64,000 nucleotides of DNA from Schmidtea polychroa. Lineage: Eukaryota. Positions 1 through 64,000 of this stretch are shown piece after piece; the stretch's first letter is position 1; each line of letters opens with the position of its first letter. The stretch covers positions 25,358,001 to 25,422,000 of the forward strand of contig CM097887.1 in the NCBI GenBank assembly GCA_044892525.1. The letters are read 5' to 3'. Position numbers and translations under genes: made by a program. The notes under the pieces were generated by a model. That model saw nothing but the letters and a program-made list of their open reading frames with translations, was not told where the DNA came from and searched no databases.

Positions 1-196
1 CATTACAAATATCTATTGGGTTTGATGTTTGAAGAGATTGAAAAACTATATCACCCCTACGATTTAAGTTTGCAATAGATCCTGAAGTTGGCGAGATTTT
101 TAAAATATCATTTTTCTTGATTTCATGAGTAAATTCTTTATTATAATCAAGATTTAATTTATTTTTTTCTTGAATTTTAAGATTTATATTATTCAT
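1..196 (-). CDS. Polinton major capsid protein, N-terminal 65 codons (partial)
   Basis: ATG at 196-194; colinear with 38905-39100 of the 431-aa capsid ORF, with few substitutions. Confidence 0.88.
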   Translation of the reverse strand, partial: MNNINLKIQEKNKLNLDYNKEFTHEIKKNDILKISPTSGSIANLNRRGDIVFQSLQTSNPIDICN

Positions 197-230
197 TTTT
201 ATTAATTAAAAATTTAAAAAATGACAAAAA

Positions 231-318
231 TCCGAACTCCGATAGCGCAGTGGGAATAGACTGGCACAGTGGTTCAAATGCTAGCGGTTCAAATCCTAAC
301 TACGGTTAGTTTTTTTTT
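231..318 (+). ncRNA. Putative Pol III small RNA cassette 1 (copy A)
   Basis: A-box TAGCGCAGTGG 243-253, B-box GGTTCAAATCC 286-296, hairpin CTAAC-TACG-GTTAG 296-309, T9 run 310-318. Confidence 0.6.
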
Positions 319-464
319 AACATAAAATAATATTAAAAATTTGAAAATAATATTGAAAATGGTGTGGGTATCTTAGATTTATATTTTATTTTATTTATTT
401 TTATTTTATTTTATTTATTTTATTTTATTTTTTTATTAATTAAAAATTTAAAAGATGACAAAAA

Positions 465-552
465 TCCGAACTCCGATAGCGCAGTGGGAATAGACTGGCA
501 TTGTGGTTCAAATGCTAGCGGTTCAAATCACGTCTGAGGTTAGTTTTTTTTT
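465..552 (+). ncRNA. Putative Pol III small RNA cassette 2 (copy A)
   Basis: A-box 477-487, B-box GGTTCAAATCA 520-530, T9 run 544-552; 234-bp tandem paralog of cassette 1 with a different 3' segment. Confidence 0.58.
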
Positions 553-1465
553 CAACATAAAATAATATTAAAAATTTGAAAATAATATTGAAAATAATTT
601 TTGAAAATAAATATTAAAAAAATATATAGTGTGGGTATCTTAGGAAATAAATCTTGTATATTTTATTTATTTTATTAATTAATTAATTTTTAAACATAAA
701 TATGAAAAAAAAAATATTGAAACGGGTGTGGTGGCGAACCGGTAATTATCGCCACCAGTCTTTCGAACACCCCCGGATCGATTCTATAATGTGCACATTT
801 ATTTCTCAGTTGTTTTCGGACCTCTTTCGGATTCACTTTCGAATTCATTTGTACTTTCGAGCAGCACGCTTAAAACGCCGATGAAATCGACTTCGAGCGA
901 GAAGCGAATAATAAGGTGTGCTGCTATTATCGGATTGATTCTGATATATAAGTCTGGCCAGCTTGTATATTGGAAGAGATTCGATAAACGAAAGAGGTTG
1001 AATAAAAAAATGATCCGGATCAAAAAAACTGTTGAGAGGACAGTGAAAAAAAAAAAAAAAAAAATACCACTGTCCTCTCAGAGCAGTTTTACTATTTTCA
1101 TAAAATTTTTTATTCTTCAAGATTAAGATTTATAAAATTATAAATTAGTCAAATAGCAACTTGCTAGTTGACATCCTCAAGTAGTGTGTTTATATCCCTA
1201 ACGACCGCAAGCCGACAAACGTTTTTCATAGTTTTATCAGTATTTTTTTCCCCGTTTTATTAATATTTTTGTTGTTTTTTTAATATTTTTGTTGTTTTTT
1301 TTAAGTCTTTATTTTGAAACCAAAATGTCTTCAGAATAAAGAAATTAAAATATATAGGTTTTTAGGGGTTTTAAGTGTTTTTTTTTACGTTTATGGGGGA
1401 AAAATAGGTATAAAACATGAAAACAGTGGGAGGCCTGTGGTCGTTAGGGATATATCCCCACTACT

Positions 1466-1748
1466 AATGAGATTTATGTGCTTGATGTTCCGAACAAATA
1501 AGTTCCAATCGTGGTGGAATATTTGACAAACAAACTCTTAATTCTTGATCAATGTTAACCATACGTTCCCGCTTCTTTGATTTAATTGACTGATTAACAT
1601 TTAAATTTGAAATAACTGTTAAAATATCCACAATTCAATTTCCTTTTATTAAGTTGTTTGGAAAAACAGGGTTTTTTTGACTTTTTTTAAAAAAAATTTC
1701 ACGGTACACCTGGGCACCCGCCACGGCACACCAGTTTGGACAACACTG
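1466..1748 (-). mobile_element. hAT (Buster/Charlie-like) remnant interrupted by Polinton copy A
   Basis: Terminus CAGTGTTGTCCAAACTGGTGTGCC at 1748 (minus strand). Minus strand encodes IKSKKRERMVNIDQELRVCLSNIPPRLELICSEHQAHKSH, a Buster-type transposase C-terminus that ends at the Polinton junction. Confidence 0.7.
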
Positions 1749-2069
1749 CTCTAAACAAACATGAAAACTCTTTGAAGGTTACACGATACCAAATGTTAAA
1801 CAAGTAAGATAATGAACGATAAATTAGTTGCAAAAGATTTATAAATTTTTGTATCATTTCACAACTGTTAGAAATTAAACTTTCGGCTGTCATCATTTTT
1901 TTACTGTATCTCAACATTGAGTTAATATGGTTTACACCATTTCCAAAATGAATCAATTATAAGCAGGTAACTTGTACATCATTATCAAATGATTTTTTGT
2001 GATTTGATAGAAAATGTAGCAACACATAATTTTATGATATTTCATTAATTTTCATTATGAAAATATATC

Positions 2070-2499
2070 CAGGGCCGTAACAAGGGCAGTGCCAGTGGTG
2101 CATTCGTACCGGGCGCACATCTAAAAGGGGATGTAACTGGGATGTAACATTTTTTTAATGTTAAAAAAAAATCAAAAAGATATCAAATTGCATGCACGAA
2201 AAAAGGGCACCCTAGCTAGCCTATCTTTAACATTACTGGTTGGACTGGTCCATTAACATGCTCTAGTAGGTGTGTATTTTGTAAAATGTTAGTCCACCTA
2301 ATGGGTTCCTGTCATTTTTTCAATTAGCAACAGAATTTTGAGAGCATTACCACCCATTATAATAGCTGGAGATGAATACATAGTTAACAATCTCAACATG
2401 AATATTATAATTATTATAGTAGACTGTTTTGAATTCGGGTTTTAGGGGCGCCAGATATTTGAACCGCACAGGGTGCAATAATACCTTGTTACGGCCCTG
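2070..2499. mobile_element. hAT-type MITE
   Basis: Perfect 16-bp TIR CAGGGCCGTAACAAGG; 8-bp TSD AATATATC at 2062-2069 and 2500-2507. Confidence 0.9.
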
Positions 2500-3139
2500 A
2501 ATATATCAAACATTTATTCTCTATGCAACACCAATTTTCGGTAATGCCTTAAAGTTTTGTTTCTCACAAAAATTGATGTTTGATCTATTGTCATAATGAA
2601 AATAAATGAATTATCAAAAAAAGAAGACAGATCAAAAGTGACGAAAAACTGAAACGAATAACTTACTAAAATTTATGTGCTTGTTTGTCATTTTAATGTT
2701 TGTAGGTAGAATTGGATATATTTTATGGTTTTTTGTGGTTCTATATGAATGCTATATGATAATTGTCTTTATTTTAATTATTTGATTTTATTATTTAGGT
2801 ATCTTCAACCACTGTAACAGATTTACATGCAGGTATAAATCACTCTAACATTTCTTATTTCGTCTGATTTATCGTTGAAACTGAATTCCAAATTGAATTG
2901 ATAATCATTGTTAGTAATCTATCGCTACTTATAATACTATCTGTCCTTGTATAACTATCTGTCCTTCCATAGCTATCTGTAATTATATACCTTTTGATCA
3001 ATCGGGCCTATTTAATATGATGATCCTTAAAACTCCTAAGAACCTATCAGACAGAGGCTGACGCTTCTCCTAATCAGCATTATAACTGGATGCCAACAAA
3101 ATTAATATAATTGTGGGACTCCAAACACTCCCAAACCGA

Positions 3140-3350
3140 AATGGATCTTAAAGGCCATGGCTTGCCATGATTATTCTAATGACTGCCGGATGGATACCAA
3201 ATATGGAAAACCTCTGAAAACATGTATCTGAGCCTTCCGAAACTGATGAAGCGAAAGAGATGACTTAAACCTTATACCCGATGGATCCTACAGGCCTTGG
3301 CTTGCAATGATTATTGACTGCCAGACGGATGCCGAAAAAATACCAACGTA
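3140..3350. repeat. Imperfect ~140-bp direct repeat
   Basis: Motif atggatc..aggcc.tggcttgc.atgattatt..gactgcc occurs near 3141 and near 3280. Confidence 0.5.
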
Positions 3351-3639
3351 CTAACGATTGAGCCGTGGCTTATCGTTCAGAGTTAAGAAATTAAGAATTT
3401 TAGAATTTTAAGGGTGAGAATTTCTCCCCTTATTAAAATAAAATAAAATTTGATTTTCAATGGCCCAAAACAATTCGATCTATTTGACTTTATTTTAATA
3501 AATTTTTTTAAAATTTAAGGGATATTTATATATTATAATTGCCAGAAAATTTTACATTTTTAAACAAAATATATCAATTGATCAGAAAAATTCTAAATCA
3601 ATAATTAGTAAACCAATTAGTAAAACCAAAAAATTATAT

Positions 3640-4016
3640 TGTAGCCCTAACAGCGAAATTAAGCCCTAGCAATTTTGATTTTTATATATATTAAATAAAA
3701 TTTCAGATCGTTATATATTGTTAAAAATTAAAAACATAGTTATATTAATATTAATAACTAACTAAGAGAGTTAGAATCGCATACAAGATCTGTTTATTTT
3801 TCAATTTTAAATGATCAAGACAATGTTTTAGAAGATGATATGGTTATACCAGAAAAAAACATTTTAATTGATTAAATTTTTATTTTGAATATTTTTATAA
3901 TTTTTAAAAGTTTATTTTTATTCCAAAACCTCCCGAAATTAAGCCCTAAGTGTATTTTTGCCAATTTTTAAAAAAATATATATTTAAGCCCGGGCTAAAT
4001 TTCGGAGAAACACGGT
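3640..4016. mobile_element. pogo/Tigger-like element right end
   Basis: Subterminal repeats cgaaattaagccct and terminus ...atttcggagaaacacggta; partner end not found. Confidence 0.4.
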
Positions 4017-4215
4017 ATTATATTTTCTCCCATAAATATTTATTCTCATCTCATTAAGAATTTAACGTTAATTATTAATATATCAACAAAAATTTCATTT
4101 TCACCAAGTAAAATATTAAATTTATTTTAAATTACTAATAAAATTTTCTAAAATACTAATATCAATTTATAATTTAACTGCATTTATTAAATATCTCTAT
4201 GTTTGCACTAGAACT

Positions 4216-4605
4216 ATGTATGCTCAGGTATACATCCAGGTTTTATACCAGTGTCTTCTATATGCCAATGTAACATTCCCTGGCAACAACTGGTATTTGC
4301 TACAAGGCCGTGGTACATGTCACACTTCACGGGTCACCATGGTACATCTGCATGATAATAGTGTTCGAGTATTAGATTGGCAAGCTAATTCACAAATTCT
4401 GAACCCGTTGAGAATATGGGGCGTGCTTAAGCAGAAAGTTCCCTCGCGTGATGTAATCAGCCTTCGTGAACTCACACAAAAAGCCATGAAAATCTTGAAT
4501 GAAGATGGTGCAATTCGTAAAATGTGTGTTGAGGTTCTCAAATATCAACTTGATGGTTCCTATATAAATAAGAACACAAACACTGGTTTAATAAAATGTA
4601 TTTGA
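4216..4605 (+). pseudogene. Tc1-family transposase C-terminal relic
   Basis: LLQGRGTCHTSR...VLDWQANSQILNPLRIWGVLKQKV is a degenerate version of QDNAPCHTS...WPxNSPDLNPIENIW. Confidence 0.7.
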
Positions 4606-5390
4606 TTATAACAATTACAAATAAAGTTAAAAATAAAATTAACAATCACCTCAANNNNNNNNNNNNNNNNNNNNNNNNNNNNNNNNNNNNNNNNNNNNNN
4701 NNNNNNNNNNNNNNNNNNNNNNNNNNNNNNNNNNNNNNNNNNNNNNNNNNNNNNNNNNNNNNNNNNNNNNNNNNNNNNNNNNNNNNNNCATGAGATCGGA
4801 TATGTAAAATAGGTATGCTCCAGATTATATTGCAATATCAATTTTTGAATTTGCAATTCTTCTTAGAAGCGCTTATTTTTTGGGTTATGTAAAATAGGTA
4901 TGCTCTAAATTATATTGCAATATCAATTTCTGAATTTTTTGGGTGATTTGACTGAGAAATCAATCTACTTATATATCAAAATTTTTGTTGACTAAATAAA
5001 CATGGTGCACTTAGCGCACTTAATTAAATAAAAAATCTCAGATCGTTCAATCAATTATTTTGTGGAGTGCTATATTACAATTCTCTGATTCGAGGTAGTG
5101 CACATAGTGCACAAAATAAATATTCAACCAACTGGTTGATTTTAAATAAACAAATTATTAGTTTTTGTTTTTTGTTTGATAAAATTTTAAAATTCGTTCC
5201 GAATCCTAAATAATAAAATAATCAATAAATTTTTTTAAGAACAGCAATTTGTAAATTTTTCTACTTAAAATAAATTATTTAAATATATACCTTTAGCAAT
5301 TTTATTCAATTAATCAAATAAAACCAATTTATCACTTGTGTTTATGAAACTTTTAGAAAAATCAATATATTATTATTAATAATCATGATG

Positions 5391-5391
<1 letters not shown>

Positions 5392-5457
<66 letters not shown>
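5392..5457. repeat. (TAA)n microsatellite
   Basis: About 22 tandem TAA units. Confidence 0.95.
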
Positions 5458-5460
<3 letters not shown>

Positions 5461-5662
5461 CAACCAACAGATAATAACGCTCAGAAAATTAAAATAAGAA
5501 TATATTAGTATTATTCATAACTTTAAATTAAAATATAATATATCTCCAAGAACCAATAAATCAATATAATTGTATAAATAGATGAATTATCAGATTTCAT
5601 CAAATTGTTAATAATAAGTTATCACAATAATGTTTATTCTTTTCATCACATAGATACCATCA

Positions 5663-5763
5663 TTATTGATTATTGTTCACATGTATATTTATTCTGTACC
5701 TATTTGTTCCTATTATGTAGTACTTGAGCTTCAAAGTCTTTAACATTCTTCCATATTCTAACA
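5663..5763 (-). mobile_element. 5' end of a diverged LTR (family 2) with ORF tail
   Basis: Minus strand starts TGTTAG and encodes LEYGRMLKTLKLKYYIIGTNRYRINIHVNNNQ*, homologous to the peptides at 24433, 49464 and 56589. Confidence 0.55.
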
Positions 5764-6080
5764 TGTGTACACAAATACTTGACAGCATGCTAGGTAGAGT
5801 TTGAGCCGGTTGAAAAGCATATGGAGACACTACAAATTATTAAAAAAAATTATTCATTGTATCAATTAAAAATTGGATATGTAATTATTGAAACCGAAAA
5901 TATTATTCTGTTAGCTTAAAAATTAATTTAAAATTAAAGGACTTCATTTCAAACATTTTATGTCTAAAAGAATGTACAAATGAATGAATATTGTTTTTAT
6001 ATTTTCATTCAAAGATTTATTCCAAAAATATATAATTATAAAAAAATATTATATAAAATATTATATAATTATAAAGATTT

Positions 6081-7000
6081 TGTTGAGGATACCTAAATGA
6101 TAATAAATAATAAATAAATTACCTGGGGAAAGATCGCCATGACAAAGAGGACGATTTATGGGAACTCAGAAAAGAAAACGGAAGTAAAAAAAATTAAAAA
6201 TGAGAAAAATAAATCAAATAAAAGAAAACAAACAAGAAATTAAAACAAAGGTCATTGTTAATTAAGAAGTACAAATGAAGGTGGATTTTCAAATTCCAGG
6301 AAAACAAATTAAGGGGAAAAGCCGTATCTTGACAGCTTGTCAAAGATAGCGAAATAGTCGGGAGAAGGCGGCTTAATAAAAAAGGAAAATGAAAAAATAT
6401 CTTGATATCTGTCAGAGATAAGGCTGACGTAGAGGAAAAGCAAAATGGAAAACAGAATCTGTCGCCAGTGCCACAAATAAAACTGACTATATAAAGCAAA
6501 ACAGTTGATCGAGAAAGGAGATCAAAAAGGAGAACGAAAACAGAATGAAAAGTAGAGCAAAAATATTACGAAACTAGAGACAAAAAGTAGAGTAAAATTA
6601 GAGACGAAAAGAGTTGAAAGGAGAATCAAAAATAGAGTGAAACGAGAAGTGACGAGAATCTTTTGTAAAATTAAATATAAAGTGGAAGTGGAGTAAATAA
6701 ATTGTGTGGTCAAAGAAAATAGAACAATCGATCAACGTATCCTGTAATTGAATAGTTAACTGCTAGTGATTATGGTTGTGATTACAGAAAGGGCTATTCA
6801 TCACGTAGTGTCGAAATAAGCTCTGTGTGATAAATTGGTTTATAGTTAATTGGTTGTAATTGAAATTTGTACAATTCCGTGTGGATATTAATAAAGCTTA
6901 TCGTGTTCGAGAGTGTTGACTTGTGAATTAATAAACACGCTTTGGAGTCAGAGTAAAAGTTTGAATTTACAAATATTGTCACCAACTCAACAACCCAACA
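6081..7000 (+). mobile_element. Solo LTR (family 1, Gypsy-like)
   Basis: TGTTG...CAACA ends, 4-bp TSD ATTT (6077-6080, 7001-7004), AATAAA near the 3' end; homologous to 26636-29090. Confidence 0.8.
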
Positions 7001-7189
7001 ATTTTAAAATAATTAATTTTTAAACAAATTTTATCTAATATATAAAGATGAAAGTTTGTTTGTTTGTTACCCATAGAATACAACGCAAAATTATATTTAA
7101 AAAAAAAGAATTATTTTGTTTTATTTTTTTTTGTTTTATTTTATTGAAAACCGGAGAGACTATAAGAAACGATGACCTAATATTTCCTC

Positions 7190-7498
7190 ATGAGTAAACT
7201 CGAAAGCTTTATCAAAAAAATATTTGACAAAACATTTGAAAATCAACATCATGACAAAGCAATCAGAATAGCATTGGAATGTGACAGACTAGACATTTTA
7301 GACAGAGCCATGGAGAATGTTAACTACGTAGAAGAGGCGTTCAAAAACGTACTGGAAATCACGTTGAAGACTGTCAGAGTTAAAATATATCGAAATGAAA
7401 TACTAATAAAGTTATTGGAAATAAGTATGAAAAAGCCGATGGCTGATTACATGAGTATTTATCGGATCTTTGTTCTTTTGAATGATTTCAAAATATGA
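7190..7498 (+). pseudogene. PSMD1: 26S proteasome subunit Rpn2/PSMD1 fragment
   Basis: KLESFIKKIF...KAIRIALECDRLDIL...YRNEILIKL...FVLLND matches my recollection of Rpn2 N-terminal RLEGIVNKMF...QAIGIALETRRLDVF...FRNKVLRVL...LIFLDD. In-frame stops on both sides; no further exons seen. Confidence 0.72.
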
Positions 7499-7549
7499 TT
7501 TCAAGACCAAATGAAATGTTTCTTGTAAGTAGACAGAAGTGTCCTACAT

Positions 7550-8040
7550 GAGTCATCACATACCCCAATGACTCATCGTGATGACTCATTGACGACTCAT
7601 CAAAGTCATATGACTAATCGATGACTCAACAAGGTCATTCTATTTTTAGTAACAAAGACAAAGACATCAATTTTTAGTGACATTTTGATCTATTTTTAAA
7701 AACATTGTTGATCCGATCAATGATCCGGTGACTCACAAAGGTCATTCAAGGACATATAACTCATAAAATTTACACAATGACGATTAATCATCATTTTTTA
7801 AACAATGACATTTAAACAAAGACGATGACTCATTGGCTACTCATCATTTTTAGAATAAGGACATTTAAACAAAGTCATGAAAACACTGCCACTCATCGAT
7901 GACTCATATATTTTTAGAACAAAGACAATGACTAACCATTTTTTGAAACAAAGCCAATGACTGATCATTTTTAGAACAAAGACATTTAAACAAAGTAATC
8001 TAAACAATAACTCGTCGATGACTCATAAAAACAGGACTCC
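7550..8040. repeat. Degenerate tandem array of gatgactcat and tttagaacaaagac motifs
   Basis: Many TGACTCA and tttagaacaaagacatttaaacaaag units; reverse-complement copy at about 9645-9735. Confidence 0.7.
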
Positions 8041-8705
8041 NNNNNNNNNNNNNNNNNNNNNNNNNNNNNNNNNNNNNNNNNNNNNNNNNNNNNNNNNNNN
8101 NNNNNNNNNNNNNNNNNNNNNNNNNNNNNNNNNNNNNNNNNNNNNNNNNNNNNNNNNNNNNNNNNNNNNNNNNNNNNNNNNNNNNNNNNNNNNNNNNNNN
8201 NNNNNNNNNNNNNNNNNNNNNNNNNNNNNNNNNNNNTTATTATAATTATTATTAGAAATATTTATCAATGTCAGGTGATAAATATCAGATATCAATTGAT
8301 GATTTCTTGGTAGCAGCATTTATTATTTAAAACAATAAAATGATAATTTAAGCCGTTTGCTGCAAATAATATATTTAATGAAAAAATTTTCGACTATAAG
8401 ATAAAAGNNNNNNNNNNNNNNNNNNNNNNNNNNNNNNNNNNNNNNNNNNNNNNNNNNNNNNNNNNNNNNNNNNNNNNNNNNNNNNNNNNNNNNNNNNNNN
8501 NNNNNNNNNNNNNNNNNNNNNNNNNNNNNNNNNNNNNNNNNNNNNNNNNNNNNNNNNNNNNNNNNNNNNNNNNNNNNNNNNNNNNNAAACATAACCATAT
8601 CTGATGTTGGTTTCATATTTTTCTTATAAAAAATATAGTCATTTTCTTCTTATTTCATAAAAAGTTGGTTTCATAATTCATAAATTTGTTTCATACGCAA
8701 TTAGA

Positions 8706-9286
8706 AATATACGCACACATACTCTATACTTTGTTCTAAAATGATGAGTTATTGTTACTCACATAGTAATAAATAATGTCATTGTTACTCACATAAAAAT
8801 TTAAACCTTGGACCCATCGAGGGTATGGTCTTTGAGGGTATGACCATTATACCCACCTTTGTATTACCTTTTGTTTGATGTATATATTATAAGGTTTTAA
8901 AATATTCGAAGGTTTTTGACTCTTTGAAGGTTATTGACCCACCATTTTATGGTATTGATTTTGCAATGTANNNNNNNNNNNNNNNNNNNNNNNNNNNNNN
9001 NNNNNNNNNNNNNNNNNNNNNNNNNNNNNNNNNNNNNNNNNNNNNNNNNNNNNNNNNNNNNNNNNNNNNNNNNNNNNNNNNNNNNNNNNNNNNNNNNNNN
9101 NNNNNNNNNNNNNNNNNNNNNTAAATAGTATTATTCACATTATAAAGACATGTTTTAGTCATGCACATGTAACGTGTAATTTAACAAAGATGTCTGTATA
9201 TAAGTAACAAAGACATTAATTGTTACTATGTGAGTAATAATGACTCATCATTTTAGAACAAAGCATAGAGTATGTGTGCGTATATT
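8706..9286. mobile_element. Fold-back MITE with ~90-bp TIRs (contains an N-gap)
   Basis: aatatacgcacacatactctatactttgttctaaaatgatgag... at 8706 and its near-perfect reverse complement ending at 9286. Confidence 0.7.
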
Positions 9287-11304
9287 ACCCTATCCTATCG
9301 GTATTCTGATTGGATAGACGTTGCATATACTCTATACTTTGTAATTCATTTTTCAAAATGCTCGTGGTTCGATAAGTAAATTATAATTATTATGTTTTTA
9401 ATTATTATGTTTTTAGGAATTATGAAACCAATATAAGAAATGTTTATGTTTTTATGTAATTACTTTGAAAATAGTATTTTGAAAATAACTTGGAAAATAA
9501 TAATAAAAATAATAATTATAATAATAATAATATTACCTTGAAAAATTATACTATATGATATTGAAAATAATAATAATAATAATATTATATTATTTTGAAA
9601 AATAATAATAGGATATTGAAAATACTAATAATATTAATAATAACATCTTTGTTCTAGTGGATTCCTGTTTTCATGAGTCATTGTCTTTGTTCTAAAAAGG
9701 ACGAGTCTTTGTTTAAATGTCTTTGTTTAAATGTTTTCGTTTACATATGTGAAAATATTTTTGTTTTTAATTTAAATTCTTTTGAATTTCTGTTTTGTGT
9801 GAGTTTTATTTTATATAAAAAACACTATTTATAATAATTATAATTAAATAAAAATTTCATCTATTTTCACTATGACAAAAGATTAAAAATCAATTTTCTA
9901 TGCGCATAAGTTTTGTCTGTCTTCATCAAGTGTAAAAGACCAATTCATTAGAGACTAATTGTAAGACCCCACAAAATGGAGACCTACCAAAGTTTTATAA
10001 ATGAAGTCACGGCAAAATTGAATGTGATTGGATACAGCTTAATTAATGATAATGCTTCCATTCAATCAAAATTTTCAAAATTTCAATCAAAAAATTCCAT
10101 TTTATCAAAATAATTTCATCGAATATTTGCCTCAATACGGTTCATAGCATTCGGAAGACAATATCAATAGCAAATGGATTCTGTTTAATGCTCTTCCGAG
10201 GAGATTGGATGTTGTCAAAGAAACTTTCAAAAATCAACTGAATAGAGAAGATTAATAAAATCTCAAAAACATTTTTGTTCATATTCGAGGTTTTTTTCAT
10301 AAATGTATTAAAATCAGAAATGTTTGGTGATCATTTTAAGTGTAAATATATTTAACTTACTTTAAATCGAAATAAACCCAAAATTTGATGCATAAATCAT
10401 AAAAGCTGCTGAATTTTGTATAAAAGTTATATTTATGAGTTTAAATGATGACCTCAAATCATTATGAGATCAAATTTCAAGCCTTAGAATATACTTTTCT
10501 CACTTACTTTAAGTAAAATAGTTTCCAAAAATTGTAAGAAATAATCACAAAAATGATGACTAATGTAGTTGGTTTACATATCAAGATGTGATTATAGATG
10601 TGACTATTCCTGGAAAACTGGTATATCTATAGCAGGGCCGAAGAGAGGGGGATGACAGGTGTTTTCCCGGGGCTCCGGAGAGGTGCACTAAAATTTTTAA
10701 TCGTAACAGAAAAACTTGAAAACTACACAGACAAATTACAACTGTTGATCTACTTCTTTTCGTATGGTAAATCAACGTTTTTTCCGTTGATTCTGATCTT
10801 AAAGATTTTTCGATGGATTCAATGGTTTTTACCTTTGATTTATCGTTAAATGAAGATTTTTAAATTTTTTCAAATTCAAATCAACTGTGAAATGGCGTAT
10901 TTACTCTCTTTTAAACATCAAATCAAATATGAAAACTTTCAAATTAATGAAAAATTCATTGATTTAAAATTTTTGTAAATATTTTCAGAAAACCATTGAA
11001 TCAATTGATTTCACCGCTGATTTTTTTCCTCTGTATGTAAAATGATAAATTGTCGGTGTGGGCCAGAGATTATAAGTAACTAGATAGAACATGTCTATTG
11101 TTCTCATTTGCAAAGGTGTTGTCGAAAAAAAAATCAGATTTAGTAGGGACAACAAAATCCGTTACAAAAACCGCAGATTGCGATGTAATTGTTTTGGCGC
11201 TGTCCTCTGCGGTTTCAATAGCTGATTTTTATAGATTCTATAGTGAACGTTTTTACTTATTGTTATATCAATTTATTATATCAATTTAATATATCAATTT
11301 AATA

Positions 11305-11643
11305 CAGTGGTTCTCAACCCGTGTTCCGCGAAAAAAATGACATTTAATCTTTAAATTTGCATTTAAGATACATATCATCAAAAACCTCAATTAACTTTTT
11401 ATAAGATGATTCTATACGAAAGCCGTTACACAGATATATAAACATAAAAGTGTTTTTATTGCTTGTTATTGTTGCGCGTGGTATTTAATTTGCTTATAAG
11501 AAGGCATTGTTTACGTTTACGATAGATTTATAGTAATTTGTGATTGGTCACTCATTGTGGGCAAGTATTTTTTTTGTCAGTGTTCCGCGTAAATAAATCA
11601 TGAGAATGGTGTTCCGCGCTTTTATATTAATTGAGAACCACTG
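11305..11643. mobile_element. hAT Charlie/SPIN-like MITE
   Basis: TIR CAGTGGTTCTCAA; TSD atttaata/acttaata (7/8). Confidence 0.85.
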
Positions 11644-12405
11644 ACTTAATATATCAATTTATTATATCAATTCACTTATTTTCATTTTTGTCATTTATTT
11701 TACAACTTATTTCGCTTTTGGGGTGATATGTTTTATAAAAGAATCATTCAGATCTGCGAATAAAATAAAAAAAAATTAAAATAAATAATTTGAAATTAAA
11801 TAATTAATTTATTAAAAACTAAATTAAAATTAAATTTACAATTAAATTAATATGAGATACATAAAAAAATAGAAAAAATTCCTATATTTATATGAAAAAC
11901 AAATTTTTTTTAAATTTATATAATGATATAATATTCAGAAAAAGATTAATATATTTAGAATAGGGAAACCATTATTAAAAAGTGACTTTATTTTGTAAAA
12001 TATGGCAAAATATGTTAAAGGAAAATAAAAAATGCATTTATTCAAATGCTTTAATAATTTCAAATATTTCGAAATTTCATCTGCTTCAATTAATGAAATT
12101 ACACTAAAAATTTAAATTTCAATTATTAAAATTAAAATGAAGTAATTAAGTAAATAAGTATTAAAATTTTAAATAAGACTCAATTATTTTAATATAATTT
12201 TAAAAATGCTAACAATATTTATTGCTTAAAATTGATTTGTAGAATTAATTAGTTTTTTTTACTATATAAATTTTCATGCCATTTTTATCCATCATAATAA
12301 TTTAATTAAATTTTATTAAAGAAAATGTTTTTTAAAAAAATCAAATATAACGAAATATTTCATTTTAATATTTTTATGAATTTTTATTGCTAATGACAAT
12401 AATCA

Positions 12406-12909
12406 TCATAGTAATTGATTTATTCCAAAAAAACGATTGACAATTTTCAAGATTTTATTTTCCGCCTCTACAGGGCCACGTCGATCAGGTTTGAATGATA
12501 TCTTGTCCATTTCGATATCATCAGATAATGCCATTTTATCCCATAGCTGTTTCCGTCGAAGCACACGCGCGATTTCAAACTTCGACTTAACCAAATGTTT
12601 TACTTCGGACAATTGAGAAAATCGGTTGGATAATTCTTCAATCAAATAATTTCTGATTTCCGTGTTGCAAACAAATCGATTTGAAAGATCCGACATAGCA
12701 TGATTCAATATTATTTCCTCACGAATACATAATACAATATCGTTGCTTTTATTGACGAACTTATCTGTGAATTTAGAAAACTCGATCCCATGCATAATCA
12801 TGAAAAATGATGGCAACAACTGTGAAAGTTCCGTGACAATCGATACGACTAATTTAATATTGTTAAGATATTCTTCAACTGAAGGATCACATTTAACACC
12901 TGAAGCCAT
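12406..12909 (-). CDS. Hypothetical protein (~167 aa from MASGVK)
   Basis: Uninterrupted ORF, more GC-rich than its flanks, TAAAATGG start context. The first 20 aa resemble an ADF/cofilin N-terminus; the rest is unrecognised. Confidence 0.45.
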   Translation of the reverse strand: MASGVKCDPSVEEYLNNIKLVVSIVTELSQLLPSFFMIMHGIEFSKFTDKFVNKSNDIVLCIREEIILNHAMSDLSNRFVCNTEIRNYLIEELSNRFSQLSEVKHLVKSKFEIARVLRRKQLWDKMALSDDIEMDKISFKPDRRGPVEAENKILKIVNRFFGINQLL

Positions 12910-13459
12910 TTTAACCAAGGAACTTTATCACTCCAAGTTTCGATTCAAAAAGTCCGGTAAAACCAAACAAAATTCCAGAATTTCTATTAAAACTACATTT
13001 ACAAACCATAAAAATTGACAATTAATAAATTACCTATCCACAATATCAATCCATTGCTCGCGTCTGTGTGCGCACACCAACAAGAATCGGTCTAACCAGA
13101 CCGCGCACACAGACGTGATAGAAAAAGCCAAATAACTGCCAGTCAGAGGCAATCCCCCTNNNNNNNNNNNNNNNNNNNNNNNNNNNNNNNNNNNNNNNNN
13201 NNNNNNNNNNNNNNNNNNNNNNNNNNNNNNNNNNNNNNNNNNNNNNNNNNNNNNNNNNNNNNNNNNNNNNNNNNNNNNNNNNNNNNNNNNNNNNNNNNNN
13301 NNNNNNNNNNNNNNNNNNNNNNNNNNNNNNNNNNNNNNNNNNGTATCAAAAAACATCGATATGTTACTGTCTCTCTTTTTAATAAATCCAATGGAAAAAA
13401 TAATCAGTTTTGAAATTGGAAAAAAAGTTCTTATAATAATATAATAATAAGGTTGTATG

Positions 13460-13858
13460 TAGGGTGACCACCTTTTTGGTTTTACCAGGTGATCTCCGTT
13501 ATATTCAACATATATCCAGTCAGGTCAAGCCATTTCTCCGGTTTTTTTATATTAGTACGTCAAAAGTAAATCAAAATATTTTAAATCAGAAATTGGAAAT
13601 TATACATTAATTTTGGTCCGTTGGATTTTTAACGAGAATAATTTTTGTTTATTTTGCCCCTTTTGCAAGAAGTCAGGACAAAAAAATTGTGTTTAAATTT
13701 AATAAATAATTTTTTTTATTTTAATAAATTCTTTATTCAATTATAATCTTAAATAAAATGAAAAAAATTAATAAAAATAAAATATCCATTTTTTTCAAAT
13801 TCTCCGGGTTTCTATGAAAAACTCTGAGGGTGATTGTAAAATCAAGTTGGTCAATCTC
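13460..13858. mobile_element. hAT-type MITE
   Basis: Left TIR TAGGGTGACCA, degenerate right TIR tggtcaatctc, TSD gttgtatg/gttatatg (7/8). Confidence 0.6.
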
Positions 13859-14039
13859 GTTATATGTGAATATGTTGAATGTATCAGTCAGTTATTTAGG
13901 GTGTTTAAAGTCTCTGTTTGGTTGGAAAGTCGGTTTAATTTCATTTTAAGGAAAATCTGGAAAATCTTCTGAAAATAGGGACTTAAATCTTCACCATCTG
14001 TAAAATCTAGTCCCATAACCACACCACCTACTTATAATG

Positions 14040-14450
14040 CACATATTCTACACTTTTATTTCCACTTTTTATCATCTGCATTAGTTAATGCTGTTATAAT
14101 ATTTTTAATAGTGAATACGCGATGATATTTACTAATTACTCTATTTTGAAGAACAGTAAAAATTTAATTTTTATTTTTACAATCCAGACACGACAGAAAT
14201 TTTAAGTCAATATCTTTCAATATTAACCTCAACTTTAGTACTTCCTTTATCACTCAAAAGGATATAGCATTTTGGTCTAAGTTTTTTAGTCTCGTCAATG
14301 AACTTTCCAATGACAGAATCAAGGATATTTTATTAAACGGGATGATTTGGGTCATAATTCAATTTATCCATTAAACTATCACAAACCATAGCAGGTAAAG
14401 AGTTTCTAATTTACAAGTTTTTGTACAAGGAAAAAGAACCGGCGTCCCCA
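14040..14450 (-). pseudogene. Degraded Polinton pPolB C-terminal relic
   Basis: Minus-strand frames read NYDPNHP..NILDSVIGKFIDE..LRPKCY, KDIDLKFLSCL and QNRVISKYHRVFTIKNIITALTNADDKK, matching the order of pPolB C-terminal motifs, with stops and frameshifts. Confidence 0.65.
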
Positions 14451-14815
14451 TTTTTCAGGATAGATCTGGAATATTTGGTTTGAACTTTATGAGACCTCTC
14501 CCCATGAGGATTAAGGAATTGAATTTCATTTTTTGTTTAAATGAAGTGAATTAATTTTTAATTAATTATTTTTGCTTAAATGAATTTAATTTAATTTTTT
14601 GTTTAAATTAATACATTTTTAAATTAATGTTTATTTTGCTCACAAGAATTTTTGACCGAATTGTTTTATGTCAATGTGAAATTCACATTATAGTCAGTGG
14701 TTTAATTAGGCTCAGTCTTTTCGCGCAAAATTTTAAGTCTCGATAAAAAAGTCTAAAGTTTTTTAGAACATCGTGAGTAAGAAATTAAGTAATATATTTT
14801 ATTTTTATTATTATA

Positions 14816-16509
14816 CAGACTTATTAATTACTATAGACAAAAATATTAATTATTATAGACAAAAATATTAATATTTATAGACAAAAAATTATTATTTATA
14901 GACAAAAATATTAATAACCATAGACAAAAATAATAACACGCATCGACAAAAAAACAACTATAGACTAAAAACATTCATTTAATGTGTAATACATTATGAA
15001 TTCAGTTAAAATATAGATAAATATAGTTAATGTCAATTATTATTGATTGGGGTGTATTATTACTATTTTCAATTAAAAAAAACCCATCACATGACATTTC
15101 TACGCACAAACATTGAAAACTCTGAAACAAGCCAGGATGGTCCTAAAAGAAGAACAACAGTAACGGTAGAAACACTGAGAAATATGCGTAACATGCTTTT
15201 ACGGGGTAGAACAGCCAAGAACATAACGGAAGATTTAAATCTTTCATCTAAAACTGTTTACAGGTGGATTGAAAGACTATCTTCATATACCGGTAGTGAA
15301 GCGGACCTGGGCACACTCATAAAACCACCGGGTCGCCAAAGAGCAGAATTGACAACCCAACAAGTGACACTGGCCGAAATTGTTGCAAATGATCCCAGTT
15401 TGACCCAACGCGGGATGTCACACTGCCTTGAAATACAAGGCATTCGTCTAAGTCAACCTACGATTTCATATCATCTAAAGAAGCTGGAATTAACTAAAAA
15501 GCGACTAGTAAAGATTGTAGATCGAAAAAATTCCAGTCAAGTTATCAACACACGCAAAAATTATGCAATTCGGTATAGGCTCAAAAATGATGAAGATTTG
15601 TTGTTTCTTGATGAAACCGGGTTGAATCTCCATTGTACAAGAAATTATGGCTACAGTCCGAAGAACACGCCGGCAAGAATAGTCGTTCCAACAGCAAGAG
15701 GGAAAAACACCTCAATTATAGCGCTAATTTCGAGAAATGCGATTTTACATAAAAAAATAATACAAGGTGCTTATAATTCTTCACTGATGGTTGATTTTTT
15801 GCGGGAATGTATTGCACTGGGTGTTATTAAATCAAATCACGTGGTATTAATGGATAATGTAAGGTTTCATAAAACCGAGCTCGTTTCGACTTTTTTTCGA
15901 CAAAATGGTGTGTCATTTGACTACATTCAACCTTACAGTTCAGAGCTCAATCCGATTGAGGAAATATTTAGCGTTATGAAGAATAGGTTTTACGAAAAGA
16001 GACCACGAGCAACCAACGCAAATACTTTGAAGTTTTATGTTGAAGCAGTTATCGATGAAATGAATAATGATCTTGATTTTAGTGCATTTTATATGAATAT
16101 GCGATCCTATATGAATAGGGCTTTTAGTGGAACGGCTTTTTAATGAATGAATAAATCAATCAATTAAATGGCTACTGTTAGTTGTAGTATTTTTCTATAT
16201 TATTCTAAACAGTTTTTGTAAAGAGGCTTATATATAATATATTTAAGTCAGCGGCATAGATATAAGTAACATTTTAGAAATATAACAATTGAACGCCCAT
16301 GGCAATTAAGATTGTATATATAAAGAATATTTTGGTCGTTAATTTTTAATGATGTGTCTATGAACATTAAATTTTTGTTTATAAATATTAATATATTTGT
16401 TTATAAATGTTAATATTTTTGTCTATAATAATAAATATTTTTGTCTATAAATATTAATATTTTTGTCTATAATAATTAATATTTTTGTCTATAATGATTA
16501 ATAAGTCTG
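14816..16509 (+). mobile_element. IS630/Tc1/mariner DNA transposon, apparently intact
   Basis: TIRs begin CAGACTTATTAAT and contain ~22-bp tatagacaaaaatattaat repeats; TA TSD at 14814-14815 and 16510-16511. Confidence 0.92.
15091..16143 (+). CDS. IS630/Tc1-like DD34E transposase (350 aa)
   Basis: N-terminal HTH; FLDETG, LMDNVRFH and YSSELNPIEE with 34 residues between the second D and E; first ATG at 15091. Confidence 0.93.
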   Translation: MTFLRTNIENSETSQDGPKRRTTVTVETLRNMRNMLLRGRTAKNITEDLNLSSKTVYRWIERLSSYTGSEADLGTLIKPPGRQRAELTTQQVTLAEIVANDPSLTQRGMSHCLEIQGIRLSQPTISYHLKKLELTKKRLVKIVDRKNSSQVINTRKNYAIRYRLKNDEDLLFLDETGLNLHCTRNYGYSPKNTPARIVVPTARGKNTSIIALISRNAILHKKIIQGAYNSSLMVDFLRECIALGVIKSNHVVLMDNVRFHKTELVSTFFRQNGVSFDYIQPYSSELNPIEEIFSVMKNRFYEKRPRATNANTLKFYVEAVIDEMNNDLDFSAFYMNMRSYMNRAFSGTAF

Positions 16510-19500
16510 TAATTATGTCAGATGAAATACAATTGAGTTATAGGTCATGTCGAAAAGAAACCTAACCCTAACCCAGTTTACTGAATATTTTTATTAATCG
16601 CTGGACTACCATTTAACTACTTATAATTAAACAGTTTATTTCATTAGTATTTGAATAAACAAAAGCATCGACAGAAAAATACATAAATAAATAAAAATAG
16701 TAATTATCACACTTCAATAATTTGTTTGTTCAATTGAAAACCTGAAATTGTTTCGAACAAGATTTCCGACCAGTTCGGTAGCCAAATGAAGTGATTCGGC
16801 TCCAAATAAAAGTGAAAATGATTTATGTCGAAGTTCAAGTTTTCAATCTAGGCGATTTTTTAATGCAATTAATAATCATAGAAAAGTGCACCGAGACTAT
16901 TTTTAAACAATAATTATAAATCTGTTTAAACATGTCAATGTGAAACCGAAATACAATTCTTGAATTAATTATCTTTATTACTGTTTTTTTTATAACAACT
17001 GTTGATTTTTTTCGCCAATTATTGCAATTTTGTTTTAATAGATGTTACTATTTTTTTGGCTTTAAATACACATTTTTATTAAAAATAATTTACAAAACAA
17101 AATCTTTCATTTATCAGCATCAAATTGAATTTTCCATAAAAAATTTATGGTTAAAAAATTTTAAAGATTTTTTTGTTTAAATTTTAAAAATAATAAATAT
17201 TTTTAATGGAAATTTATTAAAAAAAATTCATCATGAACAGTTTTGATATTTAATGAAATCATTGACAGAATGTGTAAAAGTATTTCAGAAATGGAACAGA
17301 ATTTCGATCAAAATTGGGATCAGAGATTATTGTCAGATGGACTGTATAAAATAATGCAATGTGAATAGTACACATTTTGTTTATGGAATAAAGTTGACTT
17401 GAATACATTAAATTATATAAATTATCGTAAATATTATCAAATGTTCTATTTGAGTATTTATTATAAATTTTATTTATATTATAATTATTATTAATTATTA
17501 TTATTATCATTAAATAAAACAACGCAATCTTTGTTTGTGATACCCAGTGCAGGTCAAAATAGTAAACAAGTTTTGAGCTTTTGGCTTTCATCAGTACTTG
17601 GCAGGAGATGAGAAGATTTTCGATTTTTTTTGACGAAGTCAAAAGAGGTAGAAGGATCTAATTGAATATTTGAAATGTTTGTCATTTCTTCACCTTCGCA
17701 AATAGGCAGTGTTTTAACAGAAATATCTGAAATTCTAAAGAAATATTAAATTAAAGTTTTTTAGTCATTTTCTCTACAACTCAAAGTGGAGTTCTTCAAA
17801 TCAAACTCAAAAAGTATTTCCGCAGTTTTTTTTTTGATAAATTGGAAATAATAATATTTTAACGTATCAAAAATTTGCATGTATTTTTTACTATGTGTTG
17901 TGCCTGTGTGTTAAATTTGTTTTTTCTACAACTATAACAGTTTTACTTTATTACAATATTAAATATTTACCCACAGATAAGTTTTGTGTGTTTCAACTTT
18001 ATTGATTTTTTATAGATTATAGAAAATTTTATTCATTGAAAACGGGTGTATTATAGACTGTTTTTATCAAATGCAAAGTGATGTATTTGGGATATATGTC
18101 TCACTCTTCAACACAATTTAGCACTTAAGGAAATTAAAGTTTTTTGGAACCCCATAACATTGTCACACCCACCACTTTGAAACATTGAACCTCTTTCACC
18201 TGCAACATAAACACTATCAACACCCTTACAACCATTAGATCTAAATTTACTATATTTAAACCATGCATTTAAAATATTTTCTTTTCATTGCAAGGTTAAA
18301 GTTAAAAAAAGAAAAATTATCATCAAAATTATGAAAATTAATTTAAAGTGCAATTTTTATTTTTCATTCATTTATCAATAAATAAGTTTAATCGCGTTGT
18401 AAACATTAATTACTGAAGCTATCAAAATATATTTTTTACAAATACAATAACTTTAATTGTCTTAATTCACAACTTTAGTTTCAATCATCTTTGTAAAGTC
18501 ATTTGTAAAATTATGTTTTTTTTTAATTTAAATTAATTTAATAAAAACAAATATTTTATTTTATTCCGGTTTTAAAATGTTATTCAAAAATATCGGCTTT
18601 TAAGATTTTTTTAATTACTGTAAAATTAATCAACTAGGAAATGTAAAAGGGAAAGATTTATATATTTTTTATAATTTTATTTTTTTATTTATTTTATTTT
18701 GTTACAATAAAGAAATCAAGGTTAAAACTAATTTTATTCAGAACATATTGCTTTCAATTATTCATTTGAGAGTTAAATCATAAGGATTTGTGAACCACGA
18801 ATGAATCACTTGTAATCCATTGACTAGAACGACACTGTCATAATTTCTATAACACAATTTATTTGGCACGAGATTTTGATAGATTGAGATTTTGTTCAAA
18901 ACAATTTCTTACTCTTGACTAGAAAGTTATATAAAATTGTTAAATAAGTGTTGTACATTTTTAAAAACAAAAAGTAAAAAAGAGTTTATCTTTATATGTC
19001 TACAAGAAGGCAGTGCTTGTCAAATCAAAGAAAGCTTGTAACACCAATGAAATAATTCTGCCAATAACATCCTCCTTACTAAAAAATTTATCGATAAGAA
19101 ACATCCCGACAAATTAATTCTTATCAATCTCCCCCACAGATTTTCACAAATAATCATTTAATTTTCTAGACTAATATTAATTCTTTTTGAACTCATTTCA
19201 ATATTTCAAGTCTTTAGACATTTCTTCTTTATCCTTACTAATAAGTAGATGAATTCCGTGTATAATTGGATTTTCAGATGCTATTAGAAACTTTGAAAAA
19301 GTAAACATAAAATAATAATGACCACCGAATATATCNNNNNNNNNNNNNNNNNNNNNNNNNNNNNNNNNNNNNNNNNNNNNNNNNNNNNNNNNNNNNNNNN
19401 NNNNNNNNNNNNNNNNNNNNNNNNNNNNNNNNNNNNNNNNNNNNNNNNNNNNNNNNNNNNNNNNNNNNNNNNNNNNNNNNNNNNNNNNNNNNNNNNNNNN

Positions 19501-20536
19501 NNNNNNNNNNNNNNNNNNNNNNNNNNNNNNNNNNNNNNNNNNNNNNNNNNNNNNNNNNNNNNNNNNNNNNNNNNNNNNNNNNNNNNNNNNNNNNNNNNNN
19601 ATGGAGTTTGAAGTTAACTGTATTTTTTACAAATAATTTGTGAAATGTTACTCTTAATAACCATGTATTTCTAACTAAATTATCTACGAATTTCTGAATA
19701 TTGCTTGAAAATCATCATATAATTTAAACTAAATTAGATAAGAATTTGTGAAATGATATTATAGTCATCTAAATGTTGCAAAATAATATCAAAATGACTG
19801 TTTTTACTAAAAGTTGTTGGGTTTTTTATTTAAACAATCAAATCGAAACCCAATACAGATTAACTCAATTAAACTTCAATCAAAATTATAATTCGTCACT
19901 AGATTTGCACATTTCTCTTCAATAAATATTGCTTATGAAGATAGAAAACCTAAGGGGTAATCACCCTTTCCGGTACGAGAGTTAAAATTGCTTTCAATCA
20001 CTAGATTTTGTCTTCTGACCGCTTACTGACTTATTCACTCGATTTTTCTCATGTTTCCTCGTCTTGTCTGTTTTCAGCTCTCTTTTATACTTTTTCTTAG
20101 GACAATTATCTACAGAACTTAGGATTATTCAAATAATTAGCTTTCGAGGATCTTGGGTAAATATTTTGAGGGTTATTAAATCATTCTTATTTGTTTAGCC
20201 CGGATTGGCGCTTAATATTCGTATACATTCTTGATGATTTACAATGCATCCATTGCATTGTATGCCAGTTATTAATAATCACATGTATTGAATAAATAAT
20301 TTTCAATTTTTGTATTTTTTTCTGAAAGTTTAAGCAACAGAGCATATGCATTCAAGTTAAAACATCACTTTGATGCCAATCATTCAAACTTTATTGGTAA
20401 ACCTTGCAATTTCTTGAACAGAAAGTTAAATGAATTAAAATAATCAAAAGGTACATTCTCTAAGCATTTTCACTACCAAATAATGCTTTGCTAGCACCAT
20501 GTAGTGTGATGTTAATTTTTTATTTGTAATTAGGAT

Positions 20537-22068
20537 CAGTGACGTAGCTACGTATTTAGCGCCTGAAGCAGATAAAAACGAAGCGCCCCTTAAATGCCGG
20601 GAAAATTTAGTTTTTTTAACATTCAATTGAAACACAAAATATGTAGTTATATTTTCTAAAACTTTATTTATCTAAATTATCTAATATTTTATCCAAATCT
20701 AGTTGGGAAGCGGCTGTCCTCTTATTAATAAAGTTGCTAGTGAGCTAAGGCGATGTTGGGACATACTGCTTCTTAAATATGTTTTTATTAATTTTAATTT
20801 AGAGAAACTTCTCTCTGCTGCCGCAGTAGTTACAGGTAGTGTTAAAAAAAAGTAGGCAAGCTGTAATTTTTGCCGAGAAACTACTTGAAGCTGGTGTGTG
20901 AATTAAAAGTAATTCAGCAACTTCCCTTATAGATGAAACTTTTCCTAACTGGTTAAAAAAGCAAATTTAAAAACGAAGTAATTCGGGCCCAATGCTCAGA
21001 GAAATGTCATTAGGATAAGTTGAAAGCAAGATTTCCGACTCTTTGAGAATATTTTCTTCGCATGACGTGATGAGATGTTGAATACAATTGTCGAACAGAG
21101 GCAAACCTAATAGTTAATTGATTAATAATAAAATCAAAAAACTGTATAAAAAACTTCAATTTCAAAACACTTTTCGGCCTTTGAAATCCGTTTATCTACT
21201 TGTAACTCATCATAGAATTTTTTCATGCGACGCAATCTTTTATTGGGAAAAATCGGTTTAATTTACCATTTATGTGATAATTCCAAAGCTTAGTTTCTAA
21301 CAAGTTCCCAATTATTCCTCAACTTTTGGAATTCGGTTAGGAGAAACGATATCATATCTACAGATTTTTCAATATCTTCCTGGGTTCCTTGTAATTAATT
21401 AATAGGTTCTAATATTTTACTTTCTACTATTATTAATATAACTGTCGAAAATTGTTCAAAATAATTTCTTAAAATTTTGGCTTCACATTGCTCATCATTT
21501 TTTCCATTTAATGATAAGTAAGTCAGAATTTTGATAACATCAAAATAGCGTGAACGCAGTGCGTCAAGAGCTTGAACTCGAGAAGACCATCGTGTTGGGC
21601 AAATTCTTTTTAAAATTTTTGCCATGTTATTTTGCGTTGTTTCCGTTAACATCGACCAACGTCTAACGGAACTAAAAAATACGTACATTTTTTCCAGTTC
21701 TTCGTAAAATCTGCGGACTTCTTGTACATTGGCAACACTATCGTTTATAACTAAATCCAATTTATGTGAACAACAGAGAACAAATTTAGCAGCAGGGTTT
21801 CGTTGTCTGATTCTCGTTTGTAAACCTGAATAAATACCGCCCATATTCGCAGCACCGTCGTACCGTTGACCACGCAATTTTGACAAGTCTGTAAATTTTT
21901 CAATAATTTTTAAAACTTCTGTTTCCAATCCACTTGTAAATACATATCATTAACAAAATCTTCAAATCGATTTACTATTAAAACAAGATTTATCTTTGAA
22001 TTTTGCGCCCCTAAATTCGTGCGCCTGGAGCAGACTGATTCAATTGATCCCCGGTAGCTACGCCCCTG
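20537..22068 (-). mobile_element. Internally deleted hAT element (ZMYM1-like transposase relic)
   Basis: TIRs CAG(T/G)G(A/G)CGTAGCTAC; 8-bp TSD ATTAGGAT (20529-20536, 22069-22076); YDGAANMGG and CCSHKLDL in 21395-21928; dimerisation motif LPVTTAAAERSFSKLKLIKTYLRSSM near 20760-20840. Confidence 0.9.
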
Positions 22069-22899
22069 ATTAGGATTTATAATTGTAAATTTCTAATTGT
22101 TGATGATGTTGTAAAAGAAATTAGACTATATAGGATAATTCTCTATAGAAAATTATTACAATAGAGAATTTTAAAAATTAAAAAAAGAATCATTAAAAAA
22201 AGAATTTATTATTTTATGAATAACTGTTTGGTAATATAACGAAATAATAACGAATTAAGAAAGCTTTCATTGTCGAAAACTAATAATAATAATTAATTCC
22301 AACCATAACCTGATACAACAGGAGATCTCAATTCAATTTGGTTTCTATATAAGAATCGGGATGATTATTTAAAAACTAAATTCAAACTGTATGTACCGTG
22401 GAATTCCCAGCCTCCCAAACTTGAAGGTTGATATTTTATCTTTAATCTGTTCTTTAAATAAACTTTGTAATAGTTAAATTAGTTTTTATAATTTATGTCT
22501 ATTTAATATTTATTTTTATTGTCGAAATCAACACACAAGCATTCCAGCTGTCCAGAGACAGTATTTTTAAAGGAGACTGGGCTGGGCTCTAACAAATCTT
22601 CTTGTTGCAAGCATATACATTACGCATAAACATTACCATAAACACTATTAGTAATAAATAATAATAAAAGATCATAACACGTTTACATAGAGTTGTGAAA
22701 CAGCTAAATACCATCACATAAGAACTAATTCTACCGGCTGTTGTAGTTTTGCCGAGTATTATTAAAAGCCAGTCGGCGGGAAAACTACTTTCAAATGATT
22801 TTTAATTAATAATACTATCAGTCACGGAATTCAGCATCCCTAGAAGAAGCGTTTGAACCACTATGGGTCTTTAATTGAAAAATAAAGCCTACATACCCT

Positions 22900-23150
22900 T
22901 GTTCTTATATTAAAATAAACCGTTCCTGTTGGTTTCATTTAGCATAATCCAATTACTTATTGAACGTACCACGTAATTTCGATATTAAATTTTGGTTTTG
23001 AAAAGGTTTAATAAGGGTTGCTTGTTTAGCACATATATCACTTGCCAAATAATACCCTTTCGGAACCATGATTTTACACGTGGAATAGCGTCAAAATTTT
23101 CTATCGATTCCCCTATTATATTAATTGTCATTAAATGACTTGCTGTCTTT
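22900..23150 (-). pseudogene. Possible Harbinger/PIF transposase relic
   Basis: PKGYYLASDICAKQATLIKPF resembles the GYYLxDxGY...LxPY motif; short and degenerate. Confidence 0.25.
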
Positions 23151-24430
23151 ATTAGTAAAGAATTTCGGTTATCATATAATGTTATTTATTGTAGTGAATC
23201 CTTTTCATGTTAGGTAAAATTAACAGCTATTACGTTCAAATTTGTTCAAGTCTCTCTAAAGGTTTTCATTTATAAAATATGACACCATTCCAATTTCATG
23301 ATTTAGATTCAAGTAAACATACACATCATGATAAGGCCGTAGCGCAGAATATTCTGCCCATTTTATGTTCTTCTTTTTCAAGTTTTAATTCCTGTTAATG
23401 TTTACTTGAAGTATGATAATAAACATAAGGTTTATCGAGAAAATACCTAAAATTAATTATTTCTTTTATATCTATCATTACTTCAGCTAGAGATAATTGA
23501 ATACGATAAGCCAAACAATGACAAACGTTAAAGCCTCAAAATTCTTCTAACCCCTTTGCCGACACCCTAGCCTTTTATCCTAACATAACTGCCAAAATCC
23601 GAAAAAACTTTCGTTTAAATATTTTTCATTAAAACCATGCTTTTCCAATACTAATATTAAATATTGGGAAATTATTTTTGATGTTATTCTTTTTCTAGGA
23701 AAATAGATTAAAATAATATGCATTAAAAAATTCATAAACATAATATTTTACAACCAAAATATTTATTTTTTTACAGTCAAAATATTCAAATAAGAATGTA
23801 GTTAAAATTGTAAATTTCCCATTTTATTTACAAAATACTCAAAATTTCAAATATTATCAATTCATTTAAGACTAAAAGTATTTTCTCAGCACTTTTTAAT
23901 CAGTATCAACCAATAAAGAAAACTTTGAAAAATTCTCAGCCAGGACAGTCATATCTGACCCTATTGAATATCACCACTGAGTACATTTCATACTGCTTTT
24001 GTACTCTTTTTTGTGCGTATTAAGAAATACTTTAATAGTTTTGTTCATCAAAATGCATAATTGAAAAACATTTATTGTTACGGTACCTTAAAGATATATA
24101 CATGTACAAAACAATATAGTTTGTATTCTGGAAAATTTCCCTCTATTTCTAGATGCGTATGTAGTCAATTCTTACCGATACGAGTGCAAATAAGACATTT
24201 TACCATTTTTGATTGATGTTTAGTTACTCATCCTTCAAAATACGTACATTGAAATCAAAACTAAAGTTTACATATTATTAACCTACACTTTTTTTATTTT
24301 CATTAAGTTCCTATTTTGTATAAAATATTATTATTTAAATATCAATTTATCATATCAATTTATTATATTAATTTAAAACAATAAAGTGATAATTTAAGCC
24401 TTTTGCTGCAAATGTATTTAATAAAAAAGT

Positions 24431-25522
24431 TGTTGGATGATGAAGGTAGGCACATCACCACATTTAACCTCAACAGGTATTATAGGACAGGGCCCAAGAA
24501 ATACAGAGTCAATGTATACGCCGAAGAGCGTAGATAAATAGACAATCTAATTTCCCAACAATCAACAACCCAATTCAATCCAAAAACAATCCAAAACAAT
24601 CTTTCAAAACAATCTGAAAATTGACTATCTGTGAAATAATTGACAATTTGTTTATGTGTATTTTATTATCATTGATGTGTATTTTATTTTGATTATTTTT
24701 TCATGATATCGGGTGTATATATCTAAAAGCCTATTTTATCTATGTTTTATTGTGTTGTAAATAATTGGGTTTTTATTTGTTTTTCGTGTAATCAGGGGAT
24801 GGGATTAATAAAATTTTAATTATTAACGTTTATTAATTAAGAAAATATTAATTTAATAAAAACAGTTAGAACATTTTAAAACAAAATATTTCCTTAGAGT
24901 TATAAGTACTCTTAAAGAAAAATAAAATATTTCTTAACATGTAGAAAAAAAATAATTCGTAAAGGCTTGAAAATAATAATTAATTTCCTCTAATTTATAA
25001 GTGTTCTTAAAAACATTTTTGAAATGAAATATTTCTTAACATGTGGAAATATAAGACTTAAAAATAATAATTATTTAAATTATAAGTATTCTTAAAATGT
25101 GAAAATAAAATATTAAATTATTTTTTACAATAACAGCTGCCCAAAAAATTTGTATAAATAGCGACAAAAAATTAGTCTTAGTCGCCCAAAAATTTAGCGC
25201 TTGTAATAATATTCAAAGGTTAATCCTACGAATAAAACAAAGCCCGGAACAACACAGAACGTTCCACAAATTTTTATTTACAGTAATTATACATATACAC
25301 GCACGACACAACATAATAACAAAACACAATATTTCACAAGCATTTTTTGAAAAGATAATAGAATAAAAGAAGTATTTGGATAAATTGTGTAGATCGATTT
25401 AGGAATTTAAATTCAACTGTTTGGTAAATTTTGTTTTTAATAAATATTTATCTCTAGACTTATTTTGATATATATATAAGAACCAGATAAGTTGAGTGTT
25501 CCCGAATATCGAGACCTCAACA
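24431..25522 (+). mobile_element. Solo LTR (family 2) inserted into a fold-back MITE
   Basis: TGTTG...CTCAACA ends; 4-bp TSD AAGT (24427-24430, 25523-25526); homologous to 56590-57673. Confidence 0.8.
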
Positions 25523-25530
25523 AAGTTTTA

Positions 25531-25569
25531 GACTATAAGATAGTCCTTGACAAGGACTATCTTATAGTC
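25531..25569. repeat. 39-bp near-perfect palindrome at the centre of a fold-back MITE
   Basis: GACTATAAGATAGTCCTTG-A-CAAGGACTATCTTATAGTC; MITE arms at about 24340-24430 and 25570-25650, related sequence at 8330-8407. Confidence 0.85.
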
Positions 25570-26635
25570 GAATTTTTTTTCATTAAATACATTTGCAGCA
25601 AAAGGCTTAAATTATCATTTTATATTATTATATCAAAATATTATATCAATTCCATTTCATAATATATTTATGTTCTTTAAACAGAATATATAAGTGAATT
25701 TACATTTTTGTGATCATTTAGGGATTGAGCATCCTTTTTGTAATTTAGAGTGGGCTTTGGGTAATTGACGTTTACTGGGTTCCTTTATTCAAAACGATGT
25801 CATTTTTCCTGCTGCCCGATTGAAAAACACTGGTCAAAAGGTTTAACTATTAAGACTTGACAATTTTCATATACAAATACATTGTAAACTTTTAAGTCAA
25901 TATTAAGTTTTCACAACAAGAAATTTAATCAAAATTGTAACAATCCTCATTAAAATTTGTCCTTTAATTTTTCTTATATCCATTAAAAACTAACAATAAA
26001 TAATTGATAAAGACATATTTCACTAAATATTATTCAATTTAATCAACAAAACGTTTATAAAAAATTTATTTCAAACATAAATACTAATAGAAATGCCTAG
26101 CAAAATATGGGGATTCCACAGACAAGATTGAGTCACTGAATAATATTCCTTAAGCGTACTTGTACACCAGCACTAATCTCTGAACTAAATAAGAATAAAG
26201 CATTTCCTGGAATATATCAAAAGTACCAAGTTATATCCTCATTGCCCAATAAACTGTAAAGATAATATGAAATTCCAAATGGGACAGAAGCCTTAGAGAT
26301 TTTTCTTATATAAACTGACTAAAAATATAAATTTAATTTTAATAAAAAAAATTTTATATATAAAAAATTTGTAACTAAAGCAAGAGTGATCCTGGAACTT
26401 ATTTATATTTTTTAAAATTCTTGTTTGTATAAAAAGAACTTGCAAATTTTAACTATGTTGTATCAATTCAAACCTTGCATTAAAAACATAACATTATGCA
26501 ATTGTTAGGGACAAGTTCTTGGCTTTAAAAGGATAATTAAAAATAAATATTAATATTCATGATGTCGCAAAAATATTGTTGAGTTATCATTGTTAGTGTT
26601 CAGCGGTAATTATTCTCTCTGATTCCTTATAATCT

Positions 26636-29090
26636 TGTTGGGTTATTGACTTGGTGATAATTTTAAATGTTACTCTGACTCCAAGCGTGTCTTTATACGA
26701 TTCACAAATAACACTTGACAACAGAAATCTTTATTGATAATCACAAATAAACTTTCACTTGACACTGGCAATAAATTCAACACTCTGCTTGGTGAATATA
26801 CAATACTTATTACAACACTCGGTGAGGAATAGCACTTTTGTATAACACAGGATTAAAGGAACACAAATTACTGATTGGTTTCTAAACTGGAATTTTGAGC
26901 TGGTTGTTTTCCTTGACTTTCTTCACAACTTTATTCAAATAATCAATTAACTTTTCGTTTTATTTTCAACTAATTCTTTTCTTCAAATCTTCTCCAATAA
27001 TTATTCTCCACAATTATTTCCCTTACTATTATTTTTGACAATCATTTGTCCAACAACGTTTCGTACAACGTCTAATTTTCTCCAATAATTTTATCTCTCA
27101 AATCGTACCTCAAATCTTCTTCCAAATTGTCTCAATGTCACGTCACTTTTGTCTCTAATTTTATTCTCTCTTCATGTCCACCAGTTTTCCCTTATATAGT
27201 TCGCTTCTCTGGTGGCACTCTAGATAATCAAGTGTTTTTCCATTTTCCTTCTCCTGCTTTCCACGTCTGTCCCATTTTTATCTCTGACAGCTGTCAAGTT
27301 GTTTTCCCTTTTCCCCTTTTTTGTTTGACAAAGGTTTTATTATTTGTCTCAATATTTTTAAAATTACCTTGCAGGCTGGTTACGCCAGGCTGCAGGCGGC
27401 GAGGTACGTGAGGTACGAAGTTCGTGATCTGGAAACTTTAAGGCCTTTCTTATTAATTAAAAATTATATTTATTTATTCATATTTTTATTTATTTGAGTA
27501 GCTCCCCATAGGGTTCTTACTACAACCGCATTGGTATTGAAATTTTTTATTATACTATATAATATTATATTTTATTAAATCAAATTTTATAACTATTATT
27601 ATGAAGATCAATGTCTTTTTTCGATGAACACGATCTGCCACTGGTCAGCGTTGGTTTTTCGCTTGCAATGCATAATTCTCGTCATAAATTCATTTGATGT
27701 TGCTTTCGGTTTTAAATTTTGAAGGCTACCCTTTGCTTGTTGTTGATGTCCGTCCAACACTACATGAATTTTATCATTTATAAAAACATTTACCCTTTTT
27801 CCGACGTTTGTCTTGTATAATACAATTATTTCATTATAAATCTGCATTTGAGCACGATTTGTTTTCTTATTAGATTTAGCTTTAGATTCTAATTTTGACC
27901 ATTGATTGTTCGTACAGGTTTCATAACCATGAAGAGATTTCTGTAGATTCCCATTTTTGACAAAAGATTTTCCATTACTCAATATCTCAATTACATGGTT
28001 TTGGAAAATTATTTTGATTTTCTGCTGTTCTTTGGCTATCCAATACATATAAATTTTTTTTGTCGGTTCGATTACGGCAACTTTCCTCCACACTTTTGTC
28101 CAAAGATTAATATGTATGAAATTATACAGCTTTTGAATTGTCTTTAATTTTGTCGCTAATTGCCAATCCATAATAGAATAAACTTTCGCAATCTTTGTTT
28201 GAGTGTAATCATATACAATTAACGAAGAGGTTTTAGTTAAAATTGCACACAATATTAAGATCATAAACATTAAAAACGGTAGTTTTTCGGGTTTTCTTTT
28301 TAATGCCCCATCATAGTTTTCTCTCATTTTTACAACTGGTTTATTAAATATATTACCTTGCGGTATTTTAAAATTTAAATATATTTTAAAAACTTATTTT
28401 GACGCTAAAGTTGACAGAATAAAATTATTGCACATACTTTGCATTATCATATATAGTCTGAGTCTATCCGACAATATATTCTGTCCCCCTAAGGGTAATG
28501 GTCACAAAGGTAATAATCACAAAGGTACTACTCACAAAGGTACTGCTAAAAATATTCAAGGCAAAACTTTAACATATTATTACACACAATGTATAAAAAA
28601 TATCATTAGATAGATCTTGCACTGGGCTTTAAGATGAGCTATCGATTAATAAATGGGAACACTAACTTGTTGCATGACCAAAACCATGTGTGGACACTAA
28701 TAATATTTTCCTTCTCCTGCTTTCCCCGTCTGTCCCATTTTTATCTCTGACAGCTGTCAAGTTGTTTTCCCTTTTTCCCTTTTTTGTTTGACCGCCTTCA
28801 ACCATCAATTCTGTTATCACTGGCAAGCTGTCGAGATAAGGATATTGTTGTTTTCCTTTTTCCCAGATTTCAAAATTCCTTTTCCTTTTTGTACTTATTA
28901 ATTAGTACTGACCTTGGTTTTCATTTTCCTGTTTGATTCCTTTTATTCCCTTTATCTTTCTCATTTTTAATTTCTTTTTACTTCCGTTTTCTTTTCTGAG
29001 TTCTAATAGATCGTCCTGTTTGTCATGGTGATCTTGCCCCAGGTAATTTTATTTATTTCTTTATAAATTGTTATTTAGGTATCCTCAACA
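26636..29090 (-). mobile_element. Family-1 LTR containing a 1.4-kb insert
   Basis: TGTTG/CAACA ends, TSD ATCT (26632-26635, 29091-29094), homologous to 6081-7000; 88-bp direct repeat at 27242-27329 and 28705-28792 flanks the insert. Confidence 0.75.
27608..28327 (-). CDS. Hypothetical 239-aa protein with an N-terminal hydrophobic segment (env-like or captured gene)
   Basis: Open ORF; LPFLMFMILILCAILT could be a signal or TM segment; no recognised motif. Confidence 0.4.
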   Translation of the reverse strand: MRENYDGALKRKPEKLPFLMFMILILCAILTKTSSLIVYDYTQTKIAKVYSIMDWQLATKLKTIQKLYNFIHINLWTKVWRKVAVIEPTKKIYMYWIAKEQQKIKIIFQNHVIEILSNGKSFVKNGNLQKSLHGYETCTNNQWSKLESKAKSNKKTNRAQMQIYNEIIVLYKTNVGKRVNVFINDKIHVVLDGHQQQAKGSLQNLKPKATSNEFMTRIMHCKRKTNADQWQIVFIEKRH

Positions 29091-30248
29091 ATCTTTAATA
29101 TCAACGAAACAACTCAACACATGAAGTTTTATTAATCAATAGAAATGACACTAGATTTCCAAATTTAACTCAATACAAGGGCAGGGATCCCGATGGGAAG
29201 CTGCCTCAAGTTTGTGGTCACCTTTGTTGATTTGATGGCTCCTTATATAGACATCTTCAACATTTAATTTACATTGACTAAATTCCATTGATTGGGTTCC
29301 CGGGGAACTAATAACTCTAATCTATTTCCAAACTAACTCCGCCTTAGCCGTTCCCCAAGAAGTTGTTTGATTAAGTGAAATTTAATTAATTTTCTTTTTA
29401 AGAATTTTTATTTTGTTTTTCTCCTTTTTATTGATTAATTAATTAGTAATTAACTTTTTCTAGGGATTCAAATTAAGCTTAGATTGTTATTTCTGTACTC
29501 CTTTTGTGAATTGGCACCGTCACATACCCATTTCCACGGGAAATATTGATGCTTACTTTTTACGATTTTTGAAAATTAATTATTTTATTTTTCAATTTTT
29601 GTAAAATTATATTAAATATGCACAATCTCAACAACATTAATGATGTATCATGAATTATGAATTATTGACGGCACCGAAAAATTACTAAAAATAAATAATA
29701 GTAATAAGTCATCAGAAAATTACTGTTAATAGAATTCTGATGACGAGGTCTAAAAAAAGTAATTATTTCAAAATAATACATAATAGAGTAATTTATAAAT
29801 TAAACCACCCCAAAATTTAAGTAGGAAGGAATGCATAATTCTGAGAAACGAATTAATTAAGATTTAGATTACAAAAGATACGAGAATAAATTTCAGAGAA
29901 AATTTAAAGACAAGGATATCATAAGCAGGTCAAATCAATTGATAAAGTGAATTTTAGAAATCCAGAGAAAAATAATTTGTTCAGGGATTTCTCAAAGCGA
30001 GAAAGGAAAATTTTGATTGTAATAGTTGATTTTGAATAGCGAACAATTAAAAAGAAGAGTGGCAGAATTTGGTATTTATACGAAATTCAAGTATTTCAGC
30101 GGGGAGATGTTTCTGTAAGGAATATTACCAGGAAGCTAATATTCGAAAGAAACCATTAATTGAAATTATTTTGTGAACAGGAATCAGATATTAGTAAAGT
30201 TTGAGATACATTTTATCCTGAGATCGGAACAGAGAAAATTTCTTATTG

Positions 30249-30293
30249 AGTAGTGGGGATATATCCCTAACGACCACAGGCCTCCCACTGTTT
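30249..30293. repeat. Polinton left TIR (45 bp)
   Basis: AGTAGTGGGGATATATCCCTAACGACCACAGGCCTCCCACTGTTT; reverse complement at 40305-40349 and 1421-1465. Confidence 0.95.
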
Positions 30294-30295
30294 AA

Positions 30296-33200
30296 AATAA
30301 AAAACAAAATTCTGACGTTGAAGAATGTCATTCAGAAGGAGAACCTGATCATGTTGAAAGAGAAAAATACAACTGGGATGATTTTAATCATATAGATGAA
30401 TTTCAATTAAAAATTAATGGACCTGCAACCCCTGGAGAATATATAAGGAGAAATAAAAAAAATATTAAAAATTCTTTCACTGAAGCTTTAAAAAATTATA
30501 AACCAACAAGGTATAATGTTATAAAATATAAAATTACAATCAAAGCAAAATATTGGAGAGGACCAGAAGAAAAGACAACTCCTTTAGATGTTGAAATTGG
30601 AATACCTTTTAAATATTTATTTTCAACTAGAGGATTTAATAAAAGCATCAAAGAAATAATTCAAGCAGTAGAAGCAAAACAAGAAGAGGTTGAAAATGAA
30701 TTAGGAGATTCAAACTTAGTATTCAACTCTTTCCAAACTTTAGTGATTGATTATTGGAGAGGATTACCACCTAATCCTAAATCTTATATTCAAACACCCT
30801 TTAGATCTAGGGTTGTTATAAATGTACAGAATAAGGATAACAAATGTTTCATGTGGTCAATACTTGCATATTTACATCCTCAAGCTGAAAACCCCCAAAG
30901 AGTTCAACAATACAAACAATATGAAAATGAATTAATATTTCCCAAGGGATTCACGCACCCAATGAAACTAGAAGACATTCCAGAATTTGAAAAACTAAAT
31001 AATCTTAAACTTAATATTTATGAACATGTTAAAGGATGGGGACATGGAAGGAAAGATATTATTCCAATTTATATTTCTGATAGTGATAGCACGAGGGAGA
31101 TATATCTTTTAATCTTGGAAGAAGGAAATAATCAACATTATGTTTTAATAAAAGACTTTCAAGCTTTTACATCACCAGAGAATCCAACTAGTGGAGGAGG
31201 AACATGTAAAAGATGTCTTCATTATTCAACAACTAAAAACTCTATGATTAAACATGCAAGATTTTGTGAAAAAGATGATCCAGCTTTAATTAGAATGCCT
31301 ACAGATCCCAGGATGTATTTTAAAAACTTTTCAAATTTATTACAAACATTAGGAGTTGTCTATGGAGACTTTGAATCTATAAATCGTAAACAAGATATAA
31401 TTATGCAATATTTAAAAATAATAGAAAAATATAAACTCATGGATGAATGGAAAGCCTCTAAACAGAAGATGAAACCAGAGAGGATGAAAGCCTTTCTAAG
31501 AAAAAGAAATAAACCTAATAGTGTTAAAAAAACTAAACAATTACCATCTGCTTATAAACTATTATTTAAAAGTAATTATCCTGAACTCATAAAATCTAGA
31601 GAATATGCATTTCAAGGAACTTCAGAAGATGTTTTAAATCATTTTACTAAAAGTATAAATGATCTAGAACATGAAATATTTAAAATATTAAAAACAAAGT
31701 ATCCTCAAAAAATTTCTAATCAACAACAACAAGAATATGAAAATACTTCCAACTGTTGGATGTGTAAACAAGACATTCTTCCTGATGATAAAGTTATAGA
31801 TCACGATCATTTAAAAAAGGAAAATAATTATCGAGGAGCAGCCCATAGAAATTGTAATCTTAATTGTCATACTCCTAAATTTGTACCAGTTATATTTCAT
31901 AATCTTTTTGGTTATGACATACATCTATTTATTAAACATTTAGCAGAAAATGCTAAAAACTCTTTCAAAGTTATAGGACTAACAAAGGAAAAATATAAAT
32001 CAGTTGAATATGGAAAATTAAAATTTATAGACTCGTTAAACTTTCTCCAAATGTCTCTAGATGGAATAGCTAAAACAATGAAAGCAGAAAATTTTAAAAT
32101 CACTCGAGAATTCTTGGAAAAAAATAATATCCCCCAGAAGAATATCCTACATGCTTAGCAAAAGGAATATATCCCTATGACTATGTTGATTCATTTGAAA
32201 AATATAATGAAACAAAATTACCAGAGAAAGAAGATTTCTATTCCCAACTTCAAAAATCTCATATTACAAATCAAGAATATTCTCGAGCAAATAAAATGTG
32301 GGATCTTTTTAACTGTAAAACTTTAGGAGAATATACAAGTATGTACTTATCCCTAGATGTTTATATTCTAGCAGATTGCTTTGAAGAATTTACAAAGTCT
32401 TTTGTTCTTAAACCTTATAATTATATAACAGCTCCTTCTTTAGCTTGGGATACTATGTTATATACCATTTGGACTTCAGATCTTCCAGAATCTGATAAAA
32501 TTATAGATCTTTTAACCGACCAAGATATGTTTAATCAAATTAAAACAAACATTAGAGGAGGAGTATCTTCAGTAATGGGGAATAGAGAAATAAAAGCTAG
32601 AAATGCAATAACTACTAGCCGAAGAATCTCTAAACTCCCTGATCCATATATAAAACTTAACAATGAGGAACTAAAAGAAGTATTAGAAGGAATGAAAAAT
32701 CCTCTATTTATACTTTATATAGATGCAACAGCTTTATATTCAGGAATTATGACTCAATATTTACCAATGAGTGACTTTCATGAAATATATCCTCCAGAAT
32801 GCCCCTCAGAAGAAGAATGCCCCTTAAAAGACCTTATGAAAGAAATACTTTCAACTCCTAAAGATTCTCCAATAGGATACTTTGTAGAATGTGACCTCGA
32901 CTACCCAGATGATATAAAATCAGGAACAAGACATTTCCCTTTAGCTCCTATAAGAAGAAAGATTGATATCAACGAACTTTCTGAATGGCAAATCTCACAA
33001 GATAAACCTCCAACAATGAAACTTCTTTGTGATCAAACAGATCGAACTTATTATCTTTGTCACTATAGACTCCTCCAGTTTTATCTTTCACAAGGAATGA
33101 TATTAAAAAAAGTTCATAGTGTCATAAGATTTAAACAAGCAGCATTCATGAAGACTTTCATCGAGGAGAACATTCGTTGTCGAAACATTGCAAAAAGAGA

Positions 33201-34398
33201 AGGTAACCTTTTAAAAGACAATAATTATAAACTTTTAAACAATTCAGTCTTTGGGAAAACAATGGAGAATGTTGATAAATATACTCATATTGAACTCCTA
33301 ACAAATACCCCGAAAGATATAGCCCGTTATAATCGTATGCTAGGAAAGCCTACATTTAAAAACGCACAAGTATTTTCTGAAAATCTTACTGCAGTAGAAC
33401 TAAAGAATTATGAGAAAACATATAATAAACCAATATTTATTGGCTTTGCAATTTTAGAACTTTCAAAATTACAAATGTATGAAACATATTATAACATCTT
33501 ACAACCTATATATGGATCGAATATAGCAATGCATGCAATGGATACAGATTCAATGTTTTTAACAATAAGAACTCACGATTTACAAAGTGATATCTCTGAA
33601 AATCCTATACTTTCAAATTTAATAAATTCATCTGGAGAATTATTTTCGTTTAAAGATGAAAAACCTTTTACTCCTATAGAAAATGGAATATTTATTCGTG
33701 CTAAACAATATTCATATGAAACATTTACAAATCCTAAATTTGAAGAACATACATTTATATTTAAAACCCCAGAAACAGAAGAAAGCATTACACATAGATA
33801 TCCTATATTCCCTAAAGGACCTGACGGACAGGGAGAAAAACCTGTAAAGGATAACAGATGTAAAGGAATTCAGAGATGTGTAGCAAAGAATCTTTCTCAT
33901 CAAGATTATATAGATACATTGAATCCAAATCATAAAGATAAAATTGATGAAATACATCAACTTAAAAGTGAAAAGCATGATATTTACTTGATAGAATCCC
34001 AAAAAGTATCATTATCAAATTATGATGACAAAAGATTCATACTAAGTGATTTAAAGACAACTCTTCCTATAGGAAATAATTTAATACCGATAATAAAAAA
34101 TCTTGATAGATTGAATCAGTTATATGGTACAAAGATTACTAATCTTGATATTTATAATGTTGAAATCATTTATCCTGAGAGAATTGAGAAACCTTTATAT
34201 TCTCAAGTTTTTAATCCTATATGTTTAGAACTTAAATATTTTAATACTGATCCTGAATATATAAAAGGTCTAAGTGATAAAGAATTTAAAGATCATAAAG
34301 AGGTTCTAAAAACTAATTTCGAAAAGTTAACATCAGATTCTATCAAATTTCATTTTTATTTAAATATTTCTTTAAATCTTGAATATGTTTTGCTTTAG
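30296..34398 (+). pseudogene. polB: Protein-primed family B DNA polymerase; one frameshift, no start codon
   Basis: INVQNKDNKCFMWSIL, YGDFES, endoVII-like CWMC..DHDH..YRGAAH..CN, FHNLFGYD, KGIYPYDY, YIDATALY, KLLNNSVFGK, DTDS, DDKR. Frame is open from 30296 without an ATG; 1-bp deletion near the C5 run at 32131-32135. Confidence 0.95.
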
Positions 34399-34927
34399 CA
34401 CTACCATGTACTAATTCTATTAAATTTAAATATTTTTTAATTTCTAGAAGATCAACATTCTCTGAGGGATATCCACAAACTAATCCATAAAAATCATCTG
34501 TAAATTCAAAATCTAGGTGTTTAGTATTATAAACATTTTGTGAATGAATACGTGATTTATTTTCTGAACTTAAATATAACAGAAAGTCATGTTTATTAAT
34601 TGTTATTATTTGATATCCTTCAACATTAATATTAAATGTAGGTTTAATTGTTTTACTTAAACTCACATTAATTTTAGGATCAAGTATAAGAGGTTTTATA
34701 TTTAAATCTTCCAACCATGGTAATTCTTTTAAATCTTGTTTATCTTCCAACTCTTTAAATTTTAAAACTTCTAACTCTTTTATGGCTTTAATTGTTGGTC
34801 CTTGTTGTTGTTGGATTACCTCATTTAATATTATAGATTCAGCGTGTTGAGTTGTATCTTTTTTATTATATTTATCTTGTTCTGATTGTAATTTTTTTAA
34901 AAGTGCTAATCTTTCTTCATATACCAT
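34343..34927 (-). CDS. Polinton hypothetical protein (194 aa)
   Basis: Intact ORF inside the element; coiled-coil-like N-terminus; 56-bp convergent overlap with polB. Confidence 0.75.
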   Translation of the reverse strand: MVYEERLALLKKLQSEQDKYNKKDTTQHAESIILNEVIQQQQGPTIKAIKELEVLKFKELEDKQDLKELPWLEDLNIKPLILDPKINVSLSKTIKPTFNINVEGYQIITINKHDFLLYLSSENKSRIHSQNVYNTKHLDFEFTDDFYGLVCGYPSENVDLLEIKKYLNLIELVHGSAKAKHIQDLKKYLNKNEI

Positions 34928-34949
34928 TTTAATGGTATTAAAAATGGTA

Positions 34950-35555
34950 TCATTTTGGTAAAGGATCCGTTGGAAAGGGTTTCAAGTATAAACCTTTACC
35001 ATTTTTAATTTTACAAAGACATCCATTCTTTAAAGATTTACATATTTTTTTAAAATCATCTTTATCTTTTGAAGATAAAGATTCAGATGATGAAATTTGA
35101 TTTTTTAAAAAATCATTTAAACCACGGCCTTTATAAGGATCAAGATAGAGACCCCTTCCCTGAGACTTTTGCAGACTCCCCTCATATGGATTAAGATAGA
35201 GACCCTTTCCAACGGACACTCCCCCTTTAGCTTGATCCTTCTTCATTGAATCGATTTCAGTTTGTAGTTTTTCTTTTTCTAGGTCTGTCTTTTGAGATTC
35301 TTTAGCTTTTTGAACTGTAGTTGCAATTCCTCCAGCTATTCCAGCAGCACCTGATAGTCCGGCAATGATTACAGGTATTAAAGCAGCTAATGGAAGAATA
35401 CCTCCGGATTTGGAGGAACTCCCTATATGTTCTTTAACTTGTTCTTTTACATGTTTTCCAATAAAATATTTTTTACCAGAGATTACTACTGATTTATTTT
35501 TATTTGAATTTATTAATTCTTGCAAAGATTCCTCTGTAGGGTTTTGTGTTGTCAT
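34950..35555 (-). CDS. Polinton putative virion core or membrane-active protein (201 aa)
   Basis: Gly/Ala-rich hydrophobic stretch GGILPLAALIPVIIAGLSGAAGIAGG and three G(K/R)GLYLxP(Y/F) repeats. Confidence 0.7.
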   Translation of the reverse strand: MTTQNPTEESLQELINSNKNKSVVISGKKYFIGKHVKEQVKEHIGSSSKSGGILPLAALIPVIIAGLSGAAGIAGGIATTVQKAKESQKTDLEKEKLQTEIDSMKKDQAKGGVSVGKGLYLNPYEGSLQKSQGRGLYLDPYKGRGLNDFLKNQISSSESLSSKDKDDFKKICKSLKNGCLCKIKNGKGLYLKPFPTDPLPK

Positions 35556-35571
35556 TTTATAATAAATAAAA

Positions 35572-36351
35572 ATGGATACTTGGAAACCAATTTTAAATAG
35601 ACATAAATCTAAATTTAATAATAAAGTATTTCCTGATAATTTTAGATGCTTAATTATTGGATCTTCTGGATGTGGAAAGAATGTTCTTCTTATGAGAATG
35701 TTATTAGAAGATGGTTTTTTGGATTATAATAATTTAATCTTTTATTCTACAACCATTAACCAACCGGAATTAAAACTTTTGAAATGTGGATTTGAAAATA
35801 AATTAACTAAAAAAGCTATAATTGATATTTTTAAAAATCAACATACATATCCCGAAGAGGTTTTTCATCCTTGTGATATGGTTGATTGGTACAAGGAAAA
35901 GATTTTAGAATCAGATATTAGTAATAAAAATGATTATATAGGGGATGGAATCCAGATCTTATTCTCTAATAAACCTGAAGATGTTTTACATTGTGATTTA
36001 CTTCCTAAAGATAAAAAGAATCTAGTTATATTTGATGATGTTGTTAACATGAAAAATCAAGAGATTCAAAAGAGTTACTTTACACGAGGTAGACATAATA
36101 ATTGTAATGTTATTTATATATCTCAAACATATTATGCTTTAGATAAAAACTCTATAAGAAATAATTCTAATTGTTTTATATTTTTTAAATTAGACAAGCG
36201 TGATAAGAATATGATTTATAATGATTTATTTTCAAATGTTGAACCTGATAAGAATATGTTTGATATGTTTCTTGATAATCATTGGAAAGAAAAATATAAT
36301 TATATTTATTTGGATAGAGAAGAAGCTGAAATATGGAAAAGTTTGTTTTAG
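35572..36351 (+). CDS. A32/FtsK-like genome packaging ATPase (259 aa)
   Basis: Walker A IIGSSGCGKN, Walker B LVIFDD, FTRGRHNNCNVIYISQTYY and IRNN motifs. Confidence 0.93.
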   Translation: MDTWKPILNRHKSKFNNKVFPDNFRCLIIGSSGCGKNVLLMRMLLEDGFLDYNNLIFYSTTINQPELKLLKCGFENKLTKKAIIDIFKNQHTYPEEVFHPCDMVDWYKEKILESDISNKNDYIGDGIQILFSNKPEDVLHCDLLPKDKKNLVIFDDVVNMKNQEIQKSYFTRGRHNNCNVIYISQTYYALDKNSIRNNSNCFIFFKLDKRDKNMIYNDLFSNVEPDKNMFDMFLDNHWKEKYNYIYLDREEAEIWKSLF

Positions 36352-36362
36352 GGCTTGTCGAC

Positions 36363-37775
36363 TTAAAAACTTGTTTTCTGTAGTTCATTATTATAAAATC
36401 TACCTAATATTTTTTCATTATTTAAATCGATGATACCATATGTTATTGGAGTTGTATGATGTATTTTATTTATAATAAAAATTTCATTTGTCCATTTTGC
36501 TGTGAATCCTTTTTCAAATTTATTTTTATATTTAAATATTCTTACGCGGTCACCAATTTTAAACTTTGGTTTTATGGGTGTTGTATCAATATTTACCACT
36601 TTAACGGTTTCGGGATTTATGAGTTCCAAAGGATTCAAGGAAGCATTTAAAGGTGTTAATTTTATAGAACTATGTACATCATTATTATATTCATTTACAA
36701 TCTTTTGTAACAATTCATTGTTCCATTTTTGTTTTCCAATAGCAGTAAAATATTTCCACATTTTATTTTTTAATGTTCTATTTAATCTTTCAACTACGAC
36801 TGCTTTTCCTTCGTTTTCTGTTGAATATAATTTAATATCATTTTCATTTAAAAACTTTGTAAAAACTTTGTTATAAAATTCTGTTCCTTTATCACACCAT
36901 AGATATTTTGGAATTCTTTGATGTTGTTCAAATATATTTTCAAATGCTTCTGTAATAGAATATCCTGTTTTATTTTCTAAACATCTTGCAAAAGCAAATC
37001 TTGTATATAAATCTATTACTGTTAAAATTATTTTATATTTTTCAGGGTCTGATGATTTGGCTGGCATAAAGACTAAATCTGCAGACCATGTTTGATCTTT
37101 TTCATGTACTTGAACTTTTAAATATTTTTTATTTTTTCTAAATTCATGGTGTAATTCATTAGCATATTTTATTTCTGATTCTGTTGGGGTTTGTAAACTA
37201 GTCTTGGCTGTACTCTCGAGGGATCGTTCAATCTCTGCTTGTTCGATAATCTTTTTATTAGCAACATCTTTTGCTTTCCTAGGAAGTCTTGCACCCATGG
37301 TGATCGGACTGTGTCCTAAGCCTATGAAAATCTTACCTTTCATTGCTAATTTAACTAGAGCTCTTTGAATCTTTTCTTGGGTTGATGGATTTTGTATATT
37401 ATTTAAATCATGTATTAAATTCACATCTGCAACATGTCTATCTCTAAGATTTGTTGAATTGTAAGCAATATCATGTTTTAAAGCTGCTTGGTCGATTCTA
37501 TTTATTGGTTCTTCTCCTTGTTTAGGATTATTATTTTCATCTAATCTAATATCTAATCTTGTTCCTGGTCCAGTATAATTGTGACGGAATAAATGTCTTT
37601 CACCTGGATATTTTTCTGTAGTAAAAGGTTTTAATATTGTAGATGTTGTTTTTGAAGATTGTAGGTCGCCTCCTGTAATATCAACTCTCGTATGTTTTTT
37701 AGTTTTTAAATGACTTGCTTTGTGATGTCTTGTAACTTGACAATTACAACTTTCACATGTCCAATATTTACTCAT
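36363..37775 (-). CDS. Integrase with N-terminal C2H2 zinc finger and parvovirus-type PLA2 domain (470 aa)
   Basis: CESC..HHKASHLKTKKH; HNYTGPGT..DQAALKHDIAY..RHVAD; DDE core WSADL, LWCDKGTEF, VERLNRTLK; C-terminal FKIGDRVRI. Confidence 0.93.
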   Translation of the reverse strand: MSKYWTCESCNCQVTRHHKASHLKTKKHTRVDITGGDLQSSKTTSTILKPFTTEKYPGERHLFRHNYTGPGTRLDIRLDENNNPKQGEEPINRIDQAALKHDIAYNSTNLRDRHVADVNLIHDLNNIQNPSTQEKIQRALVKLAMKGKIFIGLGHSPITMGARLPRKAKDVANKKIIEQAEIERSLESTAKTSLQTPTESEIKYANELHHEFRKNKKYLKVQVHEKDQTWSADLVFMPAKSSDPEKYKIILTVIDLYTRFAFARCLENKTGYSITEAFENIFEQHQRIPKYLWCDKGTEFYNKVFTKFLNENDIKLYSTENEGKAVVVERLNRTLKNKMWKYFTAIGKQKWNNELLQKIVNEYNNDVHSSIKLTPLNASLNPLELINPETVKVVNIDTTPIKPKFKIGDRVRIFKYKNKFEKGFTAKWTNEIFIINKIHHTTPITYGIIDLNNEKILGRFYNNELQKTSF

Positions 37776-37804
37776 TTTAAAAGTTTTTTTATGGGGGAAT
37801 CTAC

Positions 37805-39100
37805 TTATGAAGAATCTCCCCTAACATTTTCAATAATTGAAATCTTTCCACCATATAATTTCATTTCTATTTTCTTTTCTTCTAATATTAATGTATATAC
37901 TTTAGCTTTAAAATTAGAATCCTTTGTTATATGAAGTGTAACATCAACATTATTTATGGCTAGGCGATCATCTTGGTCTGAAACATTTATACAAAATATA
38001 GAATATAAATTTTTGAAATCTTCTAAACTTAATTGCGGTTCAACTTTGAAATCATAACATGTTTCAATATAATTTAGATATGGGAATATGTTTTCATTAT
38101 TTTCAATATTAAATTCCATTCTATTTATTGGATAATAAGAACTATTTAATTGAATTTGGATTGTTTTTAAATTATCATTTCCAATCTTTTGAATAAACAA
38201 GTTGTTATTTTTTTGAAATGATGGATCTGTTTCTTTGAATCCAATCAAGATATATCTTGGTCGGTATGCTAAATTTGCCACCTTTATAGAATATGTTGAA
38301 CCCTCTGTCATACTAAATTCACTACAGATTCTATTTAAATAATTTACATTTATAGACTTGTTGGAATTTAATCTTTCAAGGAGTTTGATTTCAGAATGTG
38401 GATTTAATGTCCATTCAGGTATATGCAATTCAAGTGTTGATAATTTTAATTTAGCTTTTGTATCTGCAGCTCCATAGAACAATCTTTTATCACCTTCTAG
38501 TCTATTACAGATGAGTTCTATAAAAACATTATGGAGCACCCGGTTATAGTTTTGAAGGAATCCGAACAAGTGTTTTAATTCAAAATAACCTTCAAATTTT
38601 TTCAACTTATAAAGTTCAACTCTTTTATAGTAAGCATAATTTATATCTAAACCATCTTTATCTAAATCCCCTTTATTAACATCAGGAATCCAACCTGTTA
38701 ATTCACCATATTCGTTTTTATAATCACAACCAGTTAAAATAAAATTTAACATTGTAGAATATACTCCTGGATGCAAAACAGTTTCAATTTCTGATGATCC
38801 TAGTTTTAATCTCATGTTGGAGAATAAATTTGGAAAGAAATTATTTTCTAGGGTTATATCTTTGTTTGCTTCAATTTCTAATTCAATTTTATAATATAAT
38901 TTGGCATTACAAATATCTACTGGGTTTGATGTTTGAAGAGATTGAAAAACTATATCACCCCTACGATTTAAGTTTGCAATAGATCCTGAAGTTGGCAAGA
39001 TTTTTAAAATATCATTTTTCTTGATTTCATGAGTAAATTCTTTATTATAATCAAGATTTAATTTATTTTTTTCTTGAATTTTAAGATTTATATTATTCAT
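37805..39100 (-). CDS. Polinton major capsid protein (double jelly-roll, 431 aa)
   Basis: NNFFPNLFSNMRLKLG, RPRYILIGF, IQLNSSYYP and FKNLYSIFCINVS fit the Maverick capsid pattern, as do size and context. Confidence 0.85.
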   Translation of the reverse strand: MNNINLKIQEKNKLNLDYNKEFTHEIKKNDILKILPTSGSIANLNRRGDIVFQSLQTSNPVDICNAKLYYKIELEIEANKDITLENNFFPNLFSNMRLKLGSSEIETVLHPGVYSTMLNFILTGCDYKNEYGELTGWIPDVNKGDLDKDGLDINYAYYKRVELYKLKKFEGYFELKHLFGFLQNYNRVLHNVFIELICNRLEGDKRLFYGAADTKAKLKLSTLELHIPEWTLNPHSEIKLLERLNSNKSINVNYLNRICSEFSMTEGSTYSIKVANLAYRPRYILIGFKETDPSFQKNNNLFIQKIGNDNLKTIQIQLNSSYYPINRMEFNIENNENIFPYLNYIETCYDFKVEPQLSLEDFKNLYSIFCINVSDQDDRLAINNVDVTLHITKDSNFKAKVYTLILEEKKIEMKLYGGKISIIENVRGDSS

Positions 39101-39132
39101 TTTTATAATAAAAATTTAAAAAATGATAAAAA

Positions 39133-39219
39133 TCCGAACTCCGATAGCGCAGTGGGCTAGACTGGCACAGTGGTTCAAATAGATAGCGGTTCAAATCCTA
39201 ACTACGGTTAGTTTTTTTT
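39133..39219 (+). ncRNA. Putative Pol III small RNA cassette 1 (copy B)
   Basis: A-box 39145-39155, B-box 39188-39198, C(UACG)G hairpin 39198-39211, T8 run 39212-39219. Confidence 0.6.
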
Positions 39220-39350
39220 AACATAAAATAATATTAAAAATTTGAAAATAATATTGAAAATGGTGTGGGTATCTTAGATTTATATTTTATTTTATTTATT
39301 TTATTTTATTTTATTTTTTTATTAATTAAAAATTTAAAAAATGACAAAAA

Positions 39351-39438
39351 TCCGAACTCCGATAGCGCAGTGGGAATAGACTGGCATTGTGGTTCAAATG
39401 CTAGCGGTTCAAATCACGTCTGAGGTTAGTTTTTTTTT
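39351..39438 (+). ncRNA. Putative Pol III small RNA cassette 2 (copy B)
   Basis: A-box 39363-39373, B-box 39406-39416, T9 run 39430-39438; identical to 465-552. Confidence 0.58.
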
Positions 39439-40066
39439 CAACATAAAATAATATTAAAAATTTGAAAATAATATTGAAAATAATTTTTGAAAATAAATAT
39501 TAAAAAAATATATAGTGTGGGTATCTTAGGAAATAAATCTTGTTTATTTTATTTATTTATTAATTAATTAATTTTTAAACATAAATATGAAAAAAAAATA
39601 TTGAAACGGGTGATGGTGGCGAACCGGTAATTATCGCCACCAGTCTTTCGAACACCCCCGGATCGATTCTATAATGTGCACATTTATTTCTTGGTTGTTT
39701 TCGGACCTCTTTCGGATTCGCTTTCGAATTCATTTGTACTTTCGAGCAGCACACTTAAAACGCCGATGAAATCGACTTCGTGAGCGAGAAGCGAATAATA
39801 AGGTGTGCTGCTATTATCGAATTGATTCTGATATATAAGTCTGGCCAGCTTGTATATTGGAAGAGATTTGATAAACGAAAGAGGTTGAAATAAAAAAAAA
39901 ATGATCCGGATCAAAAAAAACTGTTGAGAGGACAGTGAAAAAAAAAAAAAATACCACTGTCCTCTCAGAGCAGTTTTACTATTTTCATAAAATTTTTTAT
40001 TCTTCAAGATTAAGATTTATAAAATTATAAATTAGTCAAATAGCAACTTGCTAGTTGACATCCTCA

Positions 40067-40130
40067 AGTAGTGTGTTTATATCCCTAACGACCGCAAGCC
40101 GACAAACGTTTTTCATAGTTTTATCAGTAT
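40067..40130 (+). repeat. Internal degenerate copy of the Polinton terminus
   Basis: AGTAGTGTGTTTATATCCCTAACGACCGCAAGCC..., inverted relative to the right TIR; also at 1180-1243. Confidence 0.8.
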
Positions 40131-40639
40131 TTTTCTCCGTTTTATTAATATTTTTGTTGTTTTTTTTAATATTTTTGTTGTTTTTTTTAAGTCTTTATTT
40201 TGAAACCAAAATGTCTTCAGAATAAAGAAATTAAAAGATATAGGTTTTTAAGGTTTTAAGTGTTTTTTTTACGTTTATGGGGGAAAAATAGGTATAAAAC
40301 ATGAAAACAGTGGGAGGCTTGTGGTCGTGAGGGATATATCCCCACTACTTTATTGTAATTAAAGGAAATCGAAATGAAAATAATTAAATAATGAAAATAA
40401 TTAATAGCATCAAATTTACTGTTTGCAAAGCTTTGAACCGCTTTTGTCACACCCGAAGTGTTCCAAAATCGCAACTTCTGACCCATCTTCAATCTTGCAA
40501 TGTAGATCGATGTGCTGCCAAGAAGCCATAGATCTCATGCAACCTTTTAAGCAGATTTATTTGATCGAGAATCTCAATCTTGAGTTTTCAAGGTTTTTCT
40601 CGAAAATTTTATAATTTTTTACGATTTTCAAGGGGTTTC

Positions 40640-41674
40640 AACGATACTTTATTGACTGTTCAGATCAAAGTTGTAGATAAAGATAGAAACATTTTGGATG
40701 ACAATGCAGATGTATTACCGAACAATTTCCTGTTACACACTCTTTTTAAAGATGCAGTTCTCGGATTTAATAATATCAAGATTGAGGGTGGTAATAATAC
40801 ATTCATTCACAAAGCTCTAATAGAAACTATTTTGAATTACAATTCCGATACTAAGAATGCATATCTTACTCTTATGCGGCAACAGATGATGAAAGAAAAA
40901 AGTGGATTAAAGGCTCAAAGCTTTTCACTATATACTCGATTTTATGGATCAACCGAAATATTTACTACCAGTAGTTAATGTACACATTAGACTGAAAAGG
41001 TCCGATTCTGCATTATTTCTTACTGGTACAGATGCATCAGTATTTCAATTAGTTGATGCGAAATTATTTGTCCGAAGAGTTCGAGTAGACCCTCAGTATT
41101 AGCGGGTCATCAATTGGGCCTTAATTCAAAACATGCAATTTATCCATTAAAAACAAAGGAAATTGTACAATTTGCTATTGCTAAAGGTGCTTCATCATTC
41201 TATAAAGAACAAATACTTGGTGACAGAAGAATGCCTAATTTTATCCTGATAACATTTCAAAGTGAAACACAATATAATGGATCATATACTGCTTCCAGCT
41301 CAATTTTTAAAAACTTTGGTATTACATCATTGACTTTGTAGGAAAATACTGATTATAGAGAAACATACACTCAAGATTTCGAGAGTGATAATTACTGTGC
41401 TACATATATGCAGATTATTGTTAGAAATCTTGGTTATTTAGATAAAAACTTGAAGTGTGGAATAACTCTTGAAGAATTAAAAACCAAATACTCATTTTTC
41501 ACATTTGTTTTAGCCCCCGATTTTGATTTAAGTCAGAGTTAATTACCACAAAACGGAAGTTTACGACTGGATATAAAGTTTGCAAAAGCCATTACTGATC
41601 CTGAGCATGTTATAATATATGGAGTATTTGAAAATGAAGTTCAAATTACTTTAAATACAATAGTGCTGGTATAA
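40640..41674 (+). pseudogene. Degraded major capsid gene of a second, older Polinton family
   Basis: NNFLLHTLFKD..KALIETILNY, YPLK..QFAI..G..MPNFILITF..YNG and FTFVLAPD..GSLRLDIKF..YGVFENEVQI, with stops and frameshifts. Confidence 0.85.
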
Positions 41675-42075
41675 ATGTATACAGAAATTATGTTAAAGTT
41701 ATCATGGAGTAAGTTTTTGATTTATTATTTAATTTAGTAAAGTAGGTTAATCGAATTGGAAAACAAATATTAGGAAATGAATTTGTAGGAGTTTTTCCTT
41801 TCGATAAAATTCCTTATCTCATCAATAAGCAAGCCATAATCGTCAATACTCAATCGTCTCATCTTGGTGGAGGATATTGAAGAGCTATTATATGAAACCT
41901 GGAAATATATTCGTGTTCGATCCTACGGGCTTCTAGCATCCGGCTTTGTTGATATCAAAACTTCAAAGAATGGGGAAACCTATTGTGTATAATAAAACTA
42001 TGTTTCAAAATCCATTGACTCAAACATCTGTTCAACACTGTTTGGCATGGTCGTTGTGTAAAAAATTTGATGTTT
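41675..42075 (+). pseudogene. Degraded adenain-like Polinton cysteine protease
   Basis: FVGVFPFDKIP..IIVNTQSSHLGGGY*RAI..FVFDPTG..NKTMFQNPLTQTSVQHC; catalytic HW changed to Y* and the CG motif decayed. Confidence 0.75.
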
Positions 42076-42419
42076 AATAAATATATTTAATAAATGCTTT
42101 GTTGTTATTTAATAAGCAATATGACATTCAGTGCGTGTTATTATTTTAACCAGAAATGTACTTTGTGAACGCTTTGGATTGTTAACAAAGAGATGATTAC
42201 ATCATCATTATTATTATTTTAACAACTAGAGTTCACACATGCAACGGAAACATTCATGGACACATACACACATGATTGATTAATAATGCCTTAAATGATG
42301 AAAATAATTAAAATGTACTTTGTGCACAGTAACATTGACTACATCATCAGTATTTTAACAACTACAGTTCACAATTGCAACGGTAACATTCATGGATCCA
42401 TACAAATTCGAAAATCTAT

Positions 42420-42977
42420 CGTATTAGGGAGATGGTAAATTTATTTATTTTTAATTTTATATCTATTAATATTTAATTTTAGAAAGGCGACAAGTTAGTG
42501 CACAACTATTTCAGGTGAATAAAAATAATGGAAATAAAGAAAATGGTAAATTTATTATTAATATTTAAAGTTAATAAAATTATTATTTAGATAATTATAT
42601 TGGAGAATGGTATGATATTTCCGAAAACGAGGATTTACTGAATTTAAACGATATATGTGGATATATTACTGATTTATAGTCTTCAAACTCTCTTTTTAAT
42701 AAATTCAATGGAAAAAATAATCAGTGGTGAAATTGGAAGAAATAAAAGGTCTTATAATAATGATATATGTGGAGCTGGTAAATTATTATAATTTTAATGA
42801 TTAAAAATTAAAAGTACATTTTAGGAAATGCTATAACTTCAACCATTGATATTGATGACTCTATTTTTATTAATGTTCCAGCCAATAATTATGAATCAAA
42901 TAAGGTTAATTCTCCAGTGTATATTTATGCATCAGTGGATAATTATGTTGACAATACCGATATTATGTCGGCTAAAT
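42420..42977 (+). pseudogene. Host gene segment with small phase-1 introns, disrupted by a retroposon insertion
   Basis: GT-AG introns 42435-42482, 42546-42590 and 42778-42824. Exons of 63, 75 (insert removed) and 153 nt join without stops; Tyr-rich tail (NNYES, YIYASV). Confidence 0.6.
42662..42761 (+). mobile_element. 5'-truncated non-LTR retroposon or SINE 3' end
   Basis: 12-bp TSD GATATATGTGGA (42650-42661, 42762-42773); ends cttataataat; related copies at about 13365-13450 and 55720-55800. Confidence 0.75.
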
Positions 42978-44170
42978 GTAAAATTTTTTATTTTTTAATA
43001 TACTTATTAAAAATATATTAAAAATATTAAAATTATTATTTTGATTAATAATAATGATAAATTTGAATTTTAAATGTAAATTACAATGCATTTCAATAAA
43101 TTGCTAAATCTCTTATAATTGTAAAATTTCTTTAAATTTATATTTTATCGAAATTTATGTTTTAATGAAATTTATCACTATTATTAATTATTTACAAATG
43201 TGAATTACATGATCAATAAAGGGAAATAATAGTTATGAAATGGATGTTATGACAGTTCGCAGTGAGCATGCAACTATATAATAATAATAATGACAATGTT
43301 AAAATCGAAAAAATGGGGGTTACTAATCTTATCATTAGACTCCAACTATATATATAAAAAGTTAATATGAATATAAATACAAATTTTTAGTGTGGTTGCG
43401 TGTATTTTATGAATTAAATAAAACAAAACCAACTTAATTAATTTTAATTTTAACTTAGTTAATTTTAAAATTGTGCAAAAGAAAAAATACAAAGTATGGA
43501 TTTATTAATCCCTGTTGTTTTTCGTAGCCTGCAAAAAATCGTTGGCTCCTGTGTAGCACAACGATCGCAAAGTCAACAAAAAAATGGTCAAGCAAGAGGG
43601 ATGATTTTGGGGCTCCCAGGAAATACAAAAGTAAGTCAGAAATACTTTGTATTCGTTTAAATTATCAAATATCACAACACAGGGATAATTATAATATTCT
43701 TCAACAGTGAATCTCTTTACCATGGAATTAACAACTGTTTCGTTTCAGTAATTTCCGCAAATATTCTAGTTTCAAATTATCTCCTGAGTTTCACAACTAA
43801 TTTTCAACAATGTTGTTTTCAATTTATAATCTATTGAGCACAGCTGTATTTTGATATTGAATTTTCATTCTGCTTAAGTGCTATTCTGAACGTCTAATTA
43901 ACTCGACAGCTGTTTTCTAATGGAACAATTTCGTTTTTGGTTTTTCCCAATCCCAAGTACTTTGTACTTTTTTAATTAATCACTTTTCGTTTTATTTTCT
44001 ATTTTCGTCCTACTTTTTTTCCGTCATTGGTTCNNNNNNNNNNNNNNNNNNNNNNNNNNNNNNNNNNNNNNNNNNNNNNNNNNNNNNNNNNNNNNNNNNN
44101 NNNNNNNNNNNNNNNNNNNNNNNNNNNNNNNNNNNNNNNNNNNNNNNNNNNNNNNNNNNNNNNNNNNNNN

Positions 44171-46246
44171 NAAGTCGCGGTTTTTTTCAGACGCTGACGG
44201 TGCTGCGACTTAAATAAAGGAGCGACTTATATAATAAGTTTAATCACGTGCCGTTTCTATAATAAATCTAAATGTAATCAACAATTTGTGACTGTTCTGT
44301 CTTTGATGAACTGATAATTGATGCCGTGGTTATCAAAGGCCCTTTTTGTAATATGATACAATCATAAACCATCACCATCATTATAATATATCTAAGACGC
44401 CATATAGCCTATTTCGTAAACCAAGCTTACAGGATGTCTAGGCTAGGCGAACTGCCGCCATGTTGGCGTGTCAGTTTAACTGCCGATCTGATTGGTCATT
44501 TCGGACCCTGGATCCGAAATTTGAGAGCCCATCAAACAAATGTCAGCTTTAATCACCAGATGGCAGTGTATATAAGACCACTGTAATAGATTTCCTGTCA
44601 AAACAATTTAATTTTTCAAATTAAAATATACCGAAAGTTTAGTGCAAAATGAGTTCCAACAAAACAAGGAAATCGTACACTGCCGAGTTTAAGCTGCAAA
44701 CTATCAAATTTGCTGAGGAAAACGGCAATCGAGCGACTGAGCGGCGATTTAATATTAGTGAAAAACTAGTTCGAGATTGGCGAAAATCAAAAGATGCGCT
44801 GTTGCTGACAAAAAGAACCAAGCGGGCGAATCGAGGTCATAAAGCAAGATGGCCGGGACTGGAAAATCAGCTTTCTAAGTTTATTGTGGAGCAGCGAGCT
44901 CAAGGTCGCGGAATATCAACCGTCCAAGTTCGTCTTAAGGCCAAAGAAATAGCGAATGATCTGGTAATTGATGAATTCATTGGTGGACCATCTTGGTGTT
45001 TTCGTTTCATGAAGCGCCAGCAGCTCTGCATCAGATCAAGAACGACCATGTGTCAACAACTGCCTGCTGACTACATCGAAAAAATCCGGAATTTTCGTGA
45101 ATTCATTTATTCAAAAGTCGCGAAATATGAAATCATTCCAGATCATATTATCAACATGGATGAAGTTCCACTCACCTTCGATATTCCTCTGGGTCGAACT
45201 CTCAATAACAAAGGTGAGAAAACGATCAACATAAGAACAACTGGCCACGAGAAATCGCAGTTTACGGTCGTGCTGTCATGCTGTGGTGATGGAAGGAAGC
45301 TTCCTCCAATGATAATCTTCAAAAGGAAAACCATTTCCCAACAACGTGATCATTCAAACCAACGCAAAGGGATGGATGAATGAAGAAATGATGAACATAT
45401 GGTTGGAGAGATGTTTCAAAAAGAGGCCTGACGGATTCTTCAAAACTAAAAAGGCATTGCTCGTAATGGACAGTATGCGAGCTCACATCACAGAGAACAT
45501 AAAAACGAAAGTTAAAGGCAACAACTCGATTCCTGTCATTATACCAGGTGGTCTGACGAAGGTGCTACAACCTCTGGATATTTCTGTCAACCGAAGTTTC
45601 AAGGTCCATCTGCGTCGTTTGTGGGAAAGATGGATGACCAGCGGTGAACATAGCTTTACGGCAACAGGTCGCATGCGTCATGCCACTTTTGCGGAAGTGG
45701 CCAAATGGGTGGTCGAGGCATGGGATAAATTGAATCCGGCGATTATCACCAGTGGATTCAAGAAAGCGGAAATCTTACTGGCAGACAATGATGACAACGA
45801 CGACTCTGATAGCGATGATGATGATGACAACTATGAACTGACTGTACCAGATGAAATTGCTCAATTATTTGAAAGCGATACTGAAGATGAAGGCTTTAAT
45901 GGATTTAATGGATTTACAGACTCTGATTTTTATTGATAAATTTAACTTCATTAATCGACATTTATAACTTAGGCATTTCGTTTTATTGATATAAATAATT
46001 TCTCTATAAATTAAAAAGAAATATTCCACGTTATTAAATACTTGCGCTAAATGATTTTTGTTCTCACCTCTTCTCTTTAGTGTCTTTAATTAAACTTGGC
46101 GACCACCACCGAACAAAGTAAACATTTCCGCAGAGGCATGCTTATTACTGTATAAGTGCGACTTAAATAACGGAGCGACTTATATATTAATTTTTCCAAA
46201 ATTTTAGCCATTTTTTACAATTGCGACTTATACACAGGAGCGACTT
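44171..46246 (+). mobile_element. pogo-family DNA transposon (termini fall in N-gaps)
   Basis: Subterminal gcgactta(a/t)ata repeats on both sides of a pogo transposase. Confidence 0.85.
44649..45936 (+). pseudogene. pogo/Tigger DD35D transposase, one frameshift
   Basis: BrkDBD-like YTAEFKL, CENP-B HTH, NMDEVP, LLVMDS, QPLD; frame break at about 45330-45350; acidic C-terminal tail. Confidence 0.92.
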
Positions 46247-46451
46247 NNNNNNNNNNNNNNNNNNNNNNNNNNNNNNNNNNNNNNNNNNNNNNNNNNNNNN
46301 NNNNNNNNNNNNNNNNNNNNNNNNNNNNNNNNNNNNNNNNNNNNNNNNNNNNNNNNNNNNNNNNNNNNNNNNNNNNNNNNNNNNNNNNNNNNNNNNNNNN
46401 NNNNNNNNNNNNNNNNNNNNNNNNNNNNNNNNNNNNNNNNNNNNNNNNNNN

Positions 46452-49400
46452 TTTGAGATTCTCAAAGTTGCACTGGTGACTATATAAGGTCTATCAAATA
46501 TGAAAACAAAGTCTGGTTTGCAAATATTTATTTTGAAATACAAAATATTACCAATACAGATTCCGTTTAAAAAATGATTCCACTGAAAGATGGTTCGTGT
46601 TATATAAATTTTATATGTTGTGTATGCGTGTTATGTTGCTTGTAAAACCTTGAACATTTTTGTTATCGTACTGTTCTAAATTAGAACTTCTAATTTAAAA
46701 ACTAATAAGGATCTTTAGAAACGGTAAAATTTTTGGGCGACCACTACTGATTTCGGGTCGCTATTTATTTTATTTTTAAACGTGCTAACATATGCAAATT
46801 TTATTTATTTATTTAAATATTGACATATATCGTAAAATCGTTATTGAAGAATTTGTGTTTAATTAAATAAATGTTATTTTTTTATGAATTATGTTTTCCA
46901 TGTATAAAAGAATTAAATAAATAAATTTATATTTAATTATTGCGACAAATTATGTTTCCTTAAAAATTATTATTTAATTTACTTTTCATTTTCAACATTA
47001 AAATGTATTTGTTTATTTAAGTTTTTCAATGTTTATCCTCATTGCTCGAACCGAGTTGTTGCCAAATTCAATTTGTTCACTCGCGCCGAGCTGTTACATA
47101 CATATTTGAATTCGGCCCGAGCTGTTATTTATTTTATTTTAACTAAAAATTAAATCAAGAAAACTTAACTTATTTTTATTAAATTGATTTAAACAAAACT
47201 TATTATAATTTATATTTTGAAAAATCTTCCTTTTTACATATATAATTAATTGTTCATTATATATAATTAAGTGTTCACCGATAATAAATAAACCATCAAT
47301 AAATAAGATATAAAAATAGTAGTGACATTGATAATAAAACTACATCTTCGGTATTACCGGTATTACAAAATAAAAAACCGGTAATTACCGAAATTTATTA
47401 ATTTCGTTAAAAATGATATATTTTAAGTCCTATTTCTTTGCTGACTGGCATTTCATGGTCTACGTCTACATCAACACAAAACTGATGGGTGTACATTTCT
47501 ATGAAGCTTTTATATTTTATGACCTCCAATATATCTAATTTATCTGGACGGATTGGAGTCAACGAATGGCCGTCGGAAGTAATTCCGATACATTTGACGG
47601 CTCTTTTGAATAGCAGGTAAAAAAGGCCGGCCGGAAAGGCAAGATCTTTTTCGGTCTGTTTCTCCAAAAGAGTCGCCAAATTTATACAGTTTTGTTTTGA
47701 CATCCTTGCTGATCAGTAATACGCGCAGCATAAAAAGAATCGGTTCGTCAAGTTCGTCGAGATTTTTTCGTGTGAACATTATTATACACAATTCAACAAA
47801 AAATACATAAAAGTTTCGACGTTAAAAGTTTCTGTAAAAGGTAAGTTTTTAATTATTTTTTATTAATTATTTATTTTGTATCGAGTATATTTTTTTAAAT
47901 AAATAATTATTTTAGGGCACAATGAACGGAAAGAAAGAAACGCCATGGAAATACTTCAAACGAGAAAATACTGACAAATACGGGATACTGGCATATGCCA
48001 AATACAAGCTTGCAGTAAGCACATCAAAGCACCTGGTAGCAGTACTAGTGGATTACATTCCCATTTAAGAACCAAGCACAATATTAATTTATTAAAAAGA
48101 GACCATGATCACACCAATAACGATGCTGTTGTCAAAACATCGGAGACTATTCGTTCTGGTCAAATCACATCGTTTTTGCGGAAAAAAATCGACGACTCTT
48201 TGCCAGCTGTAATATCGAGTATGATCGCTGTAGATGGTCTTCCGTTTATTTCAATATGTAAATCATACGATATACGAAAGCTGCTTGAAAGAAAATACGA
48301 AAATATTCCAAATTCTCCAAGTGCCATACAAAATATTGTTATCAATTATGGAAAAAATGCCAAGAAAGAAGTAACAGATGAATTACTGTTCAGAAAGCGC
48401 TAGTTAATCAAATTCAGTTAAACTCTTGATGAGTGGACATCGATTAGAAATCGGAGATATTTAAATATCAATGTGCACGATGGCACAACTTTTTGGAACC
48501 TCGGCCTGAGCAGAATTCACGTGAAAATGCCAGCAGAAAAATGTGAAGAAATTTTGAGAAATAAATTGGAAAATTTTAACATATCTTTAAAAGATATCGT
48601 CGGCTGCACAACAGATGGTGCATCAGTAATGCGCAAATTTGGATCTAATTTAAATATTATTCACCAAAGAAAAATTATATAAAAAAATGCATCAAAATCT
48701 TGTTATAATGTGCGAAATGAAAGAGTAAATAAAAGCTCGAATTTACAAACTACGATTCGCAAAGAAATGAAAACTGAAAACAAGGAAAACAAACAGAAAT
48801 GGTTTACCAATATTTAAAAACCATTCGTCCTACTAGTGTAGAGTCTGAGAGAGCCTTTTCAGCCGCAGGATTAATTTGCACGAGAATAAGGTCTAGGTTA
48901 GCGGACGAAAGTTTAGATACATTGTGTTTTAAAAATCCTATTTTAATACAAAAAATATTGTAAATTAATTCATTCTATTTTTTTTCTGTTTCTTTTTATA
49001 AAATATTTTGATTTAATAAACATAATGTAAGGATTTCAATGTATGTATTGTAATAATGTAACAATTAGTTTTAATAAATTGTTTGACCTCCTCATTGTTA
49101 TTCAATTTTATCGATTAATAAAACATTTTTAAAAAAATTGTATTGTGTATCTTTTATAAAATTTAATAAGTTATGAAAGTAATTAAGAATTAACTAACGT
49201 AAATTATCAAATTAATTAATTATTAATAACCAATAGTTAACAAATTAATGATAAATGCAAAAATGGGGAGAATTAATAATAGAAGTTGAATAAAAGAAGA
49301 ATAAAATCGGTAATACCGGTATTGCAAAAGTCGGTATTTTTGGAATCCTTAATCACATATTATATACAAGTTAACGCGAGTTAATCAAATTGTTTATTGA

Positions 49401-49562
49401 ATAGATTTGGGATTGCATTGGACGGATTGGATTAGATTACCTGCTTCTGACATTTTTCTTTATTTATTTTCGGCATAAATACTGAGCCTGTATTTGTTAG
49501 CTCCTGTTTTATAATATTTTGTGAGTTCAAAATAAATTTTCGATGACTTTGTCACCCAAAAA
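46452..49562 (-). mobile_element. Family-2 LTR interrupted by a hAT insertion
   Basis: 46452-47200 is reverse-homologous to 56900-57670; the 5' part at 49400-49562 encodes FELTKYYKTGANKYRLSIYAEK*. Confidence 0.65.
47345..49351 (+). mobile_element. hAT (BED-finger, Ac/Hermes-like) element relic
   Basis: taccggta subterminal motifs at both ends; right terminus ...tttttggaatcctta. Transposase relic 47921-48940 has a BED finger, LDEWTS, TTDGASVM and PTSVESERAFSAAG. Confidence 0.82.
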
Positions 49563-49627
49563 ATACTATTTATAGTATAACCTTTACATATAACTACCAA
49601 AAATAGACTACGTCTATTTTTAGCATT

Positions 49628-49651
49628 ATATATATATATATATATATATTA
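49628..49651. repeat. (TA)n microsatellite
   Basis: Run of TA dinucleotides. Confidence 0.9.
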
Positions 49652-49788
49652 TTTTAAGTACTTGTTTTTAAACTTCTTTTGGTAATATTTATTTTAAGAC
49701 CAAGGGCCTAACCATTAACAATAATAATAATACAAATACTTTGTAAAAAATAATACAAATACTTTGTAAAAAATAATAAAAATAATTT

Positions 49789-49823
<35 letters not shown>

Positions 49824-51423
49824 TCTAATGTTAACATTTACTTAGGTAAATTGAAGTGGAACACATCGAGCGCAGAGTAATGTCACCGAAGAAAATTGCA
49901 GACAAAATGAGTATTGAATGTCGTATGTCCACGTGTCAAGTGATAAATGGATTGAGTGCATCATATTCGGAACCAAGGGGTATGGTCGCTGGGTAAGCTT
50001 TGATATCAATGATTTAAAATTCGTTTATATTTTCATTCGATTTTTATTAGTAATTCATTATTCATATTTTTATTTAAAATAAATATCGGTTGACCCGTCT
50101 ATTACGGCCGTCTGGGGATTGTGGGCATTCATGCTAGTAGTCTCCAGGTGAATCGTGGTAGGTGGCGATACCAAGAGGTCATTCAATTTTGATAATAATC
50201 TGTTGAAACGAGCGGGGTATCATCACCGAGTAGCAACACGACTAAATATTTCAGTCGAAAGAATTTCCATATGACGATCAGATTTTAGTTCCAACGTTTC
50301 GGACCTAGAGAATTTCCATGCGATAGACAGATTTCGGAGACTTCGTTTTGTTCCTACTTTTGAACTTCAAGCCGAGATTTTCGACACTCTTTCATACGGC
50401 GATTAGAGCATTTTCACACCATCTCGCAAGCAATTCAATTTTCGTTTAGAATCGTCAGCTTTGCTTTCTAGCGTATCTCCACTTTCTCGTGAATCACTCT
50501 ACGAGGTAGTCATAGTAATGGAAGATCGACAATGTCCATATAGATTATGGGTACCTTTCAAATCGTAATTTTATCGATTTCCAGTGAATATTGCTCGGTA
50601 CTAAACATCCGGTCACTTAAGCATTAACGTCTTCTCGTAAGAAATACCCTTTGATCAAACAATTCCACTACGTTCGTCAACGTCGATTTGTACAAAGCTA
50701 ATTTGATTTTATTCACATAAATATCCTGAATTGCATCGACAATAGTATTCGATTTTGTTTATAATCATTTATTGTCCGAAGAATAATTATCACTAAGCGT
50801 ATACATCTATATGAGGCATCAATGTTAATATAAACATAATCCACCAGAACTAGATGTCAGTCAGTCATAATTGTCAACAATATTTACCATTTTGAATTCG
50901 AGAAAATAAACATCGCTTTAAACTGTTTATTAGATTTGATAGTAAAGTAAATATACAGACTGTGATAATTAATGCGCTGGGGAATTTTGAATTCAAAGTA
51001 AGTGAGATGTAAAAGAGAAAATTAATAAAAATTTGGGAATGAATTTCCTAAAAATCAAGACAACGGGTAATAATTAAAGAAATTCTACATTTTCCCGAAA
51101 CCGTAATACATTAGCGAGATAAAAAACTTTTTTTATTTTTTTTGTGTGTAAACATATCCTGAATTATCCTTAATCATTTATACACTAGATAATTTAAACA
51201 TGGGTTTTGTGTAATTAAAGATAAACTTACAACGTTTTTGATCAAATCCTACCCTTAATAGCTTCAATGAAACCGGTATATACCCAATTCACGTACGATA
51301 GAGACAAATGAAGTACCTATCTTAAAAATAAATCTGAGAGATGAAGTTGATTGAGTAGCGCAAGTGGCGAGTGATTCCGGAATGTGCTAATGCAGTTTTT
51401 TTGATTTGTAATTACATTATTAA

Positions 51424-52731
51424 CCTTCATCCATCCCTCGGGTCTTTTTCGACCCGAAGCGATTTTGTTTTGCAAATATATCATAAAATATTAATACTAC
51501 ATATCTGTAATTTCGTGACTTTGATTTTGTTGATATGATAAACTAATTTTGGAAAAGAAAAAAAAATATGATACCTGGATTATCTCTTGTAAAAAAAGTA
51601 ACACTCCAGTCCCTCGGGTCGAAAATGACCCAAGTGCATTTTTGAAATTTGAAATTTTTAGAATTCGCGGCGCAAACGGATGTTTTTATCACCTTCTAAG
51701 AAGTACTCTTTTCTAAGAAGTAATTTTTCAACAAAATTTGACTGTATAGTTTTCAACAGTCGACTCAAAGACGCGGACGAGTGTGCATCAATAATATTTG
51801 TGCTACCCGTTTCATCACTTCTCGTTTTTATTGAATTTTTTGCTGGCAAAATTTCAAAAAAATTACATACGTTATAACCTTGGTAAGTGTTTATTTGAAA
51901 GAAAAAACGTTTCCATTATTTTATTACCCTTACTTACTATTTTGTGTAGAATTATCATCATGTCAAGACGAATTGAATATGAAGAAGATAATTTACTTGA
52001 ATTTTCATCGGGAAATGATACCTGCTCAGAGACATCAGATCATATTGAATAATTGATTGAAACTTCTGATAGGGACATAGATGATGTACATTCTGGATCT
52101 ATACCATATCTTTCTAAGGATAAAAGTATTGAATGGCAATCAGAGCCCTTTATTCAACATGGCCGTCAATCATCATCAAACGTGATTAGAATTACCCCTG
52201 GAATCACAAGATATGCCATTTCTCGCATATCAACATAACTCTCTGTATTTCAATTATTGTTTACAAATTCTATAGAAACTATTATTATTCAAAATACCAA
52301 TTTGGAAGGAAATCGCGTATATAAAAAGGATTGGAAAAATATTGATATTATCAATATTATCAATTATTGGACTTTTATTGTTAGCTGGTGTATATAAATC
52401 GAATAATGAGGCTTTGGAAAATTTATGGCATGAAACAAAGGGTCGACATATATTCAGAGCTACTATGTCACTAAAACAATTCAAAATTATATTAAAAGTC
52501 ATTCTATTTGATGATCGTAGTACACGAGCTGCTAGAAGAAATACTGACAAATTAGTTCCAATTCGAGAACTGTGGAATAAATGGGTCGAAATATTACCAC
52601 ATCTTTATAATCCGAACGAAAATATAACAATCGATGAGCAATTGGTTCCATACCGCGGAAAATGTTCATTTCGACAATACATTCCAAAGAAGCCGGCTAA
52701 ATATGGGATTAAATTTTGGGTGCTGTGCGAT
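51424..52731 (+). mobile_element. piggyBac (PGBD4-like) relic, 3'-truncated
   Basis: TTAA followed by CCTTC..CGGGTC..GACCCG. From 51960, ORF with stops reads FRATMS, TIDEQLVPYRGKCSFRQYIPKKPAKYGIKFWVLCD. Confidence 0.88.
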
Positions 52732-52779
52732 TACTCATTTTTCTTTAGTTTTACATTATTAAAACCGTTCAATTTGCAG

Positions 52780-53180
52780 ATGAAGCCAAGTACGAGCAAA
52801 AACCAATTGATTGAAAGTGAACATCGTTTGTTTCAAGAAAAATGGGAGATTAAATATTTTTTCATTCAAGAAAACGGCAAAATATTCTACTTAATATGTC
52901 GATAGAATGTTTCAGTGTGTAAGGAGTATAATATGAAAAGGCATTACGATCGTTGGAAAAATATGTGAGGAAAAGTTGTTCGGATTAAAGGCAATTCTTG
53001 GAAAACAACAAAGCATTTTCACTAAACCAGTCGCAGAAAATTTGGCCACCCTAAAAGCCAGTTATCGCTTATCTCATGAAATTGCAAAAAAATGAAAACC
53101 ATTCATGGAATGGGAATTCATTAGTGAATGTTTAATAATAGTAGTTGAAAAGTTATGCCCGGATATTATAAATAAATTAA
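52780..53180 (+). pseudogene. hAT GTF2IRD2/SPIN-like transposase N-terminal relic
   Basis: EHRLFQEKWEIKYFF..LIC..KEYNMKRHY..ASYRLSHEIAK..KPF..EFI..CL. Confidence 0.78.
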
Positions 53181-54303
53181 AATGTAATTTATTGTATACA
53201 GAATTTACTAATAATTGACTATCTGCAGAAACAATAAGTTGACATGTTTTTGCTATACAATGGATATACTTCTGTTTGTTAAAGTTTTTTTCACTTTTTG
53301 TGTAAAATTAGTTATTTTATATTTATTAGTTATATTATTATTTTAAAAATATCAAATAAAGATTTTATTTTAATATAAATATAATTATAAAATATATTTA
53401 TGTTAACAACACCCTTAATATTAAATGTAATATTATTGAAAACTTACATTGAACAAGATTTGCTTGTATTTAGATCTATTAATTAGCGAAAGAATCGTTT
53501 TTTCACCGGTACTGAATTTTGTCAAGAATAAACCATTTGTAGGGGTACTTAGCCACCATATGTTTCGTTCCCTTACGGTCAATGCACCCAAATGAACTAA
53601 TTTACTGAAAAATCTGAGTATGGTTTAATTCGAAAATACACAAACCTAATATCAGTGTCCGTAAATGTACTTATTAGTTCTGATTTACCTAAACTCAGTG
53701 TACCGATTTCTTTGATAAAAGCGATAAAACGATCTAAAATTTTATTTCATTTTAAAAATTAAATATTAAAATGTGAATTTATTTATAATTAATTTAAATT
53801 CTCATAGTTCCATTTTAACCATCAAGTGCTGATTATAATTTCATAAAGCGTCACAATGAGTCAATTTTACAATAAAAATAAAATTAAAGATTTAATTGTG
53901 ATTTATTATTGTGATTCATTCTCTGCTGCACCTGTATTAATTTTCAAATTTAAATTGAAAAATAAATAGAGAGTGAGATAAATCTGAATTTCGCAAATGA
54001 GAATCATAAGCGACGATTCGAATCTATCCGCAACTCGCATCTAAAGGGTTAAATTACAAATTGACAGATTAACAAAAAATATTCTTTAAAATTATTTTTA
54101 AATAATAGGATTTTGCTTAACTATTGCCGCACTGAATGACCAGAATATATATTTTATTTAATTTTTCCAAATTGCAAGGCCATCAAATTTTATGTACTTC
54201 TCGTCAAAACCTTTATTATTCAAATAATACCATTACTAAATAAAAAAATTTACCAATTTCAACAAAAATAATTATTGTATATGAAACAAAACACCGTAAC
54301 GTA

Positions 54304-55332
54304 CATGGCACCCGCTGAAGGGGAAAGGAGTGGGGCAGTTGTCTTTAATTGGGGCTTTTTTATTAAATTCATTTAAAATAATCGAAATAAAAATTGATAA
54401 TTAATAGTGGATCATAAACAAACGTGAATTTATGGTTTTTAATGTGACAATTTATCAATTTTTAATCGATTATCATTTCATTTTTTCATGAGCATTTTGA
54501 CTTCAATTTGATTTCTACACGAAATAACTTCTATAATCTGTTTAAAATATTTTCTGTCAATTACGATAATATCTAAAATGATTTTTGACATTTTTTTGCA
54601 TTTAAGTTTTTAATAAAAACTTAAAATATATATTGTTTAAAACACTTGATGAATTATTTTAATGAATTTTTTTTGAAGACTTCATAATAAAGTAATATTA
54701 ATAAACTAATATTAATAAAGAAATATTATAAAGTAATATTATTATTATAGCAATGATTTAATAATGGATATTCCAAAAATTTTCAATAATCAGAGTGAAG
54801 GAAATCAGGTTGTAAGTGCATCGATAGTTAGCTTAGATAAATAAAACGGAAACCATCATAATTCATAAAAACAAGTGGTTCCCGACAGTGAAAGTACATC
54901 AACAACAATAGAATATCAGGATTTAGATAAAGGCAATTTTTTGGACATGGATAAAGTTTTATCAAGCGAAACTCAGTACAAAGCATGGACAAAGCCTTGG
55001 ATACCAATTAAAGATTATGATTTTAAAGCAGATGGCGAGTTTCTCGTCATCAATGATTAACTGAGTATCCTTTTATTTCTTATTCACACAAAGAAAAAGG
55101 AATATTATGCCGATCATCCATTTTATTCAAACCACATGTTGAAATAGGTTTTTATTACACTTTTATTGTAAAAGAGTTTAATCAAGATATTGACTTTCAT
55201 GAAAGAATCAAAACGCAAAATCAAAAGATTCGAAACACTCATCCAAACATTTCAATTTCAAATTTTTGTTTATTTCTCCTAATTTTATGATTTTTGCACC
55301 CCCCCATGGGAAAGTTCCCTCGGGCGCCCAAG
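54304..55332 (+). mobile_element. Internally deleted hAT element
   Basis: Degenerate TIRs CATGGCACCCG / CGGGCGCCCAAG; TSD gtaacgta/gtcgcgta (6/8); internal PWIPIKDYDF resembles a ZMYM/TTF-type transposase N-terminus. Confidence 0.5.
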
Positions 55333-55399
55333 GTCGCGTATGAGGCTTCGACGCAACATTTCAACGCCTCAAGGAACATACTCTGAAAATCAATAAGAA

Positions 55400-55680
55400 C
55401 AAAATAGCATATCTGGACGATATACTGATAGAGGATCCAAACAAATCTATCCATTTAAGAGATATTGGAAAGGCATTCGAAACATTGTAGACATCAAACC
55501 TGAAAATCAATATCCAAAAATGCGAATTTTTAAAAAAAATGAAATAAACTTTCTTGGGCACACTCTGGACGAAAAAGGCACAAACCCAATCGAGAAAAAA
55601 ACTCCATTCAACAATTTAAGCTACCAAACACAAACAAACTACCAAACTTGTGCGATTTCTGGGAATGGAAAACTTTTGAC
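55400..55680 (+). pseudogene. Ty3/Gypsy reverse transcriptase relic
   Basis: AYLDDILI..LKINIQKCEF..NFLGH..RFLGM, with stops and frameshifts. Confidence 0.8.
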
Positions 55681-56589
55681 TATGAATCGGTAAATATACT
55701 GATGTTTTTTTGATATATTTACTGCAATCTTTTTAATAACTAAAATGTCAATGGAAAAGAAATCAGTGGTGAAATTTGAAAAGTTCTTATAATAATATTA
55801 TTATTATTGTTATTATTGAATAATTATCGTTGCTCTTGTTGTTACTATAATTCAAATTATGATTACTATCATTTGAATCACTGTCATTATTATTATTAAA
55901 CTACAAGCAATATTATTGTTACGATAACCATGATTATTTAGTATTACCATTGTCATCGTTGATACTATTAATGTTCAAATCATAATCATTATCATTAATA
56001 TTCTGAAATTTAAGCATGAACAATTAGGTAATATTTTAAATTATAATTATTTAAAATATAAAAGTTAAAATTTTATTTTAACTAAATTTATAATTTATTT
56101 AAAATATTTAAGCATTTCATTATGTAAAAAATCATATTTATTCTTAGAATTTGACAAATGAACTTCTAAACATTAAAATTCAATATTTTTAAATATTTCC
56201 AATTTTTAATTAGCCAAGTATTTCTTTTAAAACTGTTATACTATGTTAAATGTTAAAACTTATTTATTGATTTCAATTTTTGCTTAATAAATATTGTTTC
56301 GGCCGATCATTTGTGGGTGCGCATTTTGAGGTGCCTTTTTTTTGTGCATGTATTGAACCCAAGCGGGATTGGCAGAACGTGTTTGCTCTTTCTTTTGTGT
56401 GCTTGCGTCTGTGTACACGTTTGTAGTTCTTTGATTTTTATTCACGTCTGTGTGCGCGTTTGTTCTGAGATTTTTATTTTAATTCAAATTATCTTTATGT
56501 GGATTCGTTCATATTTTTGTTACTTGCTTTTGATATAATAAAATTTAATTAATAGAAAAAAAATAAATTGCTAATAATAATAACAATAA

Positions 56590-57673
56590 TGTTGGATGGC
56601 AGAGGCAGGAGCATTAAAAACTTTGAGCTTACAAAATACTACAGAACTGGAGCCAATAAATACCGGGTCAACATTTATGCCGAATGTAGATGAAGATGGC
56701 AGAAATAGTCCAATCCAATCCAAGCTACCCAATGAGAACCCAAATACATGTAATAAACAATTTTGACGAATCTGTGCTAATCCATATATGAACGATTTAT
56801 TTTTGATGAATCTGTGTTAATGTATATATGAATAATTTATATATTTTTTGGTGGTGATGTGTATGTTCCGATTTGTATGTATACTTAATTATATATTTTT
56901 GTCTTACACTTAATTAAATATGTAAAAATAAGGTAAACATAAATCATTGAGGTAAACAACAGCTCAGGCCAAATACAACTAACAACAGCTTGGCCCGAGC
57001 AAACAAAATAGCTCGACATGAGCAAATAATAAAAAATTAATAATTATGATCTTTATTTTAGAAATAATTTTTTTAGGAAATATAATTTTATAATAAAATA
57101 TAATAATTGAAATATTATTTGAAATAAAAATACAATTCTAGTATATAATTTTAGAAATAATTTTAGAATATAATTTTATAATAATTGAAATATTATTTTA
57201 TAAAAGTGTAATATTTGAAATAAAAATACAATTTTAACATAAAACATATAATTCGTAATATTGGAAATATTTTAATAATAACATGGTTAAAATAAATAAA
57301 TAAATAAAATTTCCATACACCAGCGCGATGAAAAATTAATATAAATAGCGACCCAAAATCAGTAGTGGTCGCCCAAAAAATTTTACCGTTCTTAGCAAAC
57401 TAAAAAGGGTAGATCCTAATTAGTTTTCAAAATCGAACAGACATAAAGAAACGTTCAAAACTTCTGCAATCATACACAACACGCATATACAACATACAAC
57501 ACCTACATAACACGCATCATTTTTTCAGTGGAATCATTTTATTTGGAAAATTTGTTTTGGTAATATTTTATATTTCAATAAATATTCATTAACCCGACTT
57601 CGTTTTTATATTTTGATAGACCTATATAGTAGCCAGTGCAACGTTGAAAATCTCAAATACTGAGACCTCAACA
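56590..57673 (+). mobile_element. Solo LTR (family 2)
   Basis: TGTTG...CTCAACA ends; TSD ATAA (56586-56589, 57674-57677); begins with ORF tail LDGRGRSIKNFELTKYYRTGANKYRVNIYAECR* followed by CCAAT repeats. Confidence 0.8.
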
Positions 57674-59499
57674 ATAATAATGTTTCGGCCGATCTGTTGT
57701 GTGACTCATTTAGTGTGTGTGTGCTTGATGGATAGTTGTTTTTTCTATAGATTATTCTGATTGGATAATTCAGTTTTGGATCGATAAATCGAATTTTGTT
57801 GGAAATTTATTTTTGATTTTCGAATTTTTATTTTTTATGACTGATAAAAATAATAATTCAAATTCTAGAATTTTCTCAATTATAAATTTAAAATGAATAT
57901 TTTTTGGGGAAAAGGATAAATCAATTTTCATATTAATTCATATAGCAGAAACGTTAGTGAATAGAGAGAAAATAAAATCGATGAGGTGTAATATGAAACA
58001 TTCTTTTAGTGATTCGACCATTGACTCGTTGAACGGAAATAATATCAATTGAATTCACTGAGAAAGAGTGAAAAGCGTTCAGCTAATTTGTTCGAATCTC
58101 AATGGACAAGTTCAATCTAGTGAACATAAATCTAAGAATTTATTGAATTTCAACACAACTTATAAAGATTAGTGCCTGCTAAAACACTTTTTATATTAAA
58201 TTTAATATTAGATTGCATATTAAATTTATTTCGAGTGTAATTTGTTTGAATAATATATTGACTAATTACTAGCAGCAATAGACAAAATTCCACCATATTG
58301 AGATTTCACAGTAAATAACAAATTCCTCAGCAACAGCGTAAAAGCCAATTCAATGAACAACTTGAAACAGAATACAAACCAGCTAATGGATACAATCACA
58401 AATGACTATGCAAATTTTATTATCGAAGCTTTTAAATGAAATAAAATTAAAAAAAATAGTACATTATTGTTATTTATAATTTAAAAGCCATTTTAATTAT
58501 ATTCGAGCAGTATTATGCCCTTCTACTGGAGAATTCAAATTTGCCGGTGATTGTCGAGCTGCGTATGTGCTCACCTCGCCTTCACTAAGCAAGATTGCAT
58601 GCTTCAGTTTATTCATCGGCCACTGGGCCATCATATAAGTATTGTCATCAGTACAAATGATATTCTGATACATTCAAAAATTGCTCATTAAGATATTAAG
58701 CGTGACTTCGGGGTTTCTTCGAAAAGGTGGAAATTTAGAATTATTCGCTGACTTCAAGTTTTAATTTAGTACACATGTTACGAGTTTCCAATTACTTGCC
58801 TGACTATTTACGAACATGGCCTCTAGATTTATTGAATCAATTTATTAATCAATCAACGATTAATCAATCAATGATTATTTCAATGTGATTCCATTTTTTT
58901 GTTAATTTAGTTTTAATTTCTATATCCTTAGTTGGTTTAATTTTGTCGAAAACTAATGATTGGTTTTAGATAACAAAATGGATACACCGGATTATCACTT
59001 ATCAAATAAGTGTGGACCGATATTTTTATGTTTGGTTTCGCCAAAATATTGAAAACAATGGGAGTTTTTCTGAGTTATGTCTTGAAAATTTTTACTGCTA
59101 TCATTATTTTGTTTTGATACAGTTTCATAATTTCTGGTGTTTTAATTATTTTACCAAAACCATTTAATTCAGGGTCCAAATTGAAAACGCATCAAGTAGA
59201 GTAAAGAAATTTAGATATTAATTCTGCTTAGCATGATTCTTATACTAATTGAAATATAAACTTGGTGTTATTTATGGCAGTGTATTATTATTCTTTCAGA
59301 TGAGAACAAATTTTAAAAGATCGATGAATAACAATTTCTAATTCTATTCAGCATGGACCTATTATCGCTTGACCTAGATCACTTCCAGCGCAACAAAAAG
59401 GATTTTTAAATCACTGCCAATGTATTCAAACATACTCATTATTACCAAAGATCAAAACAAAACGCATTTCAACTACTGCTAATGATTTATTAAAACTAA

Positions 59500-60032
59500 C
59501 AAATGGTACCACAACTCCTGGAACTTGCAGGGTCACCCGCACTTCCGAGACGGGAAATTTCTATTTTCCTATCCTGGAACTCGGCCAAACTCCGAATCCA
59601 CTCTTCATCATAGACGCTCAGATGTTCTCCGTCCGTATCTTCGATTATGCCGGCTTTGATCTTCTGTTCGACCCGGGCGAGGGCCTGTCTGACTTCGTAA
59701 CGCGCTTACATGCGGGCCTCTCAAGCTGGATTCAGTGTTGGCTCCCTCTTGAGCACTATCATTGGCCGTTCGTCCACCACTGTCGCCTTGTCATGATGAA
59801 CTCTGTCGTACGATCCATTGGCCTCCAGCCGAAAGTCATTATTCCAAGATCGAATTTTTGTCCATAGCCATTCGCGCTGAGGAATGGAGATTCCTGGGCG
59901 AATGATGGATTCAACAGCTTGTCGGGCAGTCTTACGCTCCGTTTGTGACTCCCAGTATCGTCTTCCTTGAGATGGGCCGGTTTCGTCTTCCAATATCCTG
60001 GGTTCAGATTTCAGTTTACTAACTCTTGGCAT
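59500..60032 (-). pseudogene. Unidentified GC-rich coding relic (~175 codons, two stops)
   Basis: The 103-aa ORF continues in frame past two stops (PA*EARM*ARYEVRQALARVEQKIKAG...); GC clearly above background. Confidence 0.45.
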
Positions 60033-63000
60033 TGATTTAGGCTAAATGATAATTTCATTAGCCAGCAATCGGTTTATATATTCCTGAATGATTACCATCG
60101 ACATGTCTATGCGTGTGTTGATGGCAGCGGTCAACCGACCATCGATTTATTGGGTGTTGATATAAATTTGCAGTTCGTATGCATGATTCACTCCGAGTAT
60201 GTGGTCATTCTCTAGAGTTTCTGGGATTGCATGTCTACGTTCGTTCTTTTTCTCCTGCCTTCTATGGCCTTCATATGACAACAAAACCGTTAAAACTCAA
60301 TTTCAAATTGTAGATAGTTTGCATTCCATGGATATATACAAATACACAACACAAATCACAAATCAACACACACATACAGTCAACAGTCTGTAACACACCA
60401 ACAAGATCGAAATGTGACTTGAAAATGTGTTACACGTCGACCCTTCGTCGACAAGCCCAAGCGAATCACTCTGTACAATGTCTATCACACACATATTGAC
60501 CTGCACACTCTGATTGAATTACACTGGGCAGATGTTTTATATTTCCAACTTTCACATTTTCGTATTTCCCATATCATCGTACGCCAAACCATGAGGCACT
60601 GCACACGCATACATACATGCCATTTACTTAGAAAGGTCATTTCAGTTTAGCTCTTACCTGAAATCGGATTAATCATTGCCTTACCTCATAAATTCTCGTA
60701 GGTCAATTTAGTTAGGGTTATTGGCTGCATAATTACTACGTTTTTAGATTTGCTATTTAAACGATGTCATGTACCACACTCGTGAGTGATCTTATCGTGA
60801 TTCAAAATCCATAGCTGTTGACGAGAAACGGTCGATCCCAGTGGCCAGGCAAACAGTGATTTTGGCTGTCCGATTAAGAATCTTAATTCGGCGAGTTTTA
60901 AGTTGAGCATGAGATCAACATCTAGACCTGAAAACGCTATTTACTTTGCAGAACAGTAGGCATCTATGAAATGATGATTCATATTTACTCTATTTAGTTT
61001 GGGTCTACAAATTCTTACTGCGAACTGGATTAGCAGAAAATGAACGAGATCAAAAGGGTATAAGCTGATGAAGCGCTAACGAGAGAAGGAAAATTATAAA
61101 GGGAGATGTGGATTCCAAAATGAAGTCCTACTGATGATAAGGACCTAGTGAGGAATCTAATAAATATGAAATTTGATATTGTTTGGAGTTCATATTCTAG
61201 ATTTCTGCTGACGTGTAGGGTTTATTTGTGTTAGTTTGGTCGAGACACTAACTGGAATCTATTCCACCGTTTACACTGTAAACTTTACAGTATTGAATAT
61301 TATCAATAAACATTGGTCTTATTTGTCTCATTGAATTATTCATTAATACGCTTATTCATGTCAGTTGTTAGTTAACGAGATTCGCCATTGAATCTATCAT
61401 GAGCAAAGCTAATCAAATGTTCGCTAAGGATAATCGCTATTGCGTTTACTGGCTACAAATAGATAAATTATGAATGAAAATCAAATCATTTAATTGAAAC
61501 CTTGGATCTTCGCAAGTCTAACCCATCAATAACTATTGGAATAAAGTATTTTTATTAAGAATTTTTAGAAAGAAGTATGTCTAGGAAAAAGTTTGAATCA
61601 TTCCATAGTTCTTGCTAGTACTAAAATTATAGAGGTTCTCCCAAATAAGCTACCCTAAAATTAAACACAAAAAAACAATCAGGAGCCTATGAAATATCAG
61701 TTCATAGCATCTGCTAACGAAAACTATAAAAGTAATAACTAATAATATGATTTTAAGAGAATATAACTTAATCAATTGGATCATTATTTAACTCAAATTA
61801 AATTTACCTTTATAAATAAGCAAATTTGAACAAATGATAAAGAAAATATAGAAATTATTAAACTATCATGAAATTGTAATATTCATCTTACCATAAACTA
61901 CATTAGCAATGACATCAGGGTGGGTTTTGTATCAGTACATTTGTTTATGATCCTTTTAGATGTTGGTATTCTAAGAATTTATCAAGGTTTGATACCCCTT
62001 TGAAAAATTTGGACAGGGTTCTCCCTGCAATTTACCCATTAATGGATTCGTTAGTTTGGTGTATGTAGTTCCAAATCATCTTCTGCCTCCATTATACAGC
62101 TATAGTTCATGATAATTTAGTTCAACTGGTGGTTCTGAAGTCATAACTCATAGTCTCAAAATAGCATTATTGTAGTGTACATAAGGTTAAGTCTACGGTT
62201 ATCGTATATTCCCTTGGCCGATATGACGTCGGAAAATATACCCTTAGTGGTTTGTATGATGTCAAATTAAATGGTGATTTTAGATATGTCGTATACTACT
62301 TGCACTAAATGTCTGATTAATTAATAAAATTGTTCGATTTCCCGGCGGACTCAACACAGTACGTCGAAGCTTAGTGTTGTATAAGAACCGTAGCTACAGC
62401 CGAACCAAAAAGTCCGTTGTAACCGCCAATGAATCAATTAAAAACATATTTATCGCCAAACTAACTTGGTCACATCAAAGTATTTTTAAGCAGATACACT
62501 ACACCGTATACACAGTGCAGTTAACCGCCACTCCGGGTTAGTGAATCATTTAAATTCTTGCATTTGCACGCTGTGGACCTCATACACTAGCATAGATGCT
62601 GGATTGGTTAGGTCCTGATCATTGATAAAAATCAAATAATCTAATCATTTTTATTATTTCCTTTTTTTAATGTTTTTATATTCAATTGGGTTTATATTTT
62701 CAATCCATGATAACCTTCAAATTTGATTATTTCAATTTTTTTTACAGATTCTTGTTCTGAAGTATATACGAATTCCTTTTTTGTATGTCAATCCCTGATC
62801 AGAGTTATTATTGTAGATGAACAGATTATAATAAATATTATAAATAGAATGTATATTAATTATAACAACTACTTTATATAGAAAAAGAAATAAACGACCT
62901 ATATTTAGCAATAAAATATTACTGAAAATAAATAATAATTATAAATAGTAATTTTTGATTTATTTTAATTTAAAATTTTTTGTATAAAAGGGCATATTTT

Positions 63001-64000
63001 ACCAGTACAAAGGACGATAGACACATAGTCACAAACGGAAACGAGACAGTCTCAAAGAAACATTTGGAGAAATAGCGAACGATAGATAGTATAAACAGGA
63101 AACCGTTTTCATAAAAATTGTTAATTGAAAATTTGTTAATAAGAAAAATACTGATAAAAAATTGGTTGAAAATTGTTGATGCAGATTGTTGAACTATTTA
63201 AAGGTAATTAACGTTTTAATCGTTATTTTACTTATACAAATTAAAGTTATTCTACAGTAGCCATTTCAGCATATTATTCTGATAGATCAGTTGTAGCAGT
63301 TTTAGCAAGGCTCAAGTTAAATACATTGAAAGGCATCAGTTTTCTAGGGAAGCCGATTTACCTTGTTTTTGTTTAAATAGCAGAGGGTAAGTATTTTAGG
63401 ACGTTACTACCGATTTTCTGGGTAGTAATCGGTAGTAACCGTCTTATTTTATCCTTGCATTGTTGAGCAGCGCTGTTGATCAATTAGGATCTTGCATTCA
63501 CCGTCTTAGAAATATCTTAGGACGATTTGTATAACCTATCTCTATTTTCTGTAGTTTAGCGGCAATTTTTGTGCAACACATTTCATTATTTTGAATTTGT
63601 ATTAAATATTTATTTTGTATTATATTTATAAAATTAATAGTTGTATATAAAAGTCGAGTTGTTGTTTTGATTTATCAAACACTAATCATTGGATTCAGAT
63701 CGAGTGAGTGTTGGTAGTATAAGTTATGGAAACGATTTTTTGAATTGTTAACTCCTGATTGGTCGATTCCATATTCTTCCAGCTTCAACGCGTTAAGAAA
63801 CCGATAACAGCCCTTCCTATTTGCATCGCAAATGAAAAAGAAGAGCGCTCCATTGATAATACTTTCGAATTATCTCCTTTTATTTCTATTATTATTGATC
63901 CTTCTTTCTGGAAAAGTGTTACTTTTGCGATAAAAATTTTTGATTCAATTTGCAAGTGTATTGGGGCTCTAGAAAGTGTAACTGCAACAATGGCAACAAC

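What the first reader, a model, noticed from the sequence alone, without database searches (positions are those of the whole stretch)
231..552. Tandem pair of Pol III-type small-RNA genes in a Polinton: possible VA-RNA analogues
Seen: between the capsid start codon and the right terminus, both Polinton copies carry two ~85-nt GC-richer islands (231-318 and 465-552; 39133-39219 and 39351-39438). Each has an A-box (TAGCGCAGTGG), a B-box (GGTTCAAATC[C/A]) 32 nt downstream, and a T8-9 run. The acceptor and T-stems do not pair as a cloverleaf, so these are not tRNAs. Both can form a central stem (CUGGCA/UGCUAG). They differ mainly at the 3' end, where cassette 1 ends in a C(UACG)G hairpin. They face away from the capsid gene. 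Established: adenoviruses, which also use a protein-primed PolB, encode tandem A/B-box Pol III VA RNAs. Inference: this element makes two non-coding RNAs that may counter RNAi or innate defence or aid capsid translation. I know of no such report for Polintons but cannot check the literature.
Basis: partly seen in the sequence, partly recalled or inferred. Interest (0 to 1): 0.85.

Follow-up and report, generated by a model that had tools for sequence, protein, structure and literature searches.

The report
Small-RNA gene cluster at Polinton ends
A virus-like jumping element with over a thousand copies in this animal genome carries, at both ends, short likely tRNA-derived units and a longer unit predicted to fold, all bearing the signals read by RNA polymerase III, so it probably makes its own small RNAs, the long one possibly as a decoy against the host's RNA-silencing defence.

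Summary
The two units are real. The units lie in the ~1-kb terminal inverted repeats at both ends of full-length Polintons, facing outward, and were not found as a free SINE. Two more short types (B, C) occur in sister copies; B is a worn host tRNA-Cys. The reported short units keep boxes, spacing and T-run but no fold: the proposed central stem is in 20 of 90 variants, the UACG hairpin in 9 of 90. They are poor VA-RNA analogues. Unit D has its own boxes 32 nt apart, folds strongly (z -8.5), and its common variants keep pairing (9 of 9, against 20 of 55 rare ones), with 9 G-U and no A-C in its long hairpin. D is the VA-like candidate. The module is optional: 24 of 78 sister capsid loci lack it. 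No RNA data were obtained, so transcription is untested. The scan noted this family before (three notes) and similar Polinton hairpins in other genomes (three notes). No paper found.

The parts
231..318 (+). Short Pol III-type unit, type A, first copy (A box 243-253, extra B-like box 271-279, B box 286-295, T9 310-318)
465..552 (+). Short unit type A, second copy (A box 477-487, extra B-like box 505-513, B box 520-529, T9 544-552); tandem duplicate of a 234-bp unit starting near 198 and 432
720..1111 (+). Unit D: long Pol III-type unit predicted to fold (A box 732-742, B box 775-784, internal T4 813-816, end runs T4 1087, T4 1095, T6 1106); start and end are inferred
927..987 (+). Long imperfect hairpin inside D (27 oppositions: 16 Watson-Crick, 9 G-U, 0 A-C, 2 other, by commonest pair over 97 copies)
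1025..1090 (+). 3' hairpin of D with an oligo(A) loop of variable length; one A-U/G-C double change (58 vs 35 copies)
1180..1465 (.). Terminal module of Polinton copy 1 (AGTAGT...ACTACT); right end of the element at 1465
1..196 (-). 5' end of the major capsid gene of copy 1 (start codon at 196), head-to-head with the first unit; copy 1 continues at least 10 kb left of the window
39133..39219 (+). Type-A unit, Polinton copy 2, first; lacks the 3' arm of the proposed central stem
39351..39438 (+). Type-A unit, copy 2, second; identical to 465-552
39605..39998 (+). Unit D of copy 2 (A box at 39617)
40067..40349 (.). Terminal module and right end of copy 2
30249..40349 (.). Polinton copy 2: 10.1 kb, 6-bp target duplication TTATTG, internally deleted (left repeat reduced to 45 bp, polymerase 5' part and a central block missing)
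37805..39100 (-). Major capsid protein gene (double jelly roll, PF21738)
36363..37775 (-). Integrase (rve) with N-terminal PLA2-like domain
35572..36351 (+). Packaging ATPase (Pox_A32)
30851..34398 (+). Protein-primed DNA polymerase B, in two ORFs (30851-32158, 32296-34398)

Best explanation
The terminal repeats of this Polinton family carry an optional cluster of outward-facing units with internal A and B boxes, which host RNA polymerase III likely transcribes: the short, likely tRNA-Cys-derived units probably act mainly as TFIIIC/Pol III loading sites that keep the element's ends open, and the long unit D likely yields a folded RNA of about 370-390 nt whose duplex would serve as a decoy for host dsRNA-handling proteins such as Dicer. 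Shown: boxes, spacing, T-runs, position in both repeats, head-to-head with the polymerase and capsid start codons, confinement to Polinton sequence, conservation of boxes without fold in type A, pair-keeping variation in D, absence from short-repeat sister elements. Inferred: transcription (about 0.7), an RNA-level role of D (about 0.65), read-through of D's internal T4, the DNA-level role of the short units (about 0.5), the decoy role specifically (about 0.35).
For: Six of six generic A/B hits in the window are these units. D is in both repeats of 9 of 9 full-length elements and type A in both or one. In type A, common variants touch 2 of 30 box columns but 26 of 47 other columns (Fisher p 9e-6); types A, B and C share boxes, 31-33-nt spacing and T-run while the middle diverged. 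B passes the Rfam tRNA cut-off (32.4 vs 29 bits) with D- and T-arms paired, acceptor and anticodon stems broken, and aligns best to the host tRNA-Cys among four host tRNAs tried (score 44, shuffle max 23). D: A box in 96 of 97 copies, B box in 94 of 96, gap 32 nt in 88 of 94, the spacing of the host initiator tRNA; box pair in 3 of 5,000 shuffles; z -8.5 on +, -6.5 on -; in 82 core pairs common variants keep pairing 9 of 9, rare ones 20 of 55 (p 3.6e-4); 9 G-U to 0 A-C in the long hairpin (p 0.004); two pairs with double changes, 20 cells against 6.8 shuffled. D's internal T-run is T4 in 95 of 96 copies while three of four host tRNA types end in T5-7. In a planarian, Polintons are piRNA/H3K9me3 targets (PMC8532177, passages), a pressure such a module could answer if the host is a planarian (inferred).
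Against: No RNA evidence at all: the runs offered were contigs only and none was laid. The module is dispensable: 24 of 78 capsid loci and 10 of 10 chosen short-end elements lack it, with capsids 86-97% identical. No box pair in 37 metagenome relatives, 94 kb, mostly short contigs without ends. D copies are over 87% identical and related, so only 2 of 114 pairs show double changes (161 of 500 shuffles reach that); strand-biased mutation could add G-U pairs. Host tRNA-Cys genes are followed only by T4 runs, so D might stop at 813-816 and give about 95 nt without the hairpin. The common variants are few events counted over many copies. The insulator role rests on recalled tDNA biology and search listings only.
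Confidence: 0.42

Rival explanations
1. D is a Pol III pre-miRNA/shRNA gene (bovine leukaemia virus or TMER type): the 61-nt hairpin is cut into a guide RNA that silences host or element mRNAs.
For: Hairpin 927-987 has pre-miRNA size, 25 pairs and a 7-nt loop, 99.8% of cells paired; internal type-2 boxes; precedent in TMERs (PMC8223928, passages) and BLV (PMC12498455, abstract start in listing).
Against: Both arms carry common substitutions, which a fixed guide would resist; no Rfam miRNA match above cut-off; no complementarity to the interior of two full-length elements at E<1; the hairpin sits in a multi-helix junction.
Confidence: 0.18
2. The short type-A RNAs themselves are the VA analogues, made in bulk from about 2,500 copies and titrating La, RNAi or sensors.
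For: Intact boxes and long T-runs; tandem layout; the tRNA-like part of TMERs is reported to suffice for function (PMC8223928, passage); type B keeps D- and T-arms.
Against: No conserved fold (mean z -0.2 in 15 variants; stem 20 of 90; hairpin 9 of 90); 5' and 3' segments come in 16 and 22 alleles; the internal 15-nt block occurs once to three times.
Confidence: 0.12
3. Neutral or nearly neutral cargo: captured tRNA pieces and a fold-back spread by hitch-hiking in the repeats of one successful subfamily; the fold reflects inverted duplication or single-stranded DNA during replication.
For: Module absent from intact-looking sister elements with target duplications; presence changes at least 3 and up to 10 times on a weakly resolved capsid tree; the fold is also strong on the other strand; an orphan C-B-B-B block lies outside any Polinton.
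Against: Box columns are spared while neighbours vary; four different units keep the same spacing and direction; G-U/A-C asymmetry and the common-versus-rare contrast fit selection on one RNA strand.
Confidence: 0.15
4. D RNA is a translation modulator in the manner of BC1/BC200 (recalled): its A-rich stretches bind poly(A)-binding protein and shift translation towards element mRNAs.
For: Two A-rich tracts, one held as a loop of 9 or more A on a compensated stem in all 36 aligned copies; B box of the initiator-tRNA type.
Against: Analogy from memory only; D's head does not align to host initiator tRNA or tRNA-Cys beyond the box; A-tracts are common in this AT-rich genome.
Confidence: 0.1

Closest known systems
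Adenovirus VA RNA I/II (PMC7589676, passages read)
   Same: Internal A and B boxes, oligo-U end, carried by a linear dsDNA element with protein-primed polymerase; D has the A box in a 5' stem and long duplexes.
   Different: VA RNAs are about 160 nt with terminal stem, central GGGU-ACCC domain and apical stem, and lie inside the genome. Type A is about 85 nt and unfolded; D is about 370-390 nt, multi-branched, with an oligo(A) loop; both lie in the terminal repeats. No Rfam VA match.
Murine gammaherpesvirus 68 TMERs (PMC8223928, passages)
   Same: Cluster of tRNA-like Pol III units near a genome end, with repeated promoter boxes and hairpins; reported as dispensable for replication.
   Different: TMERs join a tRNA-like head and miRNA hairpins in one transcript; here a T9 and 170 nt of AT-rich spacer part type A from D, and D's head is no cloverleaf.
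tRNA genes of polinton-like viruses and MELD viruses (PMC12220804 and PMC8502044, passages)
   Same: tRNA-related sequence inside Polinton-type elements.
   Different: Those were called as tRNAs by ARAGORN/Rfam and read as codon support; these fail ARAGORN, have broken acceptor stems, and come with a long folded unit.
tRNA-derived SINEs
   Same: tRNA-derived head with A and B boxes, thousands of copies.
   Different: Copies lie at a fixed place inside Polinton ends, with no tail or own target duplication.
tDNA/ETC chromatin boundaries (PMC3395662, PMC12409998: search listing and abstract start only; otherwise recalled)
   Same: Boxes kept without a functional RNA, placed between host chromatin and the element's outermost genes.
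   Different: Known from host chromosomes; here A box and terminator are kept too, which pure ETC sites need not have (recalled).

Membership tests
Polinton/Maverick (host element) | Protein-primed PolB, integrase, ATPase, DJR capsid | tested here: met
   Pfam PF03175, PF00665, PF04665, PF21738 above cut-off
Polinton/Maverick (host element) | Terminal inverted repeats and 5-8-bp target duplication | tested here: met
   Repeats of 834-1,127 bp in 9 of 9 fetched copies, exact 6-bp duplication in 6 of 9; TTATTG in window copy 2
Pol III type-2 gene | Internal A box and B box about 30-40 nt apart | tested here: met
   Types A, B, D; type C has a degenerate B box ending in T
Pol III type-2 gene | Oligo-T terminator closing the unit | tested here: inconclusive
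   Met for A and B (T7-9); D has an internal T4 and ends in T4, T4-5, T6
Pol III type-2 gene | Transcription by Pol III | not testable with these tools
   Only contigs were offered; nothing was laid
Adenovirus VA RNA | Length about 160 nt | tested here: not met
   Type A about 85 nt; D about 370-390 nt, or about 95 nt if it stops at T4
Adenovirus VA RNA | Terminal stem, apical stem and central GGGU-ACCC domain | tested here: not met
   Type A has no GGGU and no stable fold. D has GGGU/ACCC in its 5' stem around the A box, not centrally, and that helix is the least kept (93% of cells, not in the alignment fold)
Adenovirus VA RNA | Match to the Rfam VA model | tested here: not met
   No such hit up to E 10
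Adenovirus VA RNA | Binds PKR, Dicer, Exportin-5 | not testable with these tools
   Needs bench work; PKR is vertebrate-specific (recalled)
tRNA | Cloverleaf with paired acceptor and anticodon stems | tested here: not met
   ARAGORN 0; type B scores 32.4 bits but 2 acceptor and 3 anticodon-stem pairs are broken; type A no hit
tRNA-derived SINE | Dispersed copies outside a carrier element, with tail and own target duplication | tested here: not met
   Type A in Polinton context 10 of 10 and 20 of 20; B 28 of 30 on both sides, 2 on one side; C 11 of 12; D 30 of 30
TMER / Pol III pre-miRNA | tRNA-like head and miRNA hairpin in one transcript, processed to miRNA | tested here: inconclusive
   D joins boxes and a 61-nt hairpin, but its head is not tRNA-like and processing could not be tested

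The most novel reading that the evidence does not exclude
Animal Polintons encode their own VA-like RNA: unit D is a Pol III transcript made from both terminal repeats that decoys Dicer or other dsRNA sensors, flanked by tRNA-derived units that shield the ends from silencing; a swappable counter-defence module whose presence and absence among sister copies in one genome is a ready natural experiment.
Probability: 0.28. Interest if true: 0.86.

Novelty: new variant of a known kind. Interest (0 to 1): 0.62.

Why it matters
Polintons are held to be close kin of adenoviruses, yet are described almost only by their proteins. A Pol III RNA under structural selection would be a first non-coding counter-defence gene for them in the papers I could search, and would bear on whether VA-type RNAs arise repeatedly from captured tRNA promoters. 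Because module-bearing and module-less sister copies coexist by the hundreds, existing chromatin and small-RNA data can test both the boundary and the decoy idea.

Tried and rejected
tRNA-Trp origin of the second unit (recalled likeness of its 3' end): the 13-mer has 107 genome hits, 19 of the first 20 are Polinton units, none a tRNA, and the 100 listed show no tRNA-like array; rejected. Initiator-tRNA origin of D's head: no alignment beyond the 7-nt box; rejected. Hammerhead-like reading of D: no Rfam ribozyme hit. Antisense targeting of element genes: none at E<1. Relatives in viral contigs: none by capsid protein, alignment or D pattern. Metagenome relatives: 37 loci, no box pair; low-threshold ARAGORN calls there were not trusted, and the one just upstream of a capsid gene (L166) is AT-rich sequence without a box pair. 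Run search: three guessed-RNA contig sets hold 26-46% of the words, small shares of 0.07-0.09 in other organisms are probably AT-rich words; none was laid, so none counts as evidence. The capsid tree is the quick tree, 44 of 72 inner branches open. Literature: ten searches; 'polinto' with 'polymerase III' gave 10 papers, by title general reviews or unrelated (listing only); term searches in PMC10748475 and PMC8097293 found no tRNA, Pol III or non-coding mention. Repbase reports, subscription papers and all supplements were not seen and may hold a note on these repeats.

Full report
Setting. The window holds the right end of one Polinton (end at 1465) and a second, internally deleted copy at 30249-40349 with a 6-bp target duplication. 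Polymerase B, packaging ATPase, integrase with a PLA2-like domain and double-jelly-roll capsid pass Pfam cut-offs. The genome is 781 Mb. The host is likely a planarian; this rests on an earlier scan note that names planarian families and on recall, and was not tested.

The observation. The four islands, their boxes, the 32-nt gap and the T8-9 runs are as reported. They are 44% GC in a 10% GC spacer, are not tRNAs for ARAGORN and have no Rfam match. The two in each end are tandem copies of a 234-bp unit, 80 of 88 letters alike. The proposed structures do not hold: z-scores lie between -0.9 and +0.6, the central stem is in 20 and the UACG hairpin in 9 of 90 distinct variants, and the 39133 copy lacks the stem's 3' arm.

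Where they sit. The type-A pattern has 2,480 hits, control 0. The 10 best hits and 20 hits picked from the first 100 for lacking an inverted partner all lie in Polinton sequence. In nine full-length elements of 12.4-15.1 kb, chosen from inverted hit pairs, the units lie at the inner edge of 834-1,127-bp terminal repeats, one or two per repeat, facing outward, head-to-head with the polymerase gene on one side and the capsid gene on the other; one of 18 repeats showed no unit with the strict pattern.

More units and their origin. Sister copies carry two further short types between capsid gene and repeat: B (about 1,290 hits: 2,288 minus 994 host tRNA-Cys genes) and C (1,948 hits). B matches the host tRNA-Cys from the D-arm to the anticodon and in the B box (score 44, shuffle maximum 23; three other host tRNAs tried scored 14-27) and passes the Rfam tRNA cut-off with D- and T-arms paired but acceptor and anticodon stems broken. 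A, B and C align with each other (scores 36-56), so a common tRNA-Cys origin is likely; for A alone the match to Cys is weak (26-28, near the shuffle maximum) and only five host tRNA types were compared. In type A, variants seen in five or more sequences touch 2 of 30 box columns and 26 of 47 other columns (p 9e-6). What is kept is the promoter and terminator, not the RNA.

Unit D. Downstream, 715-1095 folds far better than shuffles (z -8.5 on +, -6.5 on -). It has its own A box (732-742) and B box (775-784), 32 nt apart. A generic scan finds exactly six box pairs in the 64-kb window, the four type-A units and the two D copies, and 3 of 5,000 shuffles of D give one. Among 97 distinct copies (101 found, 4 with large deletions dropped) the A box is in 96, the B box in 94 of those 96, varying mainly at a free position. 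D has 2,866 pattern hits, 30 of 30 loci in Polinton context, and is in both repeats of 9 of 9 full-length elements. In 82 core pairs, variants in seven or more copies keep pairing 9 times of 9, variants in one or two copies 20 times of 55 (p 3.6e-4); the 61-nt hairpin has 9 G-U and no A-C oppositions (p 0.004). On 36 of the copies the structure tool gives 97.8% paired cells against 41-47% when slid and 20 double-change cells against 6.8 shuffled, but only 2 of 114 pairs with double changes, which 161 of 500 shuffles reach. This is evidence for selection on one RNA strand, limited by close kinship of the copies and by possible strand-biased mutation. D has an internal T4 in 95 of 96 copies (T5 in one) and ends in T4, T4-5 and T6; host initiator, Lys and Arg tRNA genes end in T5-7, Cys genes only in T4 runs. 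A 370-390-nt product needs read-through, which is inferred.

An optional module. Of 78 capsid loci (best-scoring hits, not a random draw; two repeats of the same place dropped), 53 have short units and D, 24 neither, 1 units only. Ten elements picked for short ends have no unit and no D in 166 kb, though their capsids are 86-97% identical to the window's. Presence changes 3 to 10 times on a quick, weakly resolved tree, and the module occurs with different terminal blocks, so it is likely exchanged by recombination. No box pair was found in 37 metagenome relatives, mostly short contigs without ends, and none in viral contigs.

Mechanism. Shown: layout and conservation. Inferred: TFIIIC binds the boxes and Pol III transcribes outward at both ends; the short units work mainly through this binding, as boundary or open-chromatin sites beside the polymerase and capsid promoters (tDNA barrier biology recalled; listings only); D yields a stable folded RNA whose duplex would titrate Dicer or other dsRNA-binding proteins. 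In a planarian, Polintons are reported as piRNA and H3K9me3 targets (PMC8532177, passages). No expression data were obtained, so every functional step is open. Rivals: D as pre-miRNA, short RNAs as the decoys, neutral cargo, PABP-binding translation modulator.

Comparison. VA RNAs are defined by boxes, a U4 end, about 160 nt and a three-domain fold with a central GGGU-ACCC stem (PMC7589676, passages); neither unit is a member, though D may work like one. TMERs are the nearest layout (PMC8223928, passages). True tRNA genes are known in polinton-like and MELD viruses (PMC12220804, PMC8502044, passages). Ten literature searches and term searches in two Polinton surveys found no report of Pol III-type non-tRNA units in Polintons; Repbase, subscription papers and supplements were not seen. 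Earlier notes of this scan describe the same family three times, two mentioning the folded stretch, and Polinton hairpin units in other genomes three times; these are unchecked AI notes, read after my own analysis of D, and not independent support.

Verdict. Real feature, partly misread. New variant of a known kind (viral Pol III non-coding RNA genes). Interest 0.62.

Noticed in passing
window 1180-1465 and 40067-40349; L100, L101, L113, L120, L121, L124, L125: Each element end is a 200-300-bp block with its own inverted ends (AGTAGT...ACTACT); its sequence differs between subfamilies and is swapped independently of the capsid gene and of the RNA module.
   Followed up: partly
L273 (G000:C1:12360-13468): Orphan C-B-B-B block outside any Polinton near a contig start, among 104-bp and 75-bp satellites; another A/B-box-like sequence lies about 240 nt upstream of it.
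   Followed up: partly
L091 (G000:C1:5086500-5089600): Two further type-A variants in tandem, one with a wholly different middle and a degenerate B box; D is missing in this truncated copy.
   Followed up: no
L088 and L312: A deletion inside D removes the loop of one helix and leaves its stem able to pair.
   Followed up: no
G000:C1:269.25 Mb, C1:79.33 Mb, C4:76.66 Mb, C140, C333: Host tRNA genes lie in very large tandem arrays: 994 Cys and 1,230 initiator-Met pattern hits, also Lys and Arg arrays.
   Followed up: no
L259:1856-1941: A tRNA-Tyr-like sequence with an intron lies about 460 nt outside the left end of a short-end Polinton; ARAGORN does not call it.
   Followed up: no
window 36363-37775: The PLA2-like domain is fused to the integrase here; PMC8502044 describes PLA2 joined to a pX-like domain instead. 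A weak pX match (E 0.019) is in a separate gene, the one head-to-head with the ATPase.
   Followed up: no
window 14800-16510 and 44649-45936: A Tc1/mariner-like element with 22-bp subterminal repeats and an intact 350-aa DDE transposase, and a split Tc5/pogo-like transposase.
   Followed up: no
L158: Two D-bearing ends lie nested within 2 kb in the same orientation, one of them a left end followed by capsid-side sequence: a rearranged or recombined copy.
   Followed up: no

Follow-up and report, generated by a model that had tools for sequence, protein, structure and literature searches.

Polintons are copied from their ends by a protein-primed polymerase and inserted by an rve integrase, which leaves a 6-bp duplication. 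Published excerpts on these elements (class Polintoviricetes) give a length of 13–25 kb, terminal inverted repeats and a target site duplication (TSD) of 5–8 bp, and list as hallmarks a protein-primed DNA polymerase B (pPolB), an rve integrase, a packaging ATPase, a maturation protease, and capsid proteins, both major and minor (bioRxiv 10.1101/2023.08.22.554363; PMC11071308; PMC6431247). They have also been described in planarians, according to part of the text of PMC8532177.

The window analysed here, a stretch of 64,000 nucleotides from Schmidtea polychroa, contains a 10,101-bp element that an earlier note, made from the letters alone, had assigned to a young Polinton/adintovirus family that was either streamlined or had lost its left arm. 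Our results indicate that this element is very probably one defective copy within a high-copy Polinton (adintovirus-type) family of 14–15 kb, lacking ~0.8 kb at the left and ~3.2 kb in the middle.

Ends and gene content of the 10,101-bp copy

The element has AGTAGT/ACTACT ends at 30249 and 40349 and is flanked by an exact TTATTG duplication, as the earlier note had read. The outer 45 bp of the two ends are complementary at 43 of 45 positions. The features of the window are listed below.

1–1465, + strand: right end of a sister, copy A (whole element 14,226 bp, G000:C3:25345240-25359465, TSD AATGAG)
30243–30248, + strand: left TSD TTATTG, identical to 40350–40355
30249–30293, + strand: left terminus with GGGG-type motif; outer 45 bp kept, inner inverted copy and rest of the left arm gone
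30293..30294, no strand: deletion junction 1; 804–864 bp absent relative to the four closest sisters
30296–34398, + strand: protein-primed DNA polymerase B, broken (PF03175, E 5.4e-13; 93% of the sister protein covered)
34343–34927, − strand: shortened ORF without assigned function (194 aa here versus ~265 aa in sisters; 72% cover)
34348..34349, no strand: deletion junction 2; 3,200–3,284 bp absent relative to four sisters
34950–35555, − strand: 201-aa ORF with a weak match to adenovirus core protein X (PF05829, E 0.028, below the cut-off)
35572–36351, + strand: A32/FtsK-type packaging ATPase, 259 aa (PF04665, E 2.4e-8)
36363–37775, − strand: rve integrase, 470 aa (PF00665, E 6.5e-12), with an N-terminal parvovirus-type PLA2 domain at residues 61–142 (PF08398, E 3.5e-9)
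37805–39100, − strand: double-jelly-roll capsid protein (PF21738, E 2.5e-27)
39145–39414, + strand: two tandem units (39145–39196 and 39363–39414) with A-box/B-box-like words and a T run after each; possible Pol III units
40067–40349, + strand: right terminal unit, 283 bp; inner motif of GTGT type at 40067, outer motif of GGGG type and inverted to the inner one
40350–40355, + strand: right TSD TTATTG, identical to the left TSD

The count of six genes given previously agrees with the six coding units found: pPolB, the 194-aa ORF, the 201-aa ORF, the A32 ATPase, the PLA2-rve integrase and the capsid protein. Penton and protease had been noted as missing, and indeed 0% of either sister protein is covered by the element. 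The 201-aa ORF likely encodes a virion core protein, as suggested by the adenovirus pX match of its sister sequence (E 0.0035). For the capsid, 97 scored copies stand at 96–100%. The integrase had no PDB sequence match, and protein searches yielded no named relatives.

In the right arm, ARAGORN called no tRNA and no Rfam match exceeded the gathering score; the A-box/B-box-like pattern occurred 4 times in the window versus 0 times in 100 shuffles. One strand of the right terminal unit is predicted to fold back on itself (z −6.85).

Full-length sisters and their gene set

The family comprises ~1,000 copies in the genome (977 polB matches), mostly 13.7–15.5 kb long. All 16 sister pairs chosen by end motif or capsid similarity and with matched TSDs, two of which represent one duplicated insertion, measured 12.6–15.5 kb and had a 6-bp TSD. 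In a sample of 40 copies, drawn from the first 100 listed of the 977 polB matches, 15 had both ends and a matching TSD, and 12 of these were 13.8–15.1 kb long. The remaining 25 had no TSD-matched end pair; hence, broken copies are common, and the size figures apply to a subset. Mosaics and deletions occur among other TSD-bounded copies as well; examples are elements of 5,981 bp and 12,193 bp and another whose two ends differ in type.

The sisters carry ten genes, with penton and protease among them. Both were present in all 26 sisters that were fetched whole (94–100% cover for the penton, 79–100% for the protease). The compact or streamlined family proposed by the earlier note, which had named full-length copies with a standard gene set as evidence to the contrary, is thus not what the genome contains. 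Recovery of further copies, as the note had suggested, also included the whole of copy A. This sister is close to the 10,101-bp element rather than near-identical as had been claimed, with 94.6% and 94.0% identity over two shared blocks and 85–100% per 500-bp window. Its polB matched PF03175 with E 4.1e-16, a profile that covers polB only in part in both copies. The ~205-aa ORF of the sisters had no Pfam match; it may be reminiscent of 'Cupiennin', a gene that, with GasderminX, marks the virion module of Adintovirus Beta.

The structure check that the note had recommended was performed on the 256-aa sister protein. Its model (pLDDT 83.5) had the mavirus penton as its best Foldseek match (E 1.4e-10), followed by adenovirus pentons, while sequence searches gave no Pfam match and no clear PDB match (best E 0.64). 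By its modelled structure, this protein is a penton with the mavirus-penton fold. The ~143-aa sister protein has a profile match to adenovirus proteinase 1avp (E 9.5e-4) and invariant H-D-Q-C residues; 3 of 18 homologues matched PF00770, and there are 151 matches in the genome. Its Foldseek matches were all weaker than E 0.001 (best 1.2e-3), with CE-clan proteases in all top rows. Profile and predicted structure together identify it as an adenain-type protease.

Deletions and origin of the defective copy

Junction 1, at which no clear microhomology was found, removed the rest of the terminal unit, the upstream region, the polB start codon and the N-terminal zinc fingers. Junction 2 removed four genes, namely the ORFs of ~205 aa and 336 aa, the penton (256 aa) and the protease (~143 aa), and took the 3' end off the ORF that follows. 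Microhomology at the junctions amounts to 0–1 base, and each junction occurs once in the 781 Mb genome. Sequence was lost as the earlier note had supposed, not as a whole left arm but through two internal deletions.

The same note had counted one frameshift in polB and five uninterrupted ORFs. The frameshift is present: polB is split over two frames (30296–32158 and 32128–34398), with the shift in homopolymer runs near 32.12–32.14 kb. However, polB has two more lesions, as its first ~90 residues and start codon are missing and its own stop codon was lost at junction 2. The 194-aa ORF is open, but the internal deletion cut it to 72% of the sister protein, so that four ORFs are whole rather than five. 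The 10,101-bp copy is a patchwork whose segments best match different sisters. The first 500 bp of its polB were 100% identical to all four GTGT-end sisters and 90–92% identical to all 12 GGGG-end sisters.

Contigs of four sequencing runs were compared with the locus; ten runs that had a share of 0.30 or less or were metagenomes were left out. In two of the four runs, contigs crossed from flank to end without mismatch. In the other two, contigs ceased to match precisely where the element is inserted, continuing for 242 and 267 unseen letters. Among the contig pieces listed, none bridges either deletion junction. Because of the exact TSD and this pattern at flank and insertion point, the sequence indicates a recent insertion, and the earlier assignment to a young Polinton/adintovirus family holds.

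With neither penton nor protease nor a whole polymerase gene, the 10,101-bp copy is likely unable to replicate or to build particles unaided, and the loss of penton and protease classes it as a defective derivative rather than a complete member. Its exact TSD, its two retained outer ends and its four whole ORFs might instead suggest a lineage streamlined to six genes, or else a non-autonomous compact subfamily under continued mobilisation. Yet, each junction occurs only once, polB is headless, frameshifted and stop-less, another ORF is cut mid-gene, and the missing genes are present in 26 of 26 sisters. We therefore rejected such a lineage or subfamily as highly improbable. An assembly artefact, in which reads from several copies had been merged with a loss of 4 kb, could be suspected in view of ~1,000 similar copies, the patchwork of segments, and the lack of a bridging piece among those listed. 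However, the two flanking TSDs agree, contigs from two of the four runs contain the flank-to-end junction, and further TSD-bounded copies (5,981 bp and 12,193 bp) are mosaic or deleted too, which makes an artefact unlikely.

If the defective copy is accepted as real, its deletions may have arisen before or after insertion. Because the 45 bp at the left belong to the GGGG end type and the adjoining polB to the other, we slightly favour rearrangement before integration: the copy would have undergone rearrangement while extrachromosomal, and its integration would have relied on proteins from its sisters. Somewhat less likely, a full-length copy was inserted and lost both segments later in the chromosome through end joining. 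Host end joining can leave 0–1 base of microhomology, and GGGG outer ends on GTGT-type arms do occur at right ends (13 of 20 rows, the commonest GGGG type). Conversely, in none of the 16 whole sisters does this polB 5' type lie behind a GGGG left end, and the copy has few other lesions for one that underwent two later deletions. Should deletion have preceded insertion, integration may need no more than 45 bp at one end. The copy itself is of little weight, as deleted copies are to be expected in a large young family.

Against a firm timing before integration, the same sequence would also result from a parent with a converted outer end in which deletion followed insertion.

Inner copies of the terminal motif

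With adenovirus and phi29-type protein-primed replicons, the family shares terminal origins and a tendency of the outer ends at left and right to be the same. Its left and right repeats are 67–97% identical, and most ends have, 240–330 bp inside, a second copy of the terminal motif in inverted orientation. Eight terminal variants are each exactly matched by their own inner copy, and the identity between outer and inner motif usually breaks in the same way at position 28. The inner motif is fixed in place and orientation, and adjoins the polB start on the left. All 18 rows of the GTGG end type, among which one end or more was counted twice, lack it, and one alignment shows a clean 48-bp deletion. 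One successful subfamily thus deleted the inner copy, which is therefore dispensable, and an essential role was rejected.

A parvovirus-like flip-flop of the terminal unit was not seen at TSD-defined ends, where the outer motif and its own downstream sequence stay together. Co-variation of the polB zinc fingers with end type was not supported by inspection by eye of 45 loci, 2 of them unreadable.

The variant-for-variant match likely reflects an end that folds back on itself, in which the last ~27 bases of most ends would pair with the inverted copy 240–330 bp inside. Repeated copying between outer and inner motif might, less surely, keep both identical. A tentative extension is that the inner inverted origin copy serves as a local back-up template: the 3' end of the displaced strand would fold into a mini-panhandle, so that priming or repair of each end could proceed independently of the far one. 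Local priming or repair would allow left and right repeats to drift apart and new origin variants to sweep both sites. An alternative explanation, which we consider less likely, might be that the inner motif binds a protein, as a second origin or as an operator would, and that selection rather than templated copying keeps it identical to the end. Its fixed place and orientation beside the polB start would fit such a site. However, the polB zinc-finger region is nearly unchanged across very different end types, a successful subfamily lacks the motif, and the break at position 28 is as expected of a copying tract.

If the back-up template exists, Polintons would have a way of maintaining their ends that has not been described for them and that could be read from ~1,000 genomic copies. 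Arguments for how Polinton ends are copied and repaired, one step of the self-synthesising model, have come mostly from analogy with adenoviruses. The family is a more useful resource than the single copy: its ~1,000 recent, recombining members, which bear several end types, hold a record of that step, and computation alone would suffice to test the match between inner and outer motifs across the whole genome.

Comparison with known systems

The family carries all Polinton/Maverick hallmarks listed in the excerpts cited above, and its sisters fall within 13–25 kb with terminal inverted repeats of 100–1500 bp. The present copy differs in its 10.1 kb length, its left repeat of only 45 bp, which places it outside that range, and its broken polB. 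It retains pPolB in this form, the rve integrase with 6-bp TSD, the packaging ATPase and the major capsid protein; it has neither the penton nor the maturation protease found in the family.

Animal adintoviruses likewise combine adenain, PolB, integrase, FtsK-type ATPase, hexon and penton, according to Starrett et al. (2021; PMC8502044); our family is known here from assembled contigs. A pX-like core gene occurs in both, as does a PLA2 domain of parvovirus type. In the family, however, PLA2 resides on the integrase, whereas the adintovirus PLA2X gene described in that text has it on the pX-like gene; no gene of the Adintovirus Alpha PLA2X type was found, as the pX-like ORF had no PLA2 match. 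Planarian and flatworm terms had no match in one text supplement of that study. No description of a PLA2-integrase fusion was found in the literature searched, nor a mention in the available portion of PMC3671162.

A TBP-carrying Polinton family in the same genome likewise has AGTAGT ends and a related polymerase and integrase. Identity of the two families was rejected, because their main matches are only 25–34% (polB) and about 30–34% (integrase) identical and, at E 1e-4, 10 loci of the TBP-carrying family matched neither the capsid nor the penton nor the ATPase. The inner inverted copy is absent at the three ends seen in that family. Elsewhere, relatives were found neither in viral contigs nor, with a single-protein query, in metagenome contigs; an alignment query of the latter recovered at least 18 loci. 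The longest among the matches listed (L048) has polB, protease, penton and capsid.

The family is an ordinary, very abundant Polinton, with the inverted inner copy at most of its ends as its one unusual trait. No description of such a copy was found in the literature on Polinton/Maverick terminal inverted repeats, hairpins, subterminal motifs and panhandles, a search outside which most subscription papers and Repbase lay. A role for panhandles in protein-primed replicons is described in part of PMC4046053. In adenovirus and phi29-type replicons the panhandle forms between the two genome ends, whereas in this family an end may in addition pair with the inner copy it carries.

Gene content of the focal copy

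The Polinton at window 30249-40349 (10,101 bp; the focal copy) starts with AGTAGT and ends with ACTACT, and TTATTG flanks it at either side. Within its outermost 45 bp, 43 of 45 positions are paired between the ends. Pfam matches were obtained for pPolB, the A32 ATPase, the rve integrase with a parvovirus-type PLA2 and the double-jelly-roll capsid protein; a 201-aa ORF showed a weak match to pX, and a 194-aa ORF was without a Pfam match. Comparison with sister proteins revealed neither penton nor protease. The earlier note's inventory is correct in outline, as the TTATTG TSD, the AGTAGT ends and the lack of penton and protease were all seen. Its five uninterrupted ORFs, however, are four whole ones and the 194-aa ORF, which is cut at junction 2, and its one frameshift in polB is one of three breaks (junction 1, the frameshift and junction 2). 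The frameshift lies in homopolymer runs and might be either real or a base-calling error.

Window 36363-37775, minus strand: parvovirus-type PLA2 joined to the integrase N-terminus
Window 30293/30294: junction 1, outer 45 bp fused to the polB interior; 804-864 bp lost relative to the four closest sisters
Window 34348/34349: junction 2; 3,200-3,284 bp lost relative to four sisters

The size of the focal copy is explained by these two deletions. Junction 1 removed the polB start codon and ~90 residues with three zinc-finger-like motifs, and junction 2 connects the polB stop codon with the interior of the 194-aa ORF. A genome search tolerating one or two mismatches found each of the two junctions a single time. 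The right arm contains tandem A-box/B-box units with T runs, possibly Pol III genes (window 39145-39414), as does the right arm of copy A, the sister described below (window 243-528).

A standard family with high copy number

In the 781-Mb assembly (where the window is G000:C3:25358001-25422000), the element's first 20 bases matched 97 places, most pairs lying ~14 kb apart. A 22-mer of the 5' part of polB occurred 977 times (reversed control, 0), and the capsid protein yielded 97 scored copies with 96-100% identity from 3,239 candidates. A first set of 16 sister pairs, picked via end motif or capsid similarity and including two that are one duplicated insertion, had a 6-bp TSD in 16/16 and sizes of 12,593-15,504 bp. 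In a second set, 40 copies out of the first 100 polB matches listed, both ends with matching TSD were found in 15, of which 12 measured 13.8-15.1 kb and the remainder 5,981, 12,193 and 17,059 bp; for the other 25, a matched end pair was not found within the stretches retrieved.

Contrary to the streamlined family that the earlier note offers as one of two options, penton and protease genes were both present in all 26 sisters retrieved whole, and both are absent from the focal copy. The capsid gene was absent from 2 of these 26 within the sequence retrieved. The supposedly near-identical sister does exist in the same window (copy A, 14,226 bp), but its identity is ~94%. The focal locus is very probably a single, recently inserted copy with two deletions, from a standard Polinton family of high copy number, and the finding as originally posed is ordinary.

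The sisters have four extra minus-strand ORFs, of ~205, 336, 256 and 143 aa, in the interval that separates polB from the 194-aa ORF. The 256-aa protein had no Pfam match, no clear match among PDB sequences and a capsid-family match in 0/27 aligned members; its structural model (pLDDT 83.5) resembles the pentons of mavirus (E 1.4e-10) and of adenoviruses. In the 143-aa protein (151 genome matches), His, Asp, Gln and Cys residues are invariant across 18 aligned sequences, 3 of which matched PF00770. Its profile matches adenovirus proteinase (E 9.5e-4), and the top structural matches of its model are CE-clan proteases, the best at only E 1.2e-3. The 336-aa ORF (L001:5686-6693, minus strand, in a sister locus), also absent from the focal copy, has a coiled coil and no clear Pfam match; from its resemblance we presume that it may be a fibre protein.

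Probably recent insertion and mosaicism

Contigs of sequencing runs X15 and X16 cross the flank boundary and continue for 30 bases of the element end with zero mismatches. In contigs of X1 and X2 the match ends at 30248, followed by 242 and 267 further letters. This break may mark an empty site, which would make the insertion polymorphic and recent.

The first 500 bp of the focal polB are 100% identical to the 4 sisters with GTGT-type terminal motifs and 90-92% identical to the 12 with GGGG-type motifs. Its left 45 bp, in turn, are of the GGGG type, identical to the right end of copy A and with two differences from its own right end. Judged by sequence, the focal copy is a mosaic. Since a GGGG left end is joined to a GTGT-like polB, we lean slightly towards recombination of co-replicating molecules before integration rather than later deletion. 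An assembly error at this locus would agree with the fact that no contig among those listed bridges either deletion junction, yet we consider it improbable.

Other rearranged copies and neighboring elements

Four loci (L013, L028, L029, L030; G000:C4, 6,205 bp each) hold a polB-only element with two inverted left arms, resembling a copy-back defective genome; they share the TSD ATTATC and hence represent one insertion, later duplicated with its flanks. In L018/L019, L031/L032 and L035/L036 the left end bears a copied right arm, which is either an additional 1.29-kb arm lying beyond the normal left end (a single insertion, duplicated) or a replacement of the left arm. The polB-only elements and the copies with a duplicated right arm are consistent with strand-displacement replication with template switching.

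The window also contains an element with long inverted repeats of 22-bp units (14799-16511) around a 370-aa ORF (15031-16143) resembling a Tc1/IS630-type transposase, a pogo/Tigger-like transposase in two frames (44643-45936) and, separate from the latter, inverted repeats (46526-46815 and 57293-57585) around ~11 kb (46526-57585).

Inner inverted motif copies in most family ends

In most ends of the family, the terminal motif recurs in inverted orientation 240-330 bp further in (window 40067-40349; L001-L036, L065-L144). All 16 first-set sisters have, at either end, a unit of 242-309 bp delimited by these outer and inner motifs. The identity between left and right units is only 67-97%; the exception, at 100%, is the duplicated insertion in which a copied right arm forms the left end. 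The right unit of the focal copy (window 40067-40349; z -6.85, 0/200 shuffles as stable) and the left unit of copy A (z -6.69) are predicted to self-fold, a stability due to the inverted repeat.

Across all loci, both motifs were listed in 64 rows, which represent 60 ends because four rows repeat an end in the opposite reading direction. Outer and inner motifs agreed exactly over 24 bases in 26/60 (raw 29/64; 10,000 shuffles of the raw rows, mean 4.3, maximum 12). Because the copies are related, distinct outer-inner combinations were also counted. Of 22, among which one inexact row duplicates another in reverse, 8 were exact, against a shuffled mean of 1.45, and 0/10,000 reached 8. Thus eight different variants, including a very divergent one, each have their own exact inner copy. 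This requires the same change at two sites, which means that some copying or strong selection ties the two together. L077/L078, an element of 14,896 bp with matching TSD, has ends of two very different types, each closer to its own inner copy than to the opposite end.

The end structure is real and measurable; for its mechanism we prefer a model in which the displaced strand's 3' end would fold back onto the inner copy and be repaired with it as template. That each end carries its own back-up origin template, primed or repaired without the far end, is a tentative reading, and several observations argue against a central role of the inner copy. This inner motif is missing in 18/18 GTGG-type rows (removed through a 48-bp deletion in the single alignment made) and in the three observed ends of the TBP-carrying family, a separate Polinton family in this genome; many GGGG right ends keep a GTGT-form inner copy (13/20 rows, the commonest type); and polB zinc fingers, compared by eye in 45 loci (2 unreadable), do not follow end type. 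Flipping of the terminal unit was not found in the TSD-defined ends.

Comparison with known systems

An inner inverted end copy in Polintons was not found in the literature searched, Repbase and most subscription papers aside. Casposon repeats with internal palindromes are described in PMC4046053. Polintons are reported in planarians (PMC8532177). A relative on a 9,190-bp metagenome contig (L048; capsid 51% identical) has its polB, protease, penton and capsid genes arranged differently. The family has the adintovirus gene set of PMC8502044, but its PLA2 is on the integrase, whereas published adintovirus maps place PLA2 on a pX-like gene. The family also agrees with the Polinton definition in bioRxiv 10.1101/2023.08.22.554363 (13-25 kb, 100-1500 bp repeats, 5-8 bp TSD, six core genes), from which the focal copy departs in penton, protease and size; the focal copy is a defective derivative of a Polinton.
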